DNA of 64,000 nucleotides from Elusimicrobia bacterium HGW-Elusimicrobia-3. Lineage in GTDB: Bacteria; Elusimicrobiota; Elusimicrobia; Elusimicrobiales; UBA9959. The number at the start of each line of letters is the position of its first letter. Within the stretch, counting starts at the first letter, position 1. The notes beneath the pieces are model-generated. The model did not search any database. It was not told the DNA's origin and saw only the letters and a list, made by a program, of their open reading frames with translations. Below are positions 1 to 64,000 of the stretch, piece by piece. The stretch covers positions 108,857 to 172,856 of the forward strand of contig PHAL01000002.1 in the NCBI GenBank assembly GCA_002840355.1, read 5' to 3'. Position numbers and translations under genes: made by a program.

Positions 1-1
1 G

Positions 2-859
2 GCGCGCGCGGCGCGCTTCCTGGCCTGCGGCACCACCACCGCCGAGGTCAAGAGCGGCTACGGCCTCAGCCTGGACTCCGAACTGAAGATGCTGCGCGCC
101 GTGCGCGACGCTAAGAAGCTGACGCCGCTGGAACTGCTGCCCACGCTGCTGGCCGCCCACGGGGTGCCGCCCGAGTTCAACGGCGACGCGCAAAAGTATC
201 TGGACTACGTAACCGCCGAGATCCTGCCCAGGGCGGCGGCCGAAGGGCTGGCCGTCTTCGCCGACATTTTCTGCGAGAAAGGCTATTTCACGCCGGAGCA
301 AAGCGCCGCCTACCTGAAAGAGGCCGCGCGGCTGGGCCTGCGCCCCAAGGTGCACTCCGAGCAGCTCTCCAATTACGGCGGCACGCGCGCCGGGGCCTCG
401 GCCGGGGCCGTGAGCGCCGACCACGCGGACCATGTGTTCGCCGAGGACATAGCCGCCATGCGCGACGCCGGCACCATCGCCACCCTGCTGCCGGCCTCCA
501 ATTATTACCTGGGCCTGGCCAAGTTCCCGCCGGCCAGGGAGATTATCGCCGCCGGCGTGCCGGTGGCCCTGGCCACCGACTTCAACCCCGGTACCTGCCC
601 TTGCTGGAACATGCAGTTCGTGCTGAGCGCCGCCTGCACCCACTGCGCCATGACGCCCGAGGAGGCCATTTGCGCGGCCACCGTCAACGGGGCGTGGGCG
701 CTGGGCATCGGCGACCGCTGCGGCTCGATAGCGCCCGGCATGCAGGCCGACCTGGCCTTCTATGCCGCCGACGACTACCGCGAACTGTGCTACTACTTCG
801 GCGACAGCCAGTGTTCGATGACGGTAAAGAAGGGGCGGACGGTATACCGGAAAAAATGA
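2..859 (+). CDS. hutI: imidazolonepropionase, 5' end cut by window edge
   Basis: The frame is open from nt 2 (ARAARFLACGTTTAEVKSGYGLSLDSELKMLRAV...). The GTTT.EVKSGYGL and ATDFNPGT segments are typical of HutI-type amidohydrolases. Stop at 857-859. Confidence 0.85.
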   Translation, partial: ARAARFLACGTTTAEVKSGYGLSLDSELKMLRAVRDAKKLTPLELLPTLLAAHGVPPEFNGDAQKYLDYVTAEILPRAAAEGLAVFADIFCEKGYFTPEQSAAYLKEAARLGLRPKVHSEQLSNYGGTRAGASAGAVSADHADHVFAEDIAAMRDAGTIATLLPASNYYLGLAKFPPAREIIAAGVPVALATDFNPGTCPCWNMQFVLSAACTHCAMTPEEAICAATVNGAWALGIGDRCGSIAPGMQADLAFYAADDYRELCYYFGDSQCSMTVKKGRTVYRKK

Positions 860-1701
860 AAATAATACTCTTCGACATAGACGGCACGCTGGTCAAGGCG
901 GGCGGCGCGGGCGCCAGGGCGCTCAATTTCGCCGTGCACGCCATGACCGGCCACAAGAACGCCTGCGACAAGGTGCAGCTGCAGGGCGCCACCGACAAGG
1001 CCAACTTCGAGAACGCCTACAAGGCGGGGGGCGGCCGCAAGCCGACTAAAGGGGAACTGGAAGAGCTGACGCAGAAATACGTGGACCGCCTGCCGCTGGA
1101 AGTGCTGGCTTCGGTAAAGGCGAAGAAATATCTAAAGGTGAAGGGCGTGGAGAAATTCCTGGCCCGGCTGTCGGGGCGCGAAGGCGTCATGCTGGGCCTG
1201 GGCACCGGCAACCTCAGGGACGGGGCCTTCATAAAGCTCGAGCCTTCCGGCCTGCTCAAACATTTCGCCTTCGGCGGCTACGGCTGCGACTCCCATCACA
1301 GGAGCGAAGTACTGCAGAAGGCCGTGCAGCGCGCGGCCAAACTTGCCAAGGCCTCCATCCGGCCCGGCGACGTGTACGTGATAGGCGACACGCACCGGGA
1401 CGTGGAGGCGGCCAAGGAGGCGGGCTATCACAGCGGCGTGGTGCTGGACGGTTTCGGCGACCCGGAGCTGGTCATGCGCTCCAACCCCGAGCTGATGGCG
1501 AAGGATTTTTCGGCCATCAAGCCCTGGCTGATCTGGTTGGGCCTGGAGAAAGACCCCCGCGGCGTGCGCCGCGGCACCTACATCTGTCCCGATTCGCCCA
1601 TAGAGCACGCCCATTACGGCCGCACCGGCATGGACCTGCGCGACATAGACCTGGGGATAAAGAAATTGCGGGAGATCAAAAGGAAGACGGCGGGCAAATG
1701 A
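856..1701 (+). CDS. HAD-superfamily hydrolase (phosphatase-like)
   Basis: MKIILFDIDGTLVKAGG (DxDGT motif I) and VIGDTHRDVEAAKEAG (motif IV-like). ATG 856 overlaps the hutI stop (ATGA). The longer ORF start at 601 overlaps hutI with an Arg-rich sequence and is rejected. Confidence 0.75.
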   Translation: MKIILFDIDGTLVKAGGAGARALNFAVHAMTGHKNACDKVQLQGATDKANFENAYKAGGGRKPTKGELEELTQKYVDRLPLEVLASVKAKKYLKVKGVEKFLARLSGREGVMLGLGTGNLRDGAFIKLEPSGLLKHFAFGGYGCDSHHRSEVLQKAVQRAAKLAKASIRPGDVYVIGDTHRDVEAAKEAGYHSGVVLDGFGDPELVMRSNPELMAKDFSAIKPWLIWLGLEKDPRGVRRGTYICPDSPIEHAHYGRTGMDLRDIDLGIKKLREIKRKTAGK

Positions 1702-2696
1702 ACATAAAAGACACGCTTACCTACAAAGACATAGCCGAGATCCCCGAGCTGCTGGCCGAATTCTCCAGCCGCGCCGGCTCGATAAAGAAACTGGCCCTGC
1801 GGTCCTCGGACAAGACGGTCTACCTCGTCGGGCGCGGCTCTTCGGGCACGGCCACGCTGTTCGCCAAGTATATCTGGGAGACCTACGCCGGCACTATCAC
1901 CAACTTCATCCACCCGCACTCCATCTTCGAGGCCCGCGAGCCGCTGAACTTCAAGGGGCAGGCCGTGTGGGCCTTCTCGCAGTCAGGGCGCAGCCAGGAC
2001 ATCACCGCCTGCCTGGAGATACTCCTGAAATGGGGGGCCAAAGGAGTGGCCGTTACCAACGAGCCCGACCTGAAGAACAACCCGCTGGCCCGCCTGGCCG
2101 GCCGGCATATCCTGCTCTCCGATTCGAAAGAGATACCGGTGGCCGCCACCAAGAGCTTCGAGCTGCAGCTCTGGGCCGTGTTGTGGGCCGCGCAGGCCTG
2201 GAGCGGCTGCTTCGGCGACAGGGACTTCAAGGACACGGTAGGCGCCGCCGCGGCCGCCGTGCGTGAGAATTACGGCGGGGACAAGCTGATAGCCGCCGTG
2301 CGCAAGGCGCGCATGCTGGGCTTCGTGGGCCGCGGGGCCTACAACGCCGTGGCGGAGGATTCCGCCCTGAAATTCCGCGAGATGGCCAAGGCCCACGCCC
2401 TGGGCTACTCCGCCGCCGAGTTCCTGCACGGGCCGGTGGGCGCCTATACCTCCAAGGACCTGGTCTTCCTCCTCTCGCCGTCCGCCCGGACCCCCGAGGA
2501 CATCGTCAAGGTGCAGCGCGCCCTTAAAGAGCGCGGCACGCCCTTCCACGTGGTCAAGCCCGGCCCGCTGAAATTCCCTTTCAGCTGCATCCCGACCGAC
2601 ATCCGCATGAAGAAGCTGGCCTTGCGCCTGGCGCTGGCCAAGGGACTGAACCCCGACAACCCCAAGGGCCTCAACAAGGTCACGCAGACCTTCTAG
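1698..2696 (+). CDS. SIS-domain sugar-phosphate isomerase/GlmS-isomerase-like protein
   Basis: 332 aa. VYLVGRGSSGTATLFAKYIWE and FSQSGRSQD are SIS-domain hallmarks. The start overlaps the upstream stop (ATGA). Confidence 0.7.
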   Translation: MNIKDTLTYKDIAEIPELLAEFSSRAGSIKKLALRSSDKTVYLVGRGSSGTATLFAKYIWETYAGTITNFIHPHSIFEAREPLNFKGQAVWAFSQSGRSQDITACLEILLKWGAKGVAVTNEPDLKNNPLARLAGRHILLSDSKEIPVAATKSFELQLWAVLWAAQAWSGCFGDRDFKDTVGAAAAAVRENYGGDKLIAAVRKARMLGFVGRGAYNAVAEDSALKFREMAKAHALGYSAAEFLHGPVGAYTSKDLVFLLSPSARTPEDIVKVQRALKERGTPFHVVKPGPLKFPFSCIPTDIRMKKLALRLALAKGLNPDNPKGLNKVTQTF

Positions 2697-2717
2697 GAGG
2701 GCCGTCAGGTCTCCTGC

Positions 2718-2921
2718 TCAGTCGGGTGTGGCGTTGTTAGCCTGTATGTGAATGAGCGATCGGGCCGATTCCGGGTCGGATATGTCCTTTGTGCGCTCTT
2801 CCCAGTTGCGCAGGGTCTGTCTGGTTATTCCCATCTTGCGGCAGACCGCGTCCGCTGAGACGCCCAGACCGCGCTGCCGCATAGCGTACAGTATCCTCTC
2901 TCTCAGCCTTTCGGTGATCAT
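2718..2921 (-). CDS. small helix-turn-helix protein
   Basis: 67 aa. VSADAVCRKMGITRQTLRNWE looks like an HTH. It is the last gene of the minus-strand receiver run. Confidence 0.5.
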   Translation of the reverse strand: MITERLRERILYAMRQRGLGVSADAVCRKMGITRQTLRNWEERTKDISDPESARSLIHIQANNATPD

Positions 2922-2934
2922 AGCCGTTCCCGCG

Positions 2935-3321
2935 TCAGGGCTTTTGCCTGGTTATCACCGTTTCCACTTTCTCGCGTATCGTTTCCACCGGCGAGAGCTT
3001 GGTCATGAATATCTTTACGTTGTGCTCGTTTCGCAGCAGGCTCTCGGTCATGGAATTGTAGTCGCTGGCGGTGATCACGACGATAGGTATGCCGGCCGTG
3101 GCGGGGTTGGCCGACAGTTTGCGGGCGAACTCTATGCCTGTGATCCCGGGCATGTTCACGTCCAGCATTACCAGGTCCGGGACAAAAGTAATGGCTTTCC
3201 CTAGCCCCTCGAAGCCGTTGGTCGCCGTTTCCAGTTCGTAATCAGCGCCGAACATCCCTTTTGTCAGTTCAATGAACGGGAGGTTGTCATCCACTACCAG
3301 TATCTTTTTCTTTTCAGCCAT
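2935..3321 (-). CDS. single-domain response regulator (receiver)
   Basis: MAEKKKILVVDDN..., LVMLDVNMPGITG, VVITAS and FMTKL give the canonical DD/D/T/K residues. A GGAG sits upstream of the ATG at 3321. The track start at 3390 is rejected as an extension. Confidence 0.85.
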   Translation of the reverse strand: MAEKKKILVVDDNLPFIELTKGMFGADYELETATNGFEGLGKAITFVPDLVMLDVNMPGITGIEFARKLSANPATAGIPIVVITASDYNSMTESLLRNEHNVKIFMTKLSPVETIREKVETVITRQKP

Positions 3322-3340
3322 AGCGGCTCCTTGGGAGGGG

Positions 3341-3664
3341 TTAGAAGAACGAACGGGCCAGCGCAAGCGCTGCGGCGGCGCTAGCCGCATACGTCAGGGT
3401 CTTGGTTCTTGAAAGGCGGGTTCCCAGCGCTCGCAATTCCAGTTTCAGGGCTTCGGTCTGCCGCTTTTCTTCCAGCAGTTCCAGGATGCGCCGTTCATAC
3501 ATCGAGACCTTCTCTTCGACCTGGCTTTCTATGCGTTCAAGTCTGCCGACGCAATAATCCAGATCTTCGTTGACCAGTTCCCTGGCAAGTCTGTTGGACT
3601 CGCGGCGCAGCGTGGTTCCGGCGGGTAGGGCGGCTGTGGACGTGCCAGTCGGCAGCTCGCTCAT
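3341..3664 (-). CDS. coiled-coil hypothetical protein with hydrophobic C-terminus
   Basis: 107 aa with heptad-like ...RLERIESQVEEKVSMYERRILELLEEKRQTEALKLELRAL... and an Ala-rich hydrophobic tail. The start overlaps the stop of the upstream receiver gene (ATGA at 3661-3664). Confidence 0.6.
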   Translation of the reverse strand: MSELPTGTSTAALPAGTTLRRESNRLARELVNEDLDYCVGRLERIESQVEEKVSMYERRILELLEEKRQTEALKLELRALGTRLSRTKTLTYAASAAAALALARSFF

Positions 3665-4041
3665 GCCTGCAGCGCTTCCTTTACCATCTTCGTGATCAGG
3701 TCCGGATTGGAGAGTTTGGGAAGCATGCCCCGGCAGCGCGGGTCGGAGTGGAATGGCTGGTTAAGCGGGTCGCTGGCGCAGTCGTCGGGAGTAGTAATTA
3801 TGAACGGAATGCCGGGCCCCGGCAAGCCGCAGGAGTCCGTCCTCCTGGCGAATTCGTAAGCCGTCATGCCGGGAATGCCCGAGGCCAGTATCATGAAATC
3901 TGGCAGGAAGCGCTCCGCCTTGCTTAATCCCTCTTCTCCGCTGCCGGCGACCGCCACTTCATATCCCAGTTCGGAGAAGATGTAATGGTAAAGCTCCCTT
4001 ATCGCCCCTTCGTGCTCTACTATCAGTATTTTAGGCGTCAT
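3661..4041 (-). CDS. pseudo-receiver domain protein (phospho-acceptor Asp apparently replaced)
   Basis: Receiver-like fold (KILIVEHEG..., PDFMILASGIPGMTAYEF). It has EHE in place of the acidic DD pair. ILASG sits where LLDxxMP is expected. Confidence 0.7.
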   Translation of the reverse strand: MTPKILIVEHEGAIRELYHYIFSELGYEVAVAGSGEEGLSKAERFLPDFMILASGIPGMTAYEFARRTDSCGLPGPGIPFIITTPDDCASDPLNQPFHSDPRCRGMLPKLSNPDLITKMVKEALQA

Positions 4042-4042
4042 C

Positions 4043-4423
4043 TCACCTTCCTCGGCCTGATATCCGTCTCCCCAGCACCCGTACCCGGGCCAAAAAAACC
4101 TCGTTGTCGAACGGCTTGGTCAGGTAGTCGTCGGCCCCCGTTTCGTAGCCCGCCACCTGGTCTTCAGCCAATTCCCTTATAGTGAGCATCAGCACCGGCA
4201 TACCGCTGAAGCGCTCGCTGGAACGTATATTCTTCAGCAGGCCGAAACCGTCCATCTCCGGCATATTGATGTCGGTGACCACCAGGTCGGCTCCCTCACG
4301 GTTAAGCCTTTCCCAGGCCAGGCGGCCGTTGACCTCCGCTACGGGGGCGTGTCCGGCCCCGTCCAGCACTTCGGTGATGAGGGCCCTGAAATTGTCGTCG
4401 TCTTCAGCGATCAATATCCGCAT
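4043..4423 (-). CDS. single-domain response regulator (receiver)
   Basis: MRILIAEDDDNFR, DLVVTDINMPEMDG, LMLT and DDYLTKPF are canonical receiver motifs. Confidence 0.9.
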   Translation of the reverse strand: MRILIAEDDDNFRALITEVLDGAGHAPVAEVNGRLAWERLNREGADLVVTDINMPEMDGFGLLKNIRSSERFSGMPVLMLTIRELAEDQVAGYETGADDYLTKPFDNEVFLARVRVLGRRISGRGR

Positions 4424-4860
4424 ATAGTCCCCTCGATGTCCGGCCAGGGCCGGCTATCAGCGCCCGACTTTGTCCCGGCATCCTGCAGCAGGTCTATGAC
4501 CTTGAGCAGGTCGGTCATACCTGCAGGTTTTTCCTCAAGGCGCATGAAATTCTCCCTCGCTCCGAGGTCCTTGCGCTGACTTTCGTTTAGCGAAGCCCCG
4601 GTAACTATTATTACAGGTATGCGGCTTGTGGCCGGCTCCGCTGAAAGCTTGTCCATCACTTCCATCCCGCTCATATCCGGAAGCATCATATCCAGTAGTA
4701 TAAGATCGGGGTTAAGTCTGGCGGCCTTTTCCAACCCCTCGGTCCCGGTGCCTGCGATTTCCACGGCGTGGCCGCCGACCGTGGTCATGAAGCGGGACAT
4801 GGCTTTCTGGCAGCCCGGGTCATCTTCTATGGAAAGTATCTTAAGTCTTTTGGCCTTCAT
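4411..4860 (-). CDS. single-domain response regulator (receiver) with C-terminal extension
   Basis: LKILSIEDDPG, DLILLDMMLPDMSG and VIIVTG. It overlaps the downstream gene by 13 nt. Confidence 0.85.
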   Translation of the reverse strand: MKAKRLKILSIEDDPGCQKAMSRFMTTVGGHAVEIAGTGTEGLEKAARLNPDLILLDMMLPDMSGMEVMDKLSAEPATSRIPVIIVTGASLNESQRKDLGARENFMRLEEKPAGMTDLLKVIDLLQDAGTKSGADSRPWPDIEGTICGY

Positions 4861-4861
4861 G

Positions 4862-5578
4862 CTATTCTTTGCCGGTAAACATGTAGCCGGTGCCGTATAC
4901 TGTGCGTATCCTCTTGCCGTACAGGCCCAGTTTCCGCCGGAGGGACTCTATGTGTTTATCCACGCATTCGCAGTAGACGTTCACCGAATCCTCTCCCCAT
5001 AGTTTTTCCAGCATGGCCTCTCTGGAGACCACCTGTTTCTCGTGGCCTACCAGGAAAGCCAGTATGTCCAGTTCCCTCTGTGTCAGGGTGGACAACTCCG
5101 TAACCTTGCCCGGCCTGGATTTAATCTTTACCGCCCTGCGGCTGCTGTCCACTTCTATCTCGCCGCAACTGGAGGCGCATCTCGCTGAAGCCTGAAGTAT
5201 TGCCGGCATAATCCTCCTGAGGTGGGCTTTGACCTTGGCCACCAGTACTCGCTCGTCAAGATTCTTGTAGATAAAATCGTCCGCCCCGGCTTCCAGCAGG
5301 GCCGAGATCTGGGAGTTGGAGACCTTTGACTGGTCCCCGAAAACAATGACGGACAGCGGCATGCGCTTGCTCATCATGGTCTTTAACTCCTCGCCGCTCC
5401 TGCAGCAGGGCGCGCCGAATTCTACAAAGTCCAGTTCGCAGGCCTCGACCCGGGCGCAGGCATAAGCCGCGGAAGGGGCGTATAGCTCCACTTGCCAGCC
5501 TTCCTTGCGGAAAGCGGCCTGCCAGCGCGCGGCAATGCCGGTGTCCGCTGTGATTATATGGAAAAACAAATTCCGCAT
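4862..5578 (-). CDS. atypical OmpR/PhoB-family regulator (degenerate receiver + winged helix)
   Basis: The C-terminus (LTQRELDILAFLVGHEKQVVSREAMLEKLWGED...VDKHIESLRRKL...IRTVYGTGYMF) is a Trans_reg_C-type winged helix. The N-terminal receiver has ELDFVEFGAP where DLVLLDxxMP is expected. Confidence 0.8.
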   Translation of the reverse strand: MRNLFFHIITADTGIAARWQAAFRKEGWQVELYAPSAAYACARVEACELDFVEFGAPCCRSGEELKTMMSKRMPLSVIVFGDQSKVSNSQISALLEAGADDFIYKNLDERVLVAKVKAHLRRIMPAILQASARCASSCGEIEVDSSRRAVKIKSRPGKVTELSTLTQRELDILAFLVGHEKQVVSREAMLEKLWGEDSVNVYCECVDKHIESLRRKLGLYGKRIRTVYGTGYMFTGKE

Positions 5579-5807
5579 TATTTAATATCAAAACCCCGAT
5601 ACCGAGTTAATATTGTATTGCAAGCGCCTATGGCGGTCCACTAAAGTTATTTTTAAGTCTCTGCCGCTGCATCCACGCCGTTAAATGCGATATAGCCGGA
5701 ATAATGTTATCTGAAATGTCCCCGGAAGCGCATGAGGCGAAAGACTTACGCCCCGGACGGTCACCACCGTCAGGAAATTAGTGACCCTTCGGGTCCTATG
5801 CCGCCCG

Positions 5808-5841
5808 CCTTCGGGATTTGGAAATACTTTTCGGGTATAAT
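5808..5841 (+). promoter_or_regulatory. putative promoter/operator, motif copy A (CCTTCGGGATTT-N16-TATAAT)
   Basis: Core CTTCGGGATT at 5809-5818 and TATAAT at 5836-5841, with 16 nt between the 11-mer and the -10. A second CCTTCGGG lies 22 nt upstream (5786-5793). The site is 34 nt upstream of the ATG at 5875. Confidence 0.55.
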
Positions 5842-5874
5842 GATGTGGATTCTTACCGTACAGGGGAACTTTTT

Positions 5875-6564
5875 ATGAGTAACAGTATTCTTGTCGTGGA
5901 AGACCACGCAGAAACCCGGGAGATGCTTAAGGCCGCGCTGGAGGATGCCGGGTTCAGGGTGGCTTGCGCCGGCGGCGTGGCCGCGGCGCAGGAGTATCTG
6001 GCCGGTAATCGCCCCCGTATGCTGATACTGGATATAAGGCTGCCTGACGGCAACGGCCTGGAGATCTGTGCTCACGCGCGGCAAAGCGACGCCATGTCGG
6101 ATATCCCGGTAATAGCCCTGACCGGCCAGGACGAACTTCCGGACAAGAAGAAAGGTTTTGATGCAGGCGTGGACCAGTACCTGACCAAGCCCATAGTTAT
6201 GGAGGAGTTATTGATGTGGGTGGACGCGCTGCTGCGGCGGGTTTCCCTGGACAAATGCGGCGGTACGCTGTTGAAAGCCGGCCGCCTTGAAATGGATGTC
6301 CGGGCCCAACTGGTGAAATTCAGGGATAAGACGGTGGAAGACCTGACCAGAAGGGAGTTCGAACTCCTCTACGCGTTGGTCAAGAACAGTCCGGAGATAC
6401 TCTCGAGGCAAGAAATATTGGCGCATGTCTGGCGCACCGTAGCGGTGGAGAACCTGGTGGATACCCACATGTTCAACCTGCGCAAGAAGCTGCCCCCCGA
6501 ACTGTCCGAACGGATACAATCCATCACCGGCAAAGGGTTCCGCTACTATGATTCGGGGCTATAA
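5875..6564 (+). CDS. OmpR/PhoB-family response regulator
   Basis: MSNSILVVEDH..., MLILDIRLPDGNG, VIALTG, YLTKP, then a winged helix (LTRREFELLYALVKNSPEILSRQEILAHVWR...THMFNLRKKL...GKGFRY). Confidence 0.9.
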   Translation: MSNSILVVEDHAETREMLKAALEDAGFRVACAGGVAAAQEYLAGNRPRMLILDIRLPDGNGLEICAHARQSDAMSDIPVIALTGQDELPDKKKGFDAGVDQYLTKPIVMEELLMWVDALLRRVSLDKCGGTLLKAGRLEMDVRAQLVKFRDKTVEDLTRREFELLYALVKNSPEILSRQEILAHVWRTVAVENLVDTHMFNLRKKLPPELSERIQSITGKGFRYYDSGL

Positions 6565-6584
6565 CTGATCCTAAATTCTCCGGT

Positions 6585-6627
6585 TTCGTCTTTTCTTCGG
6601 GATTCGGCGGCATGTTCTCCCTATAAT
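6585..6627 (+). promoter_or_regulatory. putative promoter/operator, motif copy B (TTCGTCTTTTCTTCGGGATTCGG-N14-TATAAT)
   Basis: The 23-mer at 6585-6607 matches copies C and D at 20-21 of 23 positions. TATAAT at 6622-6627 lies 16 nt after GGGATTC. It is 40 nt upstream of the start at 6667. Confidence 0.6.
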
Positions 6628-6666
6628 ATTGAAAGCGGGACTGTCGCGGGACACGCCTGCTCAAAT

Positions 6667-7773
6667 ATGGGCGAGATAATGATCTTAGACTGGTATCAGG
6701 CGGCGGCGCGGCGTTACGGCCGGGCGCTGTTGCCGCTTTGTCTGATCTGCTGGGCGCCGCTGAACTCGGCCGCGCTCATCTCCGCGTCCGGGGAATACTC
6801 ACTGGAGGCTTCGGTGCTCGACAGTGGCGGCGGGAGGAGGCTGGAGGGGGGGCAGTACGCCAGCCGGGCCTCGGCCGGGCAGAACGTTCTGCCGGCGGGG
6901 TATGGGAACTCCGTTTCCGGGGAATATACCAACAGGAGCGGTTTTTACAACCCTCCGCATTTCACCTTTCAAAAAGGACTGCCTGCCATTGTCGACTTTA
7001 ATTCCGGCAATGCCGCCCTCACGCTACCGGCGGGCGCGGTGAATAAGGAAGTCTTCGACATTACATTTAACCATAACCCGGCGGCACAGCCTTTGTGCGT
7101 TGAGCCGGGACTGATAAATTCCGCCAATCTAAAGATGGAGACCAACGAGGGGGCCTGGTCCCGCCTTTTTCCTAATCACATAACCGAGATGACCATCTTC
7201 GACGAACAGGATTTCTGGGAAAAACCTCTGATCAAGAGCGGTTTGTTGTCCATGCGCTACAGCGACGACAACGGCGACGGGGTGCTGGACGGTTCCAATC
7301 CCCCTGTAAGGGTGGAGACGATAAAAACCTGGGCCCTGGACGAGGAACTGGCCATGTGGGCCAAACTCCCCGGGGCTTCGGTGGACACCGTCGCCAGGGA
7401 GATAAGCGCCCCGTTCATGGTCCCTGGTGTATATTCGCTGCTGGGTATGGTGGATGAGTCGGTAAAGAACACCTACGCCTTCCCGGTGCCTTTCCGCCCC
7501 AACGGCCCCAACGCGGGTCTGGGAGCTGGCCAGACTGGCAGTGAGGCTGAAGGTATAACCTTTATAAATGTGCCGCAGGTCGGGGATATAGAGATCTATA
7601 CCCTGGACGGCAGGCTGGTGAGGAAACTCAATATCCCGGCCGGTCTTATGCTCCCTAAAATTAAATGGGACGCGCGCACAGCCGGAGGCGAGAGGGCGGC
7701 CAGCGGTACTTATATCTGGCGGGTTGTTTCGGGTTCCAACTCTAAGAGCGGAAAACTAATGGTGATTTGGTAA
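6667..7773 (+). CDS. secreted protein with C-terminal T9SS-type/FlgD-Ig-like beta-sandwich domain
   Basis: N-terminal hydrophobic signal (ALLPLCLICWAPLNSAAL). The C-terminus (GDIEIYTLDGRLVRKLNIPAG...KWDARTAGGERAASGTYIWRVVSGSNSKSGKLMVIW) resembles Por-secretion C-terminal sorting and FlgD Ig-like domains. Confidence 0.65.
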   Translation: MGEIMILDWYQAAARRYGRALLPLCLICWAPLNSAALISASGEYSLEASVLDSGGGRRLEGGQYASRASAGQNVLPAGYGNSVSGEYTNRSGFYNPPHFTFQKGLPAIVDFNSGNAALTLPAGAVNKEVFDITFNHNPAAQPLCVEPGLINSANLKMETNEGAWSRLFPNHITEMTIFDEQDFWEKPLIKSGLLSMRYSDDNGDGVLDGSNPPVRVETIKTWALDEELAMWAKLPGASVDTVAREISAPFMVPGVYSLLGMVDESVKNTYAFPVPFRPNGPNAGLGAGQTGSEAEGITFINVPQVGDIEIYTLDGRLVRKLNIPAGLMLPKIKWDARTAGGERAASGTYIWRVVSGSNSKSGKLMVIW

Positions 7774-7788
7774 AGGTAAGGAGGGTGT

Positions 7789-8979
7789 ATGAACATTAAG
7801 ACAATAGTAGCGGGCCTTTTAACAGGGATGGTCCTGTTATTGGCCCCGGCGGTTTATGCCGCGGACAACGGCACCGAGTTCGGTATAGAGGACGACCTGA
7901 CCGTGCTGGGTACCGGGGGGGCGGTTACACCGGCCGACCCGGACCTGGAGGTTAAGGGGTTCACTGTGTTCGGCTCCACGCAGACGGCCTATACCGGCCT
8001 GGCGGCGCCGGCGGCCGGCGACGTGGTGGTCAACGGCTACCTGGCCGTGTCCTCCGGGGCCTACTTCGTGGGCGGTTCCACGTTCGCCGCGGGCGGGGCT
8101 TACTTCACCGGGGTCAGCAGCTTCTCCAATGTCGCCAACGTGCATTTCGGCGGCGGCGTGGCGGGGCAGGTGCTCTCCAAGCAGGCGGGCGGGGGCATGC
8201 AGTGGACTAATGTCTCGGAAATGGTGTCCGGAGACAACCTGGGCAGCCACATCGCCACTACCACGCTGAACATGGCGGCGCACGACCTCGAGGATGCCGG
8301 ATATGTAACCGCCTCCAGCGCGGCCCTGAGCGGGCAGCTGGTTGTATACGGCACCTCCACCCTGACCGGCAATACCGGCGTGGGCGGCACGCTGGGCGTG
8401 ACCGGGGCGGCTGCCTTGAACGGCAACATCGCTCTCGGCGACGCGGCATCCGACATAGTGACCGTCAACGGGCAGTCCAGTTTCGTCGCGGGCTCGACCT
8501 TCTCCGCCGGCGCTTACTTCACCGACATAAGCAGCTTCAGCGACGTGGCGAAGGTCCACTTCGGCGGCGGCGCGCCTGACCAGGTGCTTAAGAAGGCGGC
8601 GGGCGGAGGCATGCAGTGGACTAATGTCTCGGACATGGTGTCCGGAGACAACCTGGGCAGCCACATCGCCACTACCACGCTGCAGATGGCCAATAACGAG
8701 ATCATGGCCGCCGGGCATATCACGGCGTCCAGCGCTACACTGACCGAGACTTTTAACGTCGCCGGGGCGGTGGACTTCGACACCACGCTCAACGTGGACG
8801 GCAGCGCTACATTAAGGGGCAACAACCAGCTAGGCGACGCTTTTACCGACGATCACGGCATAAACGTGGCCGCCGAGGACGGCGTGGCGCTGAAGGTCGC
8901 CGGGGAAGACGTCTCCAACAAGTACGCGGCCAAGTTCTATTCAGGGGCCAACCTGGCCGCCTGGATAAAGAAGAAGTAA
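7789..8979 (+). CDS. secreted fibre-family protein (internal 138-aa duplication, GDNLGSHIATTTL motif x2)
   Basis: Signal peptide MNIKTIVAGLLTGMVLLLAPAVYA. The N-terminal module (EDDLTVLG...DPDLEVKGFTVFGSTQ...VVVNGYLAVSSGAYFV) is shared with the 15710 gene. GGAGG lies before the ATG. Confidence 0.8.
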   Translation: MNIKTIVAGLLTGMVLLLAPAVYAADNGTEFGIEDDLTVLGTGGAVTPADPDLEVKGFTVFGSTQTAYTGLAAPAAGDVVVNGYLAVSSGAYFVGGSTFAAGGAYFTGVSSFSNVANVHFGGGVAGQVLSKQAGGGMQWTNVSEMVSGDNLGSHIATTTLNMAAHDLEDAGYVTASSAALSGQLVVYGTSTLTGNTGVGGTLGVTGAAALNGNIALGDAASDIVTVNGQSSFVAGSTFSAGAYFTDISSFSDVAKVHFGGGAPDQVLKKAAGGGMQWTNVSDMVSGDNLGSHIATTTLQMANNEIMAAGHITASSATLTETFNVAGAVDFDTTLNVDGSATLRGNNQLGDAFTDDHGINVAAEDGVALKVAGEDVSNKYAAKFYSGANLAAWIKKK

Positions 8980-9005
8980 GCGCGGGTTCATACTCCTCCT
9001 GCAGT

Positions 9006-9028
9006 CCCGCCGGGATAGGCCCGGCGGG
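9006..9028 (+). other. intergenic GC stem-loop (CCCGCCGGG-ATAGG-CCCGGCGGG)
   Basis: A perfect 9-bp inverted repeat lies between the 7789 and 9045 genes. No U-tract follows, so a terminator function is uncertain. Confidence 0.35.
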
Positions 9029-9044
9029 AAGAGGTAAAGATAAT

Positions 9045-10379
9045 ATGAAAAAGGTCGAGACGCTGAAAACGCTGGCAAACAGGCTCTTTAATGGGCTTGC
9101 CGGTGCTTTCTTTGTCTTTGCCTTGCTCTCCGCGTGCCTGCCGGCGGTTATAAACGCCGAGGTCCCGGTGAAGTTCACTTACCAGGGCAACCTGCGGCAG
9201 AACGGCTTCCTTGTGAACGGCCAGCGCCCCATGGTGTTCCGCATCTATGCCTCCTCCATTTCGGCCGCGGAGCTTTGGACCAGCCCTGCCTACGATGTCA
9301 GTCTTTCCACCGGTGTCTTCCGCGTTACCCTTGAGCCAGCTACCATCACAGATTGGCAGACCGGCAGCCTGTGGTTAGAACTCGAGATAGAAGGCAACCG
9401 CATGTCGCCAAGGGAAGAATTAACCTCCTCCCCCTATGCCATAAACAGTCTTATGCTTTCCGGCAAGCGCTACAGCACTTCGGCCTCAGAGCCGACGGCT
9501 TCGGTCCCCGGCGAACTCTGGTTCGATTCGGTCAACAACGTGGTGAAGTTCTGGAACGGGACAATGTGGGTGGACACTTCGGGGGGCGGCATTCCCGGCG
9601 CCCACGCGGCCCTGCACGCGGGCGGCGGCAGTGACCCGATAGTATCATTAGGCACGCATGCTGTAACCGGCTACATCACGGTCTCGTCTTCCGTGACGGC
9701 TGGCTGGTATTACGGCGACGGCTCCGGTATTTATAACCTCAACGCTTCGGCTATCAGCTACGGCTACCTTTCCGGCGACCGCATCGGCAGCGTGATAGTA
9801 TCAACGCACATCGTGGACGGCTCCATACAGGCGCAGGATATAGCCGACAATACCATTACTCGCGCCAAGCTGAACCAGTCGGGTTGCGCCAGCGGCGAGA
9901 TTCTGCAGTGGGGCGGCTCCGAGTGGGTCTGCGGCAGCGGCGCGGCCGCCGGCCTGGAGGTAGACCCGCTTTCCATACACAACCAGGACACACTGCAAGT
10001 CGGAACGACTTTCTATGTATCCTCGGGTACGGCCAACGATCTAAACGTAATTAATACCCTTAAGGTGGAAGGCACAGCGTTCATAAAGGGCGCGCCGGGC
10101 CAGCAGGGCCTCTCCGTGGATGCGACCGGCAATGTGGGCATAGGCGTGGCGGGCGCCTCCGCCAGGCTGGAAGTGCGCGGCGAGGATACCCAGGCCTACA
10201 GCCTGGCCGTGGGCACCGGCACCGCACACCAGGTGGTGGTATCCACATCAGGCGCGGTCGGCATAGGTACCGAAACCCCGCGAGCCAAGGTGGAGGTAAG
10301 CGGCGGCGAGGACTCCGGAGAGTACATAATGATCTTCAACTCCGGCACAAAGCTGGCGGCCTGGCTGAGGAATAAATAG
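9045..10379 (+). CDS. secreted fibre-family protein
   Basis: Signal/TM segment (LAGAFFVFALLSACLPAVINA). It has YYGDGSGIYNL and GNVGIGV...ARLEV / GAVGIGTETPRAKVEV segments. The C-terminal ...FNSGTKLAAWLRNK parallels ...FYSGANLAAWIKKK of the 7789 gene. Confidence 0.8.
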   Translation: MKKVETLKTLANRLFNGLAGAFFVFALLSACLPAVINAEVPVKFTYQGNLRQNGFLVNGQRPMVFRIYASSISAAELWTSPAYDVSLSTGVFRVTLEPATITDWQTGSLWLELEIEGNRMSPREELTSSPYAINSLMLSGKRYSTSASEPTASVPGELWFDSVNNVVKFWNGTMWVDTSGGGIPGAHAALHAGGGSDPIVSLGTHAVTGYITVSSSVTAGWYYGDGSGIYNLNASAISYGYLSGDRIGSVIVSTHIVDGSIQAQDIADNTITRAKLNQSGCASGEILQWGGSEWVCGSGAAAGLEVDPLSIHNQDTLQVGTTFYVSSGTANDLNVINTLKVEGTAFIKGAPGQQGLSVDATGNVGIGVAGASARLEVRGEDTQAYSLAVGTGTAHQVVVSTSGAVGIGTETPRAKVEVSGGEDSGEYIMIFNSGTKLAAWLRNK

Positions 10380-10506
10380 GAGCCCTCGGGGTTGGGCCAG
10401 TTCTTTTGGGTATATAATACGTTCCCCTCCCGCCCGCGCTTTTCTGGACGCTCACGCCTATAGGCTCAGGGATAAAGATTACGACCTTCTCATCCTGGAC
10501 GTCAAC

Positions 10507-10836
10507 ATGCCCAAGATGAACGGGTACAAGGTCTCGGAGATCCTGCACGAGAAATTGCCCTCGCCGCCCAAAGTGCTGATCTTCACCGGCCGTGACCTGG
10601 AGCAGAAAAAACTGCAGTTCGTCTGTTCCGACGCGGACGCCATTCTTAACAAGGGCACCGGCAACGACAAGCTGATCGAGACCATAGAGGGCCTGTTCGG
10701 CGGGAAACCCGCCGCCCCGCAGCCTGCGGCGCCGCCCCAGCTTACGCCGGAGCCGCCCCCGCAAACCCCGGTACCGCCCGCGGCCGCCGGGGCGAAACCG
10801 GCTTGTCGGATGTGCGGCGTGTGCTTGGGCATATAG
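10507..10836 (+). CDS. receiver-domain fragment (N-terminally truncated response regulator) with Pro-rich tail
   Basis: The frame is open only from 10369, after an in-frame TGA at 10366-10368. It reads ...GYIIRSPPARAFLDAHAYRLRDKDYDLLILDVNMPKMNGYKV...VLIFTG. Beta1/alpha1 with the acidic pair cannot be encoded. Confidence 0.6.
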   Translation: MPKMNGYKVSEILHEKLPSPPKVLIFTGRDLEQKKLQFVCSDADAILNKGTGNDKLIETIEGLFGGKPAAPQPAAPPQLTPEPPPQTPVPPAAAGAKPACRMCGVCLGI

Positions 10837-11021
10837 AACTAGACTACACGCAGTTGGAGGGGCAGTTCGAAAAGCAAGCGGCGAAGGCGCTGGAAGCGAA
10901 TAGGCAGACCACGCTGAGGTTGGTAGCGGAGTGGCAGAGTCTCAGGACCCTCGTGGCGGTCAGCGTCCTTTTTATGCTGCTCTGTATGCTCTTCCTGCTG
11001 ATGTCGCGCCCATTGTCTTGA
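10803..11021 (+). CDS. small coiled-coil protein with C-terminal TM helix (uncertain)
   Basis: 72 aa, overlapping the end of the receiver fragment in another frame: ...QLEGQFEKQAAKALEANRQTTLRLVAEWQSLRTLVAVSVLFMLLCMLFLLM. It may be the frameshifted C-terminus of the receiver gene. Confidence 0.3.
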   Translation: MSDVRRVLGHIELDYTQLEGQFEKQAAKALEANRQTTLRLVAEWQSLRTLVAVSVLFMLLCMLFLLMSRPLS

Positions 11022-11069
11022 AAATATATTTAGTGGAAAAGCTCCCCGCCATGGCGATAAACTCTTAAA

Positions 11070-11465
11070 GTGGCCAATAAAATACTGATAATAGAGGACG
11101 ACTGGGATTTTCAGGCAATGATCTCCGCTTTCCTTTGCGAGCAGGGCTTTGACGTGGAGAGCGCGGACAACGGGAAGATAGGCATAAAGAAGGCTCTCTG
11201 TTCACGTCCGGACCTGATACTGATGGATTATTCGCTCGGCGACATGAACGGCAATGACGCCGCTTTCTGGCTGGACCACATGAAAGGGACCCGGACAATC
11301 CCGGTAATACTGCTCTCGGCCATGGGCGGGGATCCGGAGGTGGCGGAGGAATTTAAGAAATTCCCGGTATGCCGCGGCGTCCTGTCCAAGACTTTGCCGT
11401 TGGCCGAAATTCTAGACACCATCAAAGCCGTGATAGCCAAAGGCGCCATCCCTTACCATAAGTGA
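11070..11465 (+). CDS. single-domain response regulator (GTG start)
   Basis: ANKILIIEDDWD, DLILMDYSLGDMNG, VILLSAM. Clear paralog of the 32207 gene. Confidence 0.85.
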   Translation: MANKILIIEDDWDFQAMISAFLCEQGFDVESADNGKIGIKKALCSRPDLILMDYSLGDMNGNDAAFWLDHMKGTRTIPVILLSAMGGDPEVAEEFKKFPVCRGVLSKTLPLAEILDTIKAVIAKGAIPYHK

Positions 11466-11592
11466 GCCCGGACCCGCCGGCAAAGCGGGCGCAGTCTTGA
11501 AATGAAAACACTGAACCTTTTGACTTCGCGCGTATAGCGCTGGAACTGCAGCGGGCGGGCGCCTGGCCGGTCCGCGGTAAGCAGGGGGACTT

Positions 11593-11952
11593 GTGCAGCC
11601 GGAAAGTATAGAAACCTTCATCGACCCCATAATCGCTGTATGCCGCGAGCAGTTTCCTCGCAAGTGCGGCAACTGCGGCCGCGAATTCTCCGATTTTCAG
11701 GACTTCGCGGCGAATACCCGCCCGTTCGGGGCATTGCTGCCCACTTACCTTCGGGATGACCTGTTCGGGGCCATCTCATACGTCAACTGCCTATGCGGCA
11801 ACACCATAACCCTTGAATGCGTTGATGCCGCCGTTAACGGCCGCCTGGCTGAGGCTATACTCCGGGAGGCCGTGATCTGCGGCCGCCCTGTCAGGGCCAT
11901 ACTGATGGACCTGAGGGCGGAAGTGCGCCGCCGGGTGCTGGGCGCGGCGTGA
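11593..11952 (+). CDS. Cys-rich hypothetical protein (possible zinc ribbon), GTG start
   Basis: 119 aa with CGNCG...VNCLCG...C spacing. It lies between a receiver gene and an HK/RR pair. Confidence 0.45.
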   Translation: MQPESIETFIDPIIAVCREQFPRKCGNCGREFSDFQDFAANTRPFGALLPTYLRDDLFGAISYVNCLCGNTITLECVDAAVNGRLAEAILREAVICGRPVRAILMDLRAEVRRRVLGAA

Positions 11953-12072
11953 CGCCGCGCCCCCGGCAACAGGGCTCACCCCTGTCGCTGGCTCTGCTGC
12001 TTTTTCGGCCGGGGCTGGTAGTCGCGGCCTTCGTACAGGGGGGGATAGCAGCGGCCAGCGGCGGAGCACTAT

Positions 12073-12115
12073 TCGTTATTTCTTCGGGATTCAGGGGCGG
12101 GATACGCGTATAATG
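12073..12115 (+). promoter_or_regulatory. putative promoter/operator, motif copy C (TTCGTTATTTCTTCGGGATTCAG-N14-TATAAT)
   Basis: The 23-mer at 12073-12095 matches copy D at 22 of 23 positions. TATAAT at 12110-12115 lies 16 nt after GGGATTC. It is 35 nt upstream of the ATG at 12150. Confidence 0.6.
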
Positions 12116-12149
12116 CATATGGAGTCATAATATCGGACAGGCGGTAGGA

Positions 12150-13553
12150 ATGAAGACATCTTTCAGGCTGGGTCTAATTGTGTTGGGCGCCGCGCTGGCG
12201 CCGGCGCTGGTATTGTATTTCTGCGCTTTCAGGACCGGTCTCGAACTGCGCTATGCACTGGCACTCGCGGCGGGCGCGGCTATCTTTTCCTCTATGGCCG
12301 GGGCCGGGCTGATAATGGCCGGTATAGCCCTGCCCATGTCCAGGGCAGGCGCGTGTATTAAAAAATTTATTTCAGGCGGTTACAAATTGGAGTCGCCTAT
12401 CGCGAAAGCGGGCTGGCCTGAGGCCAGGGAGCACGTTTCTTCACTTAACCGCGTGCTGCTGGAGTTGAACGCCTTCCGCTCTTTTCAGATCAACCAGGCT
12501 ATAGAGGAGCGCGCCAAGGCGGAGGCCCTGCTGGAAACGATAACGGACGGGGTGCTGCTCGTGGATGACCAGGCAAGGATGATACATTGCAACAGACGCG
12601 CGCTGGAATTACTTGGACTGCCAGAGGCCGGCGCGGTAGTATTGCCGGATTCCGCCGGACAAAAGGAATTCATAGAACCGCTGCGCGAGGTGCTGGCCTC
12701 GGGGGAGAAGAACGCCAGGGTCGATATCTCCATCCGGACGGAGGGCGAGGAAGAAGGGGCGCAACGCAGTTTCAGGCTGATCTCGCGTCAATTCCTGCTG
12801 GCTACCTTTAAGCGCCCCGGCCGCGTGATAATCATACGCGACGTTAGCCTGGAGAAGGAGATAGAGGGCGCCAGGGAAACCTTCTTTCACATGATAACGC
12901 ACGATATGCGCGCGCCTATCTGCAGCATACAGGGCTATACCGAACTTATGCAGAAGCAGCGCCCATCAACCCAGAATTCAGAGCGATATCTCGACGCTAT
13001 AATGCGCTCTTCGGACAGGCTTAAAGGCATGGTGGAAGATATACTGAACATGATAAAACTGGAGCGGGGGGAAATGCGGCTGGCCTCGGTCAGCATAGAC
13101 GGCGGCGAACTCTGCGCCCGCATGTTCGAACTGCATCAGCCGCTGGCGGAACGGCGGAAGATCACACTTTCGGTTCCTCCTCCCTCCGGGGAGAAAGTCG
13201 TCTTCAACGGGGATATAGCCTTGTTGGAGCGCGTGGTGGCCAATTTGGTGGGCAATGCCCTGAAATTTACGCCCACCGGAGGCGCGGTTAGATTTAGTTG
13301 CCATGCCAAGGGGACGGACGCGCTGTTCAAGGTGGAAGACTCCGGCCCCGGCGTGCCGGAGACGATGCGCGAGGAGATATTCAAGAAACACTTCCAGCAG
13401 GAGGAGCATAAGCACATGGGGTTCGGCCTGGGCCTGGCCATGTGCAAGATGGCCGTGGAACTGCACGGCGGGCGTATCTGGGCCGACGCCGGAACGGAGC
13501 GGGGCGCCGTTTTCGCTTTCACTATTCCGTTAAAGGACGCATGCAATGCCTAA
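12150..13553 (+). CDS. sensor histidine kinase
   Basis: Two N-terminal TM helices, a PAS-like region, the H-box FFHMITHDMRAPICSI, an N-box (NLVGNALKFT) and G-boxes (DSGPGV, GFGLGLA). Confidence 0.9.
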   Translation: MKTSFRLGLIVLGAALAPALVLYFCAFRTGLELRYALALAAGAAIFSSMAGAGLIMAGIALPMSRAGACIKKFISGGYKLESPIAKAGWPEAREHVSSLNRVLLELNAFRSFQINQAIEERAKAEALLETITDGVLLVDDQARMIHCNRRALELLGLPEAGAVVLPDSAGQKEFIEPLREVLASGEKNARVDISIRTEGEEEGAQRSFRLISRQFLLATFKRPGRVIIIRDVSLEKEIEGARETFFHMITHDMRAPICSIQGYTELMQKQRPSTQNSERYLDAIMRSSDRLKGMVEDILNMIKLERGEMRLASVSIDGGELCARMFELHQPLAERRKITLSVPPPSGEKVVFNGDIALLERVVANLVGNALKFTPTGGAVRFSCHAKGTDALFKVEDSGPGVPETMREEIFKKHFQQEEHKHMGFGLGLAMCKMAVELHGGRIWADAGTERGAVFAFTIPLKDACNA

Positions 13554-13956
13554 AGCGCTCATAGTCGACGACGAACCGGCGATACAGCAATTGTTCCGGT
13601 ATGTATTGGAGGAAGCGGAGTTCGAGGTGCAGGTGGCCCAGAACGGTCTGGAAGGCTTATCGGCGCTGGCTTCCGGTCCGGTGGACATCATGCTGCTGGA
13701 CGTTTCCATGCCGGAGATGGACGGGCGGCAGTTCGTGACCGAGATTATGCGCCGTTCCGCGCGCGATAGCAGGCTGGCCGAGATCCCTTTTATAGTCATG
13801 ACCGGGGAAAACTTCATGGAAAGCGGGCTTAACCGGACCTTCTCCGCCGCGCCGGGATTCGTCTGTTTCCTGCCCAAGATGACCCCCCCGGAGACAGTGC
13901 TGGAAAAAATACGGGAAGCTATGTCCCCGCCGTCTTCCTCTGGCTCCGGCGGGTAG
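13546..13956 (+). CDS. single-domain response regulator
   Basis: ALIVDDEPA, IMLLDVSMPEMDG, FIVMTG. It overlaps the HK gene by 8 nt. Confidence 0.85.
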   Translation: MPKALIVDDEPAIQQLFRYVLEEAEFEVQVAQNGLEGLSALASGPVDIMLLDVSMPEMDGRQFVTEIMRRSARDSRLAEIPFIVMTGENFMESGLNRTFSAAPGFVCFLPKMTPPETVLEKIREAMSPPSSSGSGG

Positions 13957-14044
13957 GAACCGGCGCGGATCCATATGCGCGCCGTCTTATTCAGAATTCC
14001 CGGCGGTAATCAAGGAATTATCCGAATATCCTTTTGAATATTGT

Positions 14045-14614
14045 ATGGCCGGAAATAAAAAGCTATCAGCGCTGTTTACCCTTTTTCTATCCGCCGCCGG
14101 CGCGCACGCCGGCGGCTTGAGCGTTATCGGGCCATGTTCGGCGGAGCCGGTCTTTGAAAGCAGTTTCGAGATAGGAGGTTCCAGCGTCAGCGCCGGCAAA
14201 GTTTCAGAGGATGTCTTTGCGGCGGCCGGCGTGCCCTATACCGGAGACGGCGACGGTCTCTTGTCCATCATGGACTCGCCTTCGGGCGCGGCGGCGGTGG
14301 AGGTGGTCTCAGGCTCAGAAATGCGGGTTTACGGCTGGTGCTACGCGGTCAACGGCTCCACACCTTCGGTAATGCCCGGCGCTTTCTTTCTACACGATAA
14401 TACCGCCAGAGTGGTATGGTTTTATGCTTACTCCGCTTACAAAGAAGGGGTGTGGGGGGATTCCTGCCTGCCTTCTTACGAGGTCAGGCCTCACCAATTC
14501 TGCGCCGCTACCCGGGCGGGAGCACCGCTCTCCGGGGATATCGCGCCGGCCCTGCGCCCGGCGGGGGTATTGCGCGGCATGCCGGCGCTCGGGGCGCCCG
14601 TTCCACGCGAATAA
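14045..14614 (+). CDS. secreted protein, DUF4430-like
   Basis: Signal peptide LSALFTLFLSAAGAHA. YGWCYAVNGSTPSVMPGAFFLHDNTARVVWFYA resembles the G-W-x-Y-x-V-N-G...W-x-Y signature of DUF4430 (recalled from memory). Confidence 0.5.
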   Translation: MAGNKKLSALFTLFLSAAGAHAGGLSVIGPCSAEPVFESSFEIGGSSVSAGKVSEDVFAAAGVPYTGDGDGLLSIMDSPSGAAAVEVVSGSEMRVYGWCYAVNGSTPSVMPGAFFLHDNTARVVWFYAYSAYKEGVWGDSCLPSYEVRPHQFCAATRAGAPLSGDIAPALRPAGVLRGMPALGAPVPRE

Positions 14615-14731
14615 TAAAATAACGGACCATATCCGGCAAGCCGGGCGCGGGACATCCCCGGCCCGGCATTTCGAGCATGCTCTGAACAATGGGGGAAGGT
14701 CAATTCGGAATTTGTATGTTGCGGGTTAACG

Positions 14732-15583
14732 TTAGAAATCCATGATCTTGGTCACTTTGCATTCAACGCCGAAAAGGGCGGAATCCTTCTCTTTTTCTAT
14801 GACGGAGTAGGTCGCCGCCGTAGAGACGTTCAGCGACAATAAAGGGAAGCAGTTGGAGAGCCCGTGCAAAGAGGCCCTTAAGATCCCCAGTCGCAGGAAG
14901 ATGGGCCGTCCGGAGGAGGCCAGCTCTGTCTGGAAACCGAGTATTCTCTTGCGCAGTTCTGCCGGGAGTATATCCATACGCGGATACTCTATGATCGCGC
15001 CGGCCATGGGGCATTTGTGCGAACCATCCCTCTGGCGCTTGAGCAGTTTAACCGCGGCGAAATCCCGGATCAGTCTCTTCGCCTCGGCCGGCGCAATGCC
15101 GATAGCAGAGGCGAGGGCTTCCGGTTTCCAGCTGCCGGAGTCGTTGTTCAAGGCGGCCCAGCATAAGTAAGAGTTCCTGTCCCTGGTCACGGCTTCCACC
15201 TGCTTGAGATTTATATAGAATTTCTTTTCCGTAAGCAGTTTCGCTACCGCTTTATGAAGTGAGGAGGAAATCGGGGGCTCCTTCGGCAGGGTGATGAGCG
15301 GCGCCAGCAATTGATCAAAGGGCTCATCGCCGAGCGTGGTTTTCAGCCAGGCGGTGATGAATAGTATGGCCTCATAGCTTTCAGGGAACAGACGGAGAGC
15401 GTGCAGATAGCGCTCGAGGTATTTAAAAGGGGGGGTGAGCTTGCCTTGCTCGGTCAGCAGATACATCCGGTAAGAGATCTTGAAGAACGGTTTTCCGCCA
15501 CTGGCGTGGAAGAAATGGTACGCGGTCTTAAAGCCCGCTTGTTTCCGGCATTTGGCGAGGGTTTCCGAGAAAACTGTTGTCAT
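14732..15583 (-). CDS. hypothetical protein with N-terminal HTH-like segment (possible TIGR02147/DUF4423-like regulator)
   Basis: 283 aa with visibly lower GC than its neighbours. LAKCRKQAGFKTAYHFFHASGG...ISYRMYLLTEQGK looks like an XRE-type HTH. It is divergent from the giant fibre gene. Confidence 0.45.
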   Translation of the reverse strand: MTTVFSETLAKCRKQAGFKTAYHFFHASGGKPFFKISYRMYLLTEQGKLTPPFKYLERYLHALRLFPESYEAILFITAWLKTTLGDEPFDQLLAPLITLPKEPPISSSLHKAVAKLLTEKKFYINLKQVEAVTRDRNSYLCWAALNNDSGSWKPEALASAIGIAPAEAKRLIRDFAAVKLLKRQRDGSHKCPMAGAIIEYPRMDILPAELRKRILGFQTELASSGRPIFLRLGILRASLHGLSNCFPLLSLNVSTAATYSVIEKEKDSALFGVECKVTKIMDF

Positions 15584-15709
15584 ACTGTCCTTTGAAAATC
15601 CCCCAGCATTTAACTATATATTCCTCTGTTCGTGGAAGAGGGAGGAAAATACTCCTTATGAACACGAAAATAGCCAGTTGCCCAATCCTAAGCAAACTGG
15701 CTCGCATAC

Positions 15710-18700
15710 ATGGGCATTATGCCTCATGCCGCCGCGCGCTGTTTTCATGCAGAATATCTTTTAATGATATTTTCATGCAAAATAGCGTCGATACATCCGT
15801 CGGGATGTCACCGGAGTCGGTACCAGCGCCCGCGCTTTAAGGCTTTCGCCGGCTGGTCTCTTCTCCTCGCGGCAATTCTGCTATCAACTAACTTCTTACT
15901 GTGTACGGCCGCCGCCCAGACCGAGCTGGGGTCAGAGGACGATCTGAGCGTTATGGGCGTAGACGGCACCGCTGTGGATCCCGATGTGGAGTTGAAAGGC
16001 TTTACCGTCTTCGGCTCCACCCAGGCCGCTTATATCGGCGCCGTAATAGGCCCCGGCAATGTAGTTGTTAACGGAGTCCTTGCCGTATCTTCCGGGGCTT
16101 ATTTCGTGGATAATTCCACGTTCCCCTCCGCGGGTAAGATATTCATCGGGGACGGCATGGCCGGCCAGATACTCAGCAAAAACGCCGGCGGTGCCCTGGA
16201 ATGGGCCAGCGCAGGCGCCATGGGCGACGACCTGGGCAACCACATCGCCACCACCACGCTGAACATGGCCACTTTCAACATAGTCAGCGTCGGCTCCATA
16301 ACCGCCAACGCGGCCATCACCACTTACTCCAGCATTACGGCGGCCGGTAATCTTTCCGTAAGCACCGTTATCGCTTCGGGCAACATAACCGCCGCGCGCT
16401 ACCAGATAAACGGCTCCACCGTGCTGGCAGTTAGAGATAATGGAGCCGATATAGGGAGTCTCTTTGTCGGCCTCGGTGCAGGCATAAAACATACCGGCAA
16501 CAAAGGTACTTTCTTGGGCTACAATGCCGGTGCACAGAGCGTTACTTCTGCGAATAATACGTATGTCGGTTATGAGGCGGGGCGTCTTGCCACCGGGAGT
16601 AATAACACCTATGTAGGGCATAATGCCGGCTACAATAGTAATACGGGTTTTAACAATGCTTTTATGGGTCAAGGGGCTGGCTACTCAAACACTAGCGGTG
16701 AGGGCGATGTTTTTGTAGGGCCAAATGCCGGACGGTCTAATACCACCGGGAAGTATAACTCGTTTTTTGGAGAGTACGCTGCCGGCGATCAAATAACAGG
16801 CTGGAATAATGTAGTTTTCGGGCGCTACGCCGGAATGCGTAATGTGTCCGGCTCCGGCAATACAATACTGGGAACTGAAGCGGCCTACGGAGTAACCGCT
16901 AATTCATTCTCTAACTCCACGGTTATCGGGTATAAAGCTGGCTTCGCCGTTACAACTGGCGGGAACAACGTGTTGCTGGGCTATCAGGCCGGCAACAGCC
17001 TGACCACCGGCGCCGGTAACATAATAATAGGCTACGATGAGGACGCCCCGACTGCGACCACCAATGACTACCTCAACATCGGCGGGTTGCTTTATGGTGA
17101 CCTTTCCGCTAAGACCGTCGGAATAAGTACCCGCGTGCCACAGGCAGCACTGGACGTGGTGAGTACCGGCACCGCGCATACCGAGATGGCGCAGATCTGG
17201 CGGGCCGGCGACGGGGTAATAAAAGGCTCCATGTCCGCCACCGGCGTGATGATGGCGGATAAATTCATCGGCGATGGTTCCGGCCTCAGCGGGATAAGCG
17301 GTTCCGGCGACGACCTGGGCAGCCACGTGGCCACTACCACCCTGAACATGGGCACGTTCAATCTGGTGAACGTATCCTCGGTTAATTTCTTGTCCAATGT
17401 ATTCATGACCTCCGCCACGGCGGCTCAGTTGGGTGGGGTCTACGTCAGCACCAATATGTTCGTGGCCGGCGTTTCCTCGGCCACAGGGTATTATGGCGAT
17501 GGTTCTACACTGACCGGCGTTTCAACTAACACTTTTAAGATCGGCGATAGCTACGGCGGCGGCAGAATCTTCTGGGTGGACTCCAAGGGGCAGAACGCTC
17601 TTATCACAGCCACGGCAGACCAGAGTGGCTCCATCAAATGGGGGAATGACACTGCCGTCATCGGGGCTAGGCTGGACGGGGTATACGCGGGCAAGGCTGA
17701 TACGGTGATGATAAGCACCATGCAGGGGGCGGGCAGCTATGCGGCGCGGCTCTGCCTGGATTACGCGGTGACGGCAGGCGGTGTGTATTATGACGACTGG
17801 TATCTGCCGTCCAAGACCGAACTGCAGTTGCTCTATGCGCAAAGAGATGTGGTGGGAGGGATTGGCCCCAACTGGTATTGGAGCTCTAACGAATATGTGG
17901 ATGACACCAACTTCGCATGGCACGTTTACTTCGATGGCGGTCTCGTGAACCTCGCCTCCAAGACCAGCAGCCTCTCCGTGCGGTGCGTGCGCGGAGGCCC
18001 GGTATCCGGCTTTGATCATTCGCGGGATGCGGAAACCGCCCGCCAGTTATACGCCGCCCCGAACGTTATAGTCTCTTCGGAAGCCAGCGCCGCGCTGGGC
18101 GCGGGCGTGCGTGTGTCCTCTAATGTCTACATAGTCGGCTTCGCCTCGGCGACCAAGTACTTCGGTGACGGTTCCGGGCTGACCAATCTGCCGGTTTTTG
18201 GAGACGACCTGGGCAACCACATCGCCACCACCACGCTGCAGATGGGCGCCTACGGAGTGAACACCTCCAGCGATATCACAGCCGCGCGCTATCAGATCAA
18301 AGGCAGCACCGTGCTGGCCATACTGCCTGGCACGGCCAGTTTTGCGGCAGGGCCGTCCGCCGGAAAAGCCAATAGGGCGGGATACAACTCTTTTTTCGGC
18401 TCTTTTGCCGGAGAAGTCAATACCACGGGTTCGATGAACACATATCTGGGCGCCAACACCGGGTTTCAGCATCCGACCGGATATCAGAACACTTTTGTGG
18501 GGTCCAGTGCGGGCGAGTCGAGTACGGCTGGAAACTATAATACTCTGCTGGGGGCCTTGGCCGGGGCATCTGTCGCAGGCAGCTACAATACTTTTCTTGG
18601 CGTGGAAACGGGGATGTATACTGAAACGAATAATAACACTTTCGTGGGATACAATTCGGGGTACAGTATCGATTATGGCGGAGATAATACCTTTATCGGT

Positions 18701-20716
18701 TCCGGTGCCGGCAGCAATAGCGGGAACGGAGGTTATAATTCCTTCCTCGGCTCCAGCGCGGGCAACGGGAACAGAACGGGGGGGAGTAATGCCGCTACGG
18801 GTTATAAGGCCGCCTATTACACCCGCACCGGTTCCGCCAACGCCATCTACGGCTCCCAGGCCGGTTACGGCGTGACCGGCCAGTCGTTCTCCAGTTCCAC
18901 TATAATGGGCTATAAGGCGGGCTACGGCCTGAGCACCGGTTCGGACAACATGCTTCTGGGCTACCAGTCCGGCGACAGTCTTACCACGGGCAGCCGCAAC
19001 ATCATAATAGGCTACGATGAGGACGCGCCCTCGGCGACTACCAACGACTATCTCAATATAGGCGGCCTGTTGCACGGCGACATGGCGCAGTCCACCATGA
19101 CAGTCTACGGCGACCTGTACGCCGACAAGTTCTATGGCGACGGCTCGGGGCTTACGGGCGTAAGTGGAAGCGACGACCTGGGGAACCATATCGCCACCAC
19201 CACGCTGCAGATGGGCGCCTACGGAGTGAACACCTCCAGCGATATCACCGCCGCGCGCTACCAGATAAACGGCAGCACCGTGCTGGCCATGCCCGGGGTG
19301 GAAAGCCTCGCGCTGGGTACTGATGCCGGGAGGAATAACATCGGGAATTACAATGTATTTGTGGGGTCGGCGTCCGGTTACTCGGCGTCTACAGGCTGGG
19401 AGAACGCTTTCCTGGGCGCCTACTCCGGGTATTCCACCTCCAGCGGTGATAAAAACGTGGCGGTTGGAGCTTATGCCGGGTACGGCAATAATTCCAACGA
19501 GAACGTCTTTGTAGGGGCCTATTCCGGCTATAACAATACCGGCCCCTGGAACACATTTGTAGGCGCGTATGCCGGAAATTCGAATACCACGGGGGCTGAC
19601 AATGTCTTCATTGGCGAGAACGCCGGTGTGGGGAATACTACGGGAAGCACGAATATTTGTATCGGGGGATGGGCCTGTGCGGGCAATACTACGGGCAAGA
19701 GAAATGTGGCCATTGGCCAGGATGTCGCCGAGTACGGCACAACAGGAACGGATAATACAATTATGGGGGACTTTGCCGGCCAGAAATCCGTAACGGGGGC
19801 CGCTAACGCCATATACGGGGCTAAGGCCGGTTATGGCGCAACCGGTTACTCGTTCTCAAGCTCTACCCTGATGGGCTATCGGGCCGGCTATGCGCTCAGG
19901 ACCGGCTCCGATAATATTTTCCTCGGATATAAGGCCGGCTATACCGTAACCACCGGTACGGGCAACATAGTCATAGGTTATGACAAAACTACGCCCGCGG
20001 TTGACACCAACAACCACCTTAACATAGGCGGCCTCGTCTACGGAGACCTGTCTGCAAAAACTATCGGAATAAACCGTAACAGCCAGATGGCGGCGCTGGA
20101 CGTGGTAAGCACAGGCACCGCCCACACCGAGATGGCGCAGATCTGGCGGGACTCGAGCGGGATAATAGTGGCCTCGATGTCCGCCACCGGAGTGATGCAG
20201 GCGGTAAAATTCGTGGGGGACGGGTCCGGTCTCAGCGGGGTTAGCGGCGGCAGCTCCGGACCTTCCATCGATGTCTCCACCATCAATGCCACGGCCACCA
20301 CTCCGTACGGCGGGGTCAACATAACCACCAACACATATGTGCAGGGTAGACTGGGGATAAATACTCTTAACCCGCAGTACGCTCTTGAGGTCTCCTCCTC
20401 AGCCGGCTTCGCAGGTACCATGTTGGCCGTTTCCACCGGCACTTCCGTTATGATGGAGGTTAAAGGCACCGGCGAGTTGATCTCAAAGAAAGTCACCGTG
20501 AACGGCGGCCCCAGCAAGATCTCCAATACGGTGGGGGATATCAGCATAGAGCCCGCCGGCAGCAACCTGAACGTTACCAAGAACGTTACCGTGCCATCGG
20601 ACAGCACCATCAACCTTAACGGCGCTGGCGGGAACACCTATATGTATTACGACAGTTTCAACCACTGGCTGCGCATTTATGTGGACGGCATAGAGATCGC
20701 CAGGTATGAGCCCTGA
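15710..20716 (+). CDS. giant secreted fibre protein with three super-repeats and an internal DUF1566-like domain (start uncertain)
   Basis: 1668 aa with a hydrophobic signal (WSLLLAAILLSTNFLLCTAAAQ). It carries four copies of DDLG(N/S)H(I/V)ATTTL(N/Q)M. ARYQI(N/K)GSTVLA occurs three times, each followed by runs of N.F.G..AG..NT.G repeats. Confidence 0.85.
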   Translation: MGIMPHAAARCFHAEYLLMIFSCKIASIHPSGCHRSRYQRPRFKAFAGWSLLLAAILLSTNFLLCTAAAQTELGSEDDLSVMGVDGTAVDPDVELKGFTVFGSTQAAYIGAVIGPGNVVVNGVLAVSSGAYFVDNSTFPSAGKIFIGDGMAGQILSKNAGGALEWASAGAMGDDLGNHIATTTLNMATFNIVSVGSITANAAITTYSSITAAGNLSVSTVIASGNITAARYQINGSTVLAVRDNGADIGSLFVGLGAGIKHTGNKGTFLGYNAGAQSVTSANNTYVGYEAGRLATGSNNTYVGHNAGYNSNTGFNNAFMGQGAGYSNTSGEGDVFVGPNAGRSNTTGKYNSFFGEYAAGDQITGWNNVVFGRYAGMRNVSGSGNTILGTEAAYGVTANSFSNSTVIGYKAGFAVTTGGNNVLLGYQAGNSLTTGAGNIIIGYDEDAPTATTNDYLNIGGLLYGDLSAKTVGISTRVPQAALDVVSTGTAHTEMAQIWRAGDGVIKGSMSATGVMMADKFIGDGSGLSGISGSGDDLGSHVATTTLNMGTFNLVNVSSVNFLSNVFMTSATAAQLGGVYVSTNMFVAGVSSATGYYGDGSTLTGVSTNTFKIGDSYGGGRIFWVDSKGQNALITATADQSGSIKWGNDTAVIGARLDGVYAGKADTVMISTMQGAGSYAARLCLDYAVTAGGVYYDDWYLPSKTELQLLYAQRDVVGGIGPNWYWSSNEYVDDTNFAWHVYFDGGLVNLASKTSSLSVRCVRGGPVSGFDHSRDAETARQLYAAPNVIVSSEASAALGAGVRVSSNVYIVGFASATKYFGDGSGLTNLPVFGDDLGNHIATTTLQMGAYGVNTSSDITAARYQIKGSTVLAILPGTASFAAGPSAGKANRAGYNSFFGSFAGEVNTTGSMNTYLGANTGFQHPTGYQNTFVGSSAGESSTAGNYNTLLGALAGASVAGSYNTFLGVETGMYTETNNNTFVGYNSGYSIDYGGDNTFIGSGAGSNSGNGGYNSFLGSSAGNGNRTGGSNAATGYKAAYYTRTGSANAIYGSQAGYGVTGQSFSSSTIMGYKAGYGLSTGSDNMLLGYQSGDSLTTGSRNIIIGYDEDAPSATTNDYLNIGGLLHGDMAQSTMTVYGDLYADKFYGDGSGLTGVSGSDDLGNHIATTTLQMGAYGVNTSSDITAARYQINGSTVLAMPGVESLALGTDAGRNNIGNYNVFVGSASGYSASTGWENAFLGAYSGYSTSSGDKNVAVGAYAGYGNNSNENVFVGAYSGYNNTGPWNTFVGAYAGNSNTTGADNVFIGENAGVGNTTGSTNICIGGWACAGNTTGKRNVAIGQDVAEYGTTGTDNTIMGDFAGQKSVTGAANAIYGAKAGYGATGYSFSSSTLMGYRAGYALRTGSDNIFLGYKAGYTVTTGTGNIVIGYDKTTPAVDTNNHLNIGGLVYGDLSAKTIGINRNSQMAALDVVSTGTAHTEMAQIWRDSSGIIVASMSATGVMQAVKFVGDGSGLSGVSGGSSGPSIDVSTINATATTPYGGVNITTNTYVQGRLGINTLNPQYALEVSSSAGFAGTMLAVSTGTSVMMEVKGTGELISKKVTVNGGPSKISNTVGDISIEPAGSNLNVTKNVTVPSDSTINLNGAGGNTYMYYDSFNHWLRIYVDGIEIARYEP

Positions 20717-20748
20717 TCTGAAAGGGGCCCCTTTGTGAAGAGATATTT

Positions 20749-22344
20749 ATGAATGGAATCGTGCCGGCGTTTATACTACTGTCCGCGCTGACTGTCCCTT
20801 CGTCCGCGGCTACGGTAACGCTTCTGCCGAACGGGCAGGGCGCGGGCACGGACTGGAATTGGGTCGGCGGTTCCGCTAATTACACCAACTGGCGGACTCC
20901 GGACGACGAGGATACTTCGTACGCCAACGGTTTCAGCAAGAACGACAGCGAGACGGTGCTTATGGAGGATTCCTCTTTGGCTGGCACCATCAATTCCGTG
21001 ACGCTTTATATCCGTATGCGGGAGGCCACGGCCACCGGTTACGCGTTCAACAGGACGCTGAAGAGTTCTGCCGGTACTTATACGGCGACCGGATTGGTAG
21101 TCACTACGGCGTATGTGGATTATACCCTTACCAGAACGACCCTTTCGGACGGCGCTTCCCCGTGGACCTGGGCGGAGGTGAACTCCATAGAGGCCGGCGT
21201 GGCCACGACTCCGAGCAACTATTCAGGCGATGCGCGCGTAACCAGCGTCTACGTGGTGGTGGACTATACCCCCAACGTACCGCCCTCGGTCACCATGGAT
21301 AACGACTTCGCCGCGCTCAGCAGCGGCACGGTGACGGCCAATTACAAGCTGATAGACGCCAACGGTGATACCTGCGACCTGACCAACCGAGCCAGCCCGG
21401 AAACCGGCACGGAGTATTCCACCGACGGCTCTACCTGGTACGACGCCGCGATGGGCACCGGCGGCGACGGCAGCACCGGCCTGGCCGCTTCCGCCAGCCC
21501 CGGCACCCAGCATAAATACGCCTGGAACAGCGCCTCGGACCTGCCCGATACCGAGGACAGTACCGTGTACATAAGGCTGGCCCCCTACGACTCTTATATC
21601 GAAGGCTCCTGGGCGACCAGCAATGCCTTCGCCATAGACAATAAAGCCCCGGCAGTGGCCACAACCATCGCCCTGGCGGCTACCCCTGTCAGCGGGGACG
21701 CCTCTTTCCAGCTGGACGCGGCTTTCACCGAGGGCAATCCAAATACCAATATTTACGCCTACAACCTTAACGCAGCCGGCTATGTAACCGGGGCCGGGGA
21801 TACCAATGTGGCCGACCCTTCCGCACATACGTTTAATGTAGGGCTTACCGGGGCTGATAAATTTGCCGGTATAAAGTGCACCCATACAGACGATATGGGC
21901 AATATCGGCGTAACGGAGGATACTGCCGGGGTATATGTACGGCCCCTCGTTCCCCAGGCCCCCACCGCGGCCGACGCCACCCAGACCACGGCTAATGTTA
22001 CCGTGAACCCCAACGCTTCAGAGGCCGGCGCCGGCATATATTACGTCATCAAGGCCACCTGCGCCGCCGGCGTATTCTATGTAAAGGCGGACGGCTCGCT
22101 GGGGGTATCTCCGGTGTGGGGCAACGGCTGGCCCTCTCCGGTGAGCGTCACCGGCCTCTCCGAGGATACCCAGTACTGGTTCGCCGTTGCCGCCGGCAAC
22201 CCGCAGGACGCCACCCCCACCGAGGGGGAGAATTCGGCTTCGGCCTATGGCTCCTGGTCCACCATAACCACGCTGCCCCCGCCGCCCAAGAACCTGGAAC
22301 TCACCGGGGAACTGGACGTGAGCGGGCTTATACTGGGGAATTAG
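20749..22344 (+). CDS. secreted protein with C-terminal fibronectin-III-like domain
   Basis: Signal peptide MNGIVPAFILLSALTVPSSAA. The C-terminus (PQAPTAADATQTTANVTV...VSVTGLSEDTQYWFAVAAGN) is FN3-like. Confidence 0.7.
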   Translation: MNGIVPAFILLSALTVPSSAATVTLLPNGQGAGTDWNWVGGSANYTNWRTPDDEDTSYANGFSKNDSETVLMEDSSLAGTINSVTLYIRMREATATGYAFNRTLKSSAGTYTATGLVVTTAYVDYTLTRTTLSDGASPWTWAEVNSIEAGVATTPSNYSGDARVTSVYVVVDYTPNVPPSVTMDNDFAALSSGTVTANYKLIDANGDTCDLTNRASPETGTEYSTDGSTWYDAAMGTGGDGSTGLAASASPGTQHKYAWNSASDLPDTEDSTVYIRLAPYDSYIEGSWATSNAFAIDNKAPAVATTIALAATPVSGDASFQLDAAFTEGNPNTNIYAYNLNAAGYVTGAGDTNVADPSAHTFNVGLTGADKFAGIKCTHTDDMGNIGVTEDTAGVYVRPLVPQAPTAADATQTTANVTVNPNASEAGAGIYYVIKATCAAGVFYVKADGSLGVSPVWGNGWPSPVSVTGLSEDTQYWFAVAAGNPQDATPTEGENSASAYGSWSTITTLPPPPKNLELTGELDVSGLILGN

Positions 22345-22363
22345 CGCGACGCCTGATAGCAAT

Positions 22364-23587
22364 ATGATGAAACCGATAAGAAGAATAATAACCGCTTTGA
22401 TACTCTCGTCGTTCGCCGCGCAGAACGCGGCGGCGGCGCAGTTCCGGGTGATGGAGAACCTGGCGGTGAACGGGGTCTCGGTGCTTAAGAGTTCCGTCAC
22501 CATAACGGGCAAAGACCCGACCACCGGTTACAGCCTGACGCTGAGCTCCGGCGTTTATACGCCGGACGGCACCGTCCTTGCCAACCTGTTCATCGGCGAC
22601 GGCTCAGGGCTTACAGGTGTTATCGGCACGGACAACCTGGGTAATCATACCGCCACGCAGGACCTTAACCTTAACGGGTTTAACCTCTTAAATGTTTCCT
22701 CGCTCAACTTCACTAGCCTTATCGGGTTAAGGGCGGCTACGCCGGCTAATTACGGCGGCATCTACGCCAGCACGCATGTCTATGTGAACGGTGATGTCCA
22801 TGCCGCCTATTTCCACGGCGACGGTTCGGCGCTTACCGGCCTTCCGATATTCGGTGATAACCTGGGCGACCATACCGCCACGCAGGACATCAATGCCAAT
22901 AGCTTCGACCTGCTCAATGTCTCCTCCATTTCTTTCACCAGCCTGGTAGGCCTGAGCAGCGCCACCAAAGCCAACTACGGCGGGATATACTCGTCCACCC
23001 ATGTCTATGTAAACGGCAATGTATACGGCGGTATTTTTTATGGGGACGGTTCGGGGCTTACCAATGTTACGGTTCCCGGGGATAACCTGGGCGACCATAC
23101 GGCCACGCAGGACCTGAACATGGCCGGCAACAGCATAATAAACGTAGATACCATGACCGTGGTCGGCAACGCTTTCAGCGTAGGGGGCTCTACCCTTGTT
23201 GTAAAAGAGGGGAAGGTCGGTATCGGGACCAATGCCCCGCAGGCTGGCCTGGAAGTGAACAATACCGCTATTTTCTCTTCGGAATATGACAACGGCAATT
23301 CCGGCACCGCCCTAACCATAACCTGGACCAACGGCAATAAACAGAAAGTGACGCTTACCGGCAATGTTGCGTTCACCTTTTCCGCCCCAGCCGGCAAGGC
23401 CGCCAGCTTTCTGTTGCGGCTGGTGCAGGACGCCACCGGCAGCCGCACCGTAACCTGGCCGGCCGCGGTTAAATGGCGCGGCGGCGTGGCCCCGCGCCAG
23501 AGCACGGCCGCCAATGCCATAGATATAGTGAGTTTTTACTACAACGGGACTGATTATTACGGGTGTAGTGGTTCCGGTTATCAGTAA
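22364..23587 (+). CDS. secreted fibre-family protein, tandem paralog 1 (407 aa)
   Basis: Signal peptide. Three repeats of GDGS.LTG....DNLG(N/D)HTATQD(L/I)N.N.F.LLNVSS(L/I).FTS. C-terminal domain ...TVTWPAAVKWRGGVAP...IDIVSFYYNGTDYYG. Confidence 0.8.
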   Translation: MMKPIRRIITALILSSFAAQNAAAAQFRVMENLAVNGVSVLKSSVTITGKDPTTGYSLTLSSGVYTPDGTVLANLFIGDGSGLTGVIGTDNLGNHTATQDLNLNGFNLLNVSSLNFTSLIGLRAATPANYGGIYASTHVYVNGDVHAAYFHGDGSALTGLPIFGDNLGDHTATQDINANSFDLLNVSSISFTSLVGLSSATKANYGGIYSSTHVYVNGNVYGGIFYGDGSGLTNVTVPGDNLGDHTATQDLNMAGNSIINVDTMTVVGNAFSVGGSTLVVKEGKVGIGTNAPQAGLEVNNTAIFSSEYDNGNSGTALTITWTNGNKQKVTLTGNVAFTFSAPAGKAASFLLRLVQDATGSRTVTWPAAVKWRGGVAPRQSTAANAIDIVSFYYNGTDYYGCSGSGYQ

Positions 23588-23610
23588 CTTCTTCGCCTGG
23601 GAATCCGCTT

Positions 23611-24834
23611 ATGTCTTTTAAACGAATATTGATAGCGGGGCTGATAGCCTTTTCCTTTAAAAGCTTCTCCAACGCGGCCCAGTATGAAGTGCCGTATGGT
23701 TTTACCGTGGAGGGGCTGAGCCTGTTCGCTTCTTCCGTGACGGTGACCGGCAAGGACGCCGCCAGCGGCTACAGCCTTGCCCTGGGTTCCGGCGTCTATA
23801 CTCCGGCGGGCACCGTTTACGCCAATCTGTTCATCGGCGATGGCTCCGGACTCTTCAATGTCTTTGCCGGTGACGATCTGGGCGACCATGCCGCTGTCCA
23901 GGACATGGACCTCAACGGCTTTAACATTGTGAATGTGTCTTCCCTCGCTTTTACGCCGGTCATCGGTTTAAGCAGCGCGCCCGCTAAGAATTATGGGGGC
24001 GTGTTCATAAGCACGCACGCGTACCTTAACGGCAATATGCGCGCCGTTAAATATTACGGCAACGGCTCCGCCTTGGCCAATCTCCCTTCGCCTCCCGAAG
24101 ATGATCTGGGGAACCATACGGCAGCGCAGGATATAGACATCGACAGTTTTAACCTGCTAAACATCTCTTCTATCTCTTTCTCCAGCCAGATCGGCCTGAG
24201 CAGCGCAACCAAGACCAACTATGGTGGAATATATTCGTCCACGCATGTCTATGCCAATGGCAATGTCTACGCCGGCCTATTTTACGGAGACGCCGTGGGG
24301 ATTACCAATCTCCCGTTCTCCGGAGATGACCTTGGCAATCATATCTCCACCAAGACCCTTGATATGGCCGCCGGCTCCGTCATAAATATCGATACGGTGA
24401 CCATAACGGGCAATGCATTCGGAGTGGGCGGTTCCACCCTTGCGGCGCAGGCGGGGAATGTCGGCATCGGCGCTGCTTCACCGCAGGCCGCCCTGGAGTT
24501 CGGCGGCGCCGCAGTCTTCTCCTCCGAGTACAATAATGGCAACTCTGGCACAGCAAAAACCATCGCCTGGGCTAACGGCAATATGCAGGCCGTTACCCTC
24601 ACCGGGAATGTTACATTCACATTTTCTCCCGTTTCGGCCAGCGGGGCGGCGAACCTGATATTAAGGGTGGCGCAGGACGCCACCGGCGGGCGTTCAGTTA
24701 CCTGGCCGGCCGCGGTTAAATGGCTGGGCGGCGCTGCCGCCGCTCTGAGCACTAACGCCAATGCCGTGGATATTGTAACTTTCTATTTTGACGGCGCCAG
24801 TTATTACGGCGGCTTTACCACCGGTTACCAGTGA
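23611..24834 (+). CDS. secreted fibre-family protein, tandem paralog 2 (407 aa)
   Basis: Same length and architecture as the 22364 gene: DDLGDHAAVQDMDLNGFNIVNVSS, DDLGNHTAAQDIDIDSFNLLNISS, ...SVTWPAAVKWLGGAAA...VDIVTFYFDGASYYG. Confidence 0.8.
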   Translation: MSFKRILIAGLIAFSFKSFSNAAQYEVPYGFTVEGLSLFASSVTVTGKDAASGYSLALGSGVYTPAGTVYANLFIGDGSGLFNVFAGDDLGDHAAVQDMDLNGFNIVNVSSLAFTPVIGLSSAPAKNYGGVFISTHAYLNGNMRAVKYYGNGSALANLPSPPEDDLGNHTAAQDIDIDSFNLLNISSISFSSQIGLSSATKTNYGGIYSSTHVYANGNVYAGLFYGDAVGITNLPFSGDDLGNHISTKTLDMAAGSVINIDTVTITGNAFGVGGSTLAAQAGNVGIGAASPQAALEFGGAAVFSSEYNNGNSGTAKTIAWANGNMQAVTLTGNVTFTFSPVSASGAANLILRVAQDATGGRSVTWPAAVKWLGGAAAALSTNANAVDIVTFYFDGASYYGGFTTGYQ

Positions 24835-24889
24835 ACAGGGCTAAATGCGGTTTTAAAAGCCGGGTGGGCGGAACGGGAGAAACAGCGAT

Positions 24890-27800
24890 ATGGTTTTATT
24901 GAACGCGCTTCTCGGATTGTCTTTTATCCTGCCGGCCAGCGCAGCAGACGGGGGCGCCCCCGCCTACACGATACTTTACAATTCCGAAGCCGGCGGCGGC
25001 GTGCCGGCCGGTCTGCCAGCTATTATGCGGCTCATCCGGTCCAAAGAAAAAGAGCTCGGCGTTTCTACCTCCTCTTCGTCCCGGCTGGAGCTGGGCGACG
25101 GGGCGGCGGCTTTCACCACAGCGGTTGAGGCGGCGGAGGATGCCGGGGGCGGGGCCGTTGAAGACCCAGGCGCTCCTCCTCACCAGTTGCGGCCGGGGCC
25201 TCCCAGGGAGGGAGGGCTGGCAGTAAGGACGCTATTCGACCTCAACTCGGATACTGTCAAAAAACGCAGCCAGGTAAAAGGCGGCGGCGATAACAACACT
25301 ATGGTCATGACGCTGGATAATAAGGGGAGGCCCTATAGCCGTCTGGCCTTGTCCTCGCCCGAAGGCGATCTGCAGGTCTATCACCGCGACACGGACTATA
25401 TAATCTACACGCAGGCCGCCGATGGCCGCGGCGGTATTTCACTAAAAGAGTGGCTCTATGCCTTAAAGCCGGGGCCCGGCGGCAGGACAGCCTATTCCTG
25501 GTCATTTGAAAGCGGTTCCAAAAACCAGGCTATAGAACTGAGGCGGGAGCCGGCCGGGGGCATAGGCGTTTATTCCCGCCTGGTGGCGGTCGGCATAGAC
25601 GCCGCCGACAGAAAGAGGCAGGCTTCGGTTATGGAGACCGTGCGCAAGGCTTTCAGATCAGAGGTAAAGATAGGCGATGAGCGGCTTTTGGCCAGGCTGC
25701 AGCCTGTGGTTTACTGGACCGTGGCGGGTGAAAGAAAGACGGCGGACTTTAATGTTACCGGCGCGGGTAAGCTGGATCTTTCGCTGGCGGAGCCGCCCGA
25801 GAGTTATCCACTCATAATAGACCCCACCCTCAACTGGGGGCAGTGGCTGGGAGCGAATGAAGCCGGAGAGGCACACATTAAAGCTTTGGCGGTGGACACG
25901 GCCACCGGGGAGATTTATATCGGTGGCCATATTGGGGCGCCGGGAATAGTCAGTGAGTCTATAACCTGGCAGGGCACCCATAGCGGCCTTAATGAAGGCT
26001 TTGTAGTGGAGATACAGGACGGCGCCACGCCTGTAATAAACTGGGGGCAATGGTTGGGAGGAGTGCAGGACGACTATGTTTATGCCCTGGCTGTGAACGG
26101 TGACGAGATCTATGCCGGCGGCCATTCTATTGCCAGCTCATCAGGTTGGGAGACTATAACCTGGCAGGGCGCTTTCAGCGGCAGTAATGAAGGCTTTGTT
26201 GTGGAGATACAGGACGGCGCCACGCCTGTGATAAACTGGGGCCAATGGTTGGGGGGTACTGGTAACGACGCAGTCCGTGCCCTGGCGGTGAACGGTGATG
26301 AAATTTATGTCGGCGGCGACTCTTGGAGCGCTACCAGTTGGGAGGCGATAACCTGGCAGGGCACCCATAGCGGCGGAAATGAAGGCTTTGTGGTGGAGAT
26401 ACAGGACGGTGCTACGCCCACCATTAACTGGGGGCAATGGCTGGGCGGTACGGGGAACGACACTGTTTACGCTCTGGCGGTGAATGTAGATGAGATCTAT
26501 GCCGGCGGCAACTCTTATGACGCTACCAGTTGGGAAACGATAACCTGGCAAGGCGCACATAGTGGCAATTCCGAAGGCTTTGTGGTTGAGATACAGGACG
26601 GAGCCACGCCTGTAATAAACTGGGGCCAATGGCTGGGCGGGACGGGGATTGATTATGTCTATGCCCTGGCGGTGAACGGTGATGAGATCTATGCCGGCGG
26701 CTACTCAGGGGCCGCTACCAGTTGGGAAACGATAACTTGGCAGGGGGCCTATAGCGGCAGCTACGAGAGTTTTGTTGTGGAGATACAGGACGGCGCTGCG
26801 CCCGCTATAAACTGGGGCCAATGGTTGGGAGGAACAGGTGCTGAGTATCTTACTGCCTTGGCAGTGAACGGCGACGAAATCTATGCCAGCGGCTACACTT
26901 ATGTCACTACCGGTTGGGAAACGATAACCTGGCAGGGGGCCCATAGCGGCAGTTCCGAAGGCTTTGTAGTGGAGATACAGGACGGTGCTACGCCAACCAT
27001 AAACTGGGGGCAATGGCTGGGCGGTACGGGTGAAGATTGCGTTTATGCCCTGGCGGTGAACGGAGACCAGATTTATGCCCCCGGCGAGACTAACCTCAGT
27101 GACTCTTGGGAGTCTATAACCTGGCAGGGGGCTTATAACGGCGGCTACGAGGGTTTTGTTGTGGAGATACAGGACGGCGCTACGCCTGCTATAAATTGGG
27201 GGCAATGGCTGGGTGGTGGTATAGCAAGTGCTGAAATCAAAGCTCTGGCGGTGAACGGCGATGAGATTTATGCCGGCGGCTATTCTGGTTCTAGTGTTGC
27301 GTTCGAGAGCATAACCTGGCAGGGGGCCCATAGCGGCAGTTCCGAAGGCTTTGTAGTGGAGATACAGGACGGCGTCACGCCTGTAATAAGCTGGGGCCAA
27401 TGGCTGGGCGGTACGGGGAATGACTATGTTCGCGCACTAGCGGTGAACGGCGACGAGATCTATGCCGGCGGTGACTCGCAGGGCGCGACCGGTTGGGAGA
27501 CGATAACCTGGCAGGGGGCCCATAGCGGTGATTATGAGGGGTTTGTGGTGGAGATACAGGACGGCGTCACGCCTGCCATAAACTGGGGGCAATGGCTGGG
27601 GGGGACGAGTACCGATAGAGTTTATGCCCTGGCTGTGAACGGCGACGAAATCTATGCCGGAGGCAGCTCTTATTCTGCTACCGGGTGGGAGACGGTAACC
27701 TGGCAGGGGGCCCATAGCGGTAATTATGAGGGGTTCGTGGTGGAGATCCAGGACGGCGTCACGCCTGCAATAAACTGGGGCCAATGGCTGGGGGGGACGA

Positions 27801-28558
27801 GTTCAAATGGTGTCTATGCCTTAGCGGTGAATGGTGATGAGATTTATGCCGGCGGCTTCTCTGGGGGCACCACAAGTTGGGAGGCTGTAACCTGGCAGGG
27901 CGCCCATAGCGGCGGTAATGAAGGCTTTGTTGTGGAGATACAGGACGGTGCCGCGCCTGTTATAAACTGGGGGCAATGGCTGGGCGGTGCGGGGTATGAT
28001 TATGTTCAGGCGCTTGCGGTGAACGGCGACGAGATTTATGCTGCTGGCTATTCCCCCGATGCTACCAGCTGGGAGACTATAGCCTGGCAGGGCGGGGAGC
28101 CTAACGGAAATCCTGATGGTTTTGTAGTGGAGATACAGGACGGCGCTACGCCTGTAATAAATTGGGGCCAATGGCTGGGTGGGACTGGTGTCGACTTTGT
28201 TTATGCCCTGGCGGTGAACGGCGATAAGATCTATGCCGGTGGCCACTCTGGGGACGCTACCAGTTGGGAGGCGATAACCTGGCAGGGCACCCATAGCGGC
28301 GGAAATGAAGGCTTTGTCGTGGAGATCCAAGACGGCGCCTCGCCTGTAATAAATTGGGGGCAATGGTTGGGTGGTACGGGGCATGAGTATTTTTATGCTT
28401 TGGCAGTGAATGGCGATGAAATCTATGCCGGCGGCTATTCTCCCAACAGTTCCGGTTGGGAGAATATAACCTGGCAGGGGACGCATAACGGCATATACGA
28501 AGCCTTCATTGTAAAGATCCTCCCGCCCGCCGACCCCACCTTCCCCTCCCACTGGTAG
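24890..28558 (+). CDS. secreted protein with 14 SBBP-like beta-propeller repeats
   Basis: Signal peptide MVLLNALLGLSFILPASA. From aa 314 there are 14 tandem ~64-aa units: INWGQWLGGTGNDYVYALAVNGDEIYAGGYS..ATSWETITWQGAHSG..EGFVVEIQDGATPV. Confidence 0.85.
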   Translation: MVLLNALLGLSFILPASAADGGAPAYTILYNSEAGGGVPAGLPAIMRLIRSKEKELGVSTSSSSRLELGDGAAAFTTAVEAAEDAGGGAVEDPGAPPHQLRPGPPREGGLAVRTLFDLNSDTVKKRSQVKGGGDNNTMVMTLDNKGRPYSRLALSSPEGDLQVYHRDTDYIIYTQAADGRGGISLKEWLYALKPGPGGRTAYSWSFESGSKNQAIELRREPAGGIGVYSRLVAVGIDAADRKRQASVMETVRKAFRSEVKIGDERLLARLQPVVYWTVAGERKTADFNVTGAGKLDLSLAEPPESYPLIIDPTLNWGQWLGANEAGEAHIKALAVDTATGEIYIGGHIGAPGIVSESITWQGTHSGLNEGFVVEIQDGATPVINWGQWLGGVQDDYVYALAVNGDEIYAGGHSIASSSGWETITWQGAFSGSNEGFVVEIQDGATPVINWGQWLGGTGNDAVRALAVNGDEIYVGGDSWSATSWEAITWQGTHSGGNEGFVVEIQDGATPTINWGQWLGGTGNDTVYALAVNVDEIYAGGNSYDATSWETITWQGAHSGNSEGFVVEIQDGATPVINWGQWLGGTGIDYVYALAVNGDEIYAGGYSGAATSWETITWQGAYSGSYESFVVEIQDGAAPAINWGQWLGGTGAEYLTALAVNGDEIYASGYTYVTTGWETITWQGAHSGSSEGFVVEIQDGATPTINWGQWLGGTGEDCVYALAVNGDQIYAPGETNLSDSWESITWQGAYNGGYEGFVVEIQDGATPAINWGQWLGGGIASAEIKALAVNGDEIYAGGYSGSSVAFESITWQGAHSGSSEGFVVEIQDGVTPVISWGQWLGGTGNDYVRALAVNGDEIYAGGDSQGATGWETITWQGAHSGDYEGFVVEIQDGVTPAINWGQWLGGTSTDRVYALAVNGDEIYAGGSSYSATGWETVTWQGAHSGNYEGFVVEIQDGVTPAINWGQWLGGTSSNGVYALAVNGDEIYAGGFSGGTTSWEAVTWQGAHSGGNEGFVVEIQDGAAPVINWGQWLGGAGYDYVQALAVNGDEIYAAGYSPDATSWETIAWQGGEPNGNPDGFVVEIQDGATPVINWGQWLGGTGVDFVYALAVNGDKIYAGGHSGDATSWEAITWQGTHSGGNEGFVVEIQDGASPVINWGQWLGGTGHEYFYALAVNGDEIYAGGYSPNSSGWENITWQGTHNGIYEAFIVKILPPADPTFPSHW
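25829..28555 (+). repeat. coding tandem repeat, 14 units of ~192 bp (64-69 aa)
   Basis: The nucleotide strings aactgggg(c/g)caatggctggg and ggctttgt(a/g/t)gtggagatacaggacgg recur every ~192 nt from 25829 to the end of the CDS. Confidence 0.9.
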
Positions 28559-28656
28559 CGCAGCAGAGATATGGTGACACACAACTTAATTCATCCGGCC
28601 TGGCCCATAAAGCCCGCGCAATTCTGCGCCGCGCGCCGGGTCCGCCTTAGGCACGT

Positions 28657-29214
28657 ATGAGAAAAATTCTGGTGCTTATAATAGAGGACGATCCCGCCTG
28701 CTGTGAATTGTTAACGGCGGCCATGCTGGAGGCGGGCCGTGTGGTGCATGCTGCTACAACCCTTGCGGAGGGATATAAAGAGCTGGAAAAGGCCAGGCCG
28801 GACCTGATAGTGCTCGACAGGGGCCTGCCCGACGGGGACGGTGTGAAGTTCTGCCTGACTTTAAGAAAGGACTCCCGCTACAGAACTATCCCCATACTAA
28901 TGCTCACAGGCAGGGGCGAGGTGGAGGACAGGATACTTGGCCTGCGTCTGGGCGCGGACGATTATATGGTAAAGCCTTTCGATATGGAGGAGCTTCTGGC
29001 CAGGATGGACGGGCTTGTACGGCGCAATCAGCCGGAGTTGGCTGGCGGTTCCGGTAGGATGCAGTTCAAGGGTATAGTGATGGACCTTCGCGGCCGGCAG
29101 GTGCTGGCGAACGGGGAGGAAATTAAGGTGTCGCCTCGCGAGTATGAGCTGCTGCGTATATTCCTGGAAAATCGGCCTTATATTCGTTGCTTGAATGGGA
29201 GACGGGATTTATGA
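28657..29214 (+). CDS. OmpR-family response regulator with truncated winged-helix domain
   Basis: The receiver is complete (LIIEDDP, LIVLDRGLPDGDG, LMLTG, YMVKPF). The DNA-binding domain stops after ...VSPREYELLRIFLENRP, so the recognition helix and wing are absent. The stop overlaps the next ATG (ATGA at 29211-29214). Confidence 0.7.
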   Translation: MRKILVLIIEDDPACCELLTAAMLEAGRVVHAATTLAEGYKELEKARPDLIVLDRGLPDGDGVKFCLTLRKDSRYRTIPILMLTGRGEVEDRILGLRLGADDYMVKPFDMEELLARMDGLVRRNQPELAGGSGRMQFKGIVMDLRGRQVLANGEEIKVSPREYELLRIFLENRPYIRCLNGRRDL

Positions 29215-29882
29215 AAATGTGTTTTTTACTGATGGCGGTTATTTTTTGCGCGGGTTTGGTAAGCGCCAGGGATGACGGAGAAACCTCGTTCGCGCTGGTC
29301 ACCGGCAACGAGCCTGCCAGGACACTAAGGGATTTTGACATCGATGCCGTGGTGGAGGCTGTCACTTCCGCGATGGCAAACGCGGCGCGTAATTATTACC
29401 TGCCCGACAAGCCGGAAAATTCCAAGGCGATAGCCCGCTACAGGAAGAAAGCCAAGACCATACTGTCCTATGACAGCACTTTCAGGAGGTCCCTCGGCGA
29501 AGTCTGTATAGGCCTGGCTAACACCGCTGTAAAAGCGGTGAACCAAGCGGGCGAAATGTTGCCGGGCAAGCCGCTGACGCTGCCGGTGAAGCAGAATTAT
29601 CTGCCCTATGATAAGGGCGTCTCCTCCATTACGGTTACGGAGGGAAAAACCACAGTGGTGTTTACCAACACTATGCCGTGCATTAACGCCGCCGGCCGTG
29701 CTCTCAACGGCGGGGTGCGCGAGCAGTATATGCCGGGAGCCAAGGAAGGATCTCCTGACCGCGATTATTACGGCAACGGGGCGGCGGCCATCATGAGCAG
29801 CGACCGGCTCTATAACCACTCACTAGCCGAGGTCTGCGGCAAGCTGATCCTGGCCGCCAAAAGAGAAGCTGAATCTAAATAG
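29211..29882 (+). CDS. secreted hypothetical protein
   Basis: Signal peptide MKMCFLLMAVIFCAGLVSA. Lower GC than the flanks. No recognisable domain. Confidence 0.6.
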   Translation: MKMCFLLMAVIFCAGLVSARDDGETSFALVTGNEPARTLRDFDIDAVVEAVTSAMANAARNYYLPDKPENSKAIARYRKKAKTILSYDSTFRRSLGEVCIGLANTAVKAVNQAGEMLPGKPLTLPVKQNYLPYDKGVSSITVTEGKTTVVFTNTMPCINAAGRALNGGVREQYMPGAKEGSPDRDYYGNGAAAIMSSDRLYNHSLAEVCGKLILAAKREAESK

Positions 29883-29951
29883 AACAGAGGTCATCAGAAG
29901 GTATATGATGTTTATAAAGCGATACTTTAAGAGCACCAGGGGGGGGGCAAT

Positions 29952-30962
29952 TTGAAAAAATTCCTGATAATGAGAGGTCTGTTGTGCCTTTCCGTCGGCG
30001 CATATAGCGCCAATCTTAATTGCTTTGCGGCCACGGCCGACCATTTGGAGACCATCCCCTCCGCAAAAAGCGCCTCTATACAGCCCGTTGCTGAAGGTCT
30101 GGATTGCTCTTTGCGCAAAGACTATTTGGAACGGCACCTGCAAGCTGACCAATTAGGGGTGCAACAATTGCTGGCGCGCCTGGTGAAACAAAACTTTCAG
30201 GCTATCTATATAGGCACATCCCATAACGCCTGGGATACTGAGAGCGTTGCGCGGATCTTGCACACACTGCATCACACAGACGGATCCTTTAACTGTTTTG
30301 CGCTCGAAGCAGATAGGCGTTGCCAAGAAGGTATTGACTCTATTGTTTCCGGCAAAAAAACATTTGAGGAGGCAGCCCAAACCGCCTCAAAGATATGCGG
30401 CTATTCTTATGTTCCGTCTCAAAAAGCGCTGTTTGATGCCGCACGCAATAATGGGATCAGAGTGTTTGCCGTTGATGACCTTTCCGTGGGCTTTGACGAA
30501 GCGGACGGCCTCCCCACCCAGTCTGTGGCCACAACAATGCCTCGGCGCAATGAGGCCATGGCACAGGCTGTGGCAACACTGCTCCATAAAGGGACATGCC
30601 GCAAGATTCTCGGCCTTTCTGGAGGCGCACATGTTATAAAAGGCTTTTACGACGAAAAAGAACCTGAACTCTGGGGCTCAATACCAGACCGGCTGAGACT
30701 ACTCGGGATCAGTGTGGCTCCAGTCAATCTGATCAGTCGCGTTTCCAGCGGCAAAGGCAGCCCGTTGGCTCCCGAAGGATGCTCCTGGAATCTCTGGGAT
30801 AAAATTCCTGCAGGTAGCGCGCCCCTTGGTTTTATCCCGCGCAGTCCCGCTCCGCCTGTCCGGTATCCCTTGTATCCATATGGTAATCCCGCGACTTTGC
30901 CCTATGATCTAAAGAATCCTATTAACTGGGATGAGTACAAGGGAGTTGTTGTGGTCCCTTGA
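29952..30962 (+). CDS. secreted hypothetical protein (TTG start; an ATG alternative lies a few codons in)
   Basis: Signal peptide (LLCLSVGAYSA). Lower GC. I cannot place it confidently in any family. Confidence 0.55.
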   Translation: MKKFLIMRGLLCLSVGAYSANLNCFAATADHLETIPSAKSASIQPVAEGLDCSLRKDYLERHLQADQLGVQQLLARLVKQNFQAIYIGTSHNAWDTESVARILHTLHHTDGSFNCFALEADRRCQEGIDSIVSGKKTFEEAAQTASKICGYSYVPSQKALFDAARNNGIRVFAVDDLSVGFDEADGLPTQSVATTMPRRNEAMAQAVATLLHKGTCRKILGLSGGAHVIKGFYDEKEPELWGSIPDRLRLLGISVAPVNLISRVSSGKGSPLAPEGCSWNLWDKIPAGSAPLGFIPRSPAPPVRYPLYPYGNPATLPYDLKNPINWDEYKGVVVVP

Positions 30963-31033
30963 TCCCGCTGGTGCCCCGTCCAGCCCTTGGGTATGGATCG
31001 GTCCCAGAGTAAGTCAGTTCGCTTCGTTAATGA

Positions 31034-31069
31034 GCCGGGCGCGGCGTAAGCCGCGCCCGGCATTGTTTG
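31034..31069 (+). terminator. rho-independent terminator-like hairpin
   Basis: GCCGGGCGCGGC-GTAA-GCCGCGCCCGGC (perfect 12-bp stem) followed by ATTGTTTGC. It lies 72 nt after the stop at 30962. Confidence 0.6.
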
Positions 31070-31312
31070 CGCTATTCGGGACAGTGTGTTCAATCCCAGA
31101 CCTGTTTTCCCGGAGAGCATAAACCTCTCTATTCCCGCGACATTACCCAGCCTCTCACTCCTAAGCAGAAAGGCTCGCCGATGTGGGCATATCGCCTCAT
31201 GTGCCGAAGCGGCATCTTTCAGTAGCATACTTAGAGACGGCGGATACGCGCGTGTGCGGGGTCCGCGGTCGCCTGAGATGGGGGAAATGCCAAGTATGCT
31301 GGAGGTATAGTA

Positions 31313-32152
31313 ATGAGGAATCGTGTAAGTGCAGTATCGGGTTTGATAGTGTTGTTTTCGGCGGCGGCCTTCGCGGCCGGGAACAGCTCTTCCGCGCTGG
31401 GGGAGCTTGAAGTATACGCGGGGCCGCGGGTCTCGCTGGAAGTACCGGCGGCGCAGCCGGCTCTGCCCCGGAGCAGTTCGTTCGCCTTTAAGCCGGTACC
31501 GGACCCGGAGGCCTTCAGCGGTTTCTCGTGCCGCGACGCTTACGGCAACAAAGGACTTAACGACATCGACCTGCAGGAACTGGCCGACACCAAGGTGGGC
31601 TATTGCGGCGATTTCAAGGGCGCGTCGCTGCCCAAGGGGTTCGACCTGAGCGGAGCGGACCTGCGCGGGGCGGAGTTCGTGTATGCGTCCATTGCCGGTG
31701 TCAGGATGGCCAAGGCTGACCTCACCGGGGCTACTTTCTTCGCCCTGGACGCGTATTGGCTGGACCTGACCGAAGCCGTCATGAACGGGATCTGGATAGA
31801 GAATTCCACCCTCGGCTACGGAAAGCTGGACCGCGTGCAGATGAAGAACGCCTCCGTGCGCGGCGTTATGCTCTACGGGGTAAGGATGTCATACGCCAAC
31901 CTCGACGGCATAGATATGCGGGGCTGCGCCATGTACGGCGACGGGGCCACCATGGAGGGAACGTCCATGATAGGCGCCGACCTGCGCAACGCCTACTTCA
32001 CCAATTATGAGGCCTACGGCGGCAGCGATAATACCACCGACTTTACCGGAACGGTAATGCGCGACGCCATATATAATGAGAAAAGCCGTTTCCCTTTCGC
32101 CGCCGATGAGGCCGCCAGGAGGGGAATGATACTGCGCCCCGGAGAGTATTGA
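31313..32152 (+). CDS. secreted pentapeptide-repeat protein
   Basis: Signal peptide (VSGLIVLFSAAAFAA), then consecutive A(D/N)LxG-type pentapeptides (GADLRGAEFVYASIAGVRMAKADLTGATF...ANLDGIDMRGCAM...GADLRNAYF). Confidence 0.85.
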   Translation: MRNRVSAVSGLIVLFSAAAFAAGNSSSALGELEVYAGPRVSLEVPAAQPALPRSSSFAFKPVPDPEAFSGFSCRDAYGNKGLNDIDLQELADTKVGYCGDFKGASLPKGFDLSGADLRGAEFVYASIAGVRMAKADLTGATFFALDAYWLDLTEAVMNGIWIENSTLGYGKLDRVQMKNASVRGVMLYGVRMSYANLDGIDMRGCAMYGDGATMEGTSMIGADLRNAYFTNYEAYGGSDNTTDFTGTVMRDAIYNEKSRFPFAADEAARRGMILRPGEY

Positions 32153-32158
32153 GATCCT

Positions 32159-32192
32159 CTCCCGCCCGTGGTCACGGGGCCGCGGGCGGGAG
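32159..32192 (+). other. intergenic stem-loop (CTCCCGCCCG...CGGGCGGGAG)
   Basis: A 10-bp perfect inverted repeat with a 14-nt loop. The 3' arm overlaps the GGAG upstream of the ATG at 32207. It could be a terminator for the 31313 gene or an RBS-occluding element. Confidence 0.35.
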
Positions 32193-32206
32193 GAGCGGTC
32201 TTATAG

Positions 32207-32575
32207 ATGAAGATACTGGTAATAGAGGATAACGAGGCCTTCTCCCTGATGCTCTGCGACGCGCTGCGCGAGGCTGGCTACGAAGTTGGCTCCGCGTCAA
32301 GCGGGAAGCAAGGCGTCAAAAGCGCGCTTTCCTTTCTGCCGGACCTGATATTGCTGGATTATCAACTCGGCGACATGACAGGCTACGACGCGGCGCTGGG
32401 AATACGCTGCATGCGCGCCACGGCGGCGACGCCTTTTATACTGCTCTCTTCGCTGGCCGACGATCAACTGCTGGTGAGCGCCTTCAAAAAGTTGCCCAAT
32501 TGCCGGGCTGCCCTGGTAAAGAACCAACCCCTTGGCGTGATACTGGCCGCCGTAAAGGCCGTACTCGCCGTGTAG
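32207..32575 (+). CDS. single-domain response regulator (paralog of the 11070 gene)
   Basis: MKILVIEDNEAF, DLILLDYQLGDMTG, FILLSSL, KKLPNCRAALVKNQPL. It is collinear with the 11070 product. Confidence 0.85.
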   Translation: MKILVIEDNEAFSLMLCDALREAGYEVGSASSGKQGVKSALSFLPDLILLDYQLGDMTGYDAALGIRCMRATAATPFILLSSLADDQLLVSAFKKLPNCRAALVKNQPLGVILAAVKAVLAV

Positions 32576-32634
32576 GGCGAGGGCTAAAGGGGGGCGGGTA
32601 TTATCGCAACTTCTATAATCCATCAGGAGATGAG

Positions 32635-33789
32635 ATGGTCTTAAAAATAATCTTCATTATCGCTTTGGCGCTGTTTTCGGTCGCCACGGCCTTTTGCGCC
32701 GGGCCCAAGGAACTGACGTTCATGGTGTACAAGAACGCCAAGAACGACCTGTGGGAATTCGCCGGGAAAGACATGGCCGAACTGCGCGCGGCCGGCTCGG
32801 ACGCCGCCGTGAACGTGGTGACCGAAGTGGGACGGATGAAAGACGGGGGGGACTGGAGCGGAGTCCGGCGCTATTACGTGGAGCGGTCCCCGGCGGACGC
32901 TCCGGATACCGCCGGGCTGGTCTGGGAGGCGCCTTTCGCCGATATGGGCGACTGGCGGCACCTGGCGGATTTTATAAAGTGGGCGAAAGCCAATTATCCC
33001 GCCCGGCGTTATGCGCTGGTGGTCTGGAACCACGGCAATGGCTGGAAGAAAGGCCTGCCTGGCGGGCCTTCCGGCCGCGCCATCTCTTTCGACGACGAGA
33101 CCGGGAATTATATAACCACGCCGCAGCTGGCGGCCGCGCTGAAAGAGGCCGGGCCGGTGGACGTGCTGGCCTTCGACGCCTGCCTTATGCAGACCGTAGA
33201 GGTGGCCTATGAGGTGAAGGACTACGCGGCTGTGGTGGTCGGTTCGGAAGAGACCGAGCCCGGCGAGGGCTACCCTTACGATATGGTACTGAACGCGCTT
33301 AAAGCCGCTCCCTCCGTGTCGCCGGAAGAGATAGGCGCGGTCATAGTGCGCGAGTATCAGAAGGCCAATGCGGCGGCCTATATGAACACCACACAGTCGG
33401 CGGTGCGTACCGCCGCCCTGCCCACCCTGCTGGAACTGCTCGGTGAATGGACGGCAGAGGCCGCCGGGGCGCAGCCTATGGCGCTTAAATACGCCGCCTC
33501 GCGCGCGCAGGCCTTTTACGACTTCGATCAGAAGGACCTTTACGACTATATGCGGGTGGTGGCCGGGCTGGACGTGCCCGAAGATCTCCGCGCCCGGTCA
33601 CGCCGCGTTATGAGCCATCTTGAAGAGCAAGTAATCGTGGCCAACGGCGTTACCGGCTACCAGCATCGCAACGCGCGCGGCCTGGCTGTTTACCTGCCGC
33701 AGCGCTATGCCTACAGCGCCGATTACGGCGCGCTGGCCTGGAGCCGCGAGGGCCATTGGGACGAGTTCATCTCCGGCGCGCCGCGCTAG
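32635..33789 (+). CDS. clostripain-like cysteine peptidase (family C11), secreted
   Basis: AGGAGA lies before the ATG at 32635. Signal peptide MVLKIIFIIALALFSVATAFCA. ALVVWNHGNGW (His) and VLAFDACLMQTVEVAYE (Cys) match the C11 catalytic dyad context. The track start at 32500 is rejected. Confidence 0.75.
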   Translation: MVLKIIFIIALALFSVATAFCAGPKELTFMVYKNAKNDLWEFAGKDMAELRAAGSDAAVNVVTEVGRMKDGGDWSGVRRYYVERSPADAPDTAGLVWEAPFADMGDWRHLADFIKWAKANYPARRYALVVWNHGNGWKKGLPGGPSGRAISFDDETGNYITTPQLAAALKEAGPVDVLAFDACLMQTVEVAYEVKDYAAVVVGSEETEPGEGYPYDMVLNALKAAPSVSPEEIGAVIVREYQKANAAAYMNTTQSAVRTAALPTLLELLGEWTAEAAGAQPMALKYAASRAQAFYDFDQKDLYDYMRVVAGLDVPEDLRARSRRVMSHLEEQVIVANGVTGYQHRNARGLAVYLPQRYAYSADYGALAWSREGHWDEFISGAPR

Positions 33790-33920
33790 GGCCTGCGGAA
33801 ATTCAAATTAGTGTCCCCCCCACCGAAAAACCCGGCCGGCGCGCCAGATCGCCGCGCTTTTGCGGGTAAAAATCATGTATAGTAGCAGGTGAAAACCGGG
33901 CAGAACCCGGAGGGGCGGCT

Positions 33921-36707
33921 ATGACACAAAGAAGCAGAACGATCCTTTCAATTCTAGGGGTCACCAAACTCGACGACAAGTTTTCGATACTTATCGTCAC
34001 GTTCCTCGCCATCGTCCTGACCGGCCTTGCCGTGACCACCCAGACCGCGATACGCCTGAAGCGGCTCTCCCCGTCGGTGGATGCGGCCGGCAGGCAGCGA
34101 ATGCTGACCCAGCGGATGATGGGCCGGGCCTTTCTGCTGGCCTCCGGAGACCAGGCCGCGCTGTCCGATGGGCTTAAGAGCGCCGCTGAATTTGAGGAAG
34201 GCCTGGCCGCGCTGCGCGGCGGCGGCCGGGCGGCCGGCGTGGCGCTTGCTCCCGCACCGGGCAGAATAAGCCCCTACCTGGACCAACTAGAAGCCCGCTG
34301 GCGCGCCTTTAAGCCTGGCTATGAGTGGCTGATGGAGAATGCGGACAAAAGAGCTTCCCGGGAATTCAAGCTGCGGCTGGCCAGCCTTGAGGCGCAATCG
34401 GAACTGCTGCTTGCCGCCGCCGAGGAGGTTGCCCGCTACCTGCGCCAGCATGCCTCTAACCGCGTCCTCAATGTGGCTATCGGGCTCCTCCTGGGGCTGG
34501 CCGCCGCCGCCCTTCTCACTTTTGCGCTGGCTTTCCGTACGCTGCGGCGGGAACTCATTAAGCCGCTGGAAGAATTGATCTCGTCAGCGGAAAGGATATC
34601 GACGGGGGATTTCCACGCGGTTCCGGCGGAGATACGCGACGGCGAGCTGGGTACCCTGGCCCTGGCGCTGGAAAAGATATCCGATTCGGCGGTCAAGCGC
34701 ATTAACGCGGATAAGATCACCAATAGGCTGCTGAACCTGGCGGTGGAAACCGAGGACCTGCCCGGCCTTTTGAAAACAGCGCTGGAGACGGTGCTTTCGG
34801 CCGACTGGCTGTGCGCGGAGCCCAAAGGGGCGATATTTATCGCGGATAACGCGGCAAAAAAACTGACGCTGGCCGCGCAGTCCGGCCTGCCCGCGGCGCA
34901 AGGGGCGGCCTGCGCGGAGGTCGGTTTCGGACGCTGTCTCTGCGGCAGGGCCGCGGAGGCGGGGGAAGTTATTTACGCCGGCGGAGTCGAAGCCCGCCAT
35001 GAGAATGTGTACGAGGGGATCAAAGAGCACGGCCATTACTGCGTGCCCATGCTCTCCGGGAGCCGTCTTGTGGGCGTGCTGGCCCTCTACCTGGCGCCGG
35101 GTTACCTCTGCGACCTGGACGAGATAGCGCAGCTGAAAGGCATAGCGGCCCTGCTGGCGCAGATAATAGAGAAGAAACGGGGTCAGGCCGAGAACCGTAA
35201 AATGTCGGAGGCGCTGCGCCAGGCCGCGGAGGCCGTGTTTATAACAGGGACGGACGGGAAGATAACCTACGCCAACGAAGCATTCGAAAGGATGACCGGC
35301 TTTTCAGCGGCGGAGGCGCTCGGGAGGACGCCGAACCTGCTTAAGAGCGGCGAACATACCCCGGAGTATTATAGTTCAATGTGGGTCAGCATGCAGGAAG
35401 GCCTGCCCTGGACGGGCCGCATAGTAAATAAAAGGAAAGACGGCGGGCTCTTTACCGTGCAGGCCAACATTTTTCCGCTTAAAGATTCGTCGGGCAAGAC
35501 CACCGCCTATGTCACACTGCAGGAGGACGTTTCCGAACTGGTGGATACCGAAGAGCAGCTGCGCCAGTCCCAGAAGATGGAGGCGGTAGGCAGGCTGGCA
35601 GGCGGCGTGGCGCATGACTTCAATAATATCCTGATGGCCATAGACAGTTATGCGGGCTTTATCCGCCGGCGCCTTCCCGCGGCCAGCCAGGAAGCAGCCG
35701 ACGCCGGCGAGATAATCGTAGCCGTGCAGAAGGCTGCCGCGCTGACCCGGCAGCTGCTGGCTTTCAGCAGGAAGCAAAAGGCGCTTTTTCAGGCCCTTGA
35801 CCTGCGGCAGGCTGTGCTGGCCGGAGAAGAAATGCTCAAACGGCTGCTGGGCGAAACGGTAACGCTGAAGATCTCCGTCGCCGATGACGCCGGGAGGATA
35901 ATGGCCGATCCCGGCCAGATAGACCAGATACTGATGAACCTGCTGTTGAACGCCAAAGACGCCATGCCTGAGGGCGGGATCATAGAGATCCGCGTGGCCG
36001 GACACAAATCCATATTGCCGGTCCCCACCCCAGTGGGGACCATGCCGGCGGGGGAATATACCGTGCTTTCGGTTTACGATACCGGGTCAGGAATGGACAA
36101 AGAAACTCTTGGGCGGATATTCGACCCGTTCTTCACCACCAAGCCGAAGGGGAAAGGGACCGGACTGGGTTTATCCATAGTCTACGGCTCGGTGAAGCAT
36201 CACGGCGCATATATCACGGTAGCCAGCCGGCCGGGAAAAGGCTCCACCTTCACGCTCTATTTTCCGGTGTTCTCCGAACCGGCGGGGAAAGGCGAGCTGT
36301 CGCCGGAGCGGGCTCTCCGGACGGTCCCGGCGCAGGCGTCCGTGCTGCTGGCAGAAGACGATCCGATGGTGTTGGCCTCGGTGGAGCGGATGCTGCGGGA
36401 ACTGGGGGCGGAGGTGCGGGCTTTCCCGGAACCGGAAAAGCTGCTGGAATTCGCCGCCGGCTACGCCGGCGGCATAGACATCCTCCTGACCGATATCGTG
36501 ATGCCCGGAATGGACGGGTTCGCGCTGGCGGAGCGCCTGACGGCCCAAAAACCCGGGGTCAGGGTGATCTACATGTCCGGCTATACCGACCCGGACATTT
36601 TCAAGGGGCGTCTGGGGCGTCCCGGCATAGTGTTCCTGCAGAAGCCGTTCAACGAGGCACTGCTGGCGGAGACGCTTTCAAGGGTGATGGCCGCGGGAGC
36701 GGCATGA
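33921..36707 (+). CDS. hybrid sensor histidine kinase (PilJ/NarX-type N-terminal sensor, HAMP, GAF, PAS, HisKA, HATPase, receiver)
   Basis: [16 protein letters not shown] (PilJ-N/NIT-like), the HAMP region, a PAS segment ([22 protein letters not shown]), the H-box [12 protein letters not shown]-boxes, and a C-terminal receiver (VLLAEDDP...[13 protein letters not shown]...FLQKPF). Confidence 0.9.
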
Positions 36708-36756
36708 GCGCGGCTCGAAAAGGCGCGGTATTCACTTTGTCCGGGAGGAAGGGTTT

Positions 36757-38943
<2,187 letters not shown>

Positions 38944-39398
38944 GCGGGGGTCAGGCGGACGGAGGAGATATGTCACGGGAACAACGGCCATTTCCCCGCG
39001 ATGTTGGCTGCCGTGCTGCTCCATATCCTTGAAGAACTGTTGACCACCCACACTCTTCGTGCAATCCTGACTCTTTTAACAACTCACGCGCAGCCCCGCG
39101 TTGCAGCCTTTCCTCCTTTATATCCATAATGGGCAACGTGTCCGCGATTCAGGCGTAAAGCAGAAGCCTGGAGGTGCGGCGCTTTGTTGGCGGAAACTAG
39201 GCGGCTTCTGGAAAAGCTGCGGCAGGACTAGCGAACAATTTTATCGCTATTTCGGCCGTTTCAGCCAGCCGGCTGCTCCTGAGCAGAATGGGCCTGCCGT
39301 ATAGGGCGTTCGCCTCATGTGCGGTCGGCCCGTTTTAAATAACATACTGAAGAGGCAGGCAATAGCGCCGGCCGGTAGCGTTGACAAGACCGATTTAA

Positions 39399-39453
39399 CC
39401 GGCGGCGCGGGCTTTTTTCTTGTTACCCGACCGAAGACGAATCGCGCCGCCGG
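39399..39453. repeat. 11-bp perfect inverted repeat (CCGGCGGCGCG ... CGCGCCGCCGG) with 33-nt spacer
   Basis: Read directly from the sequence. It sits in the ~440-nt region without a convincing CDS upstream of the receiver-less winged-helix gene and is followed by CCTTTTAAAAG. Confidence 0.5.
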
Positions 39454-39485
39454 CCTTTTAAAAGTATGGAATACGCAGGCATATT

Positions 39486-40019
39486 ATGCGGGCCGCTATG
39501 AGCGGCTCTTTAAAAACCGATAGCCTGGCCGCGCCGCGGCCGGTGTCGTTTTTTTTGCGGCCCGCCCGGCCCGGGCGCGTTGTACTGGAATTCGTCCTGC
39601 CGGGGGCGCGGCGCCATGAAGGAGTTCCGCTTAATATCAAAAGTATGCCTCCTTGGCTTGACGCGCTCCTGGCGCGGGCCGAGGGCGCTATTCCGGGGGA
39701 CGGTTACAAAGTCTTCGGAGATCTTAGTATCTGCGTGGATTCCCGGCTGGTGAAGTTTGGCGGTAAAGTGATACCGGACCTGACGACCAGGGAAATAGAT
39801 CTGCTTGCCGCCCTGGCCGCCGCCGCCCCGGCCGTAATATCGAGGGAAAATATCGTTTCCAAAGTATGGAAAACCGTTGCGGTACCCAACCTTGTTCACA
39901 CCCATGTCTGTAACCTGCGCCGGAAACTGCCCGCGCGGCTGGCCGCGCGTATACAGGCCGTTCCTGGGAAAGGGTTCCGCTATTTCCATTCCCGTGCGGA
40001 AGTCCTGCCCTGGATATAA
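39486..40019 (+). CDS. OmpR-type winged-helix protein lacking a functional receiver (start uncertain; the ATG at 39645 is an alternative)
   Basis: The C-terminus (LTTREIDLLAALAAAAPAVISRENIVSKVWKTVAVPNLVHTHVCNLRRKLPARLAARIQAVPGKGFRYF) is paralogous to the 5875 product. Upstream there is only a vestigial alpha5-like PWLDALLAR. An in-frame TAA at 39459-39461 blocks any receiver N-terminal half. Confidence 0.7.
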   Translation: MRAAMSGSLKTDSLAAPRPVSFFLRPARPGRVVLEFVLPGARRHEGVPLNIKSMPPWLDALLARAEGAIPGDGYKVFGDLSICVDSRLVKFGGKVIPDLTTREIDLLAALAAAAPAVISRENIVSKVWKTVAVPNLVHTHVCNLRRKLPARLAARIQAVPGKGFRYFHSRAEVLPWI

Positions 40020-40067
40020 TATATAGTTCCTGCCTTAATCATCTCAGCAACAATAATTTAACCGGTT

Positions 40068-40110
40068 TTCGTCATTTCTTCGGGATTCAGCGCTCCCCCG
40101 GGTATAGACT
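40068..40110 (+). promoter_or_regulatory. putative promoter/operator, motif copy D (TTCGTCATTTCTTCGGGATTCAG-N14-TAGACT)
   Basis: The 23-mer at 40068-40090 matches copy C at 22 of 23 positions. A TAnnnT hexamer at 40105-40110 lies 16 nt after GGGATTC. It is 20 nt upstream of the ATG at 40130. Confidence 0.55.
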
Positions 40111-40129
40111 ATCTATAGGTGAACTACCT

Positions 40130-41848
40130 ATGAACAGAGGAGCCGGAAAAATCTTTGGCGCAGTCATGTCCTTTACGGGCATGCTGTGCCTTGCCGTTAC
40201 CGGCTATTGCGGTGACGCCGGCTCGGCCGGCGCGTCTTTCTTGAAATTTTCACCCAGCCCCAGGGGTACCGGTATGGGTGAGTCCCACGTTTCGATATCA
40301 GAAGACGCCTATTCCTCGTGGTGGAACCCGGCCGGCCTGGGCAGCGTGGAGGGGCCGGAGCTGGCCGCTACCTACAACGATTCCATGGAGGACGTCGCCA
40401 ACCAGTATCTTTCGGTGGCGTATCCTCTCCGTTATGGCTCCACGCTGGGGCTGAGCGTTACCCGCCTGAGCGTCTCTCCCTTTCAGGGTTACGACGCGCA
40501 GGGGGTAAAGAGCGGCAGGGTGGAATCCTCGGACATGTCGGTGGGGGCCGCTTACGGGCGGGCCATCATGAAGGACGAGATAGAACGTCCGGTGCTCAAC
40601 GTGGGGGCGGTCTTTAAGGTAATCAGCGAAGAACTGGCCGGGGTCTCCGCTTATACCGCGGCGCTGGATCTTGGCGCGGTCTATTATATTAGGCCGGACA
40701 ATTACTGGATGAGCAAGGCGCCGGCGCAAGAATTCCGCGTAGCCGCCACCTTGCGCAACCTGGGCCCCGGCTTAAAGTTCGACAAGGAGTCCTCGCCGCT
40801 GCCCTTGTCCGCCACACTGGGCGGGTCATGGCATTCGCATCCCGGCGGCAGCGCCAGCCTTATAATCAGCCTGGACCAGACCATCTCCAGGGACGAGAAC
40901 TATTATGCCGCGCTGGGCGCCGAGTACGTGGCCTTTCAACTGCTCTCGCTGCGGGCGGGCTATCGCACCGGGCAGGACATCGGTTCCGGCCTGCGCTTCG
41001 GCGTGGGTTTCCGCCTTTCCATCGCCGATATAGATTATTCCATGTCGCCGTTCGGGGAGCTGGGGGCTATGCACAAGCTGGGCGTCTCTATGCGGTTGGG
41101 AGCCACGGCGGCCAAATTGCCGCTGGCCGGCAAGACCCAGCGCGTAAAAGGAGCCCGGCTGATGGCTCCCAAGGACAAGATAGAAAAACTGGATCTTTTC
41201 GCCAATGATTTCCTGGAGCTGGCCCGCAAAGATCTGTCGGCCCGCCGCTATGTTTCTGCCCAGGCCAATATTCGCAAAGCCTTTAACCTGGATCCCAGGC
41301 TGAAGGAAGGCGACTGGGGCCGCCGTGAAAAGCGCCTTGGCGAAGTTATAGCGGGGCTTAAGCTGGCCGATATCCCGGCCAGGGAGAGAACGCTGGCCGC
41401 CAAGGGCGAGCAGTCCGGCATAGCGGCCGAGGCTATAGCCGCCTATATAGAGAGCAAGGACCTGAAGGCCTTCCTGCTCGCGCATGCCGCGCTGGGCACC
41501 GACCTGCGGGGCGACGCCGTCTTTGAGGAACTGCTCTACATATTGAGCGACCTGGTAAAGATACATGTGCGCCGCGACGAGATACTCCCGAGGCAGGCGC
41601 TGATCAAGGAAAAGCTCAGGAAGGCGGCCAGGGGTTTTTACATACGCCAGTTCGACACGGCCGCCAAGGAATGCGAGGAGGTTGCCGTAATAGACGAGGC
41701 GAATCCCGTGGCCTGGACCAGGCTGGGCTCGGCCTATTTCATGATGGGGGATAAGGATAAAGCCAAGGCCGCCTACCGCAAGGCCCTGGAAATAAACCCG
41801 TCCGACCCGGTTACCAGTGAATTCATGCGGGCCCAGGGCTGGGAGTAG
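40130..41848 (+). CDS. outer-membrane beta-barrel (PorV/UPF0164-like) fused to C-terminal TPR region
   Basis: Signal peptide. AGASFLKFSPSPRGTGMGESHVSISEDAYSSWWNPAGLG resembles the N-terminal signature of PorV/PorQ-type barrels (recalled from memory). Alternating beta-strand pattern. C-terminal TPR (AWTRLGSAYFMMGDKDKAKAAYRKALEINPSDP). Confidence 0.6.
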   Translation: MNRGAGKIFGAVMSFTGMLCLAVTGYCGDAGSAGASFLKFSPSPRGTGMGESHVSISEDAYSSWWNPAGLGSVEGPELAATYNDSMEDVANQYLSVAYPLRYGSTLGLSVTRLSVSPFQGYDAQGVKSGRVESSDMSVGAAYGRAIMKDEIERPVLNVGAVFKVISEELAGVSAYTAALDLGAVYYIRPDNYWMSKAPAQEFRVAATLRNLGPGLKFDKESSPLPLSATLGGSWHSHPGGSASLIISLDQTISRDENYYAALGAEYVAFQLLSLRAGYRTGQDIGSGLRFGVGFRLSIADIDYSMSPFGELGAMHKLGVSMRLGATAAKLPLAGKTQRVKGARLMAPKDKIEKLDLFANDFLELARKDLSARRYVSAQANIRKAFNLDPRLKEGDWGRREKRLGEVIAGLKLADIPARERTLAAKGEQSGIAAEAIAAYIESKDLKAFLLAHAALGTDLRGDAVFEELLYILSDLVKIHVRRDEILPRQALIKEKLRKAARGFYIRQFDTAAKECEEVAVIDEANPVAWTRLGSAYFMMGDKDKAKAAYRKALEINPSDPVTSEFMRAQGWE

Positions 41849-41852
41849 CGAC

Positions 41853-42794
41853 ATGGACATACTGCTGATCATGATCGTCCCTGTATCCCTGCTGCTGCTG
41901 GGCGCCGGCTTCCTGGTGGTAGCCCAGGTCTCCGGTTTCATGCAGTCGACTTTCTTCAATAGCCGGCAGAATTTTTCGAACATGATAATACAGCAGTACA
42001 TGGAACGCATTACCCTGGCCCAGGGGCAGCTCTACCAGCGCAAGCAGGAGCTGGAGGCTATGTCGGGCAAGCTGGCGTTGTCCAACCAGGAACTGGGCCG
42101 CCTTAACGACATGAAGTCCAAGTTCCTGTCCATGGTGGTGCACGACGTACGCACGCCGCTGGCCTCCATCAGGGGGTTCAGCGAACTGCTGATGAAGAAG
42201 AAGGTGGGGGAGAAAGAGACGGCCTACCTGAAGAATATCGTCAGTTCCACCGACCAGCTGGGCCGCCTGATAGCGGACCTGACCGACCTGGCCATGATAG
42301 AGGCCGGAAAACTGAAGATGGAAAAGGCGCTGTTCGAGTTCCCGGATATGGCGCGGGACATCCTGCCCGGCCTGTCCATCAACGCGCAGAAGAAAGGCGT
42401 GGACCTGGTAGTTCATGATTTCCCCGACGGGGTACTAGTGAACGGCGACAAGTTCCGCCTGTCGCAGGTATTCATGAACCTGGTCAACAACGCTATAAAG
42501 TTCACCCCTGCGGGGAAAAAGGTGGAGGTGTCCTTCAGGCGCGAAGGCAAGTACGTGGACACGCTGGTCAAAGATTCAGGGATAGGAATACACCCGAGCG
42601 AGACCAGGAAGATCTTCGAGAAGTTCTACCAGGCCAAGTACCAGAAGGACGCGGCGCTGCGCAAGCAGGGCTGGGGTCTGGGGCTTTCGATAGCGCAGGA
42701 GGTGGTGCGGGCGCATAAGGGGGATATCGGCGCCCAGAGCCCCGGGCTGGGCAAGGGCTCCACCTTCTGGTTCAAGATCCCGGTAGGCACATAA
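41853..42794 (+). CDS. minimal membrane histidine kinase (one TM, no sensor domain)
   Basis: MDILLIMIVPVSLLLLGAGFLVVAQV, a coiled-coil linker, the H-box KSKFLSMVVHDVRTPLASI, an N-box (NLVNNAIKFT) and G-boxes (DSGIGI, GWGLGLSIA). Confidence 0.85.
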   Translation: MDILLIMIVPVSLLLLGAGFLVVAQVSGFMQSTFFNSRQNFSNMIIQQYMERITLAQGQLYQRKQELEAMSGKLALSNQELGRLNDMKSKFLSMVVHDVRTPLASIRGFSELLMKKKVGEKETAYLKNIVSSTDQLGRLIADLTDLAMIEAGKLKMEKALFEFPDMARDILPGLSINAQKKGVDLVVHDFPDGVLVNGDKFRLSQVFMNLVNNAIKFTPAGKKVEVSFRREGKYVDTLVKDSGIGIHPSETRKIFEKFYQAKYQKDAALRKQGWGLGLSIAQEVVRAHKGDIGAQSPGLGKGSTFWFKIPVGT

Positions 42795-42809
42795 GGATTG
42801 GAGGCTACT

Positions 42810-43547
42810 ATGGACATTACAACGATAATAGGTTTTCTGGGCGCCGTCGGCCTGATCTCCGCCGGAGTGGCCGGAGAGCAGATCTCGGCCTCGCTGATAA
42901 ACATGCACGGCGTGGTGGTGGTGCTGGGCGGCACGCTGGTGGCCACGCTGATAAACACTCCGCTGAAATTCATCCGGGGCGCAATATCCGAGCTCGGCCT
43001 GATCTTCAGGGAGAACGACGAGGTGGCGCCCGACAGGATCATCCCGGTGATAGTCGCGCTCGCCGAACAGTCCCGCATGCGCGGGCTGTCCGCGCTCAAG
43101 GAGGCCGATCCCGCGGTGGCCAAGGGTTTTCTGAGCAGGGCCGCCACCGCCGCGCTGGAATATAACGATACCAAGTTCGTTAGGGAAGTCCTCGAGCAGG
43201 AGATAAACCAGGGCGTGGACGACATGAACGAAGTGGCCAACGTCTACCGCACGATGGGCGTGATGGCCCCGATGTTCGGCCTGCTGGGCACGCTGATAGG
43301 CATCATCGGCGTGCTCAAGGACCTGGCCAACCCCGAGAGCGTGGGCCCTGCCATGGCCGTGGCCATCACCTCGGCCTTCTACGGGATCTTCTTCGCCAAT
43401 ATGATCTGCGTTCCTATAGCCGGCAAAATGCGCGCCAAGGTGTGGCTGGACGTGCGCATGAAATCCATGATACTGGAAGGGGTGCTGGAGATCATGAAGG
43501 GCAGCATGCCGCTGGTGATCGAGCGCAGGCTGCAGTCGTATCTTTAG
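42810..43547 (+). CDS. motA: MotA/PomA-type stator proton-channel protein
   Basis: GGAGG lies 6 nt before the ATG at 42810. Four TM helices. MGVMAPMFGLLGTLIGIIGVL and AVAITSAFYGIFFANMICVPIAGKM carry the two conserved Pro residues of the MotA/ExbB/TolQ channel family. The ~245-aa length is PomA-like. Confidence 0.8.
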   Translation: MDITTIIGFLGAVGLISAGVAGEQISASLINMHGVVVVLGGTLVATLINTPLKFIRGAISELGLIFRENDEVAPDRIIPVIVALAEQSRMRGLSALKEADPAVAKGFLSRAATAALEYNDTKFVREVLEQEINQGVDDMNEVANVYRTMGVMAPMFGLLGTLIGIIGVLKDLANPESVGPAMAVAITSAFYGIFFANMICVPIAGKMRAKVWLDVRMKSMILEGVLEIMKGSMPLVIERRLQSYL

Positions 43548-43569
43548 TCCTGGAGCGGAGGTTGTGGTT

Positions 43570-45102
43570 ATGGAAACTAAAATGATGAAAAAAATCAGCC
43601 GCGGGGTACTCTGCTCCGCGCTGGCCACCCTTGCCCTGCTCCCGGTACTGGCCGTGCGCTGCCGGGCCCAGTCGCTGCCCTTCGAGGACAAGGCCAAATA
43701 CGAGAAGGCCCTGGAGCAGAAGGTGGACGATGTGCTGGTCCGCCTGCTGGGGCCGAACCAGGCCAAGGTGGTGGTAGAGGCAACTATGGACTTCAGCCGC
43801 ACCGAGAAACTGGACGTCACTTCGGCGGCGCCGTCGGACAAGGAGAACCCGTTCAAATGGCAGGGGGCCGGCGGCGAGGCGCAATCGGGCGACTACCTGA
43901 TGCCCGGCTTCCTTTCCTTCTCCGCGGGCTCCAACGAGAATAAATCCTATAACCGGCAGATGCTGTACCCGTCGGCTTTCATCAAGAAGATGACGGTCAG
44001 CATTATCCTCAACCGCGACCTGCCCGATCTGGACGCCGAGAACATCCGGCGGGTGGTCTCCGAAATGATGCAGCTCGACGTTAAACGGGGGGACCAGCTC
44101 TCCGTCATAAAGGCTCCGTTCGCCCCGCTGTGGCGCACCATCTGGTACACCCCCGAGGCCATCAGCATGGTGCTCAAGTACGTGATGCTGGCGCTGATGG
44201 GGATAATAGGCATGATAGTGGTGGCCGTCGGCTTTCTCAAACTTGCCGGCGCCATGAGCACCATGGCGAAGGTGCAGCAGAGCCACCAGATAACCATGGA
44301 CCTGGGCAAGGGCGCCGGGCCGGCCGGCCTGGACGGGCCGCCGCCCGCCCTGGGCGGCCCGGCCGAAAGGCCGCAGGCCGCGGCCGGCGAGCCGGGGATG
44401 GGCGGGGGGGACGACAGAGTGGTATTCAGCGTGCGGCCCGACCAGGTGCCGTTCCTGGTGAACATGATGGCCAGCGAGGACCCGGCCAACGTGGCCCTGG
44501 TGGCCGGCCACCTGCCGGCGGAGGTGCGCACGGACTTCCTGCGCAAGCTGCCTCCGGCCTTCTCCTCCGACGTGCTGATCCATATGGCCAAGATCCGTTT
44601 CGTCGAGCCGGAGATCATAGCCACGCTCAAGGACGAGCTGGAGCGCCGGCTGAGCGGGGCGGTGGGCGGCCTGGACGGGGCGCTGGAAGCCATAGAGAGC
44701 ATGACCCTGAAGGCCAGGATAGAGATGCTGGAGGAACTGGGCAGGAAGCATCCGGAACTGGCCGCCGAAGTGCGCCGCCGCGTGCTGCTGCCCGACGATA
44801 TCGGCCGGTTCAGCGAGCGGGAACTGTCGCTGCTGGCCGGCGCGCTGAAGGCCGAGGAATGGGCTACGGCTCTTTTCAGACTGTCGGACTCCGTAAAGGA
44901 GAAACTGCGCGCCCAGATGGCCGACAAGACCTGGGCCATGATAGAGCAGAGCATGAGCTACGGCAGCCCCTCGCACGAAAAGGCGGAGGAAGCGCTCGAA
45001 CGCGTGATGGCCGCCGCGGCCGCCTTCATAAAAGAGGGAAAGATCGTTAACCCGGCCGATTCTCAGCAACCGCTGCTCGAGAGCGGCCAGGCCGAGGCCT
45101 AG
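43570..45102 (+). CDS. FliF-like (single ring-building region + TM) / FliG-like (middle + C-terminal domains) fusion protein
   Basis: Signal/TM segment. LEQKVDDVLVRLLGPNQAKVVVEATMDFSRTEKLDV and IKKMTVSIILNRD...VSEMMQLDVKRGDQLSVIKAPFAP, followed by a TM helix, parallel the FliF C-terminal periplasmic part. A Gly/Pro linker follows. EDPANVALVAGHLPAEVR... and RRRVLLPDDIGRFSERELSLLAGALKAEEWATALFRLSDSVKEKLRAQM...EEALERVMAAAAAFIKEGKI parallel FliG-M and FliG-C. Start ambiguous (43564 GTG, 43570, 43582). Confidence 0.65.
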   Translation: METKMMKKISRGVLCSALATLALLPVLAVRCRAQSLPFEDKAKYEKALEQKVDDVLVRLLGPNQAKVVVEATMDFSRTEKLDVTSAAPSDKENPFKWQGAGGEAQSGDYLMPGFLSFSAGSNENKSYNRQMLYPSAFIKKMTVSIILNRDLPDLDAENIRRVVSEMMQLDVKRGDQLSVIKAPFAPLWRTIWYTPEAISMVLKYVMLALMGIIGMIVVAVGFLKLAGAMSTMAKVQQSHQITMDLGKGAGPAGLDGPPPALGGPAERPQAAAGEPGMGGGDDRVVFSVRPDQVPFLVNMMASEDPANVALVAGHLPAEVRTDFLRKLPPAFSSDVLIHMAKIRFVEPEIIATLKDELERRLSGAVGGLDGALEAIESMTLKARIEMLEELGRKHPELAAEVRRRVLLPDDIGRFSERELSLLAGALKAEEWATALFRLSDSVKEKLRAQMADKTWAMIEQSMSYGSPSHEKAEEALERVMAAAAAFIKEGKIVNPADSQQPLLESGQAEA

Positions 45103-45110
45103 GAGGGGAT

Positions 45111-46616
45111 ATGGACAACCAGAAATATAAGAAGGACTCGGTGTTCTCTTCGGTATTCCCGCAGCAGGAACCTGCCAGCCCGCCCGCGCCGGCCGCGGCG
45201 CCGGTCCATAAGCCCGAGGTTTCCGAAGGGCAGGTCTCGGCCTTGAACAAGAAGATAGAAATGCTGGAGCGCAATATAGTCGGCGAACTGCAGCGGACGC
45301 TGGCGGAACGCGCGTCCGCGCCGCCTGCTCCGCCCCCGCCTCCGTCGCAGGCCATCCCGGCCGTCATTTCCAAAATAACCGAGATGGAAAACCGCTTCAA
45401 GGAATTCCAGGAGAAATTCCTGATCGGGGCGGCGCAGATGAAGAATATAGAGGAGTCCAAGATCAGCGCGCGCCGGGAGATAGAGGAACTGCTCAAGGTG
45501 GTGCGCGAGCAGCAGAAGTATTCGGAACTCGACAGGCAGATGCATGACCAGCTGGAAAAAGCCTGGGCCCGCGTGGAGCAGATGGAGGGCCGTCTTGTTG
45601 AAGCTTACGCCGCAGCCGCCCAAAAAACCGCACCCGCCGCTCCGCCAGTCGCTCCTCCCGCCCCGCAGGTCTCCGCGGACGAAATAGCCGCGGCCGTTCT
45701 GAAGGCCGTAGACGGGGCTATCGGTGAAAGAATAAAGGCGGTCGACGCGAAGCTCGACGCCAGGCTGCGGCTCTTGGAGGACATGGTACGGAAGTCCCAG
45801 GCGGGCGCCGGGGAGTCCCTGGAGGCCTGCCGCCAGTTGGGGGCCGGCTTTGCCTCACACTCGTCGCGGGTGGACTCGGCCCTGGCCTCCATTTCTGAGG
45901 AAGTCGGCCGTTCGGCTATCAGCGCCTTCTCCGGTAAGGAACGCCTGGAGGATATGGTCACGGATATGAAGACGGAGTTGAAGGGTTATATAAAAGAGCA
46001 GGCGGACCGGTCAGTTTCCGCCTTTGTCGGTCATGCGGACGCTTCCGCGCTTGACGCCCGTGAGCGGCTCGACGCGCTGGCGCGGATGATGGTGACCCAT
46101 GTGGATTCCCTGACCGCTGCCCAGGCGGCCGTCTCTGCGCGGTTGGGGGATATGGCCGCGACCGTTGATAACCACGCGGCGGCGCAGCAGCGGACCGTTG
46201 TCTCCAGCGCCGAAGATGCGGAGCGTTCGCTGCGCGCCGGACTGGACTCGCTGGCGGCCCGGGTGAGCGCGGAGAACGACGGGCAGTTGCTGAAACTCAG
46301 GGAAGTCTTTGATCTTTCCGCCTCCGGTCAGGCCGCGCTTTCCGGTGCAGCCGCCGATATTGCCGGGATAGAGTCCCGGCTTGAAGCTTTGCGGACCGTT
46401 CTGGGCCGCGTCCTCGCCGACCTGCGCGCCGTGAACCTGGAGGGGATCTTAGGCGTCTCGGGGGCCGTTATCCGCAAGACGGTGGAAGGTCTTCCCGGGC
46501 TTTGCGAAGAATTGCGGCGTAACGAGACGCTGATGAGGGAAAAACGCGCCGTGATAGAGGCCGGCGCGTTGCGGCTGCGGGCCGGAGGCGGAGGCGACTC
46601 AAATGAGCGGCCCTGA
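45111..46616 (+). CDS. Pro/Ala-rich coiled-coil protein (501 aa), no TM
   Basis: AGGAGG lies before the ATG. Two PAPP-type stretches separate long heptad-like helices (ALNKKIEMLERNIVGELQRTL..., ENRFKEFQEKFLIGAAQMKNIEESKISARREIEELLKVVREQQ...). Confidence 0.65.
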   Translation: MDNQKYKKDSVFSSVFPQQEPASPPAPAAAPVHKPEVSEGQVSALNKKIEMLERNIVGELQRTLAERASAPPAPPPPPSQAIPAVISKITEMENRFKEFQEKFLIGAAQMKNIEESKISARREIEELLKVVREQQKYSELDRQMHDQLEKAWARVEQMEGRLVEAYAAAAQKTAPAAPPVAPPAPQVSADEIAAAVLKAVDGAIGERIKAVDAKLDARLRLLEDMVRKSQAGAGESLEACRQLGAGFASHSSRVDSALASISEEVGRSAISAFSGKERLEDMVTDMKTELKGYIKEQADRSVSAFVGHADASALDARERLDALARMMVTHVDSLTAAQAAVSARLGDMAATVDNHAAAQQRTVVSSAEDAERSLRAGLDSLAARVSAENDGQLLKLREVFDLSASGQAALSGAAADIAGIESRLEALRTVLGRVLADLRAVNLEGILGVSGAVIRKTVEGLPGLCEELRRNETLMREKRAVIEAGALRLRAGGGGDSNERP

Positions 46617-47445
46617 TTCACTGTTCTCCTGCATACAGCCGGCTGAAGCGCCACGGGGCGATGCCTGCGCATCTAAACCTGCGCCGCCGCCACCGCCTCC
46701 GGCGCCGACAGCCGCCCAGGCGAGGAATAGCGATCTGGAAGCAAGGCTGAATAAAAGCGAGGAAAGACGGCTGGCGGCCGAAACCAGGCTGGCGGAACTG
46801 GAAAAAGGCTTTGCGGCCTTTAAAAATGAATTGGCGCGGACCAGGGAGTCCCTTGCCGCGGGTCCCGGCCCGGCGGCTATCCAGGAGTTGAAACAGGAAT
46901 TATCGGTTCTCTCGCGCAGACTCCTGGCCGCGGAGGCGGCGGTCTCCCGCGACTCTTTGCGCGATGGGCAGGCCAGCGCCCTGGAGGCGGCGGACAGGCG
47001 GCTGAAAGAAGCCGAAGCGCGCATAGGCGAGGAAATAGAGCGCCGCTTTGCCGGTTTGGATACGGCGATTTTTGAAATCGCGCGCAAAGCGCTGACGGCT
47101 AAAGAGGCCGCGGCGGGGAATACGCGCAGGCTGGAAAGGCTGGAGGAGCGGACCGCGCGTTTGACATACATAGAGAAGCGGCTGAACAGCAGCGAGAATA
47201 AGTTCGAAAGGATCTGCGAGTGCGAAGCGCTGGCGGAATCGCTAAAGGTAAGCGTGGAGGAAGTGGAACGGACGCTGGCCGAAATGCTGCACAAGGAGGC
47301 CTCCCTCGCGGCGGAGAACCGCAAGACGGCCTCCGAACTGCAATCCCTGTCCGCGCAGGTGGGACAGATCAGCGCCCTTTTTAATCACTTCCGGTCCGAA
47401 CTTTCCTTTCTGATTCCCGGGAGAAAGGACGTGGCCGGGGGGTAA
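46603..47445 (+). CDS. Pro-rich N-terminus + coiled-coil protein (280 aa)
   Basis: It overlaps the upstream gene by 14 nt. KPAPPPPPPAPT is followed by continuous coiled coil (DLEARLNKSEERRLAAETRLAELEKGFAAFKNELARTRESL...). Confidence 0.65.
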   Translation: MSGPDSLFSCIQPAEAPRGDACASKPAPPPPPPAPTAAQARNSDLEARLNKSEERRLAAETRLAELEKGFAAFKNELARTRESLAAGPGPAAIQELKQELSVLSRRLLAAEAAVSRDSLRDGQASALEAADRRLKEAEARIGEEIERRFAGLDTAIFEIARKALTAKEAAAGNTRRLERLEERTARLTYIEKRLNSSENKFERICECEALAESLKVSVEEVERTLAEMLHKEASLAAENRKTASELQSLSAQVGQISALFNHFRSELSFLIPGRKDVAGG

Positions 47446-47456
47446 GGTATTACTTT

Positions 47457-48137
47457 ATGGCGATATACAAACAAAGGCGCGACGAGGTGGAGAACCAGCT
47501 CAACAAGGGGGCGCTGTGGGCGGTTACCTACGGCGACCTGATGAGCTACCTGATGATCTTCTTCCTGGTCCTGTTCTCGTTCTCTGTCTCTAAAAACGAC
47601 AAGACCAAGAACAGGAAATACGAGGAGTCGCTAGGGAACATCCAGAAGGCTTTCGGCGGTACGGCAGACTCCCCGCGGTTGGAGCGGGCGATAGCCAAGG
47701 AGAACGAGGAGGCGACGGCCAAGAAACTGCAGGAGTCCGTGGCGTCGAGCCTGGTGCAGGTGGAATCCAGCGAAAAGAGGCTCAAACTGGTACTCACCGA
47801 GGGGGTGCTGTTCGACTCCGGCCGGGCCGACCTGAGAGAAAGGGCCCGGGAGGTACTGAAACCCATAGTGGACGAGTTGAAGAAACTGCCCAATGAAGTG
47901 GTAGTGGAGGGCCATACAGACAATGTGCCCATAAAGAGCGGCCGGTATTCCACCAACTGGGAACTTTCTATGGCCAGGGCCTACAGCGTGATAAGTTACA
48001 TGGAGAGCCTGGGGATGGACAAGCGCAAGCTCGCGGGCATCGGCTATGGCGAGAATCGCCCTGTCGCGGCCAATATCGACTACGAGGGCCGCGCCAGGAA
48101 CCGCCGTATAGAAATATCCCTGATGAAAACTGATTGA
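47457..48137 (+). CDS. motB: MotB-type stator protein with OmpA-like peptidoglycan-binding domain
   Basis: ALWAVTYGDLMSYLMIFFLVLFSF (TM helix with the conserved Asp). C-terminal VVVEGHTDNVPI...SNWELSMARAYSV...GIGYGENRPVA...NRRIEISL. Confidence 0.85.
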   Translation: MAIYKQRRDEVENQLNKGALWAVTYGDLMSYLMIFFLVLFSFSVSKNDKTKNRKYEESLGNIQKAFGGTADSPRLERAIAKENEEATAKKLQESVASSLVQVESSEKRLKLVLTEGVLFDSGRADLRERAREVLKPIVDELKKLPNEVVVEGHTDNVPIKSGRYSTNWELSMARAYSVISYMESLGMDKRKLAGIGYGENRPVAANIDYEGRARNRRIEISLMKTD

Positions 48138-48320
48138 CGGCTCAGCGTTACAGTTTTCTCGAGCGGCCCTCCCAGTCCATGAAGTGGATTCCGTCCAGCG
48201 CCGCGATAAGCAGCCCGCTGCGCGTGGCCAGCAGGTTGCTGCGCCAGTATTTCTCCTCTACGCTTTGCGGAAGTTTCCAGTAGGAGTAGGGGCCGTGCGG
48301 GTTCGCGCCTGTCAAGGCCC

Positions 48321-48361
48321 AAAAGAAAAGAGCCCGGCGCAGGCCGGGCCCTTTTCTTTTT
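48321..48361. terminator. bidirectional rho-independent terminator
   Basis: AAAAGAAAAGA-GCCCGGC-GCAG-GCCGGGC-CCTTTTCTTTTT lies between the convergent motB operon and ssnA. T-tracts are present on both strands. Confidence 0.75.
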
Positions 48362-48373
48362 ACCGGAAGCGGT

Positions 48374-49699
48374 TTAGAACCTGCTCCAGAGTTTCTTTGC
48401 CAGCTCGGCCGATTTGCGCGAGACTTCCGCCTCGTCGAGGTCGAGCTTGAGCTTCTTGCCTTCCATCAGCACCTTGCCGGCCGCTATCGTCGTGTCCACC
48501 GTGCTCTGGCTGACGCCGAAGATCAGGTGGCCGGAGAAGTTGTTCGCGTCCATCGGCGTGGGGGGGAGGTAATCCACGATGGCCAGGTCGGCCGCGTAGC
48601 CGGCCTTCAGCTCTCCCACGTTCTTGAAGTAGCGGTTGGCTATTTTAGCGTTGTTGACCAGCAGCGCGTTGGCCGTTTCCATGAAGCCCTGCGACGGGTC
48701 GCGCTTCAAGTGCTGCAGCCACAGGCCGCAGCGCAGCTCTTCCAGCATGTTCACCGTCATCGCGTCGGTGCCCAGGCCCACCAGCACGCCCTTCTCGGTC
48801 ATCGCGGTGATGTCGGCGATGCCGACGGCGTTGTTGGCGTTGGACTGCGGGTTGTGCACCACGGCCGTCTCGGTCTCTTTCAGGATCTGCAGCTCCGCCT
48901 CGTTGACGTGCACGCAGTGGGCGGCGATGGACTTGCGGCCCAGGATGCCGAAGTCGCGCAGGCGCTCGACGACGCGCATCTTGTGGTGCGACTCGCACTC
49001 GATCTGGTCGGAGGTGGATTCGGCGGTGTGGATGTGGAAGCCGGCGCCCAGCTTGTGGCCGCGGTAGGCCGCCTCCTCCAGCGTCTCGTCGGAGACGGTA
49101 AACGAGGCGTGCAGGCCGAACAGGCCCTTGATCATGTTGTCGTCGCGGGTCTGGCAGGACGAGATGAACACCGAGTTCTCGTCCAGGCCCTCCTTGGCCC
49201 GCTCCTTGCCGTCGCGGTCGGAGACCTCGTAGCAGAGGGCGGCGCGCAGGCCGGTCTCGCGGCAGGCCTTCTCCACGGCGGCCAGCGAGCCGGTGATGGC
49301 GAAGGGGCTGGCGTGGTGGTCGATGATCGTGGTGGTGCCCTTGCGCACGGCGTTGATCAGCGGGATGACCGCGCTGTAGTAGGAGTCGGCGTTGGTCAGT
49401 TGCTTGTCTAGCCGCCACCAGAGATTATTCAGGATCTCCATGAAGTTGCGCGACGGGTCGGCCTTGCCGAGGCCGCGCGCGAACGTGCTGTAGAAATGCA
49501 TGTGCGCGTTGATGAAGCCGGGCATCACCAGCTTGCCGGCGGCGTCTATCACACGGCCGTACTTGCCCTTGAAGCTCTTCTGAGGCGCTATCTTCTTGAT
49601 CAGGCCGTCCTCGATGAGCAGCGCGTGGCCGTAGAGCACCCGGTTCTTCTCGCCGAGGGTGGCTATGATGCCGTTCTTGATGAGTATGTTTTTCGCCAT
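48374..49699 (-). CDS. ssnA: SsnA-like amidohydrolase (chlorohydrolase/aminohydrolase family)
   Basis: Real start is MAKNILIKNGIIATLGE... (ATG 49699-49697), giving 441 aa. PGFINAHMHFYSTFARG metal-binding motif. The track ORF extending to 50242 overlaps the upstream gene and is rejected. Confidence 0.7.
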   Translation of the reverse strand: MAKNILIKNGIIATLGEKNRVLYGHALLIEDGLIKKIAPQKSFKGKYGRVIDAAGKLVMPGFINAHMHFYSTFARGLGKADPSRNFMEILNNLWWRLDKQLTNADSYYSAVIPLINAVRKGTTTIIDHHASPFAITGSLAAVEKACRETGLRAALCYEVSDRDGKERAKEGLDENSVFISSCQTRDDNMIKGLFGLHASFTVSDETLEEAAYRGHKLGAGFHIHTAESTSDQIECESHHKMRVVERLRDFGILGRKSIAAHCVHVNEAELQILKETETAVVHNPQSNANNAVGIADITAMTEKGVLVGLGTDAMTVNMLEELRCGLWLQHLKRDPSQGFMETANALLVNNAKIANRYFKNVGELKAGYAADLAIVDYLPPTPMDANNFSGHLIFGVSQSTVDTTIAAGKVLMEGKKLKLDLDEAEVSRKSAELAKKLWSRF

Positions 49700-49701
49700 A
49701 G

Positions 49702-52155
49702 TTATTCCGGGCAGACCTTCAGCTCGGCCGCCGTGCGTTTGCGCATCTTGATCGCGCCGGCGAAGCATTTCTTGGCGCACAGCGAGCAGCCTATGCACTT
49801 GCTGGCGTCGAACTTGGGCACGCCGTGGCTGTCCAGCTTGACGGCCAGGTAGCCGCAGCGCTCGCAGTTGCCGCAGTGGCGGCAAAGGTCGGCGTCCGCC
49901 TGCGGGATGTTCTTGACCGGCGTGAGGTCCGGGAAGTCCGTGACCGGCTTGGGCAGCGCGCAGCCTATGAAGTCGCCCACCGACTTGTAGCCCTGCTCCT
50001 CGAGCATGAAGCTGAGGCCGCTCTCCAGCTCGCCTATCACGCCGAAGCCGTACTTCATCACTATGGTGCAGAACTGCACGCTCCGGGCGCCCAGCGCCAG
50101 GAAATGCGCCGCGGCCTTGTAGTCCATCGGCCCGCCGTTGCCGGAGATCGGCACGCCGAGATTTACCGCCTTGGAGATGGTCAGGTTGCTGATGGGGGCC
50201 ACGCCCTCGCCGCTCATGCCCACTATCATGCCTTCCTCCCACTTGCCCTTGCCGCTCATGCGCTTGCGGAAAGCCAGCGCGGGGAAGGAGTTGGCGAGAG
50301 TGATGCCGGCCTTCTTGTGCGGGTATTTCGCGTAGACCTGCTTGATGGCGTTGACCACCTGCCAGATGGCGGTGACGGCGCCGGTCAGCTTGAACAGCTT
50401 GGGGATCTCCGGGTTGGAGACTTCCATCACCCAGCCGATGATCTTGGCCGCGAGCTCCGGGTCCTGCGACACGATGTCGCCCTTGGTGCCGTCGCCGCCC
50501 TGCGGGCAGGACAGCGAGTACTCGATGGCCATGGCGCCGGCCCGCTCGAGTTTGAGCGTGTTGCTCTGCCAGCCTTTCTTGTCGAACTCGTCGTTGCCGG
50601 TCACCGGGCCGCCGGTGGAGGCGGCGGTCAGCCGGTCGGGATATTCCTTTACCAGTTTCTTTATCTCGGCGCAGACGCGGTCCAGCGGGTGGCCGGAGAC
50701 ATTGTCGGAATTGCCGTAGGTGTTCTCGCTGAAGGTCACCATGTACTCCGACGGGATATGGATATCCAGGCCGTCGAAGGCGGTCTTCATCACCACGCCG
50801 GGCCAGCCGGCCTCGTAGGCGGCCTTCACCTGGTCGTAGCCGTCGGAGTGGGGGGAGGCGGAGATGATGAACGGGGAGCTCAGCTTGCGGCCGAAGAAGT
50901 CGGTCGTGAGGTCCACCGGGCGCAGGTCGCGGCCGGCCAGCAGCACGTGGCTCTTCTTGTTTTCGGGGAAGACCGGGGCTTTTTGGCCCTGCATCCAGGC
51001 GTGGGCTTCCATCGCCACGTTCTTGGCGGAGGCGGTGCCTTCCACCACGGTGGCCGCGCCGTTGCGGCAGTCGCCGGCCAGGAACACGCCCTTCTGCTTC
51101 TGGTCGGAGAAGACGGGGATGTTCTTGATGGCCAGCACGGTGAACTGTATGTCGGCGCGAGTCTGCTCGGTGCCGGGGATGTCCTTCGACTTATCGTCGA
51201 GGCGCACGATCTTTATGCCCTTCCCGCCCTTCAGGATGGCGGTGATGCGCGAGCGGCCGTTGATGTTGATGCCGGCCTTCAGTATGTCGCGGAGTTCCGC
51301 TTCGGGCAGCTGTATGTCGCCGATGTTCTTGCGGGTGAAGATCTCGGCGCGGGCCGCGCCCAGCGACAGCGCCTTCATCGCGCAGTCGGCCGCCACGGCG
51401 CCGCCGCCGATGACGGCCACGTTCTTGCCCTTAACTTTGTATCTGGAGGTGTTGCGCAGGTATTCCAGGCCTTCCACGCCCAGGGCCTCGCCCTCTATGC
51501 CGAGCTTCAGCTGCTCTTCCACGCCGGCGGTGACGATGACGGAAGCATATTTCTTCAGGAGCGAGGCGGGGTCTTTGACGCCGGCGCCGGTCTTGATGTT
51601 GATGTCGCCGAGGCCTTTTACCCACTCGATCTCGGTCTTCAGTACTTCCTTGGGAAAGCGCGCGTCGGGGATCAGGTTGCAGGCGCCGCCGGCGCGCTTG
51701 TCCTTCTCGAACACGTCCACCTTGTAGCCCAGCTGGGCCAGCGTGCCCGCGGCCGACAGGCCGGCGGGGCCGGCGCCGATCACGGCCACCCGCTTGCCGT
51801 TGGGTTTCGCTTTTTTAAATTCCGGCATCACGCCGAGTTCCTTGGCGCGCTGCACCACGGCGGCCTGCACCGCGGGGATCTGTATGGGATTGTCGAAGAG
51901 CCGGCGCGAGCAGGCCTTTACGCAGAACCAGTCCGGGCAGACGGCGCCGCAGACGCCGCCGAAGGTGTTGTGCCCCATGATCAGCGCCGCGGAGCGCTTG
52001 AAATCGGAGTCGGCCATCTGGCGCACGGCCATGATGAAATCGGCGGGGGAACAGTCGGCCGGGCAGGCCTTCTGGCAGGGCTTGTCCTCGCAGTAGAGGC
52101 AGCGCTCGGCCTCGGTCTTCAACTGCGCGTCGGTCAGGAAAGTGATTTTCTTCAT
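49702..52155 (-). CDS. Fe-S flavoprotein, dihydropyrimidine-dehydrogenase/YgfK-like (GltD-like FAD/NAD(P) domain + DHODH-like TIM barrel + 2x[4Fe-4S])
   Basis: CLYCEDKPCQKACP, VAVIGAGPAGLSAAGTLAQLGYKVDVFEK and VAVIGGGAVAADCA, then a PreA/DHODH-like region and C-terminal CRHCGNCERC...CIGCSLCAKKC. Confidence 0.75.
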   Translation of the reverse strand: MKKITFLTDAQLKTEAERCLYCEDKPCQKACPADCSPADFIMAVRQMADSDFKRSAALIMGHNTFGGVCGAVCPDWFCVKACSRRLFDNPIQIPAVQAAVVQRAKELGVMPEFKKAKPNGKRVAVIGAGPAGLSAAGTLAQLGYKVDVFEKDKRAGGACNLIPDARFPKEVLKTEIEWVKGLGDINIKTGAGVKDPASLLKKYASVIVTAGVEEQLKLGIEGEALGVEGLEYLRNTSRYKVKGKNVAVIGGGAVAADCAMKALSLGAARAEIFTRKNIGDIQLPEAELRDILKAGININGRSRITAILKGGKGIKIVRLDDKSKDIPGTEQTRADIQFTVLAIKNIPVFSDQKQKGVFLAGDCRNGAATVVEGTASAKNVAMEAHAWMQGQKAPVFPENKKSHVLLAGRDLRPVDLTTDFFGRKLSSPFIISASPHSDGYDQVKAAYEAGWPGVVMKTAFDGLDIHIPSEYMVTFSENTYGNSDNVSGHPLDRVCAEIKKLVKEYPDRLTAASTGGPVTGNDEFDKKGWQSNTLKLERAGAMAIEYSLSCPQGGDGTKGDIVSQDPELAAKIIGWVMEVSNPEIPKLFKLTGAVTAIWQVVNAIKQVYAKYPHKKAGITLANSFPALAFRKRMSGKGKWEEGMIVGMSGEGVAPISNLTISKAVNLGVPISGNGGPMDYKAAAHFLALGARSVQFCTIVMKYGFGVIGELESGLSFMLEEQGYKSVGDFIGCALPKPVTDFPDLTPVKNIPQADADLCRHCGNCERCGYLAVKLDSHGVPKFDASKCIGCSLCAKKCFAGAIKMRKRTAAELKVCPE

Positions 52156-52335
52156 GTCGTACCTCGGATCAAAAGATGTAACCAGTAAATTCTAGTAATT
52201 TTAGCCTGTAAATTTCAGCCGAAATTTCCCGCCCGCATAGCGGGCGCCCTCCGGGAGGCATACGCCCCGCCTGGCCTGTCGCGCATAGCGCTTGGCCAGG
52301 CGCCCGCTGCGCGGGGAATTCCTGCGGAATTCGGG

Positions 52336-54906
<2,571 letters not shown>

Positions 54907-54956
54907 TAATTTGATTTTACTATAATATTAACAGACCGGAATATTTGAGGACGACA

Positions 54957-56324
54957 ATGAAAACATTACTCATCAAGAACGCGCTGGTGCTTGCCACCAT
55001 GGACGACAGCGGCCGCGAGATAAAAGGCGGCGACGTCTACATCGAAGGCCCCGAGATAAAGAAGGTGGGCAGGGGACTCAAGGTGAAGGCCGATACCGTT
55101 ATCGACGCGGCCGGCTGCGTGGTGATGCCCGGCATGGTGAACACGCACCACCACCTCTACCAGACGCTCACGCGCAACCTGCCCAAGGTGCAGGACGCCG
55201 AGTTGTTCGACTGGCTGGTCTACCTCTACGACATCTGGAAGCATGTGAACCCCGAGGCTATCTACGCCAGCACGCAGGCCGGCCTGGGCGAGCTGCTGCT
55301 GACCGGCTGCACCACGAGCTCCGACCATCTTTACCTGTTCCCGGAGAAGAACAGCGGCTTCTTCATAGACACGCAGATAGAGGCGGCGCGCGCCGTGGGC
55401 ATGCGTTTCACCGCCACGCGCGGTTCCATGTCGCGCGGCCGCAGCAAGGGCGGCCTGCCGCCGGACAGCGTGGTGCAAAAGGAGGATTTCATCCTCAAGG
55501 ACTGCGAGCGCCTGATCAACAAGTTCCATGGCCGCGAGAAGTTCGCCATGACCAACGTGGCCATGGCGCCCTGCTCGCCTTTCTCCGTCACGACGGAACT
55601 GCTCAAGCTCACCGCCGAGATGGCCAAGAAGTGGGGCGTGCGCATGCACACCCACCTCGCCGAGACCAAAGACGAGGAGGCCTTCTGCAAGAAGCTCTTC
55701 AAGATGCGCCCGCTCGAATATATGGAAAGCGTGGGCTGGGTGGAAGAGGGCAACGCCTGGTTCGCCCACTGCGTCTATATCAACGAGGCTGAGGCCAAGC
55801 GCATGGGCCATACCCATACCGGCGTGGCCCATTGCCCCTGCTCCAACCTGCGGCTGGGCTCGGGCATAGCGCCCATCCCCATGTTCCTCAAGCACAACGT
55901 GCCCGTCGGGCTCGGCGTGGACGGATCGGCCTCCAACGATTCCTCCGACATGCTGGGCGAGGCGCGCCAGTGCATGCTGGTGCACCGCCTGGAGAACGTG
56001 AAGGCCATGCCGGCCCGCAAGGCGCTGGAGCTGGCCACCCGCGGCGGCGCCGCCGTGCTGGGCCGCAAGGACATCGGTTCCATCGAGCCGGGCAAGGCGG
56101 CCGACATCGCCGTCTTCGACGTGAGCGGCCTGGACTATATCGGTTCCAAGTCCGACCCGCTGGCCTCGCTGCTGTTCTGCGGGGCGTCGCACCGCACCAA
56201 GTATACCGTCGTCAACGGCAAGGTCGTAGTGAAGAACGGCCGCCTGACGCAGGTGGACGAAGCCAAGCTGACCGAGCGCGCCAACAAGGCCGCGTCGCTG
56301 CTGTACCGCAAAGCGGGGGTTTAG
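54957..56324 (+). CDS. amidohydrolase, 8-oxoguanine/guanine deaminase-like
   Basis: GAGGA lies 6 nt before the ATG at 54957. MPGMVNTHHHLYQTLTR, HTHLAET, AHCV, GVDGSASND are metal-ligand motifs of the cytosine/guanine deaminase amidohydrolase group. Confidence 0.7.
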   Translation: MKTLLIKNALVLATMDDSGREIKGGDVYIEGPEIKKVGRGLKVKADTVIDAAGCVVMPGMVNTHHHLYQTLTRNLPKVQDAELFDWLVYLYDIWKHVNPEAIYASTQAGLGELLLTGCTTSSDHLYLFPEKNSGFFIDTQIEAARAVGMRFTATRGSMSRGRSKGGLPPDSVVQKEDFILKDCERLINKFHGREKFAMTNVAMAPCSPFSVTTELLKLTAEMAKKWGVRMHTHLAETKDEEAFCKKLFKMRPLEYMESVGWVEEGNAWFAHCVYINEAEAKRMGHTHTGVAHCPCSNLRLGSGIAPIPMFLKHNVPVGLGVDGSASNDSSDMLGEARQCMLVHRLENVKAMPARKALELATRGGAAVLGRKDIGSIEPGKAADIAVFDVSGLDYIGSKSDPLASLLFCGASHRTKYTVVNGKVVVKNGRLTQVDEAKLTERANKAASLLYRKAGV

Positions 56325-56334
56325 GGGGGAACAT

Positions 56335-57441
56335 ATGGCCGCCAAAATAAAGAGAATAGCGATCAACACCGGCGGGGGTGACGCGCCGGGGCTCAACGCC
56401 GTCATCAGGGCGGTGGTCATCTCGGCGGCCAACAAGGGCTGGGAGGTGGTGGGCATACGCGACGGCTACAACGGCCTGCTGCTGCCGCAGGACTATCCAG
56501 ACGGCGGAGTGATACCGCTTACCCGCACTACGGTGCGCGGCATCACCCACCTGGGCGGCACCATCCTGGGCACCACCAACAAGGGCAACCCGGCCAAGTA
56601 CCCCACGCAGGACAAGCACGGGCGCTGGTACGAGGCTGACCGCACCGGCGAGCTGGTGAAACTTTTTAAAAAGAACAAGATCGACGCGCTGATCGCCCTG
56701 GGCGGCGACGGCTCGCTGGGCATAGCCAATTTGCTGGCGCAGAAGGGCCTGCGCGTCATCGGCGTGCCCAAGACCATAGACAACGACCTGAAAGGCACGG
56801 TCGCCACGTTCGGCTTCGACACCGCGGTGGCTTTCGCCACCGAGTGCCTGGACCGCCTGCATTCCACCGCCGAGGCGCACCGCCGCGTGATGGTGGTGGA
56901 GGTGATGGGCCGCTACGCGGGCTGGATAGCTCTCAACGCCGGCATCTCCGGCACCGCCGACGCCATCCTGATACCCGAGATACCGTACGACCTGAGCAAG
57001 GTGGCGGACTCCATCAAATACCTGGAGACCAGGAACAAGCATTTCGCCATCGTAGTGGTGGCCGAGGGCGCCAAGCCCAGGGGCGGCCAGGCCTGCGTGG
57101 TCAGTAAAGAGCTGGGCCGCCAGGAGAAACTGGGCGGCGTCGGCGAGCAGGTGGCCAGGGAACTGCAGGAACTCACGGGGCGAGAATGCCGCACCGTCGT
57201 GCTGGGTCACCTGCTGCGCGGCGGCAGCCCTACCACTTTCGACCGGCTGCTCTCGCTGCGCTTCGGCGCGGCCGCGGTGCGCGCCCTGGAAGAGGGGCGC
57301 AGCGGCGTGATGGTGGCGCTGGATCCGCCCAAGGTGCGCTATGTGCCGCTGGCGCAGGCCACGCAGCGCCTGAAGACCGTGCCGCGCGACTGCGACAGCG
57401 TGCTGACCGCGCGCAGCCTGGGCATCAGCTTCGGAGACTAA
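56335..57441 (+). CDS. pfkA: 6-phosphofructokinase (GGDGS type, likely ATP-dependent)
   Basis: IAINTGGGDAPGLNAVIRAVV, ALGGDGS, PKTIDNDL, VMGRYAGWIAL. Confidence 0.85.
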   Translation: MAAKIKRIAINTGGGDAPGLNAVIRAVVISAANKGWEVVGIRDGYNGLLLPQDYPDGGVIPLTRTTVRGITHLGGTILGTTNKGNPAKYPTQDKHGRWYEADRTGELVKLFKKNKIDALIALGGDGSLGIANLLAQKGLRVIGVPKTIDNDLKGTVATFGFDTAVAFATECLDRLHSTAEAHRRVMVVEVMGRYAGWIALNAGISGTADAILIPEIPYDLSKVADSIKYLETRNKHFAIVVVAEGAKPRGGQACVVSKELGRQEKLGGVGEQVARELQELTGRECRTVVLGHLLRGGSPTTFDRLLSLRFGAAAVRALEEGRSGVMVALDPPKVRYVPLAQATQRLKTVPRDCDSVLTARSLGISFGD

Positions 57442-57460
57442 GCGGGGGAAGGAGGGGGAT

Positions 57461-58063
57461 ATGCTTTCAGCCGTCATACTGGCCGCCGGGGATTCCGCCC
57501 GCATGGGGCGGCCCAAGGCCCTGCTGCAGTGGCGGGGCAAACCTTTCATAGAACATGTCTGCGACGCGCTGCGCCGCGCCGGCGTGGAAGACCGCGTAGT
57601 GGTGCTCGGGCGCGATTCGCACGCGATCCTTGCCGGGTGGACGCCAGCCGGCGAGAAAGTGACCGTCAATCCCAAGCCGGAGCACGGCCAGCTGTCCTCG
57701 CTGCGCGCCGGCCTGCTGGACGCCTCGCAAACCGCCGAGGGCTATTTGGTCTGCCTGGCCGACCAGCCTACCGTGGACCCGGAAACCTATAAAAAGATCA
57801 TAGACCGCTGGCTGGCGGATAAGGAGTGCGTGGTCATCCCCCGCACTTTCAGGGCCGCCGATTCTAAGCTAAAGCGCGGCCACCCCATCCTCATCCCGGC
57901 GGCGCACCGCGGGCTCTGCTTCGAGGGCCCGCTGGAGAAAGGCCTGCACTGGGTGACCCACCACCCGGCTGTGAAGATCTTCGATCTCGAAGTCAAAGAC
58001 CCCGGCATCATACTGGATTTCGACACCCCCGAAGATTACGCGGCGCTCGTAAAAGGCGCCTGA
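57461..58063 (+). CDS. MobA/MocA-like nucleotidyltransferase (molybdenum cofactor cytidylyl/guanylyltransferase family)
   Basis: MLSAVILAAGDSARMGRPKALLQWRGKPF is the N-terminal signature. 200 aa. The genomic context has xdhC and molybdo-hydroxylase subunits. Confidence 0.7.
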   Translation: MLSAVILAAGDSARMGRPKALLQWRGKPFIEHVCDALRRAGVEDRVVVLGRDSHAILAGWTPAGEKVTVNPKPEHGQLSSLRAGLLDASQTAEGYLVCLADQPTVDPETYKKIIDRWLADKECVVIPRTFRAADSKLKRGHPILIPAAHRGLCFEGPLEKGLHWVTHHPAVKIFDLEVKDPGIILDFDTPEDYAALVKGA

Positions 58064-58082
58064 GGTTCACGCAGGAGAAAAA

Positions 58083-59606
58083 ATGACCACCCCCGCCGCT
58101 AAAGCCGCCCGCCAGAAGCAGATGCAGGAGTTCTTCCGTATCCTCTCGGTGCCGTTCGTCCTGGCGCTGGTGAGCAGCACTTTCTTTTCCGTGGCCCTGA
58201 CCGCCTTTACGGGCCAGGCCGCGGCCAGCGCCAACCTGGGAAGATTGACCGCGGGCCCGTTCAGCCTCGGGGGCAGTTTTGGCTTTAACGCGGGGATAAT
58301 GTGGCTGCTGGTTTACCTCTGGGGCAGGCCCGCTTTCCTGTACGTGAAAAATCCCGACGAGAAACTCAAGGCGAAGGTGAGGGTGCGGCTGGGTAATATA
58401 TATCGGGACGCTTTCCTGATGATCTTTATCGTGCAGGTGCTTTTCCTCGCCGTGTGCGCGCTGCTCCCCGGCGCCATCTCCGCGGCGGAGTACGGCGCTT
58501 CTGGCGTGGCCTTCCTGGCGCAGGCGGCGCTGCTGGTGGTCTATATCGACGCGCACCTGTCGAAACAGCAGAACCTGATGGCGGCCCTTTATTCCCCCGA
58601 GGAGTTGTCCAGGCTCAGGCCTGGCTTCTCCATCCCGGTCTACATAAAGATCTCCACGATGGTGACAGGCTTCGCCATACTGCCGTTCATCCTGATCAGC
58701 ATAATGGGATTTAAGCGGGTGCCATGGGATGTATTCTTCGGCGATCTGAAGTTTCTTCTTTTCATCTCGGGCGCGGTGCTGCTCAACGGCCTTTCCAGCG
58801 TCTACAGCGGCGTGCAGAAGCCGCTGGACGGCCTGATAGGCAAGATGCGCCGCGTGGCCGGCGGCGAGTTCGTCAAGACGCGCGTCTATTTCTCCGACGA
58901 GATCGGCAACCTTAAGGCCGGCTTCAACGACATGGTGGACGGGCTGAAGGAGCGCGAGGAACTGCACGACACCTTCGGCAAGTACCTCTCCATCGAGATC
59001 GCCCGCGAGCTGATCCACAACAAGAAGGTGAACCTGGGCGGCGAGGATATGGAGGCCGCCGTGATGTTCTGCGATATCCGCAACTTCACGCCGCTGTCCG
59101 AGACCATGAGCGCCGGCTCGCTGGTGGACTTTCTCAATAAGTATTTCCACTATATCACTCCGCCGATCACGGAGCACAACGGCGTGATCAACAAGTTCCT
59201 GGGCGACGCGGTGATGGCCATCTATACGCCCTCGCTGGGCTCGGGCGATTACGCCGCCGACGCCGTGCGCGCGGCCGTGGGCATGCGCGCCGCGCTGGCG
59301 GAATTCAACGCCTCGGGCCAGGCGCCGGGCCGCGTGGAGTTCGGCGTGGGCATACATTGCGGCCGTCTGGTGGCCGGCAACATCGGCACCAAGGCCCGCC
59401 TGGAGTACACCTTTATCGGCGACACGGTCAACATCGCCTCGCGGCTGGAGTCCAAGACCAAGGAACTGAACACGGACATCGTGGTCAGCGCGGCTGCGGT
59501 GGAGCGGGCGCGGGGTTCGCTGGGCGGCGGCATTAAGTTCGAGCCGCTGGGCCGCGCGGTGCTGAAGGGAAAATCCGAGACGCTGGAGATCTACAAGGTA
59601 GCCTGA
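58083..59606 (+). CDS. membrane adenylate/guanylate cyclase with HAMP domain
   Basis: Multiple TM helices and a HAMP domain (DEIGNLKAGFNDMVDGL). Class III cyclase motifs: VMFCDIRNFTPLSE, FLGDAVMAIY, GIHCGRLVAGNIG, FIGDTVNIASRLES. Confidence 0.9.
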   Translation: MTTPAAKAARQKQMQEFFRILSVPFVLALVSSTFFSVALTAFTGQAAASANLGRLTAGPFSLGGSFGFNAGIMWLLVYLWGRPAFLYVKNPDEKLKAKVRVRLGNIYRDAFLMIFIVQVLFLAVCALLPGAISAAEYGASGVAFLAQAALLVVYIDAHLSKQQNLMAALYSPEELSRLRPGFSIPVYIKISTMVTGFAILPFILISIMGFKRVPWDVFFGDLKFLLFISGAVLLNGLSSVYSGVQKPLDGLIGKMRRVAGGEFVKTRVYFSDEIGNLKAGFNDMVDGLKEREELHDTFGKYLSIEIARELIHNKKVNLGGEDMEAAVMFCDIRNFTPLSETMSAGSLVDFLNKYFHYITPPITEHNGVINKFLGDAVMAIYTPSLGSGDYAADAVRAAVGMRAALAEFNASGQAPGRVEFGVGIHCGRLVAGNIGTKARLEYTFIGDTVNIASRLESKTKELNTDIVVSAAAVERARGSLGGGIKFEPLGRAVLKGKSETLEIYKVA

Positions 59607-59625
59607 AATAGTAAAATTAACAACT

Positions 59626-60435
59626 ATGAAAGAATCCAGGAACATTATCAAACTGCTCGCCGAAGCCATAGACGAGGGCCGCGGGGCGGCTTTCGTTACC
59701 GTCATTTCCGTCGACGGCTCCACGCCCAGGGAGGCCGGCGCCAAGATGCTGGTCTACGCCGACGGCTCCATAGAAGGTACGGTGGGCGGCGGCTCCATAG
59801 AGGCGCTGACCATAAAACAGGCCGTGGCCTGCATAAAGGCCGGCCAGGGCGGCAAGTTCGTTTTCGACCTCAAGCCGCAGGGCAATACCGGCATGATCTG
59901 CATGGGCAGGATGGAAGTCTATGTGGACGTCTACAAGAACCCTTTTAAAGTGCTGATACTGGGCGGCGGCCACGTGGGCGTGAAGATAGCCGAGGCCTGC
60001 CGTCTGGCCGGCTACCCGTACACGGTGGCCGACGACCGCAAGGAGTTCGCCAACGCCGAGCGCTTCCCTGGCGCGATGGACATCATCAATGAATTTCCGC
60101 ATAAGGCCGTGGCTGCCGCCCGGGTGGACGCCGAGACCTACGCCGTCATCGTCACCCGCGGCCACGCGCTGGACCGCGAATGCCTGGAGGCCGTCATGCG
60201 CACCCCCGCGGCCTATATCGGCATGATAGGCAGCCGCGACAAGGTGGGGGAGATCTTCCGCCTGCTCGGCAAAAAAAAGCTTTACCCGCTCAAGGACCCC
60301 CGCGTGCATTCCCCGGTGGGCCTGAACCTGGGCGGCAAGGCCCCCGGCGAGATAGCCGTCTCCGTGCTGGCCGAGATCATGGCGGTGCATTACAAGCGCG
60401 ACGCCGCCAGTATGCGCGACCTGAAGAAAAAATAA
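59626..60435 (+). CDS. xdhC: XdhC/CoxI-family molybdo-enzyme maturation factor
   Basis: AFVTVISVDGSTPREAGAKMLV..., VLILGGGHVGVKIAE, YIGMIGSRDK. Confidence 0.8.
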   Translation: MKESRNIIKLLAEAIDEGRGAAFVTVISVDGSTPREAGAKMLVYADGSIEGTVGGGSIEALTIKQAVACIKAGQGGKFVFDLKPQGNTGMICMGRMEVYVDVYKNPFKVLILGGGHVGVKIAEACRLAGYPYTVADDRKEFANAERFPGAMDIINEFPHKAVAAARVDAETYAVIVTRGHALDRECLEAVMRTPAAYIGMIGSRDKVGEIFRLLGKKKLYPLKDPRVHSPVGLNLGGKAPGEIAVSVLAEIMAVHYKRDAASMRDLKKK

Positions 60436-60597
60436 CCGCGGGCCTGCCGGCGCTAGTGTAACCAAGTGCTACTACCGCTGGTAAAGCCGAATATGATATA
60501 AATAAAGAATCGCAACCGGCGGACCTTTCTGGTCCGGTATGGGGGCGCTCTATTTGGGCGATTTGCGGAACGAAACAAGGGTAAGGGGAAACAGGGC

Positions 60598-61887
60598 ATG
60601 AAAACCATCACGAAAATATTGTTCGGCGCGCTTATGCTGGCCTTCACGGCCGGCGCCTACGCCGAAGATAAGTACGACCAGCTCTCCAAAGAGCTGACCG
60701 AGGCCGGCGCCTCGGTGCAGGGCAAGAAGATCGCCATCATCCCGTTCTCTTACGCCGACGGCCGCCCCGGGGTTTCCAAGGACGGTTCGGTGATCTCCGA
60801 GCGCCTGACGATCAAGATGATCAACTCCCACAAATTCGAGATCATCGAGCGCTCCGTGCTCGACAAGGTGATGGCCGAGCTCAAGCTGCAGGCCTCCGGC
60901 ACAATAGACGCCTCCTCCGCCCAGCAGCTGGGCAAGGTGCTCGGCGTGGAAGCCATTATCACCGGCACGCTGGTGGAGATGCAGGCCGGCGAGATAGAGG
61001 TCAACGCCCGCCTGATCAAGACCGAGACCGCCCAGGCCATAGGCGCCTCCCAGGTCTCCGTCAGGAAGGACTGGATAGGCGACGCCTCCTCCGCCCCGCA
61101 GCAGACTTACCAGCAGCCCGCGCCGCAGCCTGTGTACCAGCAGACCACTTACCAGCCCCAGCCGGCGCCCGCGGCCAAGGCCCGCGCCCCCAAGGGCGAG
61201 TTCGAGTACGGCTTCTTCGACATCATCATGGGCGGCGGCAACCGCACCATAGATATCGCCTACGAGAATTCCGGCAACGGCATCTATTTCAACCAGATCG
61301 GCTTCACCGCTTCCGGCATCTCCAACGGCCCTTACCGCGAGGTCAAGATAGAGGACCTGCAGGGCGTAGGTATGGGCCCGGTCGGCATCCGCGTGGGCGG
61401 TTTCGGCAAGGGCGCCATCGGCGGCGATTTCGAATTCTCCGTCAGCCGCCACGACGTGGAGCCCCAGAAGGCCGTGGGCACCAGGAACGGCTTGCCCACC
61501 AACTTCTCGCTGCCCACCGGCGGCAACTACCTGACCATGACCTCTTTCGGCATCAGCGGCGACCTGCTGATCCGCGTGCCCACCAAGAAGGTGGACCCGT
61601 ATATCGGCATGGGCCTGGGCCTCTCGCTTAACCGCGTGCAGATGCCCTACGTGTACGGTTTCACCAACTCTTCCGTCTTCAGCCGCCCGGTGGACGACTT
61701 CGGCATAGGCCTGATGCTGCGCGTGCCCGTCGGCATGCGCATCAAGCTCGACCCGAAGATGCACCTGGTGGCCGAGCTGCGCTACGAGATGAACACCGTG
61801 TTCTTCGACCGCGGCATCGCCACCGAGAGCGACACGATCACCTCCTCCGGCATGCGCTTCGTGCTGGGCCTCGGGTTCGGCCTGTAG
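60598..61887 (+). CDS. secreted protein: FlgO/LpoB/CsgG-like N-terminal domain + Q/P linker + C-terminal beta-barrel-like domain
   Basis: Signal peptide. KKIAIIPFSYADG...ISERLTIKMINSHKFEIIERSVLDKVMAELKLQASG...LGVEAIITGTL...IEVNARLIKTETAQAI. QQTYQQPAPQPVYQQTTYQPQP linker. Alternating-strand C-terminus ending GLGFGL. Confidence 0.55.
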   Translation: MKTITKILFGALMLAFTAGAYAEDKYDQLSKELTEAGASVQGKKIAIIPFSYADGRPGVSKDGSVISERLTIKMINSHKFEIIERSVLDKVMAELKLQASGTIDASSAQQLGKVLGVEAIITGTLVEMQAGEIEVNARLIKTETAQAIGASQVSVRKDWIGDASSAPQQTYQQPAPQPVYQQTTYQPQPAPAAKARAPKGEFEYGFFDIIMGGGNRTIDIAYENSGNGIYFNQIGFTASGISNGPYREVKIEDLQGVGMGPVGIRVGGFGKGAIGGDFEFSVSRHDVEPQKAVGTRNGLPTNFSLPTGGNYLTMTSFGISGDLLIRVPTKKVDPYIGMGLGLSLNRVQMPYVYGFTNSSVFSRPVDDFGIGLMLRVPVGMRIKLDPKMHLVAELRYEMNTVFFDRGIATESDTITSSGMRFVLGLGFGL

Positions 61888-61917
61888 AATTCTGCGCCGG
61901 CGCCGCCGGCTTTACCG

Positions 61918-61954
61918 CAAGAAGCCGGAGCCCAGCTCCGGCTTCTTGCTTTTA
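61918..61954 (+). terminator. rho-independent terminator
   Basis: CAAGAAGCCGGAGC-CCA-GCTCCGGCTTCTTG (perfect 14-bp stem) followed by CTTTTA. Confidence 0.7.
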
Positions 61955-62044
61955 AGGCGGGCGGCGGGCTTTATAGGCTAAACAGAATCTGCTATATTCT
62001 CTTATTATAAATAGGGCGAAAGCCGCCTTTTCTAAGGATCCTAT

Positions 62045-62890
62045 ATGAAACTATCCGAATTCATCCGTCCCGCCAGCCTGGCCGAAGCGCGCAAGTCCCT
62101 GCGCCAGCTCGGTCCCAAGGGCATGCCGCTGGCCGGCGGCACCGCGCTGCATTTCATGCCCGGAAAAACTCCGGTCACCGCGGTGGACATAACCCGCCTG
62201 GGCCTCTCCTACATCAAGCAGAAAGGCGATTTCTTCGTCATCGGCGCCGCCACGCCGCTGGCCGACATACAGCGTTACCGCGGCCCCCGCTGGGCCATGC
62301 ACGAGATCTGCCGCCGCATCTCCACCCACCAGGTCCGCAATGTCTCAACCATCGGCGGCAACATCGCCCGCGTCTTCCCCTGGGCCGACCTGCCCGTGGT
62401 GCTGCTCGCCATGGACGCCCGGCTGGTGATCTACTCCGGCAAAGAGAAAGACATGCCGGCCGACGAGTATTTCTCCTCCCAGCCCGCGCGGCTGTTCCGC
62501 GGGGGGGACCTGCTTACCGCCGTCAAAATACCGGTGCTCAAGGCCCATCACGGCTTCGGTTCGGTGAAAGCCACCCGCAACGCCACCGCTTTCTCGCTGG
62601 TGACCATTGCCGCCCTACTGGAACTCAAGGGCGGCATCATCAAGTCGGCGCGCGTGGCCGCCGGCAGCGGCATCCCCTTCCCGCAGCGGCTCAAACCCGT
62701 AGAGGCGGCCCTCGCGGGCAAAGAGGCCTCGACTGCCGTCTTCAGGGAAGCCGCGGCCGCCGCCGGAGCCGCCGCCCGGTGGGTGGGCGGCGAGGGCATG
62801 AGCGCGGACTATATACGCCAGCTCGCCGAAGTCTCCATCCTGGACGCCCTGGAAAGGGCCGCTGAATTCGCTCGCGGGAGGGCCGCATAA
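62045..62890 (+). CDS. molybdo-hydroxylase FAD-binding (medium) subunit, XdhB/CoxM-like
   Basis: 281 aa. LAGGTALHF, NVSTIGGNIA and the CO-dehydrogenase flavoprotein C-terminal-like end. It is followed by the 2Fe-2S and Mo subunits. Confidence 0.8.
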   Translation: MKLSEFIRPASLAEARKSLRQLGPKGMPLAGGTALHFMPGKTPVTAVDITRLGLSYIKQKGDFFVIGAATPLADIQRYRGPRWAMHEICRRISTHQVRNVSTIGGNIARVFPWADLPVVLLAMDARLVIYSGKEKDMPADEYFSSQPARLFRGGDLLTAVKIPVLKAHHGFGSVKATRNATAFSLVTIAALLELKGGIIKSARVAAGSGIPFPQRLKPVEAALAGKEASTAVFREAAAAAGAAARWVGGEGMSADYIRQLAEVSILDALERAAEFARGRAA

Positions 62891-63414
62891 TGACCAAGAC
62901 TGACCACACCGTAAACTTCACGCTCAACGGCGAGAAAAAGACCTTCGCCACCAGGCCCGACGAGAAACTGCTCGCCCTGCTGCGCCGCGAGGGCTACCGC
63001 GGCACCAAGTACGGCTGCGGCCAGGGCACCTGCGGCGCCTGCACCGTGCTGCTGGACGGCCGGGCCACCTACGCCTGTCTCCTTTACGCCATGCAGGCCG
63101 AGGGCCGCGCGGTGCGCACGATCGAGAGCGCCGGCACCTTCGACAACCCGTCGGAGTTCCAGAAGCAGCTGGTGGCGGCCGGCGCCGTGCAATGCGGCTA
63201 CTGCATCCCGGGCATGGTGATGAGCGCCACCGCCCTGATGGAGACCGAGGCGGTGCTCGAGGACGAGATCGTTAAGGAATACATGGACGGCAACCTCTGC
63301 CGCTGCACCGGCTACGAGAAGATCTGGGTGGCCCTGCGCAAGACGCTGGACAAGCAGGCCGCCGCCCCGGCCCGCGCCCGCAGGAAATCCTCCTCGAAGG
63401 GGTCCAAGAAATGA
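62890..63414 (+). CDS. molybdo-hydroxylase [2Fe-2S] small subunit
   Basis: GCGQGTCGACTVLLDG and QCGYCIPGM...LCRCTGY are the two 2Fe-2S binding motifs. Confidence 0.9.
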   Translation: MTKTDHTVNFTLNGEKKTFATRPDEKLLALLRREGYRGTKYGCGQGTCGACTVLLDGRATYACLLYAMQAEGRAVRTIESAGTFDNPSEFQKQLVAAGAVQCGYCIPGMVMSATALMETEAVLEDEIVKEYMDGNLCRCTGYEKIWVALRKTLDKQAAAPARARRKSSSKGSKK

Positions 63415-64000
63415 ACCGCCACGAAAAAGCCAAGAACTTCAAGCAGGTAAACCATTCCGTCACCAAGATAGACGCGCTGCAGCTGGCCCTCGGCAAGGAC
63501 TCCTACGTGGCCGACTTCGTGCCCAACGACGCGCTCATCGTCAAGATGCTGTGGAGCCCTCACGCCCACGCCCGCATCAAGAAGCTCGATGTCAGCCGCG
63601 CCGAGAAGATGCCCGGCGTGAAGGCCGTGCTCTGGTACGGCAATGTGCCGCGCATAGCCCACTGCACCGCCGGCCAGGGCTTCCCCGAGCCGTCGCCTTA
63701 CGACACCTTCATGTTCGATAAAAAGGTGCGCTTCGTAGGCGACCGCGTGGCCGCCGTCGCGGCCGAGACCGAGGAGCAGGCCCTGGCCGCCCTCGAGGCC
63801 ATCAAGGTGGAATACGAACTCCTCAAGCCCGTGTTCACCCTCGACGAGGCCATGGCCCCCGGCGCCCCCGTCATCCACGACGAGGCCGAGGCCCACGTGC
63901 CGATCCCGATCCCCTACGAGCCCAAGAAGAACCTGGTGGCCCACGTGGCCTGCGAGGCCGGCAGCTTCGCCGAGGGGCTGAAGCAGGCCGACTTCAAGTT
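63411..64000 (+). CDS. molybdo-hydroxylase large (molybdopterin) subunit, 3' end beyond window
   Basis: Hand translation from the ATG at 63411 (overlapping the upstream TGA) gives MNRHEKAKNFKQVNHSVTKIDALQLALGKDSYVADF...VKMLWSPHAHARIKKLDVSRAEKMPGVKAV...RFVGDRVAAVAAETEEQA. This is the a/b-hammerhead domain of aldehyde oxidase/xanthine dehydrogenase. The frame stays open to nt 64000. Confidence 0.85.
   Translation, partial: MNRHEKAKNFKQVNHSVTKIDALQLALGKDSYVADFVPNDALIVKMLWSPHAHARIKKLDVSRAEKMPGVKAVLWYGNVPRIAHCTAGQGFPEPSPYDTFMFDKKVRFVGDRVAAVAAETEEQALAALEAIKVEYELLKPVFTLDEAMAPGAPVIHDEAEAHVPIPIPYEPKKNLVAHVACEAGSFAEGLKQADFK

What the first reader, a model, noticed from the sequence alone, without database searches (positions are those of the whole stretch)
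5786..12115. Conserved promoter/operator element CTTCGGGATTY-N16-TATAAT upstream of the OmpR-type regulator, the first fibre operon and an HK/RR pair
Read directly from the sequence:
- copy B: 6585 TTCGTCTTTTCTTCGGGATTCGG 6607, then TATAAT at 6622-6627;
- copy C: 12073 TTCGTTATTTCTTCGGGATTCAG 12095, then TATAAT at 12110-12115;
- copy A: core CCTTCGGGATTTGG at 5808-5821, then TATAAT at 5836-5841, plus a second CCTTCGGG 22 nt upstream at 5786-5793.

In all three the distance from the end of the GGGATT(C/T) block to the -10 hexamer is exactly 16 nt. Each lies 34-40 nt before a start codon (5875, 6667, 12150).

The element occupies the -35 position but does not look like TTGACA. That pattern is what is seen when PhoB/OmpR-class activators supply the -35 function. 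Copy A precedes an OmpR-family gene and copy B follows the same gene, so that regulator is an obvious candidate binder. Alternatively it could be a lineage-specific or ECF-type -35 element.
Basis: seen in the sequence. Interest (0 to 1): 0.7.

Follow-up and report, generated by a model that had tools for sequence, protein, structure and literature searches.

The report
Conserved Elusimicrobia response-regulator promoter box
A nearly invariant 45-base promoter, in which two tandem 11-base repeats take the place of the usual -35 box, sits before cell-surface and signalling genes across the uncultured phylum Elusimicrobiota; it is most likely the docking site of an OmpR/PhoB-type regulator encoded next door, which is a familiar mechanism in a new lineage.

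Summary
CTTCGGGATTY occurs exactly four times in the window (5809, 6595, 12082 and a missed copy at 40078). All four are intergenic, point toward the downstream gene, and lie 16 nt before a TAnnnT box.

Copies B, C and D are two tandem 11-bp direct repeats (TTCGTnATTTC | TTCGGGATTY), then 16 unconserved bases, then TA(T/G/A)A(A/C)T-AT. The same cassette occurs in about 30 Elusimicrobiota genomes (GC 33-66%). It lies before two conserved genes: a secreted protein with a T9SS-type C-terminal domain, and a PorV-like outer-membrane protein. It is present upstream of 38 of 41 orthologues collected without reference to the motif.

Some lineages changed G to A at the same position of both repeats, and in one locus at both target genes. 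That points to one trans-acting protein bound in tandem. There is no -35 hexamer, no nearby sigma gene and no Rfam RNA match.

Copy A is a distinct single-repeat subtype found before nearly every orthologue of the OmpR-type regulator. The window encodes three OmpR-type DNA-binding proteins, and which one binds is unresolved.

Verdict: a new member of the PhoB/OmpR class of activator-dependent promoters. It is of moderate interest as a phylum-wide regulon.

The parts
6585..6629 (+). Copy B, type I promoter. Distal repeat TTCGTCTTTTC 6585-6595, proximal repeat TTCGGGATTC 6596-6605, 16-nt spacer, -10 TATAAT 6622-6627, then AT. It drives F1 (6667) and the genes that follow it.
   Evidence: orthologous sites in 38 of 41 unbiased F1 loci
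12072..12114 (+). Copy C, type I promoter. TTCGTTATTTC | TTCGGGATTC, N16, TATAAT 12109-12114. It lies before the histidine kinase gene at 12150.
40068..40112 (+). TTCGTCATTTC | TTCGGGATTC, N16, TAGACT 40105-40110, then AT. It lies before the PorV-like gene at 40130.
   Evidence: F2 orthologues in more than 15 genomes carry it
5810..5841 (+). Copy A, type II promoter. Single repeat TTCGGGATTT 5810-5819, a 16-nt spacer ending in a T-tract (acttttcggg), and TATAAT 5836-5841. It lies before RR1.
5783..5795 (.). It is a separate element of unknown role.
   Evidence: L006 GACCTTCCAGGTC, L053, L054, L011
5875..6564 (+). RR1 (family R-a). A canonical OmpR/PhoB-family response regulator (REC plus Trans_reg_C, phospho-acceptor Asp present). 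Recognition helix NLVDTHMFNLRKKL.
4862..5578 (-). R-b. An atypical OmpR-family regulator with a degenerate receiver domain that has Glu in place of the phospho-acceptor Asp. Helix ECVDKHIESLRRKL. It is the first gene of an operon of REC-only genes.
2935..4860 (-). Single-domain receiver genes downstream of R-b: 4411-4860, 4043-4423, 3661-4041 and 2935-3390.
   Evidence: the same layout occurs in L134 and L137
39486..40019 (+). wHTH2. An R-a-like OmpR-type DNA-binding domain with no receiver domain (helix NLVHTHVCNLRRKL). It lies directly upstream of copy D.
6667..10379 (+). Target operon: F1 (6667-7773; signal peptide-like N-terminus, T9SS type A sorting domain at the C-terminus), g7789 (7789-8979) and g9045 (9045-10379). 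The last two have no known domains.
12150..13956 (+). Target operon: a PAS-HisKA-HATPase histidine kinase (12150-13553) and a REC-only protein (13546-13956). In other genomes this pair lies directly upstream of the F2 promoter.
40130..42794 (+). Target operon: F2, a PorV/PorQ-family outer-membrane protein with C-terminal TPR repeats (40130-41848), and a cytoplasmic-type histidine kinase (41817-42794).
10385..10418 (+). Degenerate type II-like promoter: CTCGGGGTTG, N18, TATAAT. It sits at the position where relatives carry a type II promoter before a fibre paralogue. Here a truncated receiver gene follows it.

Best explanation
The element is the binding site of an OmpR/PhoB-family winged-helix regulator. 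It replaces the -35 box of sigma-70-type promoters.

In the full form (copies B, C and D), two protomers bind head-to-tail to two 11-bp direct repeats, TTCGTnATTTC | TTCGGGATTY. With the -10 box at -12 to -7, the repeats span about -49 to -29. RNA polymerase cannot recognise a -35 hexamer here. The bound dimer is inferred to recruit or position sigma region 4, and transcription is inferred to start about 7 nt after the TA(T/G/A)A(A/C)T box.

The regulon is conserved across Elusimicrobiota. It comprises a secreted protein with a T9SS-type C-terminal domain plus fibre-like paralogues, a PorV-like outer-membrane protein, and the system's own kinases and receiver proteins.

Copy A is a weaker one-repeat version. 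It controls the canonical regulator RR1, giving a feedback loop.

The anatomy, conservation, gene associations and concerted evolution of the two repeats are shown. Activation rather than repression, the start sites, and the identity of the binding protein are inferred. My split for the full sites is about 45% the aspartate-less R-b (4862-5578, minus strand), about 35% RR1, and the rest wHTH2 or several of them competing.
For: (1) All four exact copies are intergenic, co-oriented with the downstream gene, and 16 nt from a TAnnnT box.

(2) Both repeats share TTCG..ATT with an 11-bp period. In some genomes the two repeats are identical (TTCGGGATTTC TTCGGGATTG in L076, L077 and L095).

(3) In an F1-anchored set collected without reference to the motif, 38 of 41 upstream regions carry the element. 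Information content is high over both repeats and the -10 box and near zero over the spacer. Spacer length is 16 in 75 of 82 unique full sites.

(4) The -10 box varies as a sigma-70 -10 does: T1, A2 and T6 never change, and position 3 is free.

(5) There is no -35. GGGATT matches TTGACA at 2 of 6 positions, and the sigma-70 scan finds none of the four promoters.

(6) G changed to A at repeat position 4 in both repeats together in 7 loci and never in only one repeat. In L074 the change is present at both the F1 and the F2 promoters. F1 similarity indicates at least two independent switches.

(7) OmpR-type genes flank the element in nearly all loci, including a distant lineage (L131) where R-b sits in the operon just upstream of TTCGTGATTTA TTCGTGAATA-N16-TATCTT.

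(8) The one-repeat form precedes about 20 distinct RR1 orthologues, which is the usual signature of response-regulator feedback.
Against: No binding, transcription-start or expression data exist.

The repeats end 16 bp from the -10 box, against 10 bp for the pho box (that figure is from memory), so the geometry relative to sigma region 4 differs from the PhoB paradigm.

R-a and R-b have different recognition helices, yet in most genomes both site types share TTCGGGATT.

Residue-level covariation between either regulator and the G-to-A switch is not clean.

Two G-to-A loci (L074, L079) have no wHTH gene within 3 kb.

The conserved AT after the -10 box, and the inverted repeats linking the -10 box to the start codon, are not explained by this model.
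Confidence: 0.72

Rival explanations
1. RR1 (5875-6564) alone binds all four copies. It activates its own gene through copy A and the target operons through B, C and D. R-b and wHTH2 would have other targets.
For: RR1 lies between copies A and B. Its orthologues (62-66% identity) sit directly upstream of F1 in many genomes. Almost every orthologue has the one-repeat promoter. It is a canonical phosphorylatable regulator, with kinases among the target genes.
Against: The full site and F1 or F2 occur in distant lineages where only R-b-type genes are adjacent (L018, L036, L045, L046, L050-L052, L059, L131). In G-to-A genomes the full sites switched while the RR1-type promoters kept G (L070, L071, L132). 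That is hard to reconcile with one protein reading both site types.
Confidence: 0.2
2. The conserved block is the -35 element, possibly with an upstream extension, of a lineage-specific or ECF-type alternative sigma factor. It is not a transcription-factor site.
For: The block occupies the -35 position at a fixed spacing. One-repeat promoters show that the proximal repeat plus a -10 box can stand alone.
Against: The -10 box is canonical TATAAT/TAnnnT, not ECF-like. The genes that are conserved next door are OmpR-type regulators.
Confidence: 0.06
3. The repeats are an operator for an OmpR-type repressor. The protein blocks RNA polymerase at promoters that otherwise fire constitutively.
For: The site overlaps the polymerase footprint. 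Some OmpR-family proteins repress (established knowledge). The aspartate-less R-b could bind constitutively.
Against: These promoters have no -35 hexamer and no extended -10 TG, so they should be weak without help (and direct reading). The strict 16-bp spacing to the -10 box across the phylum is what a protein-to-sigma contact predicts. Simple occlusion does not predict it.
Confidence: 0.1
4. The conserved block is a transcribed RNA element, such as a leader or an RNA-binding-protein site containing a CUUCGG tetraloop, rather than promoter DNA.
For: CUUCGG is a classic stable tetraloop sequence. Inverted repeats link the '-10' box to the start codon in several loci.
Against: No Rfam family matches. 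The G-to-A variants destroy UUCG in both repeats without any compensating change. The element is a direct repeat, not a stem. The spacer shows no conservation or covariation.
Confidence: 0.03

Closest known systems
PhoB and the pho box of E. coli (structures 1GXP, and 3T72 with sigma region 4)
   Same: Two 11-bp direct repeats are bound head-to-tail by an OmpR/PhoB-family winged helix. The site replaces the -35 hexamer of a sigma-70 promoter with a normal -10 box. The regulator's own gene carries the site. PhoB structures appear among the hits of R-b.
   Different: The repeat sequence is TTCG..ATT, not CTGTCAT. The site ends 16 bp from the -10 box, not 10 bp (the 10-bp figure is from memory). 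RR1 scores 150 bits against the PhoB equivalog cut-off of 296. The targets are surface and signalling genes, not phosphate genes.
Other OmpR-family class II activators with solved activation complexes or DNA complexes (KdpE 4KFC/4KNY, PmrA/BasR 8JO2, M. tuberculosis PhoP 9JI3, RpaA 9DVT)
   Same: These are the closest solved relatives of RR1 (E 1e-23 to 1e-29). From memory, they use tandem direct-repeat recognition near -35.
   Different: None is known to me to recognise TTCG-N7-TTCG. None comes from Elusimicrobiota. The near-invariance of the site across a phylum is unusual.
Atypical, aspartate-less OmpR-family regulators (for example H. pylori HP1043, PDB 2HQR, and Chlamydia ChxR); the class is surveyed in PMC4395418, which I saw by title only
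   Same: R-b has Glu in place of the phospho-acceptor Asp and a sub-threshold receiver domain. 2HQR is among its PDB hits. From memory, these proteins bind direct repeats without phosphorylation.
   Different: R-b heads an operon of four or five single-domain receiver genes. This suggests regulation by partner proteins rather than constitutive activity. There is no experimental data.
PorX/PorY/SigP control of the Bacteroidota type IX secretion system
   Same: A two-component system controls genes for a PorV-family outer-membrane protein and for cargo with a T9SS-type C-terminal domain.
   Different: From memory, PorX has a PglZ/phosphatase output domain and acts with an ECF sigma factor. Here the regulators are OmpR-type wHTH proteins and no ECF sigma gene is nearby. 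I did not examine whether Elusimicrobiota have a functional T9SS.

Membership tests
PhoB/OmpR-class activator-dependent sigma-70 promoter (tandem-repeat site replacing -35) | Two direct repeats with a 10-11 bp period | tested here: met
   TTCGTnATTTC | TTCGGGATTY. The repeats are identical in L076, L077 and L095. A scan offset by 11 bp re-finds the site in L057.
PhoB/OmpR-class activator-dependent sigma-70 promoter (tandem-repeat site replacing -35) | The site overlaps the -35 position and there is no TTGACA-like hexamer | tested here: met
   The repeats span about -49 to -29. GGGATT matches TTGACA at 2 of 6 positions. None of the four promoters is reported by the sigma-70 scan.
PhoB/OmpR-class activator-dependent sigma-70 promoter (tandem-repeat site replacing -35) | A sigma-70-type -10 box at a fixed distance | tested here: met
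   TAnAnT with T1, A2 and T6 invariant. Spacing is N16 in 75 of 82 unique full sites and N17 in 7.
PhoB/OmpR-class activator-dependent sigma-70 promoter (tandem-repeat site replacing -35) | A cognate OmpR-family winged-helix regulator is encoded with the regulon, and its own promoter carries the site | tested here: met
   Three Trans_reg_C proteins are in the window. R-a or R-b genes lie beside the site in nearly all loci. A one-repeat site precedes about 20 RR1 orthologues.
PhoB/OmpR-class activator-dependent sigma-70 promoter (tandem-repeat site replacing -35) | Both half-sites are read by the same protein species | tested here: met
   Position 4 is G,G in 29 unique sites, A,A in 7, and mixed in none. 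The switch is also present at F2 in L074. This is indirect evolutionary evidence.
PhoB/OmpR-class activator-dependent sigma-70 promoter (tandem-repeat site replacing -35) | Demonstrated protein-DNA binding, activator dependence and a start site about 7 nt after the -10 box | not testable with these tools
   This needs EMSA or DAP-seq, reporter assays and 5'-end mapping.
Pho regulon proper (PhoB with a pho box) | The regulator is a PhoB equivalog, the box is CTGTCAT-like and 10 bp from the -10 box, and the targets are pst/pho genes | tested here: not met
   RR1 scores 149.7 bits against a cut-off of 296.2. The motif and the 16-bp spacing differ. The targets are F1, F2 and kinases.
ECF or alternative-sigma promoter | A non-canonical -10 box (for example CGTC) with a single short -35 element, and a sigma/anti-sigma gene pair in the autoregulated operon | tested here: not met
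   The -10 box is TATAAT-like. The upstream element is a 21-bp tandem repeat. The RpoE probe found nothing in the window or in Elusimicrobiota loci.
Known cis-regulatory RNA (Rfam) | A match to a curated covariance model | tested here: not met
   There were 0 matches at E<=1 in window 5000-13000. Copy D was not searched.
Residue-to-base covariation identifying the binder (R-b or R-a) | Recognition-helix substitutions that track the G-to-A switch | tested here: inconclusive
   R-b has N and T at the positions equivalent to PhoB D196 and R201 in L070, L071, L073 and L132. N alone occurs with G-type sites (L069/L134, L059), and L096 differs again. R-a has the pair I,H, but there are only two G-to-A sequences.

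The most novel reading that the evidence does not exclude
Elusimicrobiota may run a phylum-wide surface-fibre and PorV-like export programme from a nearly frozen 45-bp promoter cassette read by two related regulators. A phosphorylation-independent, aspartate-less OmpR-type protein (R-b) would bind the tandem sites, tuned by a battery of single-domain receiver proteins. The canonical regulator RR1 would bind the one-repeat sites. This would be a two-tier circuit, and its two specificities became separable in lineages that switched TTCG to TTCA. It would also imply a T9SS-like cargo and PorV module, with dedicated regulation, outside the Bacteroidota-Fibrobacterota-Chlorobiota group.
Probability: 0.25. 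Interest if true: 0.6.

Novelty: new member of a known kind. Interest (0 to 1): 0.42.

Why it matters
Elusimicrobiota are almost entirely uncultured, and I found nothing published on their transcriptional control. This element provides a ready-made, phylum-wide regulon marker. A 21-base pattern picks out the promoters of a conserved set of envelope genes (a T9SS-type cargo protein, fibre paralogues and a PorV-like protein) and their two-component signalling genes in about 30 species-level genomes.

The element can be used in three ways:
- to predict regulon members in any Elusimicrobiota MAG;
- to design DAP-seq or EMSA experiments with three named candidate proteins;
- to study how a regulator and all of its sites change specificity together, using the natural TTCG-to-TTCA lineages.

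Mechanistically it is an expected type of promoter, so its value is as an entry point rather than as a new principle.

Tried and rejected
(1) Weaker copies in the window. A scan allowing 2 mismatches in the repeat, N15-17 and TAnnnT found only the four exact sites, against 1.7 expected in shuffles. The motif is all-or-none here.

(2) A general housekeeping promoter. Rejected. There are only 4 copies in 64 kb, they are restricted to two gene families plus signalling genes across the phylum, and 21 conserved bases is far more than a generic -35 element.

(3) A mobile repeat or MITE. Rejected. The copies sit at orthologous positions in genomes of 33-66% GC, and they have no terminal inverted repeats.

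Rejected. The Glu aligns with PhoB E191 in the transactivation loop. A lineage with Gly at that position still has TTCG repeats (L131). L069/L134 has Asp with TTCG.

(5) Contigs for further R-b variants (P0067, P0077, P0052). They carried no F1 or F2 gene and no motif, so they added no data.

(6) Motif before the 1668-aa gene at 15710. It is absent in the window, although the close relative L030 has both promoter types there.

(7) tRNA genes as a source of reference promoters. None are present in the window.

(8) Literature on Elusimicrobia promoters, and on PorV in Elusimicrobia. Nothing relevant was found.

Full report
OBSERVATION

The sequence is as described, with small corrections.
- Copy A: repeat TTCGGGATTT at 5810-5819, TATAAT at 5836-5841.
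- Copy B: TTCGTCTTTTCTTCGGGATTC at 6585-6605, TATAAT at 6622-6627.
- Copy C: TTCGTTATTTCTTCGGGATTC at 12072-12092, TATAAT at 12109-12114.

In all four copies, 16 nt separate the repeat from the -10-like box. All are intergenic and on the same strand as the next gene.

The composite pattern gives 4 hits against 0.44 expected, and 0 of 100 shuffles reached 4. Degenerate versions of the 11-mer occur at chance frequency. A relaxed composite scan finds nothing beyond these four. The element is therefore real and sharply defined.

ORGANISM AND GENE CONTEXT

One window protein is 100% identical to a protein of 'Elusimicrobia bacterium HGW-Elusimicrobia-3'.

Copy A precedes RR1 (5875-6564), a canonical REC plus Trans_reg_C response regulator.

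Copy B follows RR1 and precedes three genes:
- F1 (6667-7773). Its C-terminus passes the NCBIfam cut-off for a T9SS type A sorting domain.
- Two proteins without known domains (7789-8979 and 9045-10379).

Copy C precedes a PAS histidine kinase (12150-13553) and a REC-only protein (13546-13956).

Copy D follows a receiver-less Trans_reg_C protein, wHTH2 (39486-40019). It precedes F2 (40130-41848) and a second histidine kinase (41817-42794). F2 belongs to the PorV/PorQ family (147 bits against a cut-off of 90) and has C-terminal TPR repeats.

A third OmpR-type gene, R-b (4862-5578, minus strand), is transcribed divergently from RR1. Its receiver domain is sub-threshold (20.8 bits) and carries Glu in place of the phospho-acceptor Asp. 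It heads an operon of four REC-only genes.

CONSERVATION OUTSIDE THE WINDOW

A scan of one genome per species (185,579 species) with TTCGTNNTTTCTTCGGGATTY returned 61 loci. About 39 come from about 30 Elusimicrobiota assemblies whose loci range from 33% to 65% GC.

In all but one of those loci the motif is followed, after exactly 16 nt, by TATAAT, TATACT, TAGACT or TAAACT, and then by AT. The 22 hits in other phyla lack this arrangement.

The first gene downstream is almost always an orthologue of F1 (about 360 aa) or of F2 (about 575 aa). The exceptions are fibre-like paralogues.

The gene order RR1, motif, F1, g7789, g9045 recurs, as does kinase, REC, motif, F2, kinase.

That scan fixed 19 motif positions, so I built an unbiased set. 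An alignment of 16 F1 proteins was used to fetch 69 metagenomic loci. Of 41 loci with a readable upstream region, 38 carry the element.

In this set both repeats and the -10 box have high information content. The 16-nt spacer has almost none, apart from a mild C-richness at its 3' end.

ANATOMY

The 21-bp block is a tandem direct repeat with an 11-bp period: TTCGTnATTTC and TTCGGGATTYn. The two halves share TTCG and ATT.

In L076, L077 and L095 the two repeats are identical. A scan offset by 11 bp re-detects the site in L057.

With the -10 box at -12 to -7, the repeats cover about -49 to -29.

The hexamer at the -35 position (GGGATT) matches TTGACA at 2 of 6 positions. The consensus promoter scan reports none of the four promoters.

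The -10 box varies as sigma-70 -10 boxes do. T1, A2 and T6 never change, position 3 is free, and position 5 is A or C.

CONCERTED CHANGE

Seven loci have A instead of G at position 4 of both repeats, for example TACATAATTGC CTCATGATTG. These are L070, L071, L073, L074, L079, L096 and L132. Spacing and the -10 box are unchanged.

Among unique sites of the unbiased set, position 4 is G,G in 29 sites, A,A in 7, and never mixed.

In L074 the F1 and F2 promoters lie back to back, and both carry the A form.

Judged by F1 similarity, the switch happened at least twice:
- L096 is at most 51% identical to every other F1.
- L071 is closest (82%) to the G-type L067.

Two half-sites that change together, at several promoters of one genome, are what is expected if one trans-acting protein binds both halves and changed its specificity. 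A sigma -35 element or an RNA motif would not be expected to behave this way.

TWO SITE TYPES

Copy A is not a weak copy of B. A survey of all loci shows a second architecture, type II:
- a single repeat, yTCG(G/T)GATTy;
- mostly 17 nt of spacer (23 sites), sometimes 16 nt (8 sites), ending in a T-tract;
- TATAAT without the following AT.

For comparison, the AT follows the -10 box in 73 of 82 full sites but in only 2 of 35 single-repeat sites.

Type II promoters precede about 20 distinct RR1 orthologues, two orthologues of the 12150 kinase, and fibre paralogues downstream of the F1 operon.

In the G-to-A genomes, the type II promoters before the RR1-type gene keep G: L070 CTCGTGATTC and L071 CTCGTGATTT. 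L132 likewise keeps TTCGTGATTG, at a type II site before another gene. The two site types are therefore probably read by different proteins.

It is conserved as a palindrome in orthologous regions.

WHICH PROTEIN BINDS

Two winged-helix families flank the element.
- R-a (RR1 and wHTH2) has the helix NLVDTH(L/M)FNLRkKLP. It occurs in the nearer relatives.
- R-b has the helix E(C/T)(V/I)DKH(I/V)E(S/T)LRrKLG. It lies beside F1 in nearly all loci, including distant ones that have no adjacent R-a.
- In L131, R-b sits in an operon just upstream of TTCGTGATTTA TTCGTGAATA-N16-TATCTT. That site precedes a 5404-aa FG-GAP/Laminin_G/FlgD_ig protein.

This distribution favours R-b for the tandem sites. The type II site before every RR1 orthologue favours RR1 autoregulation there.

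I looked for helix residues that track the G-to-A switch among 118 R-b homologues and the locus-encoded proteins:
- R-b has Asn and Thr at the positions equivalent to PhoB D196 and R201 in four G-to-A loci.
- Asn alone also occurs with G-type sites (L069/L134, L059).
- L096 differs again.
- R-a shows an Ile-His pair, but in only two sequences.

The test is inconclusive. Three further contig look-ups added no sites.

ALTERNATIVES EXAMINED

- No Rfam family matches window 5000-13000 at E<=1.
- Repression cannot be excluded. However, the missing -35 hexamer and the strict spacing argue for activation through a contact with sigma.

COMPARISON WITH KNOWN SYSTEMS

The architecture is that of PhoB at pho boxes and of other OmpR-family class II activators.

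The closest solved relatives of RR1 are PrrA, KdpE, RegX3, MtrA, PmrA/BasR, PhoP and RpaA. R-b also hits the PhoB DNA-binding domain structures and HP1043.

It is not the Pho regulon. RR1 scores half the PhoB cut-off. The repeat sequence differs. The site ends 16 bp from the -10 box rather than 10 bp, and the targets are envelope and signalling genes.

I found no literature on this element or on Elusimicrobia promoters.

VERDICT

This is a real, strongly conserved cis element. It is best explained as a new OmpR/PhoB-family binding site that substitutes for the -35 box.

The kind of mechanism is known. The motif, the regulon and its phylum-wide near-invariance are new.

It needs three corrections: there are four copies, not three; there are two site types; and there are three candidate regulators.

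Noticed in passing
window 40101-40132; L015, L017, L021, L032 (F2 promoters); window 6616-6675: The -10 box is the 5' arm of an inverted repeat whose 3' arm ends at the start codon, for example L015 ATAGACTATT-gatggg-AATAGTCTATG. Folding z-scores are -3.3 to -5.2 in L015, L017 and L021, and -3.8 for window copy B. Window copy D is not significant (z +1.2). The repeat could hide the start codon in read-through transcripts, or it could be a second operator. It may explain the conserved AT after the -10 box.
   Followed up: partly
window 4862-5578 (-): R-b is an OmpR-family protein whose receiver domain has Glu in place of the phospho-acceptor Asp. This is conserved in homologues P0068 and P0079, and the residue is absent in P0094. 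It is followed by four REC-only genes, and the same layout occurs in L134 and L137. This looks like an unusual multi-receiver signalling module.
   Followed up: partly
window 5783-5795: A perfect palindrome, GACCC-TTC-GGGTC, lies 15 nt upstream of the copy A repeat. It is conserved as a palindrome, with a different sequence, in L006, L011, L053 and L054. It may be the site of another regulator in the divergent RR1/R-b control region.
   Followed up: partly
window 6667-7773 (F1): The F1 C-terminus passes the cut-off for a T9SS type A sorting domain (24.7 bits against 23). Its N-terminal residues 25-94 give a weak hit to the CPR-type pilus tip pilin PamT (E 3e-4, 20 bits against a cut-off of 240). 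PamT is described in bioRxiv 10.64898/2026.03.03.709456. Together with the PorV-family F2, this hints at a T9SS-like sorting module in Elusimicrobiota.
   Followed up: partly
window 10385-10836: After the F1 operon there is a degenerate type II-like promoter: CTCGGGGTTG, N18, TATAAT at 10413. It runs into a receiver gene that lacks its N-terminal half (10507-10836 matches only REC profile positions 52-110). This looks like a deletion or rearrangement scar. In the relative L011, a fibre gene follows directly at this position.
   Followed up: partly
window 15584-15709 versus L030 2783-3030: The close relative (JBFXJL01; about 89% nucleotide identity to the window in L011 and L038) has both a full tandem site and a single-repeat promoter before a fibre-gene paralogue. 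The window has unrelated sequence and no motif before its 1668-aa gene at 15710. Regulon membership therefore differs between close relatives.
   Followed up: yes
L131 6142-6186: In a distant Elusimicrobiota lineage, the tandem site TTCGTGATTTA TTCGTGAATA-N16-TATCTT precedes a 5404-aa FG-GAP/Laminin_G_3/FlgD_ig protein. It directly follows an operon of REC, REC, R-b and REC genes.
   Followed up: partly
window 6646-6667: In most orthologues F1 starts about 18 nt after the -10 box (…GGGAACGTCATG). In the window and in L011 that ATG is replaced by GCG, and the first in-frame ATG is 7 codons downstream at 6667.
   Followed up: no
L018, L036, L045, L050 (upstream of the motif): In lineages where R-b is divergent from F1, a conserved TTTAACAAAC lies about 20 nt upstream of the distal repeat. 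On the other strand this reads TGTTAAA(T) and resembles an extended -10 box for R-b. Its -35 region would overlap the repeats, which would be a possible route to R-b autoregulation.
   Followed up: no

Follow-up and report, generated by a model that had tools for sequence, protein, structure and literature searches.

Within the 64-kb stretch of Elusimicrobia DNA analysed here (the window), seven plus-strand genes lie tightly packed between positions 40130 and 48137, and all seven ORFs are present in a groundwater Elusimicrobia genome. In serial order they encode a PorV/PorQ-family barrel with a TPR tail (g1, 40130-41848; NF033709, TPR_1), a sensor-less membrane histidine kinase of 313 aa (g2, 41853-42794; HisKA and HATPase_c), a flagellar-type MotA of 245 aa (g3, 42810-43547; MotA_ExbB), a FliF-FliG fusion of 510 aa (g4, 43570-45102; YscJ_FliF_C, FliG_M and FliG_C), a long all-helical coiled-coil protein (g5, 45111-46616), a second helical, Ala/Pro-rich protein (g6, 46603-47445) and the MotB stator B subunit (g7, 47457-48137; MotB_plug and OmpA). 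The start positions are those of the public gene calls for the identical sequence, and the gaps from g1 to g7 are +4, +15, +22, +8, -14 and +11 nt. Downstream, a bidirectional intrinsic terminator (48320-48362, both strands) consists of an A-tract, the GC hairpin GCCCGGCGCAGGCCGGGC and a T-tract; a terminator scan gave matches on both strands at 48331-48349. It ends both the operon and the convergent amidohydrolase gene. A preliminary description, made from the sequence alone, had claimed seven plus-strand genes with gaps of -14 to +22 nt, a promoter-like motif at 40068 and a closing bidirectional terminator. All of these held (the gaps by the public gene calls, the terminator by hairpin scores on both strands), as did every one of its domain calls, each confirmed by a search with profiles, PDB sequences or folds.

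The promoter region (40068-40112, plus strand) contains the 21-nt box TTCGTCATTTCTTCGGGATTC at 40068-40088, i.e. two direct repeats of about 11 nt, and, 14 nt past it, the -10-like element TATAGACTAT at 40103-40112; the ribosome-binding site AGGTGA of g1 follows at 40117-40122. Although a generic sigma-70 scan found no promoter before g1, an alignment of g1 upstream regions shows that box and -10-like element are kept across species: the 13-mer core of the box is exact 5' of g1 in 31 loci, and the bipartite pattern in 18. The box occurs three times in the window versus not at all in 100 shuffles. One further copy opens a displaced regulatory module (12072-13956, plus strand; box 12072-12092, TATAAT 12109-12114), which encodes a PAS histidine kinase (12150-13553) and a single-domain CheY-like response regulator (13546-13956), assigned by Pfam and, for the regulator, by its N-terminus. 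Orthologues of this pair stand directly 5' of the motor operon in six loci (L004, L005, L006, L009, L011 and L016), and the regulator orthologue alone does so in L014. The third copy (6585-6605, TATAAT 6622-6627) precedes a plus-strand gene for a 368-aa protein (box and gene, 6585-7773) that matches TIGR04183 Por_Secre_tail, the T9SS type A C-terminal sorting domain, at 24.7 bits (cut-off 23), and also FlgD_ig; this protein may be a co-regulated cargo. Immediately 5' of the operon, an orphan OmpR-type winged-helix DNA-binding protein without a receiver domain is encoded at 39486-40019 (plus strand; Trans_reg_C 1.8e-14), with orthologues 5' of g1 in L017 (86%) and L010 (51%). It is a possible regulator of the box, a suggestion that rests on sequence inference, and its membership of the operon is uncertain. 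Receiver genes are abundant in the window, and many gap ORFs start, by eye, like response-regulator receiver domains.

The assignment of g4 rests on three kinds of search. Pfam detected YscJ_FliF_C (1.5e-9), FliG_M (1.7e-11) and FliG_C (1.1e-11); profile comparison with the PDB matched FliG (1lkv, 2e-33) and FliF (9yh6, 1.6e-6); and Foldseek with the AF2 model returned FliG MC (4e-12) and the Vibrio/Salmonella FliF S-ring (RBM3 plus collar; 3e-6, TM-score 0.58). We note that the monomer was modelled with no more than moderate confidence (pLDDT 66), and without the collar loop. The periplasmic part of g4 has the FliF S-ring (RBM3/collar) fold, and the cytoplasmic part comprises the FliG middle and C-terminal domains. 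According to the model and Foldseek, FliF RBM1/RBM2 and FliG_N are missing, and therefore the protein is unable to act as a normal MS-ring/FliG pair; in flagella RBM1/RBM2 house the export gate. Homologues numbered 167; at least 120 of them share the architecture, and among these every one with a named source is from Elusimicrobia.

The RBM3-like ring-building domain (43678-44124, plus strand; residues 39-187 of a 512-aa ORF) is modelled as alpha-beta-beta-[insert]-beta-beta-alpha-beta, and Foldseek matched it to the FliF RBM3/collar entries 8z4g, 6sd1, 7cg7 and 8zdt, and weakly to SpoIIIAG. Its inserted loop (86-128) has the invariant residues F97-K-W and Y111-x-x-P114-G-F-P; a [L]PG[FIV]P motif is retained in very distant homologues, in one of which (P0121) it stands in tandem repeats. 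A TM helix with a juxtamembrane segment follows (44152-44289, plus strand; model helix 197-242), and nowhere else in the family are invariant columns as dense as in the nearly invariant segment GFLKLAGAM.TMAK.QQSHQITMD. In alignment with T. maritima FliG, the middle domain, hinge and C-terminal domain lie at 44437-45048 (plus strand). The middle domain (292-366) has E305-D-P-A-N309 where EHPQ stands, and R345; the Gly368-Gly369 hinge is kept; and the C-terminal domain (370-495) contains the torque helix K455...E461-Q462-S463, in which K455, E461 and Q462 are invariant or nearly so. Against Salmonella FliG (8umd_B) the pairs are R281-K455, R287-E461, D288-Q462 and D289-S/T463, i.e. g4 lacks the canonical acidic pair D288/D289, and it also lacks K264. 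Because the FliM-binding EHPQ motif is altered and FliM/FliN are absent, flagellum-like torque generation is not guaranteed.

The stator genes are of the flagellar type. g3 matches MotA_ExbB (2e-22, Pfam) and, over its full length, B. subtilis MotA (6ysl, 2e-34) and PomA (8bri, 7e-31), and on the NCBIfam scale PomA scores 2e-46 versus 1e-5 for TolQ; it is a PomA/short-MotA-like A subunit. Arg93, aligned with residue 90 of B. subtilis MotA, is invariant, and both channel prolines are kept (158 in MAPMFG and 206 in CVPIAG, numbered from 42798). Lys101 stands opposite residue 98 and reverses its charge, and position 102 is always Asp or Glu. g7 matches MotB_plug (2.4e-12), the OmpA-type peptidoglycan-binding domain (8e-19), the NCBIfam MotD/MotB/MotS models (1e-36 to 3e-48) and C. 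sporogenes MotB (6ysf, 4e-31), and its invariant TM residue Asp27 (YGD27LMS) aligns with the channel Asp. Together g3 and g7 form a flagellar-type MotA/MotB stator pair with channel Asp, plug and peptidoglycan anchor. The canonical MotA-FliG charge pairs are R90-D289 and E98-R281 (PMC7564593). The window clade has K101-[D/E]102 at the E98 position of MotA and E461-Q-S at the R287-D288-D289 positions of FliG, whereas the distant L051 system retains the canonical MotA R...E and FliG K-E-E. Between lineages, the charge pattern of rotor and stator has been re-wired on both partners.

The barrel of g1 (residues about 30-325) belongs to the PorV family (NF033709 PorV_fam, 7e-43, 147 bits, cut-off 90), with further matches to F. 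johnsoniae PorV (6h3i_F, 1.6e-5) and Toluene_X (0.0055, Pfam). Its C-terminal half is helical/TPR over about 240 aa (TPR 493-560; TPR_1, 3e-11), and we predict that this tail is likely periplasmic. The PorV-TPR gene at distant loci is a full-length homologue of g1 (27% identity, 3e-39). In distant fusions rotor protein and TPR share one chain, and there the TPR is cytoplasmic. The kinase g2 has one N-terminal TM, a coiled-coil linker, a HisKA domain with His97 (5e-18) and HATPase_c (2e-24), and no sensor domain; in another clade a kinase of this type and the rotor protein form a single polypeptide of about 820-850 aa (P0125, P0132 and others). As Rosetta-stone fusions, both the kinase-rotor and the rotor-TPR chains count in favour of the rotor-stator reading given below.

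g5 is always encoded directly 3' of the rotor gene and has no signal peptide or TM. Its N-terminal peptide is K-K-D-S-[IVL]-F-S; it also has a linker rich in Pro, a core that is conserved (residues 109-166) and, at the C-terminal end, the motif LGVSG...R. No family was found for it in Pfam or NCBIfam; its relatives occur only in Elusimicrobia, each annotated 'hypothetical'; and its AF2 model is all-helical (pLDDT 71.5), without a significant match in the fold search. A g5-like N-terminus and core recur in the protein 3' of the fusion at the distant loci L051, L056 and L053. g6 is optional, being present in about a quarter of the relatives, and has a g5-related N-terminal D-S-[ILV]-F-S peptide, beyond which no similarity to g5 was detectable; profile searches (Pfam, NCBIfam) gave only weak SMC-like coiled-coil matches. 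One or two large ORFs stand between the fusion and MotB at every locus.

About 45 other Elusimicrobia species have the genes in the same order. In 47 non-duplicate loci from Elusimicrobia MAGs, counted over the scorable loci, orthologues were found for g1 in 29 of 30 (those with sufficient flank), for g2 in 34 of 35, for MotA in 40 of 42 and for MotB in 30 of 31. Median identities of the operon proteins other than the coiled-coil ones are 54-74%, with the kinase the best conserved (74%). Such conservation excludes a relic in decay and speaks for a single functional module, and the retention of MotB Asp27, MotA Arg93, the channel prolines, the FliG hinge and K455/E461/Q462 indicates that functional residues are under selection.

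Searches of the 64-kb window with Pfam and NCBIfam found no gene for flagellar export, rod, hook, filament or switch. The scan covered 47 ORFs, 46 of which reach 200 aa, with gap ORFs read by eye and smaller ORFs not exhaustively, and within this scope the earlier claim that no other flagellar genes are present held. Likewise, no flagellar gene was found in flanks of up to 10 kb on each side of 50-odd related loci, including the seven loci that have precomputed Pfam gene tables. A preprint whose survey took in this genome finds flagellar structural genes missing from most free-living Elusimicrobiota, although motAB and fliG are retained there ("role unclear"), and reports complete flagellar gene sets for a few Elusimicrobiota genomes.

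In sister lineages, giant proteins of 14,454, 18,879 and 7,235 aa are encoded directly 5' of the PorV-TPR and fusion genes; these proteins (7,000-19,000 aa) end in regions resembling T9SS C-terminal sorting domains. FlbD-MotA-MotB lies 3' of the PorV-TPR/fusion pair, and small sorting-domain proteins, a CHU_C protein and a PorV/PorP-SprF-like plus LysM barrel are close by. The sorting-domain scores are at, just above or just below the cut-offs, the PorP/SprF match is below its cut-off, and cargo genes are not adjacent to the operon in the window's own clade. A link to T9SS is possible; it is circumstantial, and no genome-wide look was taken for SprA/Sov, PorU, GldK/N or GldLM.

We favour the reading, at a probability of roughly 0.55, that the operon encodes a flagellum-derived but non-flagellar ion-driven rotor-stator that energises an outer-membrane or surface-protein process under two-component control. 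The function is inferred, and the absence of flagellar genes refers to only 64 kb of a 2.9-Mb genome. In this view the fusion would oligomerise via RBM3 into an inner-membrane ring displaying FliG_C domains, which peptidoglycan-anchored MotA5B2 units would push by H+ or Na+ flow, so that the ring would turn or strain. The periplasmic collar loop with its invariant LPGFP motif may couple to the TPR tail of the PorV-like barrel, whereby ion-motive force would reach the outer membrane and might there be used to secrete, anchor or move surface proteins whose C-termini are T9SS-like sorting domains. The coiled-coil protein or proteins are predicted to dock by the N-terminal peptide on the cytoplasmic face, at the usual site of FliM/FliN, while the kinase and CheY-like regulators would control or read out the motor. 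Transcription would start from a pho-box-like promoter common to the PAS kinase/response regulator pair and the sorting-domain protein. Against this reading, neither the ring, nor rotation, nor any output has been demonstrated experimentally or structurally, and the cytoplasmic TPR of the distant fusions complicates a simple model in which the TPR binds the collar.

The alternative that survives best, and which remains possible, is a signalling device: the FliF-FliG ring and MotAB would be an envelope mechanosensor or ion-motive-force sensor read by the kinase, with phosphorylation of CheY-like or OmpR-type regulators as output and no mechanical work on the outer membrane. Flagellar stators are known to act as load sensors. 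The kinase is sensor-less, is the best-conserved gene (median 74%, 34/35 loci) and in several 50%-identity clusters shares one chain with the rotor; since it is so conserved and sometimes fused, a signalling device fits as well as a regulated motor. In addition, many species have a PAS kinase and one or two single-domain receivers beside the operon, and the window is rich in receiver genes. However, this alternative leaves unexplained the strictly co-conserved PorV-TPR barrel and coiled-coil protein, as well as the giant sorting-domain proteins beside the PorV-TPR/fusion pair in sister lineages; in at least two giant-protein loci (L051, L057) no kinase is called less than 10 kb from the fusion, and a regulated motor would equally need a kinase.

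Less probable is a non-rotary energiser or tether similar to Tol-Pal or TonB, in which MotAB would pull fusion monomers or small oligomers without ring or rotation, serving outer-membrane attachment or uptake through the FadL/PorV-like barrel. In its favour, PorV falls into the FadL-like barrel class (the Toluene_X match), MotB has a peptidoglycan anchor and the torque-helix acidic pair is lost; TPR proteins are also common in Tol-Pal systems (YbgF/CpoB). We consider it unlikely: what g4 has in the periplasm is specifically the part of FliF that forms rings, RBM3/collar; the stator, with its plug and full PomA-like cytoplasmic domain, is flagellar rather than ExbB/TolQ in type; and the FliG_C fold and hinge are kept.

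That this is an ordinary flagellar rotor/stator locus, with the remaining genes elsewhere in the genome, is very improbable, although the genome beyond the window lay outside the search. The FliG, FliF, MotA and MotB homologies are real and complete flagellar sets are reported for a few Elusimicrobiota, but the fusion lacks RBM1/RBM2 and FliG_N and has a changed FliM-binding motif, neither the 64 kb nor the related flanks hold a flagellar gene, the constant partners (PorV-TPR, kinase, coiled coil) are non-flagellar, and the literature has most free-living members keeping motAB and fliG with the structural genes missing. That the operon is an anti-phage system similar to Zorya, or what remains of a lost flagellum and is now decaying, can be all but excluded. 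Zorya has MotAB-like proteins with long coiled coils and g7 matches ZorB models (1e-24), but there is no ZorA, ZorC or ZorD match, MotA has zero PADLOC matches, and the flagellar MotB families give MotB a far better score (3e-48). Moreover, gene order, promoter box and catalytic residues are kept across a phylum, which a decaying locus could not show and which is not typical of defence islands with their patchy occurrence.

Returning to the rotor-stator reading, the operon keeps the torque-generating core of the flagellar motor without a flagellum and joins it to a PorV-like protein of the outer membrane and a kinase of its own, which suggests an uncharacterised envelope machine. The preliminary description had likewise proposed a stripped-down non-flagellar rotor/stator; this is supported, with rotation, ring formation and output still inferred. 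Its analogy to GldLM-type surface or secretion motors gained independent support from the PorV/PorQ family membership of g1 and the sorting-domain neighbours in sister lineages. By analogy, the proposed machine would be a functional counterpart of the Bacteroidota GldLM/PorLM motors, but one made of flagellar rotor-stator parts.

The seven plus-strand genes g1 to g7 very likely encode a conserved FliF/FliG-MotAB module that does not belong to a flagellum. They code for a PorV/PorQ-family barrel with TPR repeats (g1, 40130-41848), a histidine kinase (g2, 41853-42794), MotA (g3, 42810-43547), a FliF-FliG rotor protein of 510 aa (g4, 43570-45102), two helical proteins (g5, 45111-46616; g6, 46603-47445) and MotB (g7, 47457-48137), with intergenic gaps of +4, +15, +22, +8, -14 and +11 nt in this order. 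The gene starts were taken from public gene calls on contigs in which the g5 sequence is identical and the genes are arranged in the same way; CVU79_01275 of HGW-Elusimicrobia-3 has 100% identity to g5. The terminator scan gave a match on each strand for a hairpin at 48320-48362 that is bordered by an A-tract and a T-tract, and the next genes beyond it are convergent metabolic genes. The preliminary description had proposed a single seven-gene unit at 40130-48137, and this held, i.e. the ORFs, the gaps and the terminator were all found. A supplementary table lists GCA_002840355.1 as a member of the Elusimicrobiales, UBA9959, of groundwater source, 2.88 Mb in size and 95% complete. We also note a eukaryotic-type Ser/Thr protein kinase of 856 aa with a TPR-containing tail 4 kb 3' of the operon (52336-54906, minus strand), and the same neighbour is seen at another Elusimicrobia locus (L054).

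The stator genes are of the flagellar type. Residues 5-249 of g3 align with B. subtilis MotA (2e-34) and Vibrio PomA (7e-31), which is a match over the whole length, and the NCBIfam PomA/MotA models gave 1e-44 to 1e-46 as against 1e-5 for TolQ, all of these scores being below the equivalog cut-offs. The four transmembrane helices and the full cytoplasmic torque-generating domain expected of the A subunit of a flagellar stator are present in g3. Likewise, g7 has what is expected of the B subunit, i.e. a channel aspartate, a plug and an OmpA-type peptidoglycan-binding domain (Pfam MotB_plug 2.4e-12, OmpA 8e-19); its Asp27 is aligned to the transmembrane channel aspartate of the solved C. sporogenes MotB and is kept in at least 90% of 34 orthologues. 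The plug and the OmpA-type anchor are among the traits by which, according to a recent survey, flagellar-clade (FIT) stators are told from generic MotAB-family motors (PMC12505986). Among 41 MotA orthologues both channel prolines are retained and Arg93, the counterpart of B. subtilis MotA residue 90, is invariant; the position of residue 98 is taken by Lys or Arg101 instead, and position 102 is Asp or Glu in every sequence.

The rotor protein g4 combines parts of FliF and FliG in one polypeptide. Pfam detected YscJ_FliF_C, FliG_M (1.7e-11) and FliG_C (1.1e-11), and a profile of 16 homologues compared with the PDB matched FliG (1lkv, 2e-33) and FliF (9yh6, 1.6e-6). The AF2 model (pLDDT 66) predicts a signal-like or transmembrane helix at the start, a periplasmic alpha-beta-beta-[loop]-beta-beta-alpha-beta domain of about 150 aa (residues 39-187), and a transmembrane helix following it with a nearly invariant juxtamembrane segment. 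Between this helix and FliG_M lies a disordered, variable linker of about 50 residues (243-290), and the C-terminal half consists of the FliG middle and C-terminal domains (Foldseek match to FliG MC, 4e-12). The periplasmic domain was matched by Foldseek to the S-ring (RBM3 and collar) of Vibrio and Salmonella FliF (8z4g, 6sd1, 7cg7, 8zdt; E 3e-6 to 1e-5, TM-score about 0.58), with SpoIIIAG as a weak further match. The collar insert, at about 45 aa, is short and has no confident model. RBM1 and RBM2 (SctJ-like) are absent from g4, its sole periplasmic domain matching RBM3/collar structures instead. No match to FliG_N, which binds the FliF C-terminal peptide, was found in g4 by domain search, alignment or model. 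We conclude that the covalent fusion stands in for the FliG_N/FliF contact, and that g4 represents those parts of the rotor that form the ring and receive the torque, without those that hold the export gate or join FliF and FliG non-covalently.

The torque helix of g4 deviates from that of FliG. The Gly368-Gly369 hinge is invariant, and K455, E461 and Q462 are invariant or almost so. With reference to Salmonella FliG, whose numbering was checked against 8umd_B and combined with an alignment to T. maritima FliG, R281 corresponds to K455 (the positive charge is kept), R287 to E461, D288 to Q462, D289 to S/T463 and K264 to F, while at the equivalent of R297 most homologues have R but the window protein has H. 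E461 is thus a new, invariant acidic residue, and the charge set of the FliG torque helix (K264, R281, D288, D289, R297) together with the EHPQR motif is not fulfilled. In E. coli and Salmonella the interacting pairs are MotA R90-FliG D289 and MotA E98-FliG R281 (PMC7564593). In comparison with this canonical state, the relatives with a window-type operon (the window clade) have MotA K101-[D/E]102 at E98 and FliG E461-Q-S at R287-D288-D289, i.e. the changes in MotA and in the rotor are complementary in sense. The distant locus L051 retains the canonical MotA 'R...E' and FliG 'K-E-E'. It is possible that the complementary changes reflect a MotA and a rotor that still touch each other, which is suggestive rather than statistical: the comparison rests on three lineages only, the positions are invariant inside the window clade, and in one of the three (L053) motA is possibly damaged on a low-coverage contig.

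Two further surfaces of g4 deserve mention. The FliM-binding EHPQ is replaced by E-D-P-A-N, with R345 kept. No FliM or FliN is present, and the face normally bound by FliM must be occupied by something else. An LPGFP motif in the periplasmic loop is invariant. In one rotor-homologue cluster (P0121, 706 aa) this loop carries five or six tandem units with 'LPGFPAEEDE', an amplification as expected of a peptide ligand. As a speculation, the LPGFP loop may be a ligand of the TPR tail of g1.

The product of g1 scored 147 bits with NF033709 (cut-off 90) and matched the PorV structure 6h3i in the PDB at 1.6e-5, remaining below the PorV and PorQ equivalog cut-offs. The PorV/PorQ-family barrel that belongs to type IX secretion (T9SS) is thereby represented; the C-terminal half of the protein is helical, with TPR repeats at the end. 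The family to which g1 belongs is the one whose members bind and shuttle T9SS cargo. The kinase g2 has a single N-terminal transmembrane helix, a coiled-coil linker, HisKA and HATPase_c domains and no sensor domain, the phospho-acceptor being His97 within HDVRTPL. The elements of a two-component system (HisKA histidine, HATPase_c and receiver) are present, with the partner receiver of g2 itself unidentified. Single-domain receivers adjoin the operon in L016, L033 and other related loci, and their window orthologues are at 13546-13956 and 11070-11465. Two-component genes are unusually dense in the window (2935-4860 and 4862-5578 on the minus strand, 5818-6564, 11070-11465, 13546-13956, 28657-29214 and 33921-38943), with at least seven single-domain CheY-like receivers and two OmpR-type regulators, and there are also two large hybrid kinases, of which one has PilJ/HAMP/GAF/PAS and the other two receiver domains, besides another PAS kinase.

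No Pfam or NCBIfam family was found for g5, and its homologues were found only in Elusimicrobia. Its AF2 model is predicted to be helical throughout. Three conserved islands can be distinguished: an N-terminal K-K-D-S-[IVL]-F-S peptide with a Pro-rich linker behind it, a core helix (residues 109-166) and a C-terminal LGVSG...R motif. In a BLASTP comparison g5 and g6 had nothing in common outside the N-terminal peptide; their only matches in a profile search of the PDB were helical and apolipoprotein-like, and Foldseek with an AF2 model gave no match at E < 1. After the Pfam, NCBIfam, PDB and Foldseek searches both thus remain helical proteins of unidentified fold and partner. In distant loci the protein encoded 3' of the fusion gene has a g5-like N-terminus and core, and we regard the coiled-coil protein as a core partner because such a similar protein follows the fusion there. 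The N-terminal peptide might be a docking motif, perhaps for the rotor or for a CheY-like regulator, an inference for which there are no binding data. In flagella, CheY is bound by the N-terminus of FliM.

The module is conserved within one phylum. A protein search returned 167 rotor homologues, at least 120 of which have the architecture of g4, and all of those with a named source are Elusimicrobia. With each GTDB species represented by one genome, a scan gave 47 loci, every one in an Elusimicrobia MAG, and tblastn with ORF analysis showed the order PorV-TPR, kinase, MotA, fusion, coiled-coil protein(s), MotB. Where the flank was sufficient, MotA was present in 40/42 loci, the kinase in 34/35, PorV-TPR in 29/30 and MotB in 30/31. 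Median identity to the window proteins decreased in the order kinase (74%), MotB (70%), MotA (67%), PorV-TPR (62%), fusion (54%) and g5 (44%). The interval between the fusion and MotB always holds one or two large helical ORFs.

Variants of the arrangement were also seen. A receiver gene is inserted between g1 and g2 in L033 and others, and a groundwater species (L003, 6034-11211, equal to L027) has the series kinase, rotor A, a 291-aa protein, MotA, rotor B, coiled coil and MotB; the 291-aa protein has a faint FapA match. Genome GWA2_61_42 carries two separate copies of the system (L010, L031). In an exhaustive HMM search, 1.84 billion representatives yielded 133 clusters at E <=1e-30, in which the rotor is also found fused to C-terminal TPR repeats; in a follow-up protein search with one such cluster (P0177) the named homologues were all Elusimicrobiota, Endomicrobiia included. 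In another clade kinase and rotor form one polypeptide of about 820-850 aa (P0125, P0132, P0135, P0138, P0139, P0147). L053 has such a kinase-rotor fusion gene (569-3037), and behind it come a short helical protein, a 77-aa ORF, MotA and MotB.

Upstream of g1, at 40068-40088, there is a 21-nt box, TTCGTCATTTCTTCGGGATTC, made up of two direct repeats, each roughly 11 nt long, in a pho-box-like layout, and TATAGACTAT comes 14 nt after it. The generic sigma-70 scan found nothing upstream of g1, the promoter being recognised via cross-species conservation: the box is kept among species whose proteins are just 60-80% identical, and its core is exact in 31 loci. The box TTCGTNATTTCTTCGGGATTC has three copies in the window (6585-6605, 12072-12092 and 40068-40088) versus 0 in shuffled sequences. 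The copies lie 14-16 nt 5' of TATAAT or TATAGA, those at 6585 and 12072 each having a perfect TATAAT 16 nt downstream. The copy at 12072 precedes a PAS kinase and a single-domain response regulator, and the one at 6585 a protein with a T9SS type A sorting domain. Judged from the sequence and without binding data, the box resembles the binding site of an OmpR/PhoB-type activator, and it would define a small regulon of the motor operon, the PAS kinase/regulator pair and the sorting-domain protein. In at least seven other species orthologues of the PAS kinase and regulator are directly 5' of the motor operon; in the window genome the pair is displaced by 26 kb. A receiver-less OmpR-type DNA-binding protein is encoded 5' of the operon (39486-40019), as it is in L017 and L010. 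Another relative (L018) has a second, divergent PorV-like gene (389-2077; 30% identity to g1), which shares its promoter core (TTTCTTCGGGATT) with the motor operon 6 kb downstream.

Hints as to the output come from sister lineages, in which a PorV-TPR homologue is 27% identical to g1 over the full length. There the PorV-TPR/fusion gene pair directly follows giant proteins of 14,454 aa (L051), 18,879 aa (L056) and 7,235 aa (L057), whose ORFs (1-7823, 1-7838 and 1-6772, respectively, in Endomicrobia-type Elusimicrobiota) end just 5' of the pair. The last 100 or so residues of the giant ORFs are similar to T9SS sorting domains: the L057 protein reaches the TIGR04183 cut-off (24.1 bits), and the C-termini of the L051 and L056 proteins match C-terminal domains of PorU, PorZ or M6-like proteins. 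A small protein with little besides a sorting-type domain is also found 5' of the pair in L052 (29.6 bits), L057 and L058. Genes downstream code for very large proteins of helical/TPR type, for a CHU_C protein and for a PorV/PorP-SprF-like barrel that has LysM as well, and in L051 the genes FlbD-MotA-OmpA-MotB follow. The CHU_C protein of L056 scored 29.1 bits with the type B model (TIGR04131, cut-off 35) and 23.8 bits with the type A model (TIGR04183, cut-off 23), and the window ORF 6667-7773, which has the same promoter box, reached 24.7 bits with type A. All these scores are marginal, and in the window clade the cargo is not adjacent to the operon. No GldLM/PorLM, GldK/N, SprA/Sov or PorU was seen among the scanned window ORFs. 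By analogy, the sister-lineage arrangement resembles the SprB/SprF/PorV/GldLM set of gliding Bacteroidota with a flagellar rotor-stator as the motor. That the output is the energising of a PorV-like/sorting-domain surface-protein process is an inference held with moderate confidence. In the window, the plus-strand block 15710-28558 encodes large proteins without a family (1668 aa with an Lcl_C domain, 531, 407, 407 and 1222 aa) that may be surface proteins; Lcl_C proteins also occur 5' of the motor operon in L003.

Taken as a whole, we slightly favour, at a rough probability of 0.55, an ion-driven rotor-stator that energises an outer-membrane or surface-protein process. The preliminary description had proposed a stripped-down ion-driven rotor/stator serving something other than a flagellum, by analogy to the GldLM or Agl/Glt motors; its non-flagellar interpretation is supported, the specific output only moderately so. 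The main rival reads the operon as a sensing device centred on the histidine kinase, which is nearly constant among the loci and has no sensor domain; we consider it unlikely. As to a flagellum, none of the genes for the export apparatus (FlhAB, FliPQR, FliI), FliM/N, rod, hook or filament is among the scanned ORFs of the 64-kb window, and no flagellar genes were found in the flanks of the related loci. A preprint survey that took in this genome found a full flagellar set in only a few Elusimicrobiota and remarked in passing on motAB and fliG in the phylum (10.1101/2022.07.08.499144), while the groundwater Elusimicrobia paper contains no statement on motility. The non-flagellar status thus rests on the fusion architecture, the local context and the preprint statement, the remaining genome being outside the data. 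A weak FlgD_ig match and a FlgO/CsgG-like lipoprotein were set aside, as they are not core flagellar genes. The window ORF 60598-61887 encodes a 429-aa protein with a CsgG/FlgO/LpoB-like lipoprotein domain and a C-terminal outer-membrane beta-barrel. A Zorya-like defence system was rejected, since only MotB has a ZorB-like similarity and there is no ZorA, ZorC or ZorD match.

A bolder version of the rotor-stator reading, which we put forward as a possibility only, is a new envelope-spanning rotary machine in which a FliF(S-ring)-FliG ring is turned by MotAB and drives the PorV-like/TPR module. Such a machine would have neither a type III export gate nor an axial structure; it would secrete, anchor or propel giant sorting-domain adhesins under the control of its own kinase and CheY-like proteins, and would amount to a T9SS- or gliding-like system run on flagellar rotor-stator parts. 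In the literature searched, the operon, the RBM3-FliG_MC fusion, the PorV/kinase/coiled-coil partners and the promoter box are undescribed; on a FliG/MotAB system in bacteria without flagella it yielded just the preprint's remark and the paper on the chlamydial fusion. To our knowledge, no use of FliG or of a flagellar-type MotAB outside flagella has been characterised, and no characterised non-flagellar 5:2 motor (Ton, Tol, Gld, Agl, Zor) is known to have these partners. We conclude that a flagellar rotor-stator has been re-deployed, and the chance is substantial that the machine in its entirety represents a new kind of system.

If true, this would be the first natural flagellar torque generator apart from an export apparatus, and 'rotor-stator first or separately' scenarios of flagellar evolution would become testable, which bears on the old question of how separate modules came together to make the flagellar motor. 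A flagellum-free rotor-stator pair across a phylum would show that the torque-generating core works as an autonomous module. It would also offer a simpler system of about 5 proteins for stator-rotor coupling, with a naturally charge-swapped interface and with FliF-FliG and kinase-rotor fusions. The phylum is poorly known and for the most part uncultured, and such a pair would point to a surface-protein or secretion/motility system in it that has so far gone unrecognised; this system could offer an explanation for possible movement of non-flagellated, even magnetotactic, Elusimicrobiota. Annotation is affected as well: the genes are now called 'flagellar motor switch protein FliG' or 'hypothetical', which inflates the motility predictions for the phylum.

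Compared with the flagellar motor core, the operon shares a stator of the PomA/short-MotA type with channel Asp, plug and OmpA-type anchor, and, in the rotor, the FliF RBM3/collar fold, the FliG M and C domains, the Gly-Gly hinge and a charged torque helix. It differs in that FliF and FliG are one polypeptide without RBM1/RBM2 or FliG_N, in that no FliM/FliN, export apparatus, rod, hook or filament is encoded nearby, and in the charge pattern, which is shifted on both MotA and FliG. A PorV-like barrel, a histidine kinase and a coiled-coil protein are the partners that constantly go with it. ExbBD-TonB, TolQR-TolA, Myxococcus AglRQS-Glt and ZorAB likewise use a MotAB-family channel to energise a non-flagellar envelope process. 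However, these motors have TonB/TolA/GltG-type or ZorA-tail partners and ExbB/TolQ-type A subunits, and none has a FliG-type rotor or a FliF-type ring, whereas the present stator has the flagellar-clade plug and anchor (PMC12505986) and a full-length PomA-like A subunit.

T9SS and gliding in Bacteroidota (GldLM/PorLM) share an inner-membrane ion-driven motor that is genetically tied to a PorV/PorQ-family barrel, and to this the sister loci add a CHU_C protein, a PorP/SprF-like barrel and proteins, both giant and small, that carry T9SS-like sorting domains. Here, in contrast, the motor is MotAB with FliF-FliG and not GldLM, the PorV-like barrel has a TPR tail, no SprA/Sov, PorU or GldK/N was identified among the window ORFs, and the phylum Elusimicrobia lies outside the FCB group in which T9SS is established. 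Engineered FliF-FliG fusions of Salmonella and Vibrio (PDB 8z4d/8z4g) show that covalent fusions form rings, and the periplasmic domain of g4 superposes on their S-ring; unlike g4, they are laboratory constructs of full-length FliF and FliG in a complete flagellum. The FliF-FliG protein of Chlamydiaceae (Bergeron 2016, PMC4768692) is about 330 aa long, with RBM2, one more RBM-like domain and the FliG middle domain only, and it was discussed there in connection with the injectisome and not tied to MotAB. In these features it differs from g4, which has 510 aa, RBM3/collar and FliG M and C domains and is operonic with MotAB. As a natural fusion of a shortened FliF with FliG domains in non-flagellated bacteria, the chlamydial protein is nevertheless the closest object described so far.

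Follow-up and report, generated by a model that had tools for sequence, protein, structure and literature searches.

A 23-nt sequence lying ahead of a motor-like operon in the stretch of DNA analysed here, a 64-kb window from an Elusimicrobia genome, is a real repeat and forms the core of a promoter box that is conserved across the phylum Elusimicrobia. The conserved core comprises 20 bp, a tandem direct repeat of the form TTCGnnATTTC-TTCGGGATT with an 11-bp period, and is followed by a 17-nt spacer and a −10-like octamer. We consider it probable that this box is bound by a dimer of an OmpR/PhoB-family regulator, most likely the product of gene 5875, that the bound dimer activates the promoter at 40068-40112, which would serve the operon 40130-48137, and that the operons headed by the box belong to one regulon. 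We infer the identity of the binder, activation by its binding and the start of transcription from promoter anatomy and gene linkage. From the analysis come a precise cis element (20-bp box, N17, octamer), a candidate for its regulator and, in 38 species or more, a conserved regulon with two core operons.

Anatomy of the box in the window

The 23-mer TTCGTCATTTCTTCGGGATTCAG occupies positions 40068-40090 on the + strand, referred to here as site D. Allowing up to three mismatches, we found three copies in the 64-kb window, all on the + strand, at 40068 (no mismatches), 12072 (one) and 6585 (two). No copy occurred in 100 dinucleotide-preserving shuffles, and none is expected by chance. An earlier note on this DNA had taken 40068 for the fourth copy of an operator. 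Only three full copies exist, and the 'first' copy of that count was probably the half-site TTCGGGATT at 5810-5818. The mismatch search bore out the identities given there, 22 of 23 positions to copy C and 21 of 23 to copy B, although copy C starts at 12072 and not at 12073.

At site D the 20-bp box, TTCGTCATTTC followed by TTCGGGATT, spans 40068-40087 (+ strand) and is invariant in eight orthologous loci in the columns given below. Its distal half, TTCGTCATT, lies at 40068-40076 and its proximal half at 40079-40087; the two halves read TTCGtcATT and TTCGggATT, with starts 11 bp apart. Exactly 17 nt 3′ of the box is the −10-like octamer TAGACTAT (40105-40112, + strand). The hexamer TAGACT within it (40105-40110) had been placed 16 nt from the 23-mer, but the distance is 14 nt; the ATG of the gene 40130-41848 does start 20 nt past TAGACT, as had been described.

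Sites B and C, both on the + strand, carry the same elements. Site B (6585-6604) comprises TTCGTCTTTTC and TTCGGGATT, followed by N17 and the octamer TATAATAT (6622-6629), and heads the operon 6667-10379. Site C (12072-12091) comprises TTCGTTATTTC and TTCGGGATT, followed by N17 and TATAATGC (12109-12116). This site does not serve fibre genes; it heads a gene for a PAS histidine kinase (12150-13553) and a receiver gene (13546-13956). Site A (5810-5841, + strand) has a single half-site, TTCGGGATT at 5810-5818, then N17 and TATAAT at 5836-5841, and constitutes the putative promoter of the regulator gene 5875. A degenerate half-site, CTCGGGGTT, is followed by N19 and TATAAT (10387-10420, + strand) and then by a 5′-truncated receiver ORF (10507-10836); at the equivalent place in the related locus L203 the half-site is intact. 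A relaxed search of the window for a half-site with a −10 found nothing beyond sites A-D and this degenerate site. The gene for a giant protein at 15710 has no box upstream in the window, though its homologues in relatives carry one.

At all four window sites, A-D, the proximal half ends exactly 17 nt before the −10-like element (TATAAT or TAGACT). Taking the −10 hexamer as −12 to −7, the box extends from about −49 to −30, with its proximal half at the usual −35 place. The sequence at that place in site D is GGGATT, unlike the −35 hexamer TTGACA. A sigma-70 consensus scan around site D did not call a promoter, a result that fits the absent −35 and is no argument against a promoter. The element, labelled an 'operator' in the earlier note, is better termed an activator box that replaces the −35 of its promoter. 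A known riboswitch or small RNA was rejected, as an Rfam scan of the whole window matched no family.

Conservation across the phylum

To follow the box beyond the window, we took eight loci picked solely by homology of the barrel protein encoded at 40130 (60-81% amino acid identity). In all eight the barrel gene is followed, in this order, by kinase, MotA, FliF-FliG, unknown(s) and MotB. The box and octamer are found upstream of the barrel gene in every one of these loci, with N17 spacing throughout. When the eight loci are aligned on the box, TTC, ATTTCTTCGGGATT and TA.ACTAT stand out as fully conserved columns. No column is invariant in the 40 nt upstream or within the 17-nt spacer, and besides the box and octamer there are just three scattered invariant positions, nearer the start codon. 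In more distant relatives the distal half is TTCGGGATT or TTCGGTATT, so that the direct repeat becomes nearly perfect. The orthologue of the site C kinase has a full box or a half-site upstream in three of the loci (L001, L003 and L004).

An exact-pattern scan for TTCGNNATTTCTTCGGGATT covered one genome per species in 185,579 species, with at most 8 kb of sequence per match. Being exact, it gives counts that are lower bounds and are biased to perfect sites. There were at least 119 matches, at least 62 of which have TA.[AC].T exactly 17 nt downstream, against about one expected. At least 61 of these box-plus-octamer sites, in at least 38 assemblies, are labelled Elusimicrobia or have Elusimicrobia-type genes downstream, and one further match is a chance one. 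Among the matches listed, those in other phyla are without the −10. Over the sites listed, the −10 follows the consensus TA(t/g)A(c/a)TAT, an octamer whose trailing A and T, both outside the selection filter, are present in 59 and 58 of the 62. From the octamer to the start codon the median distance is 15 nt, and it is 40 nt or less in 54 of 59 cases among the matches listed.

The gene downstream is an orthologue of the barrel gene 40130 at no fewer than 23 sites and an orthologue of 6667 at no fewer than 25 (for site B, 25 orthologous sites in other species among the matches listed). At least three sites head a homologue of the giant protein 15710 and at least one an orthologue of the operon kinase 41817; further box-headed genes among the matches listed encode giant Lcl_C or Kelch/fn3 proteins, PorV-like paralogues and an FGE-sulfatase protein. 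Since the same element heads both throughout the phylum, we regard the motor-like operon and the 6667-type operon as probably co-regulated. These counts of barrel and 6667 orthologues under the same box and −10, together with the box kept in all of the homology-picked loci, support the earlier proposal of a common regulon for the motor-like operon and the operon 6667-10379. The two operon types differ at the −10. Among the matches listed, the barrel operon has TA[G/A/C]ACTAT, a weakened form (TAGACT), in 22 of 23 species, and the 6667-type operon has TATA[A/C]TAT in 25 of 25. This contrast suggests different degrees of activator dependence.

The candidate binder and competing readings

In the model we favour, a head-to-tail dimer of an OmpR/PhoB-family winged-helix protein would occupy the two 9-bp half-sites TTCGnnATT, one helical turn apart. 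The box would stand in for the absent −35 hexamer, and the dimer would recruit RNA polymerase to the octamer 17 nt downstream, as in class II activation. Three features expected of an OmpR/PhoB class II site are present: direct-repeat halves one helical turn apart (11 bp here, 10-11 bp being usual), a −35 replaced at a fixed N17 (in 62 of the 62 sites listed, which were selected, and in the eight loci) and a linked winged-helix regulator. The bound protein is most likely the phosphorylated 5875-6564 response regulator, and sites A-D may form one regulon with positive feedback, taking in the regulator gene, 6667-10379, 12150-13956 and 40130-48137.

Gene 5875-6564 (+ strand) encodes an OmpR/PhoB-family response regulator with REC and Trans_reg_C domains (Response_reg, E 1.3e-24; Trans_reg_C, E 1.5e-16). 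Its best solved relatives are PrrA, KdpE, RegX3, MtrA and PhoP, with full-length alignment to PrrA and KdpE. The family contains at least 120 clusters at 45-92% identity, and every organism-named cluster is from Elusimicrobia; a LILD..LPDGNG motif is conserved at 90% or more. The recognition helix reads V-E-N-L-V-D-T-H-x-F-N-L-R-K-K-L-P, where N, L, V, D, T, H, N, L, R, K, L and P are at least 90% conserved. This near-invariant helix parallels the invariant DNA half-site, and we therefore counted it in favour of 5875 as the binder. Genes of the 5875 type adjoin the box in the window and in seven other assemblies. Orthologues with 53-93% identity end just upstream of the box heading the 6667 orthologue in five loci (L028, L096, L021, L015 and L018), and in two others (L044 and L065) they are divergent from a 6667-type box.

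In 9 of 11 regulator genes the promoter of the gene itself consists of (T)TCGGGATT-N17/18-TATAAT alone, the distal half being absent. A half-site before the regulator gene suggests autoregulation, and a single one might exert weak, feedback-type control. A single half-site at −35 is unusual for a dimeric regulator, however, and counts against the 5875 product. Scanning metagenomes with the regulator protein returned only four close relatives (L128-L131). The half-site promoter is present in L128 and L129, and no full box lies downstream of the regulator within the short contigs of any of the four. Two further homologues with 48-49% identity (L200 and L201) have no site nearby and are probably not orthologues of 5875.

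The gene directly before site D (39486-40019, + strand, start codon uncertain) had been described as encoding an OmpR-type winged helix paralogous to the 5875 product. It does encode one (Trans_reg_C, E 1.8e-14; helix NLVHTHVCNLRRKLP), 45% identical over 130 aa to the 5875 product (E 6e-32), but it is receiver-less and not a full response regulator: no receiver domain is found in the 39486-40019 product, and its homology to the 5875 product begins at residue 98 of the latter. It probably binds the same half-sites without phosphorylation, and could act as a constitutive co-activator or as a competitor. The window and two relatives, L085 and L011, each have a receiver-less paralogue immediately upstream of the box that heads the barrel operon. 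These paralogues share the helix class of 5875; the L011 counterpart has the helix NLVDVHIFNLRRKLP.

The arrangement of winged-helix gene, box and envelope operon, previously presented as duplicated, is present at sites B and D but is not general; outside this species the barrel-operon version was seen only in L085 and L011. Most relatives have a barrel-operon box without an adjacent winged-helix gene, which counts against the favoured model. In most of the eight homology-picked loci the gene preceding the box is a receiver-only or giant-protein gene and not a winged-helix gene. More distant species with a 6667-type site have no winged-helix gene within the 8 kb or less examined, which is weak evidence.

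The serious rival to activation by the 5875 product is a dedicated Elusimicrobia sigma factor for the envelope regulon. The −35 of that factor would then be the box or its proximal half, CGGGATT, and its −10 would be the octamer TA(t/g)A(c/a)TAT, with the winged-helix genes incidental or modulating. We judge this unlikely, yet it is a real rival. It would explain the rigid N17 and an 8-bp −10 specific to this promoter class, in which the hexamer is extended by AT in 35 of 43 box promoters compared with 16 of 173 gene-proximal hexamers that have no box. In the regulator promoter and in some kinase promoters the proximal half at −35 is also enough by itself, and there is a precedent in Porphyromonas, where T9SS genes are under the ECF sigma factor SigP (PMC4800418). 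None of the roughly 150 neighbouring genes annotated across 12 loci has a sigma-factor domain, however, and the half-site promoters are without the AT extension and tolerate N18. The extent of the conserved block is a further difficulty, as sigma region 4 reads about 6-7 bp near −35. A block of 20 bp, reaching to about −49 and with an internal 11-bp direct repeat, lies beyond its reach. Moreover, the −10 hexamer is sigma-70-like (TATAAT or TATACT), and neither ECF-like (CGTC-type) nor sigma-28-like (GCCGATAA).

Two related candidates were rejected. Promoters of the ECF and sigma-28 classes have a −35 of the GGAAC or TAAA type and a −10 of the CGTC or GCCGATAA type, and the conserved blocks here are TTCGnnATTTCTTCGGGATT and TA(t/g)A(c/a)TAT. 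The octamer is not a general −10 of these genomes, as box-less gene-proximal octamers numbered 13 against 12 in the reverse-strand control. With box-less octamers at control level, one argument against a dedicated sigma factor is weakened.

Somewhat less probable again is that the box is bound by another protein, either a winged helix of the 4862-5578 type or an unlinked regulator. Gene 4862-5578 (− strand) is the third winged-helix gene of the window, with a degenerate REC and a Trans_reg_C domain; it is divergent from 5875 and is followed by three receiver-only genes. A gene of this type lies divergently beside the regulator/box locus of the window and also beside that of L203, L202 has additional copies, and most barrel-operon boxes are without an adjacent 5875-type gene. 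The 4862-type genes of the window and of the L202 and L203 relatives are equally syntenic, but they carry a different helix, ECVDKHIESLRRKL. Of the two helix classes, that of 5875 is represented by two distinct genes ending 20-130 nt before a box and that of 4862 by none, and the 5875-type family is broad and has a helix as invariant as the half-site. A 4862-type protein is therefore a less likely binder than one of the 5875 type.

We think it quite improbable that the box is a true operator, at which a repressor over the −35 region blocks a constitutive promoter. The site does overlap the −35 position, and the −10 is strong (TATAAT) at sites B and C. At site D, however, polymerase would find no −35-like hexamer (GGGATT versus TTGACA), and the sigma-70 scan left the site uncalled. 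The weakened −10 of the barrel operon (TAGACT), kept in 22 of the 23 species listed, fits activator dependence instead. Hardly credible at all is a relic of segmental duplication (the 3′ end of a winged-helix gene with downstream DNA) or an RNA element, either of them without a regulatory role at the DNA level: sites B and D both follow paralogous genes whose 3′ ends align, but the paralogues are just 45% identical with a near-identical box, the box is invariant across species with completely diverged flanks, a cross-species footprint that rules out the relic, and, for an RNA element, the window has no Rfam match and the box, lying upstream of the −10, would not be transcribed.

Genes under the box and comparison with known systems

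The operon that site D is predicted to drive (40130-48137, + strand) consists of seven tightly packed genes, their order conserved in the eight loci L001-L008. The first gene (40130-41848) encodes a PorV/PorQ-family barrel with a C-terminal TPR region (NF033709 PorV_fam, 147.4 bits, cutoff 90). It is followed by a histidine kinase (41817-42794), a flagellar-type MotA stator (42798-43547), a membrane-anchored FliF_C-FliG_M-FliG_C fusion (43564-45102) and two coiled-coil proteins without an assigned function (45111-46616 and 46603-47445). The last gene (47457-48137) encodes a MotB-plug/OmpA protein. All seven lie on the + strand. MotA, MotB-plug/OmpA and FliG_M/FliG_C domains are thus present in this operon, and no other flagellar genes (basal-body, export or filament) are found in it in any of nine loci.

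The operon that would be driven by site B (6667-10379, + strand) has three genes. The product of 6667-7773 carries a signal peptide and a T9SS type-A C-terminal sorting domain (TIGR04183 Por_Secre_tail, 24.7 bits, cutoff 23), and 7789-8979 and 9045-10379 encode two secreted repeat proteins with a common C-terminal tail. No C-terminal signal is universal to the regulon proteins; one tail is common to 7789 and 9045, and a second to 22364 and 23611. The regulated set contains two components expected of a T9SS, a PorV-family barrel and a cargo-type protein with a type-A sorting domain. SprA/Sov, PorK, PorL, PorM, PorN and PorU are not among the Pfam and NCBIfam matches of the window ORFs examined, which covered the first 48 kb.

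By linking the unexplained PorV-like/MotAB/FliG-like operon to proteins with T9SS-type tails and to giant surface proteins, the box argues for one envelope process. We tentatively suggest, as a possibility and no stronger, a phylum-wide envelope regulon in which an undescribed trans-envelope machine (PorV-family barrel/TPR, MotA/MotB, FliF-FliG, two coiled-coil proteins and its own kinase) is co-expressed with its probable cargo, the T9SS-type-tail protein and giant surface proteins. Such a machine might serve, outside Bacteroidota, for secretion, surface display or surface motility; a rotary stator coupled to FliG would power it, and a single OmpR-type two-component system would act as its switch. 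A targeted full-text search of the literature returned nothing relevant on transcriptional regulation in Elusimicrobia, and nothing relevant on the PorV/MotAB/FliG-like machine was found in the literature searched. The box indicates which genes to study jointly, and offers a simple handle on an uncultivated phylum.

The nearest analogue of the regulon is PorXY-SigP of Porphyromonas gingivalis, in which a two-component system controls type IX secretion genes (PMC4800418). There, as in the model proposed here, a two-component system presides over a PorV-family protein and proteins with C-terminal sorting domains (PMC4800418, PMC5562754); PorV is the outer-membrane shuttle of the T9SS for cargo bearing C-terminal domains (PMC5562754). 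PorX lacks a DNA-binding domain of the winged-helix type and works via the ECF sigma factor SigP (PMC4800418), and the T9SS has been described as specific to Bacteroidetes (PMC7463736). Unlike in the T9SS, the motor genes here are of flagellar type, MotA/MotB and a FliF-FliG fusion, and not PorL/PorM. The stator genes also invite comparison with the sigma-28 promoter class, which resembles the promoters described here in having two blocks at fixed spacing and a long −10, and in heading stator genes. In flagellated bacteria, sigma-28 (FliA) promoters drive motAB, with the consensus TAAA-N15-GCCGATAA. That consensus is unlike the box and octamer, and no flagellar structural genes accompany the operon here.

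In pho boxes, the regulator binds in place of the −35 hexamer, and the distance from its site to a sigma-70-type −10 is fixed. The PhoB/pho box of E. coli and the PhoP boxes of Mycobacterium and Streptomyces resemble the Elusimicrobia box in having a winged-helix regulator of the same family, in our case a candidate, and tandem repeats with an 11-bp period. Replacement of the −35 at a fixed distance and autoregulation of the regulator, putative here, are common features as well. Binding sites of the family have been described as 7-bp repeats with a 4-bp spacer (PMC4832192) and as 11-nt direct repeat units (PMC2275107). The half-site TTCGGGATT is nevertheless unrelated in sequence to the pho and PhoP boxes, and the gap between box and −10 is 17 nt rather than about 10-12 nt. 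A class-specific octamer −10 and a single half-site at the regulator promoter further distinguish the Elusimicrobia promoters. Binding is predicted here, and the regulon comprises envelope machinery and surface proteins rather than genes of phosphate or magnesium homeostasis.

Operon-specific forms of the -10 octamer

The -10-like octamer that follows the box (a 20-bp tandem direct repeat) after 17 nt takes operon-specific forms, each conserved within its own operon class in the window and in the loci recovered from other assemblies by a scan for the box pattern (L009–L127). Barrel-operon orthologues carry TA[G/A/C]ACTAT in 22 of 23 cases (window 40105–40112), and the 6667 orthologues carry TATA[A/C]TAT in all 25 (window 6622–6629). 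The AT at the end of the octamer is a specific feature of promoters with a box; it is not present in the regulator's own promoters, which contain a half-site, the single 9-bp repeat unit.

In several relatives, an inverted repeat, TAGACTAT...ATAGTCTATG, reaches from the -10 octamer as far as the barrel-gene start codon (L039, L045 and, at ~9837–9865 on the contig it shares with L073, L004). This element might serve as an additional protein site or form a hairpin in the leader; at window site D (40068–40087), it is not obvious.

The search pattern also matched 11-mers with the sequence TTCGGGAnnnC, arrayed in tandem, in genomes of Bacteroidota, Chitinophagaceae and Prevotella among them (L014, L046, L071, L108, L110, L112 and L116). 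These arrays lack a -10 element at the 17-nt spacing; they are a repeat with an identical period that is unrelated to the box and shares its half-site by coincidence.

Regulator paralogues, receiver genes and apparently disrupted loci

A terminator-like element, comprising a GC-rich hairpin and then a T-run, lies at 39525–39560, within the predicted N-terminal part of ORF 39486–40019, the receiver-less paralogue of the regulator. An alternative in-frame ATG at 39645 would yield a 124-aa protein consisting of a linker and the winged helix. Since the alignment of the L011 orthologue begins at residue 10, the longer version may nevertheless be genuine.

The minus strand at 4862–5578 encodes a third winged-helix protein of the OmpR type, whose receiver is degenerate; three receiver-only genes come after it (window 3661–5578, minus strand). 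At locus L203, the same cluster, there with five receiver-only genes, flanks the regulator, and L202 has additional Trans_reg_C-only genes. Together, these arrangements suggest a multi-receiver phosphorelay around the box regulon.

Window 10387–10836 holds a degenerate half-site promoter, CTCGGGGTT-N19-TATAAT, and then a partial receiver ORF that is missing its N-terminal half and covers only profile positions 52–110. As the equivalent spot in L203 has an intact half-site ahead of a gene for >1817 aa, this segment looks like the remnant of a rearrangement. In one relative, L005 (5183–7408), a Y1 transposase gene immediately precedes the PAS kinase orthologue. Split between two ORFs and without a box, that kinase appears to be a disrupted sensor in this assembly.

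Products of the proposed regulon

The box is found most often ahead of genes for two proteins, one carrying a T9SS type-A C-terminal sorting domain (6667–7773), the other a PorV/PorQ-family barrel (40130–41848). This pairing, familiar from type IX secretion, occurs here in a phylum with no described T9SS and adjoins MotA/MotB/FliG-like genes. The 7789 and 9045 proteins have a common C-terminal tail, ...SG(A/T)(N/K)LAAW(I/L)(K/R)xK (window 8935–8979 and 10335–10379), and the 22364 and 23611 proteins have another C-terminal block in common, VTWPAAVKW...IDIV.FY..G..YYG (window 23400–23587 and 24650–24834). Both sets of C-terminal sequences may be sorting or assembly signals.
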